A stretch of DNA of 32,000 nt from Candidatus Methylomirabilis oxygeniifera (GCA_000091165.1 FP565575.1:60001-92000), one strand, 5' to 3'. Positions 1-32,000 are shown, counted from the first letter of the stretch. Program-made: numbers and translations. The notes: generated by a model from the letters alone, not told the origin.

Positions 1-1146
1 GCCAAACTGGTTGATGCCCCGTTTATCAAGGTGGAGGCCAGCAAGTACACCGAAGTAGGCTACGTCGGACGCGACGTCGAATCGATGGTGCGGGATCTGA
101 CCGAACTGGCGGTGGATATGGTGAAGGCGGAAAGAATCAAGGGGGTCCAGGAGCGGGCGAGGGAGCTGGCAGAAGAGCGGCTCCTGGATCTGCTGTTGCC
201 CGTCAGCAGGATGCCGACAACCCCCGGCGTCGAGCAAACCTTGGACGCGAGCACAGTCACCTCGGCGGCAGAGACTCGCGAAAAACTCAGGAAGCGGCTG
301 CACGAGGGGAAGCTGGACGACCGCACTGTAGAGTTAGAGGTCAAGGATCGCGCGATGCCGATGGTGGAGATTTTCAGCGGCGCCGGCATGGAGGGGATGG
401 ACATCAATATGAAGGAGATGCTGGGGAGCCTGTTGCCCCAGCGGACCAAGCGACGCAAGGTCAAGATTCGGGAAGCCCAGCGGATTCTTGCCCAGGAAGA
501 GGCCGATAAGCTGATCGATGTGGACGAGGTAAGGTCGGAAGCGGTTCGCCGCGTCGAGGACTCCGGAATCGTCTTCCTGGATGAGATCGATAAGATCGCC
601 GGTCGCGATTCGGGTCACGGCCCGGATGTTTCGCGCCAGGGTGTGCAACGCGACCTTTTACCGATTGTCGAGGGGTGCACGGTCAACACCAAGTATGGCC
701 TGGTACGGACCGATCACATCCTGTTTATTGCAGCCGGCGCGTTCCATGTCTCCAAACCGTCGGACCTGATTCCGGAGTTGCAGGGGCGCTTCCCGCTACG
801 TGTAGAACTGGCCAGTCTTACACAAGATGACTTCGTCAGGATCCTTACAGAGCCGCAAAATGCCCTGATCAAGCAGTATACCGCGCTTCTGGAGACAGAG
901 GAGGTCACGCTGGACTTTACCGAAGATGCCATTCAGGAGCTTGCGGCTACCGCATGCGCCGTCAATCAGGCGACTGAGAATATCGGTGCCCGCCGCTTGT
1001 ACACCATTCTGGAGCGGCTGCTGGATGAAATCTCGTTTGAGGCGCCTGCCATGCAAGGAGCCCAGGTGACGATCAATGCTGCGTATGTTCGTGAGCGGCT
1101 TCAGGAGATCGTCAAGAGCGAGGACCTGAGCCGTTATATTCTGTAA
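1..1146 (+). CDS. hslU: ATP-dependent protease ATPase subunit HslU (ClpY), 5'-truncated by the window edge
   Basis: Frame 1 is open from base 1 ([33 protein letters not shown]...). It contains the Walker B region [10 protein letters not shown] and the HslU-type C-terminus ...DLSRYIL. The N-terminal Walker A part must lie upstream of the window. Confidence 0.9.
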
Positions 1147-1199
1147 GGCAGCGATCAGCAATCAGCTACCAGGTGAAATCGTTGCAACCAGTGGAGTGG

Positions 1200-2114
1200 A
1201 TGGTGGGGCAGCGGAAGACGTTAGAGGTCCGGCGCGGAATCGATAAGGCAAATGTCCTGATCGAGGCGCTGCCGTACATCAAGACATTTGCCGGGAAGAC
1301 GGTCGTCATCAAGTACGGCGGCGCGGCGATGACGGATGAGGCGCTCAAGCGGTCGGTGGCGCTGGACGTCATTCTCATGCGATACGTCGGGATGCAACCG
1401 GTTGTTGTCCACGGCGGCGGCCCTGAGATCAGCAGGGCGATGGAGCGGGCAGGACTGAAGCCGACCTTTATCTCCGGATTTCGGGTGACCGACCGGGAGA
1501 CGATGAAGATCGTTGAGATGGTGATGGTGGGCCAGATCAATCAGGAACTGGTGGCGCTTATCAACAGCAGCGGCGGGTCGGCCGTCGGCCTTTCAGGCAA
1601 GGACGGCGGGTTGATCCGGGCGAAGAAGGCCGGTCCGGCTGCGGCCGCTGAGCCTCCAACTGGTGCGGCCGAGCCGCAGATCGATCTGGGGTTTGTTGGC
1701 GAGATTGTTGCTGTTGACGAACGGGTTCTACTTGCCCTGGAGCGCGACGGATTCACGCCGGTGGTGGCCCCAACCGGCGTCGATGAGGCGGGCGTGACAT
1801 ACAACATCAATGCCGATCTGGCGGCCGGCGCAATCGCGTCGGCCCTGCAAGCGGAAAAGCTCATCTTCCTGACCGACACCGACGGTATTCTGGACAAGGA
1901 TGACGCCCTTATTCCTACGCTGAACAGGCACAGGGTGGAGCAACTTATCGCCGATGGCGTCATCTCGGGGGGGATGCTGCCAAAGGTTCAGGCCTGTCTG
2001 ACGGCGTTGGACAAAGGGGTTGAGAAGACGCATATCGTCAACGGCACCATTCCCCATGCCCTTCTGCTGGAGTTTTTCACATCGGAGGGGGTCGGTACGG
2101 AGATCGTGGCGTAG
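1200..2114 (+). CDS. argB: acetylglutamate kinase
   Basis: Amino-acid-kinase N-terminus LPYIKTFAGKTVVIKYGGAAM, then VVVHGGGPEI and NINAD motifs. It sits in an arg gene run. ATG 1200 follows a GGAG. GTG 1173 (the track start) is an alternative. Confidence 0.88.
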   Translation: MVGQRKTLEVRRGIDKANVLIEALPYIKTFAGKTVVIKYGGAAMTDEALKRSVALDVILMRYVGMQPVVVHGGGPEISRAMERAGLKPTFISGFRVTDRETMKIVEMVMVGQINQELVALINSSGGSAVGLSGKDGGLIRAKKAGPAAAAEPPTGAAEPQIDLGFVGEIVAVDERVLLALERDGFTPVVAPTGVDEAGVTYNINADLAAGAIASALQAEKLIFLTDTDGILDKDDALIPTLNRHRVEQLIADGVISGGMLPKVQACLTALDKGVEKTHIVNGTIPHALLLEFFTSEGVGTEIVA

Positions 2115-3314
2115 ATGTCGGCGACCGATGAATTAATGGCGCAGGCGGCTCGCTGGCTGGCCAACACTTATGCCCGCTTTCCGGTGGCGCTGGTGAAGGG
2201 CAGCGGTGTGCGGGTCTGGGACGCTGAGGGCAAGGCGTATCTCGACTTCGCAGCCGGTATCGCCGTGGATGTCCTGGGTCACTGCCACCCCAAGGTGGTG
2301 GAAGCTATCAGGGTGCAGGCCGAGACGCTGCTGCACGTCTCGAACCTCTACTATATTGAGCCGCAGGTTCGATTGGCCCGCGCGCTGAGCGAACAGTCGT
2401 TTGGCGGCAAGGTCTTCTTCTGCAATAGCGGGGCGGAGGCGAATGAGGCGGCCATCAAACTGGCTCGCCGCTATGCCAAGGCGCGGTGGAGTTCCGACCG
2501 ATACGAGATCGTCTGCATGCGGGACTCGTTCCATGGCCGGACGATGGCCACAGTGACCGCCACCGGTCAGGCCAAGTACAGCCAGGGTTTTGAGCCGCTC
2601 CTGCCGGGCTTCAAGCATATCCCGTTCAACGATCTGCCGGCGGCGGAGCGGGCGATCGACTCCCGGACCTGTGCTGTGCTGGTAGAGCCGATTCAGGGCG
2701 AGGGGGGCGTGAGAGTCCCGGACGACGACTACCTGCCTGGCCTTCGACAACTCTGTTCGGAGCGGGAGGTCCTCCTGATGCTGGATGAGGTCCAGACAGG
2801 GATGGGGCGGACCGGGCGCCTCTTCGCCTATGAGCACTCCGGAATCGAACCCGACGTCATGACGCTCGCCAAGGGGTTGGGCGGGGGACTGCCGATCGGC
2901 GCCATGATCGCAAAGGAGACCGTTGCTGATGCCTTTGTACCGGGCAGTCACGCGTCGACCTTCGGCGGTAACCCGTTTGTGGCGACCGTGGCCGTGGCTG
3001 TTCTGACTGAGATCCTCGACGCGCAGTTGCCGGGGCACGCGGCAAAGATCGGCGCCTATTTCCTCGAACGCCTGCAGCAACTGGCTACGCGATGCCCTAT
3101 TGTGAAAGAGGCGCGCGGCAGGGGACTGATGCTCGCATTGGAGCTGACGGTACCCGCGAAACCGATCGTCGAACGCTGCCTTGAGCGCGGCCTGCTGATT
3201 CTGGTTGCGGGAGACCAGGTCCTGCGTTTCGTGCCGCCGCTGATTATCGGCGAGGTTGAGGTCGATGAGGCGATACGTATTCTCGATCTGGCTCTGACGG
3301 AGAAATCGTCATGA
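2115..3314 (+). CDS. argD: acetylornithine aminotransferase (class III PLP aminotransferase)
   Basis: 399 aa with FCNSGAEANEAAIKLAR, LMLDEVQTGMGRTG and STFGGNP motifs. It starts 1 nt after the argB stop and overlaps argF by ATGA. Confidence 0.9.
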   Translation: MSATDELMAQAARWLANTYARFPVALVKGSGVRVWDAEGKAYLDFAAGIAVDVLGHCHPKVVEAIRVQAETLLHVSNLYYIEPQVRLARALSEQSFGGKVFFCNSGAEANEAAIKLARRYAKARWSSDRYEIVCMRDSFHGRTMATVTATGQAKYSQGFEPLLPGFKHIPFNDLPAAERAIDSRTCAVLVEPIQGEGGVRVPDDDYLPGLRQLCSEREVLLMLDEVQTGMGRTGRLFAYEHSGIEPDVMTLAKGLGGGLPIGAMIAKETVADAFVPGSHASTFGGNPFVATVAVAVLTEILDAQLPGHAAKIGAYFLERLQQLATRCPIVKEARGRGLMLALELTVPAKPIVERCLERGLLILVAGDQVLRFVPPLIIGEVEVDEAIRILDLALTEKSS

Positions 3315-4246
3315 AAAAGGATCTTCTGTCGATCAGTGACCTGACGGTCTCCGAGATCGACTCACTATTTTTCCTGGCCGCTGATCTGAAGGCGCAGCAG
3401 CGCAAAGGGGTGGCCCACCCACTGTTGCCCGGTAAGACACTGGGCATGATCTTCGAGAAGCCATCACTCAGGACTCGAGTCACCTTTGAGGTCGGGATGG
3501 CCCAGTTGGGCGGCCGCGCCATCTATTTGGCGCCCGCCGAGATCCAGCTTGGGGTACGGGAGACCGTCAAGGATGTGGCGAAGAATCTCGAGCGATGGGT
3601 TGATGGGATTATCGCGCGAACCTTCGCCCACCGGACCGTGGAGGAACTGGCCGCTCATGCGGCGGTCCCGGTCATCAACGGGCTGAGCGACCTGACTCAC
3701 CCATGCCAGATTCTTGCGGATCTCTTTACCCTTCAGGAAAAGTGCGGCACGCTGCACGGCGTGAAGGTCGCCTACATCGGTGACGGCAATAACGTCTGTC
3801 ATTCATGGCTGTACGGCGCGGCGAGGACCGGCATCGAGCTGCACGTGGCCTGCCCCAAAGGGTACGAGCCGGACGCTGGTATCGTGGCTGCCTCTCGGCA
3901 GGAGGCTGAAGCCGCCGGTGGGCGCATTACCTTGCTGAACGATGCGAGGGCTGCGGCGGAGAGGGCTGATGTCCTGTATACCGATGTCTGGACCAGCATG
4001 GGCCAGGAGACAGAGACGGCGAAGCGGCGGCATGACTTCCGAGGATTTCAGGTCAATGCAGCACTGGTCCGACTGGCCAAACCCGACGTCCTGGTCATGC
4101 ATTGCCTGCCGGCCCACCGCGGCGAAGAGATTACCGACGAGGTCCTCGACGGCCCGCATTCCATCGTCTACGACGAGGCTGAGAACCGACTGCATGTACA
4201 GAAGGCTATCCTGGTGACGCTGTTGGGTCACCGGTCCACGGTTTGA
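3311..4246 (+). CDS. argF: ornithine carbamoyltransferase
   Basis: SLRTRVTFE (carbamoyl-phosphate site), HPCQILAD, GDGNNV (typical of OTCase) and HCLPAHRGEE motifs. 311 aa. Confidence 0.9.
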   Translation: MKKDLLSISDLTVSEIDSLFFLAADLKAQQRKGVAHPLLPGKTLGMIFEKPSLRTRVTFEVGMAQLGGRAIYLAPAEIQLGVRETVKDVAKNLERWVDGIIARTFAHRTVEELAAHAAVPVINGLSDLTHPCQILADLFTLQEKCGTLHGVKVAYIGDGNNVCHSWLYGAARTGIELHVACPKGYEPDAGIVAASRQEAEAAGGRITLLNDARAAAERADVLYTDVWTSMGQETETAKRRHDFRGFQVNAALVRLAKPDVLVMHCLPAHRGEEITDEVLDGPHSIVYDEAENRLHVQKAILVTLLGHRSTV

Positions 4247-4307
4247 GGTGTCGAGTGCGGCTCCCGGGAGACCGGCACAGAGATTGGTTTGATCACCCTT
4301 CTTCTGC

Positions 4308-4329
4308 GGGAGGGGGTGGAGGGGAGGGG
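4308..4329 (+). other. G-quadruplex-type G-tract motif (GGG-A-GGGGG-TGGA-GGGG-A-GGGG) overlapping the Shine-Dalgarno region of the next gene
   Basis: Read directly: four or more runs of at least three G separated by 1-4 nt. The motif is certain; any function is unknown. Confidence 0.3.
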
Positions 4330-4577
4330 TGAAGGTGACGGATTGGAAAGAACGCATTTCGATAGATCCTAACGTCTGCCACGGGAAACCCTGCATTAAG
4401 GGAACCAGAATTTGGGTGTCCTTGATCGTGGATAACTTGGCGTTCGGTTCAAGCGAAGAAGAGATCTTTGAAGCATACCCGTCGCTGACAAGAGAAGATA
4501 TCAGGGCCGCGCTTGCCTACGCCGCCGAAATGGCGAGAGAGCGGTACGTGGACATCCCAATTAAACAAACCGCGTGA
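4329..4577 (+). CDS. DUF433-family small protein (putative antitoxin)
   Basis: 82 aa. ISIDPNVCHGKPCIKGTRIWVSLIVDNL...YPSLTREDIRAALAYA is the characteristic DUF433 pattern. GTG start(s) at 4329/4335 follow GGAGGGG. Confidence 0.75.
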   Translation: MKVTDWKERISIDPNVCHGKPCIKGTRIWVSLIVDNLAFGSSEEEIFEAYPSLTREDIRAALAYAAEMARERYVDIPIKQTA

Positions 4578-4584
4578 AACTCGC

Positions 4585-4959
4585 GTGAAAATCAAACTTG
4601 ATGAATGCGTGGATGCCCGCCACGCCGAGTTCCTGCGCCAGGCGGGTCACGAAACCACGACGGTTCGGGATCAAGGGCTTCTCGGGGCAGCCGACACTGC
4701 GCTCTACGAGCACTGCACGTTGGAGGACCATATCCTGGTGACTCTTGATCTGGATTTTTCCGATGTGCTCCGCTTCCCTCCCGAACGAACTCCCGGCTTG
4801 GTGGTTCTCCGCGGTCCTAACGATCTCTTCCACACCGTGCGGATTCTCGTCCATACCTTGGCCAACGCCCTTACGTGGAATACGCCAACAGGTCGTCTCT
4901 GGATTGTCGAACCTGGCCGTCTCAGGGTTCACGAACCGGCCTATGAAGCTGACGAGTGA
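4585..4959 (+). CDS. DUF5615-family PIN-like protein (putative toxin partner of DUF433)
   Basis: GTG 4585 lies 8 nt after the DUF433 stop. VKIKLDECVD...VTLDLDFSD has the acidic-residue pattern of the Mut7-C/PIN-like DUF5615 family, which normally follows DUF433. The longer track ORF from 4513 overlaps the upstream gene. Confidence 0.7.
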   Translation: MKIKLDECVDARHAEFLRQAGHETTTVRDQGLLGAADTALYEHCTLEDHILVTLDLDFSDVLRFPPERTPGLVVLRGPNDLFHTVRILVHTLANALTWNTPTGRLWIVEPGRLRVHEPAYEADE

Positions 4960-5059
4960 GCTTCCGTAGACCGTCAGACCAAAACAGACGGTAGGAAGAT
5001 GTCGGTCGAGTAGCAGAGTAGCAACTCTACACGACAACACAAATCTCAAACAGTTTGTC

Positions 5060-5080
5060 ATTCCGGGCTTGACGCGGAAT
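5060..5080. repeat. short inverted-repeat (REP-like) hairpin ATTCCG-N9-CGGAAT inside GTCATTCCGGGCTTGACGCGGAATCCAG
   Basis: Read directly. It lies in an A/T-richer non-coding spacer at the left edge of the low-GC segment. The resemblance to small palindromic intergenic elements is from memory only. Confidence 0.25.
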
Positions 5081-5159
5081 CCAGTGTCTTTCTAAATTCC
5101 CGCCTTTTCAGAAGTAACGATTATTGTTGTGATTTGTAACCCTACATCAGTAGTGTCCA

Positions 5160-6278
5160 ATGTTTGAGACTTGGCTCGATACTAATGTTGTTCGCCGATG
5201 GAATCTGCGGTTAAACACTGCTGAAGCCCGCAAGTTCTTCAAGTACGTTCAGGACTTCAAGCTTAAGATCTTTCTGCCTGAGGTAGTCCTCCGTGAGCTA
5301 GTGCAGAATTATGCGGATGAAGCATCGGAGTGCCGCCGAAAACAGAATGAGTTAAAGAAATCTTTGGCGAAACTCGGATTCTCAGTTGACGAGGGAAAAG
5401 GGGATGCCGTTCCAGGTAACCTTGATGACTACTTCCACAATCTCTTAACCCACCAGTGCGCTGAGAAATCGATCACAGTAGTTCCTCTCAGCAAGGTACC
5501 CGTAGAGCGCCTCCTCGACATGGCTATCAAACGCATTGCTCCTTTCCAACAAAAGGGAGAGCGTGGTTTTCGAGATGCTCTCATTCTTTTCTGCCTCCTG
5601 GAGCACACTCGACAGCCTAAGCAGGGTCCGGTATTCCTGGTATCAGAGGATAAAGTCTTCAAGGAAGAAAGCATCGGCGTTCTAGCGGCAGAGTACGGTG
5701 TCGATCTCGCTGTGTATGAGTCAGTCGATACCTTCACAACTTTTTTAGACACTCTGCGCGATCAATTAATCCAGGGAATGAAGCGGAAACAAGCAGAACG
5801 AGTCCGCGCCTTTCTGCGCGAGCACACAGACGAAATTAAGCGCTTTATTCAGGAGAATGCTGAGTTCGAGGAGGCGTTCCTGTCTGGTGGGCTGTTCTCT
5901 GGTGCGCCATACCTCGGGACGATTCGCCGCGTCGGGAACATTGTGCTTAAGGACATTGCCAAAGTCACGACCATCCAAGAGGACTCCGGTGAACAAGGCA
6001 TCGTCACTGTTCTTATCACCTTCGAGGTGCGCTTAGAGATAGAGCTAGAGACCGAAAAACTATGGGTTCCGGAGGAGCCCAAACGATATCGAGTCGGGCA
6101 GGAGGTTGAACAAATAATCCCTATTTTCAGGCCACAGCTACAAATGACGCGAGTAAACCGTGCAGTGGTCTGCGAGGCAGTCGCCAAAGAGCGGACGGAA
6201 GATAACAGGCTTAGCGATCTGCAATTGAAAGAGGTTAAGCTCCGGGCGAATCCCTTCGAGGCACTGAGGGTACCATGA
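5160..6278 (+). CDS. PIN-like nuclease-domain protein (DUF4935-like N-terminal half) with an uncharacterised C-terminal domain
   Basis: 372-aa ORF in a visibly A/T-richer segment. The N-terminal roughly 200 aa carry a PIN-type acidic quartet pattern: LDTNVV (D7), LPEVVLRELV (E41/E46), GFRDALI (D139) and VSEDKVF (E163/D164). I see no recognisable motifs in the C-terminal roughly 170 aa. Confidence 0.6.
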   Translation: MFETWLDTNVVRRWNLRLNTAEARKFFKYVQDFKLKIFLPEVVLRELVQNYADEASECRRKQNELKKSLAKLGFSVDEGKGDAVPGNLDDYFHNLLTHQCAEKSITVVPLSKVPVERLLDMAIKRIAPFQQKGERGFRDALILFCLLEHTRQPKQGPVFLVSEDKVFKEESIGVLAAEYGVDLAVYESVDTFTTFLDTLRDQLIQGMKRKQAERVRAFLREHTDEIKRFIQENAEFEEAFLSGGLFSGAPYLGTIRRVGNIVLKDIAKVTTIQEDSGEQGIVTVLITFEVRLEIELETEKLWVPEEPKRYRVGQEVEQIIPIFRPQLQMTRVNRAVVCEAVAKERTEDNRLSDLQLKEVKLRANPFEALRVP

Positions 6279-6543
6279 GTAGCGGGCAGATGAAGGGAGG
6301 TGGCATGACCGTCCAGCGGGCTACGGCAGAGGCTTCCTGACAGCGTTCAAGGCGCTCTCCAAGCAGGAGCAGGAGGTCATCCTCAGCCGAGTCGCGGAGG
6401 ATCGGAAGCTCCGTCGACTGCTTGAGGATATTATAGACCAGCTCGCCATCAAGGAGGAACGGGGCAAACCCTCCAGACCCCTTCGAGAGTATATCAAGGA
6501 TCGTGAGCGGAAAGAGCAAGAAAGGGCCGGGCCGAGGAGGTGA
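6275..6543 (+). pseudogene. frameshifted small antitoxin-like gene (partner of a RelE/ParE-type toxin)
   Basis: ATG 6275 overlaps the upstream stop (ATGA), and this frame stops after 21 codons at 6338-6340. The -1 frame, open from 6283 with no ATG/GTG/TTG, continues as ...FLTAFKALSKQEQEVILSRVAEDRKLRRLLEDIIDQLAIKEERGKPSRPLREYIKDRE. It ends at TGA 6541-6543, overlapping the next start. Confidence 0.4.
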
Positions 6544-6734
6544 TGGCTTATACTGTTCGGCTCAAGCCCAGAGCGGAGCACGATTTGGATCGGCTCCCTC
6601 TCCCGGTGGCAGGACGAGTCGCAAGGGCGATGATCACCCGCGGGGTCTCTCGGCAAAGCGGGGCGTTTGTACAGCCGAAAGGACGAGGGAGCCTGACGTT
6701 GAGCCAGCCTCAACAATGTATGGAAATGTCTTGA
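6543..6734 (+). pseudogene. RelE/ParE-family toxin remnant (N-terminal part conserved, C-terminal part degenerate or short)
   Basis: MAYTVRLKPRAEHDLDRLPLPVAGRVARAM matches the usual RelE/ParE N-terminus (Y-x-V...A-x-x-D-L-x-x-L-P). The remainder lacks the expected PRP...G-x-Y-R-x-R-V-G-D-Y-R core in any frame, and the ORF is only 63-64 aa. Confidence 0.45.
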
Positions 6735-6758
6735 AAATTCACCATTGGATGGTAGAAT
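6731..6758 (+). promoter_or_regulatory. sigma70-type promoter: TTGAAA, 16-nt spacer, TAGAAT. It would start transcription at or near ATG 6766.
   Basis: Read directly: -35 at 6731-6736 and -10 at 6753-6758. The -10 lies inside a 19-nt palindrome, ATGGTAGA-ATA-TCTACCAT (6749-6767). There is no Shine-Dalgarno before ATG 6766. Confidence 0.4.
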
Positions 6759-6765
6759 ATCTACC

Positions 6766-8028
6766 ATGCTGAGGCGGCATCTCCAGCAAATGGTAGAGCG
6801 GTCCCTGGCTGACTTCCCGGTGGTGCTCATCACCGGGGCCCGCCAGGTGGGCAAGTCCACGCTTGCTCAGGCCCTCATCACCCAAGACTGGCGGGCTGCC
6901 TACCTGACCTTGGACGACCGGACGGTACTGGACGCCGCCCTGAACGATCCTGAGGGCTTTCTGGTGGCGAATCCCACTCCGCTGGTCATTGATGAGGTGC
7001 AGCGAGCCCCCGATCTCCTCCGGGCCATCAAGCGGTGGGTGGATCGCGAACGGAAGAGCGGCCAGTTCCTGTTGACCGGCTCGGCCAACCTGATGACCCT
7101 CCGAACTGTCAGCGAGTCGCTGGCGGGACGGGTCGCGCTGCACCATCTCTTTCCCTTCTCCTGGGCTGAACGGCTCGGCCGCGGAGTGTCGCCCTTTCTG
7201 GGTGAGCTGTTCGAGGTGGACGACGCCAGGGTCCTGCTGAAGAGGTGGCGGAGACGCGATCGGCCGGCTACGGATCTCGTGGATGCCATCCTGTGGGGCG
7301 GCTATCCCCCAGCGAGCCTCATGCGATCCGCAGCAAGCCGCCGCCGATGGTTCGATAGCTATCGGCAGACCTATCTGGAACGCGACCTCCGGGACCTGGC
7401 GAACATCCAATACCTGACGGACTTCGGCCGCCTGTTGATCCTTACTGCGATCCGTACCGGCCAGACGATCAACATGGCGGCTTTTTCTCGGGAGCTTGGC
7501 CTCTCCCAGATGACCCTCAAACGGTACCTTGACCTCTTGGTCCTGACTTACCAGGTGTCCATGGTCCCTGCCTACCACGTCAATGTGGGCCTGCGCCTGG
7601 TGAAGACACCCAAGCTTTACGTCACCGATACCGGACTGGCGTGCCACCTGAGCGGGACGAGAGATTGGGTCACGTTGGAGCGACAGGGGCGCGTAGGGGC
7701 TTTGGTGGAGACCTGGGTGGCCAACGAGCTGGACAAGTGGATCGCCTGCCAGGAGGATGACTACCGGCTCTACTTCTGGCGCACACACACGGGTCAGGAG
7801 GTGGATTTCCTTCTGGTACGAGGAGAAGAGATTGTTGCCATCGAAGTCAAAGCAACCACCAAAGTAGAACGGGGCGACCTGGCTGGGATCGAGGCGTGTG
7901 AGCGGGCTCTCGGGGATCGGGTCCGCTTCTCGGTCGTGCTGTATCGAGGCGAGCAGGTGCTGGGGCTTGGACCGCGCCGCCTGGCGGTTCCCCTTGAGAC
8001 GGCGTTCCTGGGTGGGGTCAGGACATGA
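6766..8028 (+). CDS. AAA+ ATPase with C-terminal DUF4143 / PD-(D/E)xK nuclease-like domain
   Basis: Walker A ITGARQVGKSTL and Walker B LVIDEVQ. The C-terminal GQEVDFLLVRGEEIVAIEVKAT has a D...E-x-K pattern. The architecture is typical of the AAA_14+DUF4143 family. TTG 6745 is an alternative start. Confidence 0.85.
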   Translation: MLRRHLQQMVERSLADFPVVLITGARQVGKSTLAQALITQDWRAAYLTLDDRTVLDAALNDPEGFLVANPTPLVIDEVQRAPDLLRAIKRWVDRERKSGQFLLTGSANLMTLRTVSESLAGRVALHHLFPFSWAERLGRGVSPFLGELFEVDDARVLLKRWRRRDRPATDLVDAILWGGYPPASLMRSAASRRRWFDSYRQTYLERDLRDLANIQYLTDFGRLLILTAIRTGQTINMAAFSRELGLSQMTLKRYLDLLVLTYQVSMVPAYHVNVGLRLVKTPKLYVTDTGLACHLSGTRDWVTLERQGRVGALVETWVANELDKWIACQEDDYRLYFWRTHTGQEVDFLLVRGEEIVAIEVKATTKVERGDLAGIEACERALGDRVRFSVVLYRGEQVLGLGPRRLAVPLETAFLGGVRT

Positions 8029-8122
8029 TGTGACGTTCTTACGGACTCGATGGGGCGGGCATCGCATGGCCGGTGCAGGATGATTTCGCGACTCGGATGA
8101 CGTGATGGCTGGAAAGGAAAGG

Positions 8123-8815
8123 ATGCAGCAGGCGCGGGAGGCCAAGAACTATGTAGCAGGGCATCGGGAGCGGCTGCGGGCTCGCTACCGGCTGAGCGGC
8201 GAGGTTGCGCTCCAGGATTACGAGCTCTTGGAACTCCTCCTGACCTATGCTATTCCCAGACGCGACACCAAGCTGCTCGCCAAGAGGCTCCTGGAACGAT
8301 TCGGCACGCTTGCCCGCGTCGTTGAAGCTGAGCCGGCAGCCCTGGAAGCAATAGACGGGATGGGGCCACAAGCGGCGACTCTCATCTCCTTGATCCGGCC
8401 ACTCGCCACGCGGTTCCTGACGGAAGCGCCAGCGCCAAAGATCCTCCTCAGATCCACTGGCGACGCGGAGGCCTATTTTCAGGCCAAGCTGAAAGGTCTG
8501 CCGGAAGAGGAAGTCCATGTCGCGTTCGTGAATTCGAAAAACGCGGTGACGGCCACCGAGTGCCTGCAGCGCGGGACGGTCGATCAGTCAGTTGTGTACG
8601 TTAGGAAGGTGATCGAGCGCGCCTTGGTGCATAAGGCCAGCGGTTTTCTTCTGGCCCATAATCACCCCAGCGGTGACCCCACGCCGTCTCCCCAGGACCG
8701 GGAGATCACCCAGGCGTTGAAGACCGCCGCGGCGACCGTTGGTGTGCGCTTCCTCGACCACCTGGTCATCGGTGATGGTGCTCCGTTTAGCTTTAAGGCG
8801 GTAGGTCTGTTGTAG
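8123..8815 (+). CDS. radC: RadC-family JAB/MPN-domain protein (UPF0758)
   Basis: N-terminal HRERLRARY...LQDYELLELLL plus an HhH-like segment LEAIDGMGPQAA. The JAB motif is HNHPSGDPTPSPQD. ATG 8123 follows GGAAAGGAAAGG. GTG 8102 and ATG 8105 are alternatives. Confidence 0.85.
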   Translation: MQQAREAKNYVAGHRERLRARYRLSGEVALQDYELLELLLTYAIPRRDTKLLAKRLLERFGTLARVVEAEPAALEAIDGMGPQAATLISLIRPLATRFLTEAPAPKILLRSTGDAEAYFQAKLKGLPEEEVHVAFVNSKNAVTATECLQRGTVDQSVVYVRKVIERALVHKASGFLLAHNHPSGDPTPSPQDREITQALKTAAATVGVRFLDHLVIGDGAPFSFKAVGLL

Positions 8816-8839
8816 GTCTTACAAGGCTGGAGTTGGTAT

Positions 8840-9286
8840 TCAGGCACGCTGCAACGCCTCCAGATTGTGCTTCGCAATAGCAAGCTGCCAGTCGCGGCCA
8901 AAGAGACTGAAATCTTCCATCTGAAACACGGCCTCGTTTTTCAGATCAACATATTGACTAAAATCTCTAAAAAATACGGGGATACCTGCAACGATCGCGT
9001 TGTAGTGCAGCATCGGTTTGCCGAACGCTCGATCAATTGCAACCACGTTGACCTCTGAATGAAGCTCCTTGGACAGTCGTAATGCAATGTCGGTGATATG
9101 CTCGAACATCTCTTCTGCACCAGGGTGCTGTTGTGAAAACACCACGGCAATATCGATATCAGAATCCGGTCTTGGAGACCCTTTGGCCCACGAGCCGTAC
9201 AAGAAGGCCATCTCTATCCCATAGCGCCCCGCGTTGTTTCTAAAAAAATTCTCTAAATGGCTGATGATGTCCTGCCTGGGTTCCAC
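8840..9286 (-). CDS. MNT/MntA-like nucleotidyltransferase-domain protein (antitoxin-type, no HEPN partner present)
   Basis: [22 protein letters not shown] is the G-S-x(n)-D-x-D polymerase-beta nucleotidyltransferase motif. The GTG start follows GAGGAG. The segment is A/T-richer, and the gene is convergent with radC, 24 nt apart. Confidence 0.75.
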
Positions 9287-9472
9287 AAGATACTCCTCTA
9301 TCTCTTTCGGTTCTTCGGCTCAGCCTTTTTTAGCTGCAATATACGGAATGATATACTAAAATACCGTTTTTGTCATGGAGACCGACAGTATCCCCAAAAG
9401 CTGATCGGTAAGCGGCGATGGACTACATGGCCTAATGCCTCCTCGCGTGAACAGCGGATTGAGGAAGAGAGC

Positions 9473-10705
9473 ATGCAAAAGGTGAAGAAGATCGTACTGG
9501 CGTACTCCGGCGGCCTTGACACGTCGGTGATCCTGCGCTGGCTGATCGAGACCTACCAGGCCGAGGTGATTGCGTTCTGCGCCGACCTGGGACAGGGAGA
9601 GGAGCTGGACCCGGTTCGCGAGAAAGCGCTTAAGACGGGCGCCAGCAAGGTCTACATCAAAGACCTGCGGGAAGAGTTTGTCAGGGATTTCGTCTTTCCC
9701 TGTGTGAAGGCGAATGCCGTCTATGAGGGACGCTATCTGCTCGGCACATCGATGGCGAGGCCGCTGATCGCGAAACATCAGATGGCGGTGGCGAAAAAGG
9801 AGGGCGCGGATGCAGTGGCGCACGGCGCAACCGGCAAGGGGAACGATCAGGTCCGTTTCGAGCTCGCCTGCTATGCCATCGATCCGCATATCCGGATCAT
9901 CTCGCCATGGCGCGAATGGGATCTCAATTCGCGGTCCGATCTGATTGCCTATGCGCGGAGGCACGACATTCCAGTGCCGATTACGAAGGCGCGGCCCTAT
10001 AGTACCGATCGCAACCTGTTTCATATCAGCTTCGAGGGCGGAGTGTTGGAGGACCCATGGCAGGAGCCGCCAGCAGAGATGTTTGTCTTGAGCGTTTCGC
10101 CGGAGCAGGCGCCGGACCGTGCGACCTATGTCGAGGTGGAGTTTCAGGATGGTCAGCCTATTGCGCTGGACGGGAAACGCCTCTCGCCGGCCAGACTGCT
10201 GCAGCGCGTGAATAAGATCGGCGGCGAACACGGGATCGGCCGGGTCGATATCGTCGAAAACCGCTATGTCGGGATGAAGTCGCGAGGGGTGTACGAGACG
10301 CCTGGCGGGACGATTCTTCAGGCCGCTCATCGCGCCGTAGAATCGCTCACCATGGATCGCGAGGTGATGCACCTGCGCGATTCCCTTATTCCCCGTTTCT
10401 CGGAGCTGGTCTACTACGGCTACTGGTTCTCCCCGGAGATGGAACTGCTGATGCAGACGATCGAGGCGTCGCAGCAGGGGGTGACCGGTACGGCACGGGT
10501 GAAACTCTATAAGGGCAACTGCGAGGTCGTTGGGCGGAAGTCGGCCGTTTCGCTGTACGATCCGGCCTTCGCGACATTTGAGGCGGACCAGGTGTATCGG
10601 CAGTCTGATGCCGAGGGGTTCATTCGCCTGAACGCGCTGCGGCTCAGGATTCGGGCGCTAAGACAGCGGTCAGCTCGTCCGAAAGGGAAGCGGTCGGAAC
10701 GATGA
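9473..10705 (+). CDS. argG: argininosuccinate synthase
   Basis: [19 protein letters not shown] (N-type ATP pyrophosphatase motif), [15 protein letters not shown] and [26 protein letters not shown] 9473 follows GAGGAAGAGAG. The track ORF from 9257 is an unsupported 5' extension. Confidence 0.92.
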
Positions 10706-12099
10706 AAGCGGGATCGAAGACTCGAAAGCCCTGGGGCGGACGATTCAAGCAGGCGACCGATCCGCGAGTAGAAGCGTACACCGCCTCTATCCACTTTGAC
10801 CGTCGTCTCTACAAGTACGACATTGCCGGCAGTGTTGCACATGCGCGGATGCTGGCGAAGTGCGGCCTGTTGACGAGGGCCGAGGCGGACAAGATCGTAT
10901 CAGGGCTTGAGGAGATTGAGGGCGAGATCGATCGCGGCGAGTTCCGTTTCGACCCCTCGTTGGAAGATATTCACATGGCGATCGAGACCCGGTTGACCGA
11001 GAAGGTGGGGGAGGCGGGGGCCAAGCTTCATACCGGCCGGAGCCGGAATGACCAGGTGGCACTCGATCTACGACTGTATCTGCGGGATGAGATCGGAGAG
11101 ATTCGCCATCTGATCGCAGGACTTGAGCGGGCTCTGATTGCGCAGGCCGAAGCTCACCTTGACGTGATTATGCCGGGCTACACCCACATGCAACGGGCCC
11201 AGCCGGTCCTCCTGGCGCACCACTTAATGGCGTATGTCGAGATGCTGGAGCGGGATCGTGCCAGGCTTCATGATGCGCTTCGCAGGGTAGAAGTGCTTCC
11301 GCTTGGCTCAGGCGCCCTGGCCGGAGTCGGCCTACCGATAGATCGCCGTTTCGTCGCCAAGGAGCTTGGGTTTCGTGAGCTGTCGGCCAACTCGCTGGAC
11401 GCAGTCTCAGATCGCGACTTTGTCATCGAACCGCTGTTCGCCTGTGCGCTCCTGATGGCGCATCTGTCCCGCCTGGCGGAAGAGATTGTGCTGTGGGCAT
11501 CGGCGGAGTTCGGATTCATCGAGCTGCCGGATGCCTTCGCCACCGGTTCCAGTATGATGCCTCAGAAAAAAAACCCGGATGTAGCAGAACTGGCGCGAGG
11601 GAAGACCGGCCGGGCCTTTGGTGCGCTGGTCGCGTTGCTGACCATCGTGAAGGGCCTGCCTCTCAGCTACAACCGAGATCTGCAGGAGGATAAGGAGCCT
11701 CTTTTCGACAGCGTGGAGTCTGTTAAGGCGACCCTCCTCGTCATGGCCTCGATGGTGAGCAGACTGACGTTCTGTGCGGATAGGATGCGGCAGGCGACAG
11801 AGGACGGATTTCTCAACGCCACTGATCTGGCCGATTATCTGGTGTGTAAGGAGATGCCATTCCGACAAGCCCACGAGGTTGTCGGCCTGCTCGTCCGACG
11901 CGCGCTTGCCAAGCGATGTCGAATCGAGGAGCTTTCGCTGAAGGAGTTGCAGGCCGCCTCCCCCCTGTTCGAGAAAGATGTCTTTGCCTACATTGCGCTC
12001 GAGGCCTGCATCGAGCGGCGGAAGGCCGCCGGCGGGACGGCAACGGGCGCGGTGAAGAAGGCGATCAAAGCGGCGAAGGTCAAACTTCGGAGTCGATAA
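10702..12099 (+). CDS. argH: argininosuccinate lyase
   Basis: Fumarate-lyase signature [12 protein letters not shown], plus TGRSRNDQV and [12 protein letters not shown]. It overlaps argG by ATGA. Confidence 0.92.
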
Positions 12100-12100
12100 G

Positions 12101-13147
12101 ATGCGAATTCGACGGATTATCGTGACAATGTCTCTCGGTCTTCTTGCGCTGGCTGGGTGCGGACGAAGTGGTCCGCCTGTCGTTCCGATCCTGGCGGAGC
12201 CGGCGCCGCCTCCCGATCTGACGGCGCTCGTACGGAGCCGTGCGGTGATCCTCGCGTGGACCAGGCCGACGACTAATATCGACGGCACTGCGCTGAAATA
12301 CCTGGCTGCGTTCCGAATCTCCCGGGCGCAAACGGCTCCTCAGTCCTCTGCCCCATCGGTCATTGCCACCGTGAAGGTCGAGAAACCGGAGAACGCGGTC
12401 GTGTCAGGTAATCGGTATGCGTTTACCGACAAGAATGTGGTTGTGGGCGCCAAATATACATACACCATCGAGGCGGTGAGTCGGCGAGGGATTATTGGGC
12501 CGCCAACAACAGAAGCGATTGCCCTTGTGACAGTCGAGATTGAGGCTCCCTCCAATCTACGGGCAGAGGCCGGCGAACGTGCGGTCCGCCTCTTTTGGGA
12601 TGCACCGACCAGGCGAGCCGATGCAAGTCCGCTGGGAGTGGTCCCACGGTATAACATCTACCGGGGCGCCAACCCAGGCCGATACGATCCGTCCCCGATT
12701 AATCGGGAGCCCGTCCGGAATACGCGGTTTCAGGATACGAATCTGGTCAACGATCAGACCTACTACTATCGCGTAGCGGCGGTGGAGAGTCAGGAGCCGC
12801 CCTGGCAGGAGGGATTGCCGTCCGGCGAGGTCAGCGTCGCGCCGGTCGATCTGACGCCTCCGGCGCCTCCACAAGGTGTACGCGCGGTTGTTGGGCCTGG
12901 TCCGGCAGTCTCACTGAGTTGGGAGCTGAACCGCGAACCGGACCTGCTCGGCTATCTCGTCTATCGAAGCGATGCGACGGAGCGCCCCCCCCACCGACTG
13001 ACAGAAGTTCCGCTCAAATCGCCCATCCTGACCGACCGGTCGGTCAGGATGGGCGGTCGATACCTCTACACGGTGACGGCTGTTGACGTCTCTTCGAGAC
13101 GCAACGAAAGCGTCGCCTCCGAGACCGTCGAGGTCCTCGTTCCCTAA
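12101..13147 (+). CDS. lipoprotein with three fibronectin type III-like domains
   Basis: Signal peptide plus lipobox (LLALAGC). Three repeats of roughly 100 aa each carry the pattern W-x-x-P...Y-x-(I/V)-(Y/S)-R...Y-x-Y-x-(I/V)-x-A-V (AKYTYTIEAVS, QTYYYRVAAVES, GRYLYTVTAVDVSSRRNES). Confidence 0.75.
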   Translation: MRIRRIIVTMSLGLLALAGCGRSGPPVVPILAEPAPPPDLTALVRSRAVILAWTRPTTNIDGTALKYLAAFRISRAQTAPQSSAPSVIATVKVEKPENAVVSGNRYAFTDKNVVVGAKYTYTIEAVSRRGIIGPPTTEAIALVTVEIEAPSNLRAEAGERAVRLFWDAPTRRADASPLGVVPRYNIYRGANPGRYDPSPINREPVRNTRFQDTNLVNDQTYYYRVAAVESQEPPWQEGLPSGEVSVAPVDLTPPAPPQGVRAVVGPGPAVSLSWELNREPDLLGYLVYRSDATERPPHRLTEVPLKSPILTDRSVRMGGRYLYTVTAVDVSSRRNESVASETVEVLVP

Positions 13148-13214
13148 CACACCTCCCACTCTTGATGGGCGTTCAGCCTTGCTGGCGCGAAGCGCCGTGT
13201 GTTACGATGGCGGC

Positions 13215-15128
13215 GTGACGACGAAGCATGTCATCGTTGGAACTGCGGGCCACATCGATCATGGGAAAACCGCGCTCGTCAAGGCCTTGACCGGGATCGA
13301 CACCGACCGGTTGAAGGAGGAGAAGGAGCGGGGGATCTCCATCGAGCTGGGTTTTGCCAACCTGGCCCTGTCCGATGACCTCCAGCTCGGGATCGTCGAC
13401 GTTCCGGGGCACGAACGGTTCGTCAAGACGATGCTCGCGGGCGTCGGCGGGATCGATCTGGTCGTGCTGGTGATCGGCGCCGACGAGGGGGTGATGCCGC
13501 AGACGCGGGAACACCTCCATATCTGTGAGTTGCTTCAGGTCAAGCGTGGCGTCGTCGCGCTGACAAAGGCTGATCTCGTCGAGTCCGATTGGCTGGAGAT
13601 GATCCAGGCCGATCTGAAAGGGTTCCTGGCCGGGAGTTTTCTTGAGGGCGCACCGGTCGTTGCCGTGTCCGCCATCACCGGACAAGGGCTCCCGCAGTTG
13701 AAAGCGGTTCTCCGCGAGGCGGCGGAGACGATCGAGCCGAAGCGTCATGACGGGATATTTCGTCTGCCGATCGATCGGATCTTTACGATCAAGGGGTTCG
13801 GGACCGTCGTGACCGGGACCCTGTGGTCCGGGTCAGTACAAGCCGGAGACGAGGTCGTCGTCCTGCCTGCCGAGTTGCGTTCGCGGGTTCGGCGGCTTCA
13901 GGTTCACGGTCAAACCGTGGAACAGGCCTGGGCCGGACAGCGGATCGCCGTCAACCTGCCAGGCCTCGAAGTGGATCAACTCAGTCGAGGCGATCTTCTG
14001 ACCTTTCCGGGCACGCTGAAACCTACCATGACCTTCGACGTATCGTTAGCTTTACTGAAGGATGCTCCCCGCGCGTTACGGAACCGGGCGAGGGTCCGGT
14101 TCCACTTGGGGACGAGCGAGATCCTGGCTCGGGTCGTGCTGCTCGATCGCGAGGAGCTGAATCCCGGCGAAGAGACGTTCGCCCACGTGCGACTGGAGGC
14201 AATGTCCGGCGCCATGGCCGGCGACCGGTATGTGATCCGAAGCTACTCGCCTGCCCTGACGATCGGGGGCGGGAGCATCCTCGACCCGAATCCTCTTGTG
14301 CGGCGGAGGGCTAAGGCGTCGTTGCTCGAACATCTCAAGGTCCTGCAGACCGGCACATCGGGTCAGCAGGTCGAGCGCCTGCTGCTGCAGGCCGGTCCGT
14401 GTCCGATCACGTTGGATACGCTCAGGGCCTCGGCCAGCCTGGATGAGACCACGCTGCGGCGAGAGATCACGCGCCTTGTAGAGGGCGGCGTCGCCGTGGC
14501 GTTAGGCACGAAAGGCGATCTCGGATACGTTCACCGACTGAGCTATGATCGCCTGGAAGGGGAGATCCTGTCCCGCCTGGAAGAGTTCCACAGGCAAGAA
14601 CCTCTCAAGGATGGACTGCCGAAGGAAGAGCTGCGGTCTAAGCTCCGTCAGGTTGGGCCGGTCCTATTCGCTCGCCTGCTGCAGGGACTTGCGGAGACAC
14701 AGCGAATCGCTATCGACCGAGAGAAGGTGCGGCTTTTCCTGCACCGCCCCACCCTCTCGGCGCCGGAACAACTCATCAAAGAACGATTAGCCGCGATCTA
14801 CCAGAAGGCGGGCTTTCAGCCGCCGGACTTGGAGCTGGCGCTTGCCCAGGCTGGAGCGAACAGCAAAACCGGGATCACGATTTTTCGTCGCCTTTCCGAT
14901 GAGGGCACGGTCATCAAAATCAAAGACAACCTCTATCTGCACCGCGACCATTATAGTCACGCGAAGGAGATGCTCCTCAACCACTTCAGGCTCCATGCTG
15001 CCATCACGGTCCAGCAGTTCAAGGAGCTCCTCGGGGTGAGTCGGAAGTTCGCCATCCCCTTTCTGGAGCATTTCGACGGCGCCAAGTTGACCCGTCGACA
15101 TAATGATGAGCGGGTCCTCTACGGGTAA
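13215..15128 (+). CDS. selB: selenocysteine-specific translation elongation factor SelB
   Basis: GTPase motifs [19 protein letters not shown] and TKAD. The C-terminal winged-helix tail is [35 protein letters not shown] 13215 gives the canonical N-terminus, whereas the track ORF from 13083 overlaps the upstream gene. Confidence 0.88.
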
Positions 15129-15151
15129 GAGGCCCCAAGGGAGGAAGGCGT

Positions 15152-15358
15152 ATGTTCGGGTTGGGGATTCAAGAGTTATTGATTATTCTCGTCATCGTGA
15201 TGCTCCTTTTCGGCGCCAGCCGGCTACCGGAGCTCGGTAGCGGCGTGGGCAAAGCCATTCGAGGCTTCAAGGATTCTTTGGCGGGGAAGGATGCCATCGA
15301 TGTGACGCCGAAGAAAGAGAAAGACGAGGATAAGCGATCCGATAAGGGAAAGGCGTAA
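15152..15358 (+). CDS. tatA: twin-arginine translocase subunit TatA/E
   Basis: [40 protein letters not shown] is the canonical TatA transmembrane plus amphipathic helix (FG hinge). The tail is acidic/basic. The RBS is GGGAGGAAGG. Confidence 0.85.
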
Positions 15359-15386
15359 CGCGCTCTACGACGAGCCGAGGAGTTTG

Positions 15387-16709
15387 ATGAATATTGCCGT
15401 AATCGGAACAGGATATGTGGGTCTTGTGACCGGGGTATGCTTTGCGGAGTTTGGTTTGCATGTGACCGCCGTAGATACGGATGAGGAGCGTATCGCTCGG
15501 TTAACCCAAGGAGAGGTCCTGATTTACGAGCCGCAGTTAGGCGAAATGCTGCGCAGGAATCTGCAACAAGGGCGCATTCAATTTACGACCGATACGGCGC
15601 GTGCAGTGAGAGACTCGCTCGTTCTCTTTATCGCTGTAGGCACCCCCTCTAAGGAGGATGGTTCTGCGGACCTCCAATACGTCGAGGAAGTCGCCAGAAC
15701 AGTAGCCAGGAACCTGAACGGCTATAAAGTGATCGTGACCAAGAGCACGGTCCCGGTTGGGACCGGACGGAGAATCCAGAGTATTATCCACGACGAGAAT
15801 GGAACCGGACCGCAGGGAGTGTTCGATGTCGCCTCCAACCCGGAATTTCTGCGCGAAGGCTCGGCGATTGAGGACTTCTTGCGACCCAACCGAGTCGTTA
15901 TTGGAGCAGATAGTCCGCAAGCCGTCGCCATCCTCCAGGATCTGTATCGCCCCCTGTATCTCATCGAGGTCCCCTTTGTGATCACGACGATTGAGACCGC
16001 CGAACTGATTAAGTACGCCTCAAACAGTTTCTTGGCCACAAAAGTGACTTTTATGAACGAGATGGCCAACCTCTGTGAGGCGTTGGGGGCGGATATTCAC
16101 GTTGTTGCTAAGGGGATGGGACTCGATCAGCGGATTGGTTCAAAGTTCTTGCATCCAGGTCCGGGATATGGCGGCTCCTGTTTCCCCAAGGACACGTGCG
16201 CGCTTGTCAATATTGCGAGGGAGCATGGATGCCGAGCCCGCGTGGTTGAGACCGTCATTGAAGTGAACGAACAGCAGAGGCTTCGGATGGTACAGAAGAT
16301 TCTCAGCGCCTTGGGGGCCTCTTCAGATCCCGACTCTCTGGAGGGGATCACTATCGGGGTACTCGGTTTAGCCTTCAAACCGAACACAGACGATGTCAGG
16401 CAGGCGCCTTCCCTCGTAATTATAGGCGAACTGGAGCGACTGGGAGCCAGGGTGCAGGCCTATGATCCTGCGGCGATGGAGCAGGCGCGGCGCATATTGC
16501 CTGGGGTCGATTATCGGACAGATGCGTACAGCGCAGCAGAGGGGGCGGATGTGTTGGTCCTGGCCACAGAATGGAATCTGTTTCGTAATCTTGACCTGGA
16601 GAAGATCAGGGGGCTGATGCGCCGCCCGATCTTAGTGGACCTGCGCAATGTCTATGAACCGGAGCGCGCACGCGTATTAGGATTCACGTATTACGGGGTT
16701 GGACGATAA
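15387..16709 (+). CDS. ugd: UDP-glucose 6-dehydrogenase
   Basis: Rossmann N-terminus IAVIGTGYVGLVTG, plus NPEFLREGSA, the catalytic-Cys region GYGGSCFPKD and GLAFKPNTDD. Confidence 0.88.
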   Translation: MNIAVIGTGYVGLVTGVCFAEFGLHVTAVDTDEERIARLTQGEVLIYEPQLGEMLRRNLQQGRIQFTTDTARAVRDSLVLFIAVGTPSKEDGSADLQYVEEVARTVARNLNGYKVIVTKSTVPVGTGRRIQSIIHDENGTGPQGVFDVASNPEFLREGSAIEDFLRPNRVVIGADSPQAVAILQDLYRPLYLIEVPFVITTIETAELIKYASNSFLATKVTFMNEMANLCEALGADIHVVAKGMGLDQRIGSKFLHPGPGYGGSCFPKDTCALVNIAREHGCRARVVETVIEVNEQQRLRMVQKILSALGASSDPDSLEGITIGVLGLAFKPNTDDVRQAPSLVIIGELERLGARVQAYDPAAMEQARRILPGVDYRTDAYSAAEGADVLVLATEWNLFRNLDLEKIRGLMRRPILVDLRNVYEPERARVLGFTYYGVGR

Positions 16710-16804
16710 TCCACGCAGCAGGAGGGGTGCGGGCTATGCTCCAGCCTTATTTTTCATGGGGTTATTTTGTGCGAAATTGTGGGATCCTGCGAGAATTTTT
16801 GTGC

Positions 16805-16834
16805 TTGACCCGAGGTGTTGCGTTTTAGTACACT
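16805..16834 (+). promoter_or_regulatory. possible sigma70 promoter (TTGACC, 18-nt spacer, TACACT) with a T-rich upstream tract, about 190 nt ahead of pntAA
   Basis: Hexamers read directly, preceded by A/T-rich 16740-16800. The spacing is at the long end of the usual range. No experimental support. Confidence 0.25.
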
Positions 16835-17022
16835 CTCCCGCCATGGGCGGCGCGAACGCGCATGAGACCCAATCGGTTTGCTGAACAGCCACCTCCAGTC
16901 ACAAGTTATCTATCTAAGTCCATTGCATCTGTTGCATTCGGAAGTTCCTGAGAGCTACGACTATTATCGGAACGAGATCGCGTGCGAGACGACAGTCTAA
17001 CCATATTCGAGAGAGTCGATAG

Positions 17023-18177
17023 ATGAGGGTTGCAGTTCCAAAGGAGATTGAGTCTGGAGAAAGGCGTGTCGCAATTATCCCGGAAACAGTTAAGCGACTG
17101 ATAAAAAAGGGGGTCGAGGTGTCCGTGGAGTCCGGTGCGGGTGAAGGGTCGTGCTTCCGGAATGGGGAGTACGAGGAGGCCGGCGCCGTAATAGAGCCTT
17201 CGGCGGAAGCGCTGCTTGCCGCCACGGATGTCATCGTCAAGATTCAGCGCCCCGCTCCGGTGGAATTGCTGAAGATTCGCGAAGGCACTACGATCATCAG
17301 CTTGCTGTATCCGATGGTCAACCAGGACCTCGTCCAGACCCTTGCGTCCCGTAAGATTACCGCGATTGCGGTGGACAGCATTCCTCGAACTACGCTGGCC
17401 CAGATGATGGACGTCCTCAGCTCGCAGGCCACGATTTCGGGATACTACGCGGTGATCATGGCTGCGTATGCGCTTCCGAAATTCTTTCCGATGTTGATGA
17501 CTGCAGCGGGGACGATTGCGCCGGCCAAGGTGCTGATCTTAGGCGCCGGCGTCGCGGGGCTTCAGGCCATCGCCACCGCAAGGCGGCTCGGTGCGACGGT
17601 GGAGGCGTTCGATACGCGAAAGGTCGTGCGGCAGCAGGTAGAAAGCCTGGGAGCGCGGTTCGTTGAGGTGGACATGGCTGAGGACGCGCAGACATCGAGC
17701 GGCTATGCGAAGGAACTTTCTGACGAATACAAGCGACGACAGGCGGAGCTTCTACATCGGCATATTGCGAAATCTGATGTCTGTATTACGACAGCCCTTA
17801 TTCCCGGCCAGCGCGCTCCTATCCTGATTACTGAAGAGATGGTGCAGGCCATGAGGCCGGGATCGGTGATTGTGGACCTTGCGGCGGAGCAGGGCGGCAA
17901 CTGCGCCCTGACCGAACCCGGAAATGAAACGGTGAAGCATGGGGTCACGGTTATCGGCCGCTTGAATCTTCCGAGTCGCCTGGCGGTCCACGCGAGCCAG
18001 ATGTACTCGCGTAATATGGAGAAGCTCCTTCTGCACCTGACGGATAAAGATGGTGGACTGAAGCTCAATCTTCAGGAGGAGATCACCCAAGGGTGTGTGA
18101 TCACTATGGGGGGAGAGGTCGTGCAGCCGAAGGTCAAGGAGCTCCTGGCTCGGAAAGGGGAATCCCATGCAAGCTGA
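17023..18177 (+). CDS. pntAA: NAD(P) transhydrogenase subunit alpha part 1 (dI, NAD(H)-binding)
   Basis: 384 aa. Alanine-dehydrogenase/PNT fold with KVLILGAGVAGLQAIATARRLGA (Rossmann). It is followed by the alpha-2 and beta subunit genes with overlapping stops and starts. Confidence 0.9.
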   Translation: MRVAVPKEIESGERRVAIIPETVKRLIKKGVEVSVESGAGEGSCFRNGEYEEAGAVIEPSAEALLAATDVIVKIQRPAPVELLKIREGTTIISLLYPMVNQDLVQTLASRKITAIAVDSIPRTTLAQMMDVLSSQATISGYYAVIMAAYALPKFFPMLMTAAGTIAPAKVLILGAGVAGLQAIATARRLGATVEAFDTRKVVRQQVESLGARFVEVDMAEDAQTSSGYAKELSDEYKRRQAELLHRHIAKSDVCITTALIPGQRAPILITEEMVQAMRPGSVIVDLAAEQGGNCALTEPGNETVKHGVTVIGRLNLPSRLAVHASQMYSRNMEKLLLHLTDKDGGLKLNLQEEITQGCVITMGGEVVQPKVKELLARKGESHAS

Positions 18178-18463
18178 GATCCTATTTGGCTTCTACATCT
18201 TCATGCTGGCCGCGTTTCTTGGATTGCAGGTCATCTCCAAGGTCCCGCCGTTGCTTCATACGCCCCTGATGTCTGCGACGAACGCGATCTCTGGTATTTC
18301 GCTGGTCGGCTCGCTGGTGGCGGCAGGCGCCCATTACAATCCGGTCAGCACGGCCTTGGGGTTCATTGCGGTGACTGCTGCCACAATTAATGTCGTCGGC
18401 GGCTTCATGATTACGGATCGGATGCTGAAGATGTTCAAGAAGAAGGACGGGAAGAAGCCGTGA
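18167..18463 (+). CDS. pntAB: NAD(P) transhydrogenase subunit alpha part 2 (membrane)
   Basis: 98-aa hydrophobic protein (LHTPLMSATNAISGISLVG...) lying between pntAA and pntB. It overlaps both neighbours. Confidence 0.88.
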   Translation: MQAEILFGFYIFMLAAFLGLQVISKVPPLLHTPLMSATNAISGISLVGSLVAAGAHYNPVSTALGFIAVTAATINVVGGFMITDRMLKMFKKKDGKKP

Positions 18464-19839
18464 GCGCCACGCTGATACAGCTTACCTACTTCGCCGCGTC
18501 CGCACTGTTTATCCTGGGGTTGAAGGCCCTAGGCTCTCCGGAAACGGCTCGACGAGGCAATATCCTTGCTGCGGCGGGAATGTTTCTGGCTATCGTGGGG
18601 ACGCTTGTTCACCAGGATATTATCAGTTACGAATGGATTATCATCGGGATGATCATCGGATCGGCGATCGGGGCAGTGATGGCGATCTTCATGCCCATGA
18701 CAGCCATGCCCGAGCGGATTGCGCTCTCCCATGCATTCGGCGGATTGGCCGCTGCGTTTGTCGGGGTGTCCGAATATTACCGCCAGGGCGCAGAGATGGA
18801 ACTCATCCACACCGTGCCTGTCGGTTTTGAGGTCATCTTCGGGGCCTTGACCTTCACGGGTAGTCTGATGGCCTTTGGGAAGCTGTCGGGGTGGGTGACC
18901 CAGGTTCCAGTGACGTATAAGTTTCAGAACCAATCGAATCTCTCCCTGTTTGGCATTGTACTGGCGCTCTACATCGCATGGCTGTTTACTCCAGCCTATC
19001 CCATTTTATTTTACATCATGCTGGGGCTGGCCTTCCTGATTGGCGTGCTCATGGTGCTTCCAATCGGCGGGGCGGATATGCCGGTTGTCATCTGCCTGTT
19101 GAACTCGTATGCCGGCCTGGCTGCGTCGGCCACAGGATTCGTCCTGTCGAACAACATCTTGATTATTGCCGGCTCCCTTGATGGAGCCTCCGGTCTCATC
19201 CTGTCGATTATGATGAGCAAGGCGATGAACCGTTCCTTCTCGAATGTGCTCTTCGGAGCCTTCGGCTCAGTGGCTGAGACAGCCCCAGGGGCTGCTGCGA
19301 CCGCCGGCGGCAGTGTCAATGAGGGCACGATCGACGATTCGGTGACCGTCCTACGAAACGCGCAACGGGTCATCGTCGTTCCAGGCTACGGAATGGCGGT
19401 ATCCCAGGCCCAGCACGCCCTGCGAGAGTTGGCCGACCTGCTGGACTCGGACGGCACTACAGTGAAGTACGCGATTCACCCGGTGGCGGGCCGCATGCCG
19501 GGCCATATGAATGTGCTCCTGGCTGAGGCGAACGTGCCGTACGACCAGATCTTCGACCTTGAGGACATCAATGACGAGTTTCCTAAGACAGACGCGGTGA
19601 TTGTCATCGGCGCGAACGACGTCGTCAATCCTGCTGCGAAGACGAACCCGTCAAGTCCGATTTACGGGATGCCGGTCCTGAATGTGGAGGAGGCGCGTAC
19701 GGTCATTGTACTCAAACGCAGCATGGGCGCCGGCTTTGCAGGCATCGACAATGAGCTCTTCGGGCTGCCCAATACCATGATGGTGTTCGGAGACGCGAAG
19801 CAGACGGTCACAAAGATGGTGCAGGCGCTCAAGAATTAA
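18460..19839 (+). CDS. pntB: NAD(P) transhydrogenase subunit beta
   Basis: Polytopic N-terminal half plus the dIII NADP(H) domain: VVPGYGMAVSQAQH, HPVAGRMPGHMNVLLAEA and IGANDVVNPAA. Confidence 0.92.
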   Translation: MSATLIQLTYFAASALFILGLKALGSPETARRGNILAAAGMFLAIVGTLVHQDIISYEWIIIGMIIGSAIGAVMAIFMPMTAMPERIALSHAFGGLAAAFVGVSEYYRQGAEMELIHTVPVGFEVIFGALTFTGSLMAFGKLSGWVTQVPVTYKFQNQSNLSLFGIVLALYIAWLFTPAYPILFYIMLGLAFLIGVLMVLPIGGADMPVVICLLNSYAGLAASATGFVLSNNILIIAGSLDGASGLILSIMMSKAMNRSFSNVLFGAFGSVAETAPGAAATAGGSVNEGTIDDSVTVLRNAQRVIVVPGYGMAVSQAQHALRELADLLDSDGTTVKYAIHPVAGRMPGHMNVLLAEANVPYDQIFDLEDINDEFPKTDAVIVIGANDVVNPAAKTNPSSPIYGMPVLNVEEARTVIVLKRSMGAGFAGIDNELFGLPNTMMVFGDAKQTVTKMVQALKN

Positions 19840-19963
19840 GACGTGAGCAACCGTCGTCGCAGATAACCGGATCCTGCACGCATACCTATCCCAGGATGAG
19901 ACAGCACCCGCACGCCGCATAACCTGCTGTTGTTTACTCCCGCCTCGGTAGAAAGAGGAATCG

Positions 19964-21118
19964 GTGGATATTCTGATCGTGGGAGTCAGTGCGCGCGGCT
20001 TGGCGGAGTCGGCGGTTCGGAGCGGATTGCGGCATCGGATCGTTGCGGTCGACTACTTCGGAGATTTCGATCTGGGACTGCTCTGCTCCCACCGCTCGAT
20101 TAAGACCGACCTGAACCTTCCGTACGATCCCCACCGCCTGATTACCGCATCGTCCGGCCTGACGTGGGACGCCCTTGCCTATGCCGCCAACCTGGAAAAC
20201 TTTCCATCAGTGATTGAGACAATAGCCGGAGGGAAGCCGATCCTGGGTAATGGCCCAGCGGTCCTGTCATCGGTGAGAGACCCCGCCAGATTCTTCGAGT
20301 TCCTTAGGCAAGCCGGCATTCCTGCACCGAAGATCGCCTTTGATTCTCAACCCCTCAACCTCCATTCCGACACCCTCTGGTTGCGCAAACCGCTTCGAAG
20401 CGGGGGTGGCCATGGAATCGCCGTTCACCTGCCTGAGGATCGCCTTGCCCCGGATTGTTTCCTGCAGGAGTACCTGGACGGCCTGCCATGTGGCGCGGTG
20501 TTCGCGGCGGATGGCTGGGATGCGTGTCTGCTGGGTGTCTCCGAGCAACTTATCGGTACGAAAGCGTTGGGGACGGACGGCTTTCACTACTGCGGGAGTA
20601 TTCTCGGACCTATAGAGGTGGGTCGGGTTGAATGGATCGACCTCGTCGAGCGCATAAGACAGATTGTTCGCGCCATTACCCGAGAGTTTCATCTTGTCGG
20701 CGTCAATGGAATCGATTTTATCTTCAAGGAGAAGGCTGTCTATCCGATTGAGGTCAACCCCCGTTACACCGCCTCGATGGAGCTGGTCGAACGAGCCTAC
20801 GGTGTGAATATCTTTAAGACACATCTCGACGCCTGCCGGGGGAGACTTCCCGACTTTGACCTCACCGCATACCTCGACGCAGGTTACTTCGGTAAGGCCA
20901 TTTGTTTTGCGTCGCGAGCCCTGATCTTCCATGATCCACGGCGGTGGTTCGATCGGGGTGCTCGAGATGTGCCGCTCGAAGGGGGGCAGATCGCGCAGGG
21001 GAAGCCGATTTGTACCGTCTTCTCGCGTGGACAAAGCCGATCGGCATGCTACAATCAGCTCACCTGTGCCGCCGCCGAAATAGAGCAAGGACGTTCGGAC
21101 GCTACGATAACGGTATGA
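19964..21118 (+). CDS. ATP-grasp superfamily ligase of unknown substrate
   Basis: 384 aa. LRKPLRSGGGHGIAV, FLQEYLDGLPCGAVF and GVNGIDFIFKEKAVYPIEVNPRYTAS are ATP-grasp core motifs. The GTG start follows AGAGGA. The stop overlaps the next start (ATGA). Confidence 0.75.
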   Translation: MDILIVGVSARGLAESAVRSGLRHRIVAVDYFGDFDLGLLCSHRSIKTDLNLPYDPHRLITASSGLTWDALAYAANLENFPSVIETIAGGKPILGNGPAVLSSVRDPARFFEFLRQAGIPAPKIAFDSQPLNLHSDTLWLRKPLRSGGGHGIAVHLPEDRLAPDCFLQEYLDGLPCGAVFAADGWDACLLGVSEQLIGTKALGTDGFHYCGSILGPIEVGRVEWIDLVERIRQIVRAITREFHLVGVNGIDFIFKEKAVYPIEVNPRYTASMELVERAYGVNIFKTHLDACRGRLPDFDLTAYLDAGYFGKAICFASRALIFHDPRRWFDRGARDVPLEGGQIAQGKPICTVFSRGQSRSACYNQLTCAAAEIEQGRSDATITV

Positions 21119-22422
21119 CAAAACAGACGACCAACGACCAGCGCCTTTTCGCATCATCGGTTACCCGCCGTTTTCTCAGACAGGACGGCCCGCTTCATAT
21201 GAAGGGTGGAGAGATGTGGATCGAAGGCCTGTCCTGCCGGGAAATGGCCAAGCCGCTCGGTACGCCGCTCCTGATTTATTCGTCGGCGCGCGTGCGCGAC
21301 AATATCGCAGCGGTTGCCGCCGCCGCCGAAGCGTCCCCATGGCCGGTCCGCATCCACTTTGCCCTGAAGGCATGCTATCTGGCCGGAGTGGTGTCGCTCC
21401 TGCAGCAGGCCGGGTTGAATGTCGAAGTGATGTCCGAATATGAATACGTGCTGGCGAGACGGATCGGTTTTTCGCCGAACCAGGTGATCGTCAACGGTCC
21501 GGCAAAGCGACCGGAATTTCTGGAGCGCGCAGTCATCGATGGGGTGGCGCTAATCAATGTCGAGTCGCTGTCGGAGATGACGTTTCTCCAGGGACTGGGC
21601 CAACGGCTTGGGAGGATCATTGAGGTGGGCATCAGGATCAACCCTCTCCTGTCGCAGCGCCTCCGGGGTCCGTTTACCCCTCCCGGATCAAAATTCGGCT
21701 TTGATGTGCCAAGCGGTGAGGCGGCGGCGGCGGTCAAGCGGATTGCACGATCACGATCCCTCTCGCTTCAGGCGGTGCATTGCCACGGCTACACCAGGCA
21801 ATACAGGCCGGATGCGCATCGGGCCCAGGTGGCCGCAGTCGTGAAGTTTCTTCGGGGAGTGGAAGCCGATCTTGGAATCCGGATTCCCGTCCTCGACTTC
21901 GGAGGCGGATTCGGCAGTCGCTATCTCATGGAGGCGCACGGGTGGACGTTCCAGCAGTTCATGCGTGAGATGTTGGATCCGCTTGCCGGCCTGCCTGGCG
22001 ACCGGCAGGTCATCATTGAGCCCGGGCGATATCTGGTCAACGACACTGCCGCATGCCTGACGAGCGTATTGACGTGCAAGCGGACAGTTCACAGACGCTG
22101 GGTCCTGGTGGATACGGGTCGGCATATCTTACCGCCTCGAGAGAACGCCGAATATGTTGTCATGCCGTGTCAGGCTTCACCGGGGCGAACCGTGTATCAT
22201 GTCGGCGATTTTCTCTGTGTGCCGTCGGAGCCTGTTCCGCTCTCGGTAGTCGGCGGGGTGATGAGGCCTGGCGATCTGCTCGCGGTGTTCAACGCCGGAG
22301 CCTACACCTTTTCTATGGCCCAGAACTTTGGAGAGCCGATCCCCAATGCGATCCTGGTCGACAAGGGTGAGTGGCGTTGGTTGTTTAAGAAGCGATCCGT
22401 TGAAGAGCAATTCATGAGATAA
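21115..22422 (+). CDS. PLP-dependent decarboxylase, Orn/DAP/Arg decarboxylase family (fold type III)
   Basis: IHFALKACY (PLP lysine), MSEYEYVLARRIGF, VNGPAKR, DFGGGFG, EPGRYLV and AGAYTFSMAQNF. The usual C-E-S-G-D region reads CVPSEP. The track ORF from 20944 is a 5' extension overlapping the ATP-grasp gene. Confidence 0.8.
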   Translation: MTKQTTNDQRLFASSVTRRFLRQDGPLHMKGGEMWIEGLSCREMAKPLGTPLLIYSSARVRDNIAAVAAAAEASPWPVRIHFALKACYLAGVVSLLQQAGLNVEVMSEYEYVLARRIGFSPNQVIVNGPAKRPEFLERAVIDGVALINVESLSEMTFLQGLGQRLGRIIEVGIRINPLLSQRLRGPFTPPGSKFGFDVPSGEAAAAVKRIARSRSLSLQAVHCHGYTRQYRPDAHRAQVAAVVKFLRGVEADLGIRIPVLDFGGGFGSRYLMEAHGWTFQQFMREMLDPLAGLPGDRQVIIEPGRYLVNDTAACLTSVLTCKRTVHRRWVLVDTGRHILPPRENAEYVVMPCQASPGRTVYHVGDFLCVPSEPVPLSVVGGVMRPGDLLAVFNAGAYTFSMAQNFGEPIPNAILVDKGEWRWLFKKRSVEEQFMR

Positions 22423-22678
22423 GGTAGCAGGGATGGTCGCGCCGAGAGGCGGAAGCGTGACGACTTCTGTCGTACCTGAACATCCATGGGCCGATCGATC
22501 GCCTACACAAGATCCGAAAGCGTCCGATTTTTGACGTTATGGGGCAAATCACCCACGTCAGGGTGTTATGCCCCCATTCCCCACCTTGTCGCAGTGAGTT
22601 GGTCTGGCAGTACCCCACATTCATACCCTGCTCACCCAACAAATACAATGAGTTACATTGTTTAGCTCCGAGAGCGGT

Positions 22679-22694
22679 TGGCACTGAATGTGCA
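22679..22694 (+). promoter_or_regulatory. sigma54 (-24/-12) promoter-like element TGGCAC-tgaat-GTGCA upstream of the first TonB-dependent receptor
   Basis: Read directly. The GG (22680-81) to GC (22692-93) spacing equals the TGGCAC-N5-TTGCW consensus, with one mismatch in the -12 box. It lies 70 nt upstream of ATG 22764. Confidence 0.5.
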
Positions 22695-22763
22695 CACTTC
22701 ATCCCCTTTTCACGATAGTTCTGTATCCTTACAGGAGTCGGAATAGTCCCCATTGGAGGAGGA

Positions 22764-24941
22764 ATGACGTTGGCAGGCAGAGCTGAACTTGGGTTACGTA
22801 GAATCATTATTGCTGTTGTCTGGCTTGTCATTATCGGTGCCATCGGACGATTCGCTGCAGTTGCGTGGGGGGCCGACGCCGACTCGCCACCGCCCACTAT
22901 TTCCGAGGAGGCGGTTCGTCTCGATCCGGTGGTCGTCTCTGCCGGCCGGATTGAGCAGCGGCTACGGGACGTCCCGGCCAATGTGACGGTCATCACCCGA
23001 GAGGAGATCGCGCAATCGCCGGCCAGGACGGTAGACGATCTGCTGCGGCAGATCCCCGGGTTCAGTCTGTTTCGTCGCAGCAGCAGCCTGGTCACCCATC
23101 CAACGACGCAGGGGGTGTCGCTTCGCGGGATCGGGCCAAGCGGCGTGAGTCGGACGCTGGTATTGCTGGATGGAGTTCCGCTCAACGATCCGTTCGGCGG
23201 CTGGGTCTACTGGAGCAAGGTGCCGCTGGAAAGTGTCGAGCAGATTGAGGTGGCGCGTGGCGGCGGGTCCGGCGTCTGGGGCAACTATGCGCTGGGTGGC
23301 GTCATCAACATTATCACTAAGCGGCCGGAGGCGCGGGTTGCCCAACTCAAGGTTGATGGCGGCACGCGCAATACCGTCGATACCGACCTGCTGGTGAGTC
23401 ACGTGACCGGACCCTGGGGTATCTCTCTTGAAGGCAGCTTCTTTGATACTGACGGCTATAAGATCGTCAAGAAGAGTCAGCGGGGGACGATCGATGTCGA
23501 TGCCGACTCCAGTCATAAGACCTTTAATGGTCGACTGGAATACACGCCTTCCCCGACCTCATCGCTCTTTCTCGCCGGTACCTTCTTTCGGGAGGATCGC
23601 GGCAACGGGACCCCGCTTCAAAACAATGAGACCGAGACCGGCTATGTAGCAACCGGAGGCCGGATGAAGACCGCCGATGGCAGCGACTGGCAACTCACGG
23701 CCTTCTCTCACCTGCAGACGTTTAACAGTACCTTCACCTCTGCGTCTGCCGATCGGAACTCGGAAACCCCCGCACTTGATCAGTTCGACGTCCCCTCAAC
23801 GGATGCCGGGGCCAACCTGCAGTGGTCGAAGCGGATCCTCCAGTCACATCTGCTCACGGCGGGAACCGATGTGAGATGGATCGACGGAGAAACGAACGAA
23901 TACTTCACATTCAATCAAACCTTAAAAGATTTTACCGGACGACGGAAGGCTGGAGGGGAGCAGTTCTTGGCAGGCGCCTACATTCAGGATATTTTCACCC
24001 CTGCGCCCGGATGGCAGATTACTGTTGCCGGCCGGTTCGACTCGTGGCAGAGTTTCAATGCTTCACGCGTTCAGCGGAACAAACAAACCGGGGCGATCAC
24101 TCGGAATAGTCAGTTTGACGATCGGGACGAATTTGCCTTCAGTCCCAAGGTGGCGCTCTTGTACCATGCCACCGATCAACTCTCGCTGCGAAGCTCGTTC
24201 TACAAAGGGTTTCGAGCGCCGACCATCAATGAGCAGTTTCGGCCATTCAGAGTCCGGAACGACATTACTGAAGCCAACGAAAAGCTTGATCCGGAACGGC
24301 TGATTGGAGGGGAGGTCGGGTTCGACTATACCATGATGCGTAACCTTCTCGGTCGATTTACCGCCTTTTGGAACGAGGTCAAGGACCCTATTGTCAATGT
24401 CACCAAGGGGATCGGTCAAGGAGCCGTCATGGAGCCTTGTGGCTTTGTCCCGGTCGGCGGTGTCTGTCGCCAGCGGGACAACCTGGACCGGACGCGGATC
24501 AGGGGGATCGAGGCCGAACTCGAATATCATCCGCTGCCGCGCTGGGCCGTTTCAGGCAGTTATCTGTATAACCATACTGAGGTCTTGAGCGCCAAGAACC
24601 AACCGGAATTAGAGGGAAAATGGATTGCTCAGGTCCCGAGACATCAGTTCACTTTGAAGTTGGGCTACACCAATCCGTCCCTCGTGAACTTTTCCATTCA
24701 GGGGCGGTTTATCGAGGATCAGTTCGAGGATGACCTCAACACGCTGAAGCTCGGCGACTACTTCGTAGTGGACCTTATGGTGTGGCGGCCGATCCCCCTC
24801 CCGAAGGTGTCTGCAGGAGAAATCTTCTTTGCGGTAGAGAACCTCTTCGACCGGACGTACGAGGTTGCCAAGACGGCCGACGGCATCGTTACCACCGGCA
24901 CCCCTGTGCTGGTCCACGGCGGCGTAAGGGTACGGTTTTGA
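22764..24941 (+). CDS. TonB-dependent outer-membrane receptor (no N-terminal signalling extension)
   Basis: Signal peptide, TonB-box-like LDPVVVSA, and plug motifs VTVITREEI, DLLRQIPG, SLRGIG and LLDGVPLND. A long beta-barrel ends in the aromatic terminus ...VRVRF. Confidence 0.9.
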   Translation: MTLAGRAELGLRRIIIAVVWLVIIGAIGRFAAVAWGADADSPPPTISEEAVRLDPVVVSAGRIEQRLRDVPANVTVITREEIAQSPARTVDDLLRQIPGFSLFRRSSSLVTHPTTQGVSLRGIGPSGVSRTLVLLDGVPLNDPFGGWVYWSKVPLESVEQIEVARGGGSGVWGNYALGGVINIITKRPEARVAQLKVDGGTRNTVDTDLLVSHVTGPWGISLEGSFFDTDGYKIVKKSQRGTIDVDADSSHKTFNGRLEYTPSPTSSLFLAGTFFREDRGNGTPLQNNETETGYVATGGRMKTADGSDWQLTAFSHLQTFNSTFTSASADRNSETPALDQFDVPSTDAGANLQWSKRILQSHLLTAGTDVRWIDGETNEYFTFNQTLKDFTGRRKAGGEQFLAGAYIQDIFTPAPGWQITVAGRFDSWQSFNASRVQRNKQTGAITRNSQFDDRDEFAFSPKVALLYHATDQLSLRSSFYKGFRAPTINEQFRPFRVRNDITEANEKLDPERLIGGEVGFDYTMMRNLLGRFTAFWNEVKDPIVNVTKGIGQGAVMEPCGFVPVGGVCRQRDNLDRTRIRGIEAELEYHPLPRWAVSGSYLYNHTEVLSAKNQPELEGKWIAQVPRHQFTLKLGYTNPSLVNFSIQGRFIEDQFEDDLNTLKLGDYFVVDLMVWRPIPLPKVSAGEIFFAVENLFDRTYEVAKTADGIVTTGTPVLVHGGVRVRF

Positions 24942-24946
24942 AGGAA

Positions 24947-24998
24947 GCTCTCAGCGTTCAGCTTTCAGTAGGAGCGTTTTGGCTGAGAGCCGAAAGCT
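24947..24998 (+). other. intercistronic structured element with two interleaved stems between the receptor and kinase genes
   Basis: GCTCTCAGC (24947-55) pairs with GCTGAGAGC (24982-90). AGCTTTC (24960-66) pairs with GAAAGCT (24992-98). All read directly. Confidence 0.3.
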
Positions 24999-25009
24999 AG
25001 TCCCATTCC

Positions 25010-26488
25010 ATGTTGATCCGCACAAAACTCCACATCGGGTATCTGGTCATTTTTACCCTGGTGGTCTGCATCGGGCTTGTCATGGTGTGGGCGCTTCGGA
25101 GCTGGGAGGCGGCGGTACAGGATCTGACCGTCTCCCATGCGCAAGGCCTGAGGGCCGAGCGGCTGCGAGGCGATTTGTATCGGCAGATCAAGGAGATCCT
25201 CGATCGGTTCGTGAGTGGGGATCGATCGGCTCGAGGGGAGTTCGAGAGCCTGGGAGTGATGGTGGAGGGGGAGTTGGCGGACCTTCAACGGTACTCCCAG
25301 TTGAAAGCCGAGCAGGATCGGATTCGGGAACTCGAGGCGGCGCACCGGCAGGTCACGAAGCTCGTGAGAGAGATTTTTGAACTCCTCGAGAACGGGGCTC
25401 GTGAGCAGGCCATCCAGCGGGTCGAACGGGAGCTGGAACAGGTTGCGTTTACACGCCAGGACGAACAGATTGATCGGTTACGGGCCTACTACGACGCAGC
25501 CGCACAGCAGTCGATGCAACGGACCCGCGCCGTCGCGACTCAGGGGGAACTACTGGCCGGTGTTGTCGTGCTGCTTGCACTCGCGTGGGGAGCCGGGTTG
25601 CTGTTTGGAACGCAACTATGGTTAGTCAAGCCTTTGCAAGCTATCGGTCGTGCGACCGCGATCATCAGCACCGGGGAACTGACTCATCGCCTTCATGTCA
25701 GCTCACAGGATGAGTTGGGTGATCTGGCGAACTCGATCAATCGCATGGCCCAGTCGCTGAAGGGAATTCAGGAGCGCGTGCTTCAAGCCGAACGATTAGC
25801 GGCGGCCGGTGAACTCTCTGCCTACGTTGCACACAATATCCGTAACCCATTGGCGAGTATCCGGTCTACTGCTCAGGCAGCCCTCACAGGATCGGACCAG
25901 TCCGCAGCGATTCGGCTCACGCTGCAGGGCGTTGTGGAGAGTGTGGATCGCCTGAACCAATGGGTACGTCATTTTCTCTTCGCCTTAAAACCGATTACGC
26001 CGACTCTTGCCTCGGCCGATTTAAACCGGGTGGTGGCACAGGCACTGGATGTTGTCCGCCCGACCATCGAAGGGAAGCGGATCAGCGTAGGGTTGAGCCT
26101 TGCCGAATCGCTGCCGCTCGTCCCGCTTGACGAAGGGTACTTTGAACAAGCCCTCATTGCCCTGCTGACCAATGCCTGCGAGGCGACGTCCCAGGAGGGG
26201 CGGATTGAAATCGCCTCCAGATTGATTTGCGACGGGGAGCGGCCGACAGGTGTGGCTGTTGAGCTGACCGACAATGGCGCAGGAATCCCCCCTGAGATGA
26301 TCGAGAAGGTCTTGACTCCATACTTTACGACGAAGAGTGACGGCGTGGGACTTGGCCTGACCATGGCCCAGAAGGTTGCCAGCGCTCACGGCGGGAGCCT
26401 CACCGTGTCGAACCGACAGGAGGGTGGGGCCGTCGTCCGGATCCTCCTTCCGCTGCCCCATTCTCAAGCCGCCGAACGCGATGGCTAG
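25010..26488 (+). CDS. sensor histidine kinase (2 TM, helical periplasmic sensor, HAMP, HisKA, HATPase_c)
   Basis: TM1 IGYLVIFTLVVCIGLVMVWAL and TM2 LLAGVVVLLALAWGAGLLF. HAMP is KPLQAIGRATAIISTGELTHRL...DELGDLANSINRMA, the H-box is AHNIRNPLASI, and the G-boxes are DNGAGIP/GVGLGL. Confidence 0.88.
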   Translation: MLIRTKLHIGYLVIFTLVVCIGLVMVWALRSWEAAVQDLTVSHAQGLRAERLRGDLYRQIKEILDRFVSGDRSARGEFESLGVMVEGELADLQRYSQLKAEQDRIRELEAAHRQVTKLVREIFELLENGAREQAIQRVERELEQVAFTRQDEQIDRLRAYYDAAAQQSMQRTRAVATQGELLAGVVVLLALAWGAGLLFGTQLWLVKPLQAIGRATAIISTGELTHRLHVSSQDELGDLANSINRMAQSLKGIQERVLQAERLAAAGELSAYVAHNIRNPLASIRSTAQAALTGSDQSAAIRLTLQGVVESVDRLNQWVRHFLFALKPITPTLASADLNRVVAQALDVVRPTIEGKRISVGLSLAESLPLVPLDEGYFEQALIALLTNACEATSQEGRIEIASRLICDGERPTGVAVELTDNGAGIPPEMIEKVLTPYFTTKSDGVGLGLTMAQKVASAHGGSLTVSNRQEGGAVVRILLPLPHSQAAERDG

Positions 26489-27899
26489 AATCCTGATCAT
26501 TGACGACGAGGTCGTATTTGCTCGTTCCGTGGCGCACACCCTCGGCAGACATGGCTACGAGTGCAGAAGTCTTTCGAGCGCCGAGGAGGGGATCGCATCC
26601 CTTGAGGAGGAGCGGCCCGATCTGATCCTGCTGGACATCAGGCTGGCCGGCATGAGTGGGCTGGAGGCGCTGAGGAGGATCGTGAACCTCGACGGAAGCA
26701 TCGTCGTCATCATTATGACCGCCTATAGCAGTGTCGAGAGCGCCGTAGCCGCCATGAAGGATGGCGCATACGACTATATCCAGAAGCCGATCGATCACGA
26801 TGAGCTCACCTTTGTGATCGAAAAGGCGCTGGAGACCCGTCGCCTGAAGGAACGTCTCTCGTACTTTCAACGTAAAGAGATTCAGCAGGCCCACCAGTGC
26901 GAGATCATCGGTGTCTCCCCAAAGATGAAGCAGGCCATCGAGTTGATCGAGCGGATCGCACAGTTCGAGCCTAGGCCTGCGGGCGAGCTGCCCACAGTAC
27001 TCCTACTGGGAGAGACCGGGACAGGAAAGGATCTTGCGGCGCGGGCAATTCATCGTCGAGGCAGCCTCGCCGGACAGCCGTTCGTCGAGATTGACTGTAC
27101 ATCGATTCCGAAGGATCTCGCAGAGGCGGAGCTGTTCGGGTACGAGAAGGGCGCCTTCACGGGTGCCGCGGTTGCGAAGCCAGGTTTGATCGAGGCGGCG
27201 GACGGCGGGACGCTCTTTCTGGACGAGATCGGGGAACTGAGCCTGGATCTTCAGTCGAAACTGCTGAAGGCGATCGAACGAAGGCAGGTCCGACGGCTGG
27301 GGAGTCTCAGAGAGCGGAAGATCAATGTCCGCATCATTGCGGCTACCAACCGCAACCTCGAGGCGGAAGTCGGGACCGGCGCATTTCGCCAGGATCTGTA
27401 CTACCGTCTGAAAGTTCTTACCGTGAAGTTGCCGCCTTTGCGGGAACGCGATGATGACGTGATCCTGTTGGCCAACTACTTTCTGGAGCGACTGACCCAC
27501 AAGTATTCGCTCTGCGCAAGGCGATTTTCAGGTTCCGCCCTCCAAGCTCTTAGAAAGTACCGCTGGCCCGGCAATGTTCGCGAACTGGCGCACGTGGTCG
27601 AGCGGGTGCTTTTGGTCTGCGATGAAGAAGAGATTGGTCCCTCGGCTCTTGGTCTCGATACCTCCTTCCCTGTTATTGCGAGTCGAAGACAAAACAGTCC
27701 TGCCGGCGCCGATGAGGCGCTGGAGATACAGTTTCCCGAGCGGGGTATCGATCTGGAGGAGATCGAGCAACAATTAATCAGGCGAGCGCTTGATCTGACA
27801 GATGGCAATGTCACGGAAGCCGCCCGAAAACTGCACATCGGCCGCGAGGCGCTCCGCTATCGCATCCAGAAGTACGGGATCATTCGTCCTGTCTCGTGA
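26481..27899 (+). CDS. sigma54-dependent (NtrC-family) response regulator / enhancer-binding protein
   Basis: REC domain (ILIIDDE...LILLDIRL). The AAA+ domain has GETGTGKD, GAFTGA (EKGAFTGA) and LFLDEIGEL. The C-terminal Fis-type HTH is GNVTEAARKLHIGREALRYRIQKYGI. ATG 26481 overlaps the kinase stop by 8 nt. Confidence 0.92.
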   Translation: MARILIIDDEVVFARSVAHTLGRHGYECRSLSSAEEGIASLEEERPDLILLDIRLAGMSGLEALRRIVNLDGSIVVIIMTAYSSVESAVAAMKDGAYDYIQKPIDHDELTFVIEKALETRRLKERLSYFQRKEIQQAHQCEIIGVSPKMKQAIELIERIAQFEPRPAGELPTVLLLGETGTGKDLAARAIHRRGSLAGQPFVEIDCTSIPKDLAEAELFGYEKGAFTGAAVAKPGLIEAADGGTLFLDEIGELSLDLQSKLLKAIERRQVRRLGSLRERKINVRIIAATNRNLEAEVGTGAFRQDLYYRLKVLTVKLPPLRERDDDVILLANYFLERLTHKYSLCARRFSGSALQALRKYRWPGNVRELAHVVERVLLVCDEEEIGPSALGLDTSFPVIASRRQNSPAGADEALEIQFPERGIDLEEIEQQLIRRALDLTDGNVTEAARKLHIGREALRYRIQKYGIIRPVS

Positions 27900-27931
27900 G
27901 TCGAGCGAAGCAAGACAGCCTGCAATTGGTC

Positions 27932-27962
27932 GGTTGAAATCAACCACCGGTTGAATTCAACC
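27932..27962. promoter_or_regulatory. two tandem 14-bp palindromes (GGTTGAAATCAACC and GGTTGAATTCAACC), a candidate enhancer (UAS) for a sigma54 activator
   Basis: Read directly at 27932-27945 and 27949-27962. Centres are 17 bp apart, about 90-120 bp upstream of the sigma54 element at 28050, starting 33 nt after the activator gene stop. Confidence 0.55.
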
Positions 27963-28049
27963 AGCTCCCGTTACTCAGAATTTGCTTGCAGCATCAGACT
28001 CACCCCCGTCATTTCAAGCGCTTAGCCGTTTCGTGGTTCTACAGCTACC

Positions 28050-28065
28050 CGGCACGCCCATTGCT
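28050..28065 (+). promoter_or_regulatory. sigma54 (-24/-12) promoter cGGCACG-ccca-TTGCT upstream of the second TonB-dependent receptor
   Basis: Near-perfect match to TGGCACG-N4-TTGCW with exact spacing, 70 nt upstream of ATG 28135. An IHF-core-like TTTCAAGCGCTTA (28012-28024) lies between it and the palindromes. Confidence 0.7.
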
Positions 28066-28134
28066 AGGCACGAGTAGCGCAGTTCCGAGTGGAGGGGTAC
28101 ACAACGTGCTGCTTGGACCCAGAGGAGATAGCCA

Positions 28135-30372
28135 ATGGCGTGGAATCGGGGGAAGGCTGCTTACGTGCTGGTCGGATTAATTGTCGGCCTTGGTGTTCCA
28201 CATTCACATGCCCAGGAGACTGGAGCGCCGCCGGACATCGTCCCGCTTCCGGAGATTCTGGTGACGGCGCCATCTCGTCTGCCCGATATTCCTCTTTCGC
28301 CGGCTGAGATCCCCGCCTCCGTTCAGGTGATTACGGGGGAGGAGATCGCCCGCTCAGAGGCGCTGACGCTTCAGGATGTCATGAAGCAGTTGCCCGGCGT
28401 ACACCTCAATGACCAACAGGGCAACTCCTATCAGTTCGACATGTCCTTCCGCGGTTTCACCGGGAGCCCCGTGACCGGCATCCCCCAGGGGATCAGCGTC
28501 TTTGTGGACGGGGTTCGGGTAAATGAACCTGCCGTGGAAGAGATCAACTTCGACCTGCTGCCGCTTGACCAGGTGGAGCGGATTGAACTGATCCGCGGCC
28601 CTTCTGCCATCTTTGGGAGGAACACGCTGGCCGGCTCTCTGAACATCATCACGAAGCGGGGCGGTCCGGAACGGCGAGTTGAGTTGGAGATGGAAGGGGG
28701 TAGTTTCGGCCGTCGGAAGGGCGGAGGCTCCATGAGTGGCACCGTCGGAGCGCTCGACTACTACGTGGCCGGAAGTCAGTTCGATGAGACCGGCTGGCGG
28801 GAGCAATCCGACAGCCGTCTGGCCCAGGCGTTTGCGAAGCTCGGTTTCCGTCAGGACGGGACCGACATCAGTGTCTCTTACCAGTTTCAGAATAACAGGA
28901 TCTTACAGGCCGGAACCTTACCGGAAAGCGTCCTGATGAAGGATCGGGCCCAAAACTTCACCGGGGGAGATTTTTTCAATCCGAATCTCCATCAGGCGAT
29001 CCTGAACGCTCACCAGCGCTTGGGCGGCGGTTTCTCCCTGGCCCTGAACGGCTACGTCAGGAGTTTCGAAACCGAGCAGTACAACGTCAGCCTGATCAGT
29101 GAAAACACCCGTCTGTTCAACGATACCATGTCGGGGGGTGGAACGCTCCAACTGGTTCACGAGGGGCGCTTCTGGGGGCGTAAGAACCTGCTGACTGCAG
29201 GGATCGAATATAACCGCTACGATGTCGATATCCGGGTCTCCGAGGAGCATAATGAACGGAGTCTCAAGAAATGTACCGACGCGGCGATTGCCGCAGGGGA
29301 AGATCCGGTCGAGGCATGTCCTCGTTCTTCACTTGAGGACGTCCTCATTGATAAGCAGGATACTGTCGGAGCCTACATTCAGGACACGGCCGAACTGGGG
29401 CGAGGTCTTCTTGTGCTGGGCGATAGCCTCCATCTGACGGGAGCCGCCAGGTTCGACTTTGTGCAGCACAAGATTACAGATCGGAGTCCGGAGGATCCGG
29501 GTGAAGCATCAGGGAAGGCGTCCTATCGACGAGTACTCCCACGGGCGGGGATCAATTATAACCTCTCTGATAACCACGGGCTCTACTTCTCCTACTCACA
29601 AGGATTTCGGACGCCCGCCTTTCTGGAACTGACCTGCGCCGACCCTGAGTCGCCTTGCGTGGGTCTGCAAGCCGGCGTGGCGCCGGACACCGGCTTCAGG
29701 AAGCTCAGCCCTGTCAGAGTCCACAACTACGAATTGGGTTTCAGGACTCGTCCCGTGTCATGGTTAGAGGGAAACTTCTCCCTCTACCGGACCGATGTCC
29801 GGGATGACATCTTCTCTGTTTCTGATTCGGGCGAGCTCACTGTCTTTTTCCAGAACATCGGCAATACCCGACGGCAGGGGCTCGAAGTCGGCCTGCGCGG
29901 GATCTATCAGAACCTTGTGGAGACCTACGTCAATTATACGTTGACCCGCGCGACGTTTCGGGATGAAGTCGAACTGGCCTCTCCCAGGACGCCTGGTATT
30001 ACCCAGCACGTAAAAGCAGGGGATACCATTCCCTCGACCCCGAACCATCGGGTGAATGCGGGCATTCGTTACCATCTGTATAAGTGGCTGGCGCTTTCCC
30101 TCGACTTGCACTATGTCGGTTCGCAGTACCTGCGCGGCGACGAAGCGAATACTCAGTCGAAATTGAACTCGTACGTCGTCATAAACGCTGGAATCGACTT
30201 GCACTGGAAGCACCTCAAAGGCTTTGTGAAGATCAACAATTTGGGGAACAACAAGTATGAGACTTTTGGGACCTTTGCGCCTAACGCCAAGGTTGCCGGA
30301 GACCCAATCGAACGCTTCCTGAACCCCGCCCAACCGATCAATGTGTTAGTCGGCGCCAGTTACCGATTCTAG
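28135..30372 (+). CDS. TonB-dependent outer-membrane receptor (second copy, different subfamily)
   Basis: Signal peptide ending HSHAQE, TonB-box-like EILVTAP, and plug motifs VQVITGEEI, DVMKQLPGV, SFRGF, VFVDGVRVNE and IELIRGPSA. The barrel ends ...GASYRF. The RBS is GAGGAG. Confidence 0.9.
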   Translation: MAWNRGKAAYVLVGLIVGLGVPHSHAQETGAPPDIVPLPEILVTAPSRLPDIPLSPAEIPASVQVITGEEIARSEALTLQDVMKQLPGVHLNDQQGNSYQFDMSFRGFTGSPVTGIPQGISVFVDGVRVNEPAVEEINFDLLPLDQVERIELIRGPSAIFGRNTLAGSLNIITKRGGPERRVELEMEGGSFGRRKGGGSMSGTVGALDYYVAGSQFDETGWREQSDSRLAQAFAKLGFRQDGTDISVSYQFQNNRILQAGTLPESVLMKDRAQNFTGGDFFNPNLHQAILNAHQRLGGGFSLALNGYVRSFETEQYNVSLISENTRLFNDTMSGGGTLQLVHEGRFWGRKNLLTAGIEYNRYDVDIRVSEEHNERSLKKCTDAAIAAGEDPVEACPRSSLEDVLIDKQDTVGAYIQDTAELGRGLLVLGDSLHLTGAARFDFVQHKITDRSPEDPGEASGKASYRRVLPRAGINYNLSDNHGLYFSYSQGFRTPAFLELTCADPESPCVGLQAGVAPDTGFRKLSPVRVHNYELGFRTRPVSWLEGNFSLYRTDVRDDIFSVSDSGELTVFFQNIGNTRRQGLEVGLRGIYQNLVETYVNYTLTRATFRDEVELASPRTPGITQHVKAGDTIPSTPNHRVNAGIRYHLYKWLALSLDLHYVGSQYLRGDEANTQSKLNSYVVINAGIDLHWKHLKGFVKINNLGNNKYETFGTFAPNAKVAGDPIERFLNPAQPINVLVGASYRF

Positions 30373-30646
30373 ACGTGTAGGTATCCTTGATCTGCTCATC
30401 ACATTGCGGAAAAAATAGTGTGCAGCAGTTAGGCCTTTCGACTGAAGACTGAAGGAGAACCACCTAACAGCCTTCAGCCTATCGACCTTCTGCCTTCTGT
30501 GGGGGCGGCGCACGGTATCGGTGGTGGGGGCTGTTACGTGAGGTGGGTGTAATTTCACACACACCGACGTGCCTCTGATGGTTTCCCGGCATCGAATCGG
30601 CCGCAAATGCTTGAATAACCAGACGATTGGCAGATTGGGCAGCGGC

Positions 30647-30662
30647 TGGAATAGTCCTTGCA
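30647..30662 (+). promoter_or_regulatory. weaker sigma54-like element TGGAAT-agtcc-TTGCA upstream of the second kinase gene
   Basis: The GG to GC spacing is correct and the -12 box is perfect, but the -24 box matches only TGG. It lies 95 nt upstream of ATG 30757. Confidence 0.35.
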
Positions 30663-30688
30663 CACCTTACCACCTGTTTCACGCTCAT

Positions 30689-30743
30689 CCCCGCTCCCCC
30701 CAGCGGCTTGAGTCCTGGCACTTAGGCGCGAAGGGGAGCGGGG
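30689..30743 (+). other. 11-bp GC-rich inverted repeat (CCCCGCTCCCC ... GGGGAGCGGGG) forming a long stem 14 nt upstream of the kinase start codon
   Basis: Read directly: arms at 30689-30699 and 30733-30743 with a 33-nt loop. The 3' arm contains the only purine-rich SD-like stretch (AGGGGAG). Confidence 0.35.
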
Positions 30744-30756
30744 ACCCTCACCACTC

Positions 30757-32000
30757 ATGCAGATCAGACGGAAGATCGAACTCGCCTTTGGCGTGATTCT
30801 ATGCCTGCTGCTTCTCACCGCAGGGCAAGGATTGTGGATGTTCATCCACACAAAATCCGCGCTTGGCGAATTGCGTCAGGCGTTTTCTGATGTTCTGCTC
30901 CTTGATGATCTGAAGGTGTTGATCTACCGACAGGCGAAAGAGATCCCGGACTACCTGACCGGACACGATCCCGATGCCAAAGAGGAATTTCGGAGTTATG
31001 CGGCGCAGATTGCGATGCGATTTCACGAGAGCGACAGGTTAGCCGGTACGCCCGTACAGGCGCGCTACCTTGGGGATCTCCGGCGGGCCTACGCCGCGCA
31101 TGCCCGTTTAGCGGATCGCATCTTCCGAGCCTATGACAGCAAACAGTACCGACGCGCCCTTGGCCTGATGGAGCATGATGTGGAGAACATTGCGCTCCCC
31201 GCGCTCGATCAGGCCGTCGCGTCCCTTCATCGGGCGCTGTATGCCTCGTCCTTCGAGCGTGTTATGGCGCAGGCTCAGTCGTTCGAACGAACGGCCCAGA
31301 TGGTGAGTCTCCTCGCCGTACTGACCACCTTTGGGGCCGGGCTCTTGATCTTCCTATGGCTGTCCCGCGGATTGGTCCGTCCGATCAATGCGCTGGTGGA
31401 GGCGACCCGTGAAGTCGGACAGGGGAATCTCGACATCCAAGGCCTGCCGGTCTCACGTGACGAGATTGGCGAGCTCGCGTCTGCATTCTCAGGTATGGTG
31501 CAGCGGATCAAGCATTTTCAAACCCAAATCGTCGAGACCGAACAGATGGCGTCCATCGGCGCCACGGCGGTCGCGGTGGCCCATGGGCTGCGGAACCCCC
31601 TTGCAAGCGTTCGAGCCTTGGCACAAGTCGCTCTTGTTGAGCATGAATCGTTCCCGGCTGTCAATGAGAGCCTTCACGAGATCATTGCTGAGGTCGATCG
31701 GCTGAATGCGCGCATCAGCCATCTGCTGACCTTTGCGGTCCCTGCCCGGTTGCACCCCGTGTCGGCAGATCTCAATGACGTGATTGAGCGCGTCGTCGCC
31801 GATTTCCAGCAGATCAAGCCGCAGCAGGTCGTCTTCGCCCTCCACCTTGACCCCGGATTGCCTTCCGTGCAACTCGATACGGTGCACATGAAGGAGGTGC
31901 TTCGAGAAATCGTCCTGAACGCCCTTGAGGCGATGCCGGACGGCGGCGACGTCCGCGTGGCAACGAAAAGGGGTGAGGGGCCGGAGGGGCGGCCCATACT
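30757..32000 (+). CDS. sensor histidine kinase, paralogue of the 25010-26488 kinase (3'-truncated by the window edge)
   Basis: Not in the ORF track because it has no stop in the window. My translation is MQIRRKIELAFGVILCLLLLTAGQGLWMF... It has a second TM MVSLLAVLTTFGAGLLIFLWL, HAMP RPINALVEATREVGQGNLD...DEIGELASAFSGM, H-box AHGLRNPLASV, and the start of the ATPase domain (LREIVLNALEAM). Confidence 0.85.
   Translation, partial: MQIRRKIELAFGVILCLLLLTAGQGLWMFIHTKSALGELRQAFSDVLLLDDLKVLIYRQAKEIPDYLTGHDPDAKEEFRSYAAQIAMRFHESDRLAGTPVQARYLGDLRRAYAAHARLADRIFRAYDSKQYRRALGLMEHDVENIALPALDQAVASLHRALYASSFERVMAQAQSFERTAQMVSLLAVLTTFGAGLLIFLWLSRGLVRPINALVEATREVGQGNLDIQGLPVSRDEIGELASAFSGMVQRIKHFQTQIVETEQMASIGATAVAVAHGLRNPLASVRALAQVALVEHESFPAVNESLHEIIAEVDRLNARISHLLTFAVPARLHPVSADLNDVIERVVADFQQIKPQQVVFALHLDPGLPSVQLDTVHMKEVLREIVLNALEAMPDGGDVRVATKRGEGPEGRPI

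Follow-up and report, generated by a model that had tools for sequence, protein, structure and literature searches.

Gene content of the locus

The window analysed here is a stretch of 32,000 nucleotides from Candidatus Methylomirabilis oxyfera, an anaerobic methane oxidiser, in which positions 19964-32000 carry seven genes, all on the plus strand. They encode, in order, an ATP-grasp ligase of 384 aa (19964-21118; Pfam ATP-grasp_3), a PLP-dependent decarboxylase of 435 aa with the Orn/DAP/Arg fold (21115-22422; Pfam Orn_Arg_deC_N), the Cir/BtuB-like TonB-dependent receptor 1 of 725 aa with Plug and barrel domains (22764-24941), sensor histidine kinase 1 of 492 aa with 4HB_MCP, HAMP, HisKA and HATPase matches (25010-26488), the NtrC-type sigma-54 activator 1 of 472 aa with REC, AAA+ and HTH_8 matches (26481-27899), TonB-dependent receptor 2 of 745 aa, assigned by domain matches (28135-30372), and sensor histidine kinase 2 (30757-32000), which is 489 aa at full length and is truncated by the window end. 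A sequence-only reading of the same DNA had claimed this series on one strand, and every gene was found in its place. That reading had also predicted an activator 2 beyond the window; extension of the contig revealed a sigma-54 type activator of 458 aa that starts 4 nt past kinase 2. In the extended contigs, mxaF (damo_0112) lies 8 kb downstream of receptor 2. As the best overall explanation, which we hold with modest confidence, 19964-32000 would comprise two unrelated things, an operon formed by the two-gene cassette and a sigma-54 dependent import system.

The closest solved relatives of receptor 1 are Cir and BtuB, and the two receptors share 25% identity. In both, the Plug domain begins at residue 57-67 and a domain search found no STN/FecR-type N-terminal extension, which agrees with the earlier statement that neither carries an extension for ECF-sigma signalling.

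Sigma-54 type promoters and the presumed receptor 2 enhancer

When the whole 32-kb window was searched with the pattern TGGCAC-N5-TTGCW, allowing up to one mismatch, only two -24/-12 type sites were found, TGGCACtgaatGTGCA at 22679-22694 and CGGCACgcccaTTGCT at 28050-28065 (both plus strand), and they lie exactly 85 nt upstream of the ATG of receptor 1 and receptor 2, respectively. This count is not above chance (2 observed versus 0.94 expected), and thus the significance of the two sites comes from their placement and their conservation in relatives. Upstream of receptor 2, CGGCAY-N5-TTGCA was found in 19 of 19 related loci carrying this receptor, in which receptor 2 identity goes down to 62%. 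Two tandem 14-bp palindromes of the form GGTTGAnnTCAACC, namely GGTTGAAATCAACC (27932-27945) and GGTTGAATTCAACC (27949-27962) with an N3 spacer, precede this promoter on the plus strand, and the pair (27932-27962) is the presumed UAS for activator 1. The palindrome site is also present in 19 of 19 loci (both copies in 18, and one copy by the pattern used in L094), and its offset to the promoter is nearly constant at 117 bp (132 bp in one locus, 116-119 bp in the other 18) in otherwise diverging sequence. Between the UAS and the promoter, an IHF-like site ATTTCAAGCGCTTA was read from the sequence at 28011-28024 (plus strand), and related loci keep its AATTCAAGnnGTTA block in the corresponding position; IHF may bind there. 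Regulation of receptor 2 by sigma-54 is well supported by this layout, and the enhancer-like palindromes and sigma-54 promoter that had been noted before receptor 2 are borne out by its conservation.

For receptor 1, 9 of 16 related loci have a sigma-54 element with up to two mismatches at -82 to -98. The receptor 1 promoter is preceded, at a distance of about 130 nt, by the imperfect inverted repeat GGGGCAAATCACCC/GGGTGTTATGCCCC, with TCACCCAC as its core (22541-22574, plus strand), which is a weak candidate for an activator site; in L008 and L019, TCACCC(A/G)C and ATTCCCC blocks are again present ahead of receptor 1. A weaker sigma-54 type element with two mismatches, TGGAATagtccTTGCA (30647-30662, plus strand), lies 110 nt ahead of the kinase 2 ATG and retains the GG and GC cores, and the kinase 2 leader contains a stable stem-loop, identified from its inverted-repeat arms and by folding (30688-30744, plus strand; -42.4 kcal/mol, z = -3.6), that has no U-tract. 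Beyond the window, mxaF of M. oxyfera has the sigma-54 type promoter TGGCATcccgcTTGCT, and no sigma-54 element was found for xoxF in the relatives. The absence of a Fur box and of a B12 riboswitch had been noted previously; consistently, a search of the window for the Fur-box motif with up to three mismatches gave no match, and in an Rfam search no family, the cobalamin riboswitch among them, reached threshold anywhere in the window.

Kinases and activators

In both kinases, two hydrophobic segments (residues ~5-32 and ~179-206) flank a loop of ~150 residues, which places the sensor in the periplasm, as the sequence-only reading had it. Kinase 1 is arranged as TM, four-helix-bundle periplasmic domain, TM, HAMP, HisKA and HATPase, and conservation of its sensor domain between orthologues is 63-92%. 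This family of sensors is rare, with 86 cluster representatives at E<=1e-3 among 1.84 billion. More distant members of the kinase family adjoin creatininase-like and luciferase-like genes rather than receptors. The cytoplasmic parts of the kinases resemble AtoS/ZraS. The kinase 1 and activator 1 genes share 8 nt at their junction, and activator 1 carries REC, Walker A/B, GAFTGA and HTH_8; activator 2, a predicted sigma-54 activator, has a GAFTDA variant in place of GAFTGA. Among the related loci examined, the kinase 2/activator 2 pair was found only in M. oxyfera strains, as an extra, diverged pair behind receptor 2, and receptor 1 is missing in L018, L087, L088 and L094; the earlier picture of two equivalent receptor-kinase-activator triads is thus not supported.

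Conservation of the core unit next to xoxF

The unit that is conserved across relatives consists of kinase 1, activator 1, receptor 2 and TonB, in line with the expectation that the arrangement would recur. In genomes and metagenomes, the order kinase 1, activator 1, receptor 2, (TonB), ..., xoxF-xoxJ was found repeatedly, and the xoxF methanol dehydrogenase cluster opens with the conserved core. M. oxyfera has no PQQ biosynthesis of its own and carries three methanol dehydrogenases, starting at damo_0112 (PMC6094997). The most informative context was out of view of the earlier reading: the locus is at the head of a methanol dehydrogenase cluster in a PQQ-auxotrophic host.

In relatives, the interval from receptor 2/TonB to xoxF encodes a secreted protein of ~400 aa with ~14 repeats, among them 4-6 DxDxDGxxD loops that are EF-hand-like sites of the calcium/lanthanide type, and also an FG-GAP propeller protein. 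In L012 and L085, a secreted protein with two PepSY domains and a pI of 4.6 adjoins receptor 2; it shares architecture and charge with the lanthanide-binding LanP (PMC9988556). These repeat, FG-GAP and PepSY proteins come from the relatives and not from the M. oxyfera sequence examined. In L100, xoxF-xoxJ are followed by a distantly related kinase and activator (29% and 40% identity). Toxin-antitoxin modules and other insertions have remodelled the stretch that separates receptor 2 from the dehydrogenase genes. The xoxF synteny was seen within the Methylomirabilis lineage only and could be inherited gene order. Rokubacteria, Myxococcaceae and Gemmatimonadota have homologues of receptor 2 (~50% identity) that are without the kinase or activator and mostly have no dehydrogenase nearby; two Rokubacteria homologues, in L042 and L051, are flanked by PQQ-dehydrogenase-like genes.

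The cassette, the receptors and their possible functions

The end of the ATP-grasp gene and the start of the decarboxylase gene share 4 nt, which indicates translational coupling. The decarboxylase is not a true LysA, as its score of 209 bits against the lysA model falls short of the cut-off (298). In other phyla, homologues of the ATP-grasp protein (41-43% identity) lie between mtdB/mch (Mpt_N/mch) and fhc/FTR genes, within gene islands for H4MPT/formyltransferase-hydrolase and methylofuran C1 transfer, at the position of MyfA/OrfY; OrfY is MyfA, the methylofuran glutamate ligase (PMC8141765). On the L077 contig the cassette pair follows pntAB, with mfnB and an AA_kinase gene, which may be mfnE-like, just upstream of pntAB. 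The ATP-grasp protein probably serves C1-carrier coenzyme biosynthesis, outside the import system, as a ligase like MyfA/OrfY or MfnD, and the most likely role of the cassette operon is the biosynthesis of such a coenzyme, of the methylofuran or methanofuran type. The integrated model of the sequence-only reading, in which the cassette would make a small chelator that is exported, loaded and re-imported by the two receptors while the kinases sense, appears highly improbable to us. An ATP-grasp enzyme and a PLP decarboxylase are both found in some siderophore pathways, such as that of vibrioferrin, and there is a weak match to FslC, the rhizoferrin decarboxylase (52 bits), but the neighbours of the homologues and of the L077 pair argue for C1-carrier synthesis. 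In all Methylomirabilis-level loci for which the region is available, the cassette does directly precede receptor 1 or kinase 1; however, pntB, upstream of the cassette, is equally syntenic. In our reading the cassette adjoins the import system by synteny only. In addition, a spacer of 341 nt that contains a separate promoter for receptor 1 follows the cassette, motif searches of the window found no sigma-54 element or palindrome ahead of it, and no exporter, NIS or NRPS synthetase is present at the locus. Of the "make, import and sense" scheme, the sigma-54 wiring of receptor 2 and the periplasm-facing kinases are supported, while the making step and the equal triads are not.

For the receptors, two other readings were weighed, and each seems rather unlikely. 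Receptor 2 could be a divergent PQQ importer, with kinase 1 sensing periplasmic PQQ or the status of the apo-dehydrogenase and inducing the receptor. PqqU is its best specific NCBIfam match, although at 168 bits this is far under the cut-off of 1200; it is also the best PDB sequence match (E 1e-33) and the best structural match of the receptor 2 model (TM 0.81), but FhuA/FecA are not far behind, and the model is of moderate quality (pLDDT 71). The PQQ auxotrophy of the host (PMC6094997), the position of receptor 2 at the head of a cluster of PQQ enzymes and the flanking genes in L042 and L051 favour this reading as well. However, a profile alignment shows that the PqqU signature is not kept: Y99 is replaced by a near-invariant Thr, R304 by Phe, R365 by Glu and R536 by Leu, and K274 falls in a gap. 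There is some scope for a shifted PQQ site, since an invariant Arg precedes the R304 column by two residues and an Arg adjoins the R365 column. Comparably doubtful is that both proteins are ordinary receptors for chelates of iron, copper, zinc or another metal under a two-component system, with their position by the dehydrogenases being inherited gene order. Both score well on general siderophore and haem receptor subfamily models, homologues are labelled "Fe transport" in source annotations, those at ~50% identity occur in unrelated contexts, the cytoplasmic parts of the kinases are AtoS/ZraS-like, and M. oxyfera needs much copper and iron. Against this, no Fur box was found, relatives retain the link to TonB, the DxDxDG-repeat protein, the FG-GAP protein and xoxF despite the remodelled DNA, a LanP-like PepSY protein is a neighbour in L012 and L085, and a distant kinase/activator pair lies beside xoxFJ in L100.

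Because the conserved core heads the xoxF cluster, the cargo is most likely a scarce cofactor of the periplasmic methanol dehydrogenase, and a lanthanide, free or chelated, is favoured over PQQ. In this reading of the import system, a periplasmic signal would act on the four-helix-bundle domain of kinase 1 and lead to phosphorylation of activator 1, which would assemble on the tandem palindromes; with the DNA bent at the IHF-like site, it would remodel sigma-54 RNA polymerase 117 bp downstream and turn receptor 2 on. We infer both the pairing of activator and site and the direction of regulation. In relatives the same switch would also turn on the TonB gene after receptor 2, and receptor 1 would be driven from its own sigma-54 promoter. 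The inducer is probably the substrate itself once it is in the periplasm, by analogy with PfeSR/PirSR. Since a sigma-54 promoter precedes mxaF, kinase 2 and activator 2 may serve to regulate the operon for the calcium-type methanol dehydrogenase.

Comparison with known systems

In Methylobacillus flagellatus, the lanthanum-induced TonB receptor Mfla_1253 is followed by the lanthanum-induced sigma-54 regulator Mfla_1254, Mfla_0343 adjoins xoxF, and the response includes the PepSY protein LanP (Hemmann et al. 2023, PMC9988556). Both organisms are methylotrophs with a TonB receptor gene beside a sigma-54 activator gene, a link to XoxF and a predicted sigma-54 promoter. The likeness is drawn by gene arrangement between different groups (NC10 for M. 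oxyfera, Betaproteobacteria for M. flagellatus), and the lanthanide link of M. flagellatus comes from proteomics and deletion phenotypes, whereas the M. oxyfera system is known here from sequence alone. In M. flagellatus the regulator follows the receptor and an adjacent kinase is undescribed; in M. oxyfera the kinase and activator precede the receptor that they apparently control.

The closest solved structure to receptor 2 is PqqU (YncD), the TonB-dependent PQQ importer of E. coli (PDB 6v81, 9c4o; PMC12124388), and the parallel extends to M. oxyfera being a PQQ auxotroph with periplasmic PQQ enzymes. Identity is about 22-27%, with Y99, R304 and R365 not conserved, and receptor 2 has extra cysteine-containing extracellular loops. 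No two-component system adjoins pqqU in the E. coli genome stretch examined. The LutH/LanA lanthanide receptors, known together with the lut cluster from Methylorubrum extorquens and Methylotuvimicrobium buryatense, are TonB receptors required for lanthanide-dependent methanol oxidation. The lut clusters are governed by MxbDM, MxcQE or MxaY and are not known to be under sigma-54 activators. In Methylocella, homologues of LutH, LutA and LutB adjoin xoxF1 (PMC9291206). The lut clusters, compared with the M. oxyfera locus by description only, include an ABC transporter and lanmodulin.

Periplasm-sensing kinases are also encoded next to receptors in PfeS/PfeR-PfeA and PirS/PirR-PirA of Pseudomonas and in the Bacteroides hybrid two-component systems with SusC-like receptors. 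Together with the M. flagellatus pair, these make the earlier remark, that a characterised TonB-dependent system so organised was not known to its author, too strong as a claim of absence. In PfeSR/PirSR of Pseudomonas aeruginosa and in the Bacteroides hybrids, the kinase detects the imported substrate, with no known part for an ECF sigma factor or an N-terminal signalling extension, and the output is of the OmpR or AraC type at sigma-70 family promoters; in contrast, the M. oxyfera output would be an NtrC-type AAA+ activator that works on sigma-54 promoters from an enhancer at a distance. The domain architecture of the kinase and activator, the tandem dyads ~100-150 bp upstream, the IHF-assisted looping proposed here and the GG-N10-GC promoter are shared with NtrBC, DctBD, ZraSR and AtoSC. 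Their target is an inner-membrane transporter or enzyme, whereas that of the M. oxyfera pair would be an outer-membrane TonB receptor, and the M. oxyfera periplasmic sensor domain, unlike theirs, forms a small family of its own.

Results

Candidatus Methylomirabilis oxyfera is a nitrite-dependent methane oxidiser of the phylum NC10. Nearly all genes in the window lie on the + strand, in the order of a Clp/Hsl-type ATPase gene, argB, argD, argF, an inserted islet (toxin-antitoxin, PIN, AAA and RadC genes), argG, argH, a lipoprotein gene, selB, a UDP-glucose dehydrogenase gene and pntAA-AB-B, followed by the span under study (19964-32000). The islet (4300-9300), which separates argB-argD-argF from argG-argH, holds a DUF5615/PIN-type module, a 372-aa PIN_12 protein, an AAA_14-DUF4143 ATPase, RadC and a minus-strand nucleotidyltransferase; G+C falls to 0.49 at 5-6 kb, and the islet is probably of mobile or defence origin. 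In the span itself, a domain match identified an ATP-grasp_3 protein gene (19964-21118, + strand), whose stop codon is overlapped by the ATG of a gene for a PLP decarboxylase of the Orn/DAP/Arg fold (21115-22422, +). This cassette is followed by the TonB-dependent receptor 1 (22764-24941, +; Plug and TonB_dep_Rec_b-barrel), the sensor histidine kinase 1 (25010-26488, +), the sigma-54 activator 1 (26481-27899, +; Response_reg, Sigma54_activat and HTH_8), receptor 2 (28135-30372, +; Plug and TonB_dep_Rec_b-barrel) and kinase 2 (30757 to the window end, +), which has 489 aa in full on the extended contig. Domain annotation thus agreed in every particular with the genes and positions that the sequence-only reading had claimed for this span. 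The coding sequence of receptor 2 is identical on several public M. oxyfera assemblies.

When the 32-kb window was scanned for TGGCAC-N5-TTGCW with at most one mismatch, only two sites were found (22679-22694 and 28050-28065), and both lie 85 nt 5' of a receptor start codon. The count by itself is at chance level for the window (2 found and 0.94 expected); the chance of both elements falling in the two short coding-strand upstream zones is, by our estimate, of the order of 1e-5. In addition, two 14-bp palindromes (27932-27945 and 27949-27962) lie between activator 1 and receptor 2. The comparative evidence is the strongest: we examined this region in 19 related receptor 2-bearing loci of genomic and metagenomic origin, whose receptors are as little as 62% identical. 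A -24/-12 element of the form CGGCAY-N5-TTGCA was present upstream of receptor 2 in 19/19 loci, as was the palindromic site GGTTGAnnTCAACC, of which both copies were found in 18 loci and, with the pattern used, a single match in L094. The first palindrome and the promoter are 116-119 bp apart in 18 loci and 132 bp apart in the remaining one, and a block resembling an IHF site (AATTCAAGnnGTTA) lies between the palindromes and the promoter, while the rest of the spacer diverges among related loci. Taken together, these sequence features give the receptor 2 upstream region the predicted anatomy of a classic enhancer-dependent sigma-54 promoter, as the sequence-only reading had proposed from the one genome, and activator 1, encoded next to the palindromes, is the candidate protein to bind them.

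The sigma-54 element before receptor 1 is kept, at -82 to -98, in 9 of 16 related loci, and no palindrome is present upstream of this receptor. A weaker element, TGGAATagtccTTGCA, lies upstream of kinase 2 (30647-30662), and a near-consensus element, TGGCATcccgcTTGCT, lies upstream of mxaF outside the window (18325-18340 of the extended contig L002, equivalent to about 36459-36474 of the window), about 60 nt before an alternative start of the M. oxyfera mxaF and 185 nt from its annotated ATG. No sigma-54 element was found before kinase 1, or before xoxF in relatives. A shared activator site was considered for the regions before receptor 1, receptor 2, kinase 2 and mxaF and was rejected: the palindrome occurs before receptor 2 only, and a word resembling TCACCCNCGTCA, found in three of the four regions, is unconserved in relatives. 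The two activators and the conserved -24/-12 elements suggest that M. oxyfera has rpoN; a literature search found no paper linking Methylomirabilis with rpoN, and none under the presumed locus tags damo_0102-0107.

Other kinds of control were also sought. No Rfam family reached threshold in the window and no Fur box was present at up to three mismatches, in line with the earlier statement that the locus has neither a Fur box nor a B12 riboswitch. A sigma-70 promoter scan gave only weak consensus matches and nothing decisive. A simple terminator scan of the intergenic gaps found no terminator, and a stem-loop between receptor 1 and kinase 1 was rejected as one, its stability not exceeding that of shuffled sequence (z = -1.6). 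In the kinase 2 leader, a very stable stem-loop (30688-30744; -42.4 kcal/mol, z = -3.6) separates the sigma-54-like element from the ATG; it lacks a U-tract, and the sole GGAG-like stretch falls within its 3' arm. Short repeated palindromic elements, such as GTCATTGCGAGCGA...GCAATC and GTCATTCCCGCGAAAGCGGGAATCCAG, occur in Methylomirabilis intergenic regions, for instance at L002 17540-17650 and 17840-17940, between the receptor 2 promoter and ATG in the related loci L017 and L018, and upstream of receptor 1 in L057 and L007. They lie within the regulatory spacers of some loci and resemble miniature mobile elements.

Kinases 1 and 2 each have two membrane segments flanking a loop of about 150 residues; in kinase 1, the predicted periplasmic domain spans residues about 33-178. 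Activator 1 has the REC, AAA+ and C-terminal HTH (Fis-type) domains of an NtrC-family sigma-54 enhancer-binding response regulator, with the motifs GETGTGK (Walker A), LFLDEI (Walker B) and GAFTGA. A second activator had been predicted beyond the window, and the extended contig does encode a 458-aa sigma-54 activator 3 nt past the end of kinase 2; it has the same domains, with GAFTDA in place of GAFTGA, and is a variant member of the NtrC family. The identity between the two kinases is 31% over the full length, that between the two activators 43% and that between the two receptors 25%, and by these values the two receptor-kinase-activator modules are judged to be old paralogues.

The kinase 1 sensor domain is rare, with 86 cluster representatives at E <= 1e-3 of 1.84 billion. 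Distant members of this sensor family occur in varied contexts. On L100, the pair (kinase 29% and activator 40% identity) adjoins xoxF-xoxJ, and on L096 there is a neighbouring TonB gene. On L102 (3357-10336), which carries two divergent kinase/activator pairs, and on L103 (1226-8205), with sensor identities of 41% and 29%, the neighbours are creatininase-family and luciferase-like oxidoreductase genes, and therefore the kinase/activator family has other targets in other organisms.

Related loci were collected with a receptor 2 profile scan of species-representative genomes followed by tblastn with the locus proteins, and a second survey, in which metagenomes were searched with the sensor domain of the kinase, returned an identical gene order. 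At the Methylomirabilis level this order is ATP-grasp, decarboxylase, (receptor 1), kinase 1, activator 1 and receptor 2. Since receptor 1 is absent from four loci (L018, L087, L088 and L094) and kinase 2 and activator 2 were confined, among the loci surveyed, to M. oxyfera strains, the conserved unit consists of kinase 1, activator 1 and receptor 2, and it is usually followed by a TonB gene. The expectation that the arrangement would be conserved therefore held for this unit in Methylomirabilis relatives but not for the second kinase and activator. In Rokubacteria, Myxococcaceae and Gemmatimonadota, homologues of receptor 2 (about 50% identity) lack an adjoining kinase or activator. Within the reach of these searches, the arrangement of receptor, kinase and activator is a trait of the Methylomirabilis lineage.

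Several loci carry insertions or irregular gene calls. In one M. oxyfera assembly (L001 361-6856), the gap between receptor 1 and kinase 1 holds a restriction-modification-type island (ResIII helicase, DUF3800 protein and N6/N4 methyltransferase), and in another M. oxyfera locus (L005 1-620) a PIN-domain gene pair lies immediately 5' of kinase 1 at the contig end; thus, kinase 1 and activator 1 would be expressed there without read-through from receptor 1. In the MAG of a Methylomirabilis sp. (L007 6670-9269), a decayed and frame-shifted receptor copy stands between the conserved palindromes and sigma-54 promoter on one side and the intact receptor 2 on the other; the receptor 1 and kinase 1 gene calls are split as well, and real decay or assembly errors are both possible. 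The receptor P0053, for which there is no DNA record, appeared to be fused to a REC domain; the REC part lies before the plug, and the fusion was set aside as a probable merger of gene calls with an upstream regulator.

Both receptors have the Plug, TonB_dep_Rec_b-barrel and TonB box of TonB-dependent transporters, with the TonB-box-like DPVVVSA and PEILVTA after the two signal peptides, and the receptor 2 model matches TonB transporters at TM 0.7-0.8. Neither has an STN/secretin-TonB extension, the plug beginning at residue 57-67, which upholds the earlier claim that they lack the extension used for ECF-sigma signalling. Receptor 1 is Cir/BtuB-like and gave no specific lead to a cargo. The nearest characterised relative of receptor 2 is PqqU, an importer of PQQ (168 bits to the family model, E 1e-33 in the PDB search and TM 0.81 to 9c4o), with small margins over siderophore receptors. 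Under the PqqU equivalog model NF041535, receptor 2 (168 bits) and receptor 1 (61 bits) both fall below the cut-off of 1200 bits. E. coli PqqU has the signature Y99 (or F/W), R304 and R365 (PMC12124388). In a profile alignment of 13 receptor 2 relatives with E. coli PqqU, Y99, within the well-aligned plug, corresponds to a near-invariant T114, R304 to F311, R365 to E374, R536 to L568 and K274 to a gap; the loop regions of this alignment are of low confidence. Receptor 2 is therefore not filed as PqqU: it is closest to PqqU by three measures, yet the defining residues are not kept. The receptor 2 family also has two conserved cysteine pairs in predicted extracellular loops (residues 379-394 and 501-508), one of which holds a near-invariant LELTCAxPxxPCVGLQAGVAPD; these loops are poorly modelled and are without a PqqU counterpart.

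About 8 kb past receptor 2 lies a PQQ-dehydrogenase operon with mxaJ-, cytochrome c-, small-subunit- and moxR-type genes, which agrees with the methanol dehydrogenase supercluster published for M. oxyfera, beginning at damo_0112 (PMC6094997). Kinase 2, activator 2, a vapBC module and an integrase fragment lie in between. Direct repeats of about 90 bp (L002 about 15870-15970 and 16920-17005, outside the window) bracket vapBC between activator 2 and the integrase fragment, which suggests a cassette insertion. Among the lineages here, the calcium-type mxa operon is found in M. oxyfera only. In relatives, receptor 2 is followed by TonB, a DxDxDG-repeat protein, an FG-GAP protein, sometimes a protein of about 590 aa, and xoxF-xoxJ. 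The DxDxDG-repeat protein (L012 5584-6819, L016 12481-13704 and L008 13794-14990) is secreted, has about 400 aa and is built of about 14 repeats, each about 24 residues long, 4-6 of them with EF-hand-like DxDxDGxxD loops, and it is possibly a new calcium- or lanthanide-binding protein. A database search with it for an M. oxyfera copy was uninformative, as it returned only matches of 25-43% identity and also missed known orthologues. The FG-GAP protein (L016 13986-16181, L012 6863-9094 and L008 15479-17482) is conserved and has about 700 aa and a weakly FlgT_C-like N-terminal part, and the protein of about 590 aa, conserved in four loci (e.g. L016 16395-18179), has no Pfam match. In two loci, a secreted protein with two PepSY domains adjoins receptor 2 (L012 232-780 and L085 11350-11892); with a pI of 4.6-4.9 and 35-37 acidic residues, it resembles the lanthanide-binding lanpepsy of M. 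flagellatus in architecture and charge.

The sequence-only reading had joined the cassette to the receptors in a scheme in which the locus makes, imports and senses one compound. The observation itself and the sigma-54 wiring of receptor 2 stood, but the cassette as producer of the ligand did not. The pair does precede the receptor genes on the same strand and in relatives. Its ATP-grasp homologues in other bacteria (41-43% identity), however, lie between a methylene-H4MPT dehydrogenase-type (Mpt_N) gene or mch and formyltransferase/hydrolase (fhc/FTR) genes. This is the place of OrfY, renamed MyfA, the ATP-grasp glutamate ligase of methylofuran biosynthesis (PMC8141765), and the likeness to MyfA (Mfla_1659) and MfnD-like ligases is drawn from fold and homologue gene context. 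In M. oxyfera, the gene, with its ATP-grasp_3 domain, sits after pntAB, as does the pair on the contig that bears the related locus L008, where a 4HFCP synthase (mfnB-type) gene, an amino-acid-kinase-family gene, possibly mfnE-like, and another ATP-grasp gene lie 5' of pntAB. The decarboxylase scored 209.6 bits against the LysA model TIGR01048 (cut-off 297.9) and is not a LysA; by sequence, it is placed in the fold-type III decarboxylase family, and its product might be tyramine or a related amine needed for the coenzyme. Upstream of the cassette, neither a sigma-54 element nor a palindrome was found. A chelator pathway was rejected on the gene context of the homologues, and the make, import and sense scheme is left very unlikely; we conclude that the cassette is a neighbour and not the source of the receptors' ligand.

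Discussion

We propose that basal receptor would admit the cargo to the periplasm, where the four-helix-bundle domain of kinase 1 would detect it, directly or via a binding protein. Kinase 1 would then phosphorylate activator 1, which would oligomerise on the tandem palindromes and, with DNA bending, open the sigma-54 promoter of receptor 2. Here we assume that the substrate acts as inducer, with PfeSR/PirSR and the Bacteroides hybrid kinases as models; starvation as the inducing signal would fit the sequence equally well.

A lanthanide is our first choice as the cargo of receptor 2, made tentatively on the basis of the calcium/lanthanide-type sites in neighbouring proteins, the linkage to xoxF and the precedent in M. 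flagellatus; for a possible link to the LutH (MexAM1_META1p1785)/LanA/Mfla_1253 class, the genomic association with xoxF was examined. PQQ seems a rather improbable cargo. PqqU is the nearest characterised relative and the M. oxyfera genome is without PQQ biosynthesis (PMC6094997); the signature residues of PqqU are not kept, though receptor 2 could carry PQQ in a pocket of another kind. An unrelated metal chelate seems equally improbable, and the remaining probability falls to other cargoes. If the cargo is an ordinary metal chelate, what is left of the finding is a common transporter under unusual regulation.

The lanthanide and PQQ choices belong to a wider reading, which as a whole we regard as possible though doubtful. 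The periplasmic methanol dehydrogenases of the anaerobic methanotrophs of NC10 would be fed by a dedicated, undescribed import module, in which a rare four-helix-bundle kinase and a sigma-54 activator drive a TonB receptor for lanthanide or PQQ, related to PqqU yet distinct from it, together with TonB and new secreted DxDxDG-repeat, FG-GAP and PepSY metal-binding proteins in relatives, and with the duplicated kinase and activator serving as a switch of the calcium-type mxaF operon in M. oxyfera. That kinase 2 and activator 2, with the sigma-54 promoter of mxaF, switch between dehydrogenase types is speculation; if true, it would amount to a "lanthanide switch" built on sigma-54. The methanol dehydrogenases of NC10 methanotrophs require both a lanthanide and PQQ, and, to our knowledge, no lanthanide uptake genes have been assigned in the phylum. 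The locus offers candidates for cofactor acquisition there, namely a receptor family, a sensor domain and a 31-bp enhancer, and, in relatives, three secreted proteins with calcium/lanthanide-type binding motifs.

The design combines known kinds of system, the two-component control of TonB receptors and the sigma-54 two-component systems, and it would widen sigma-54 enhancer control to TonB-dependent import, of which the only earlier hint came from one betaproteobacterial methylotroph. In M. flagellatus, lanthanum induces both a TonB receptor and the sigma-54 regulator that follows it, and another sigma-54 regulator adjoins xoxF (PMC9988556); this loosely characterised system in a methylotroph is the one precedent for the design.
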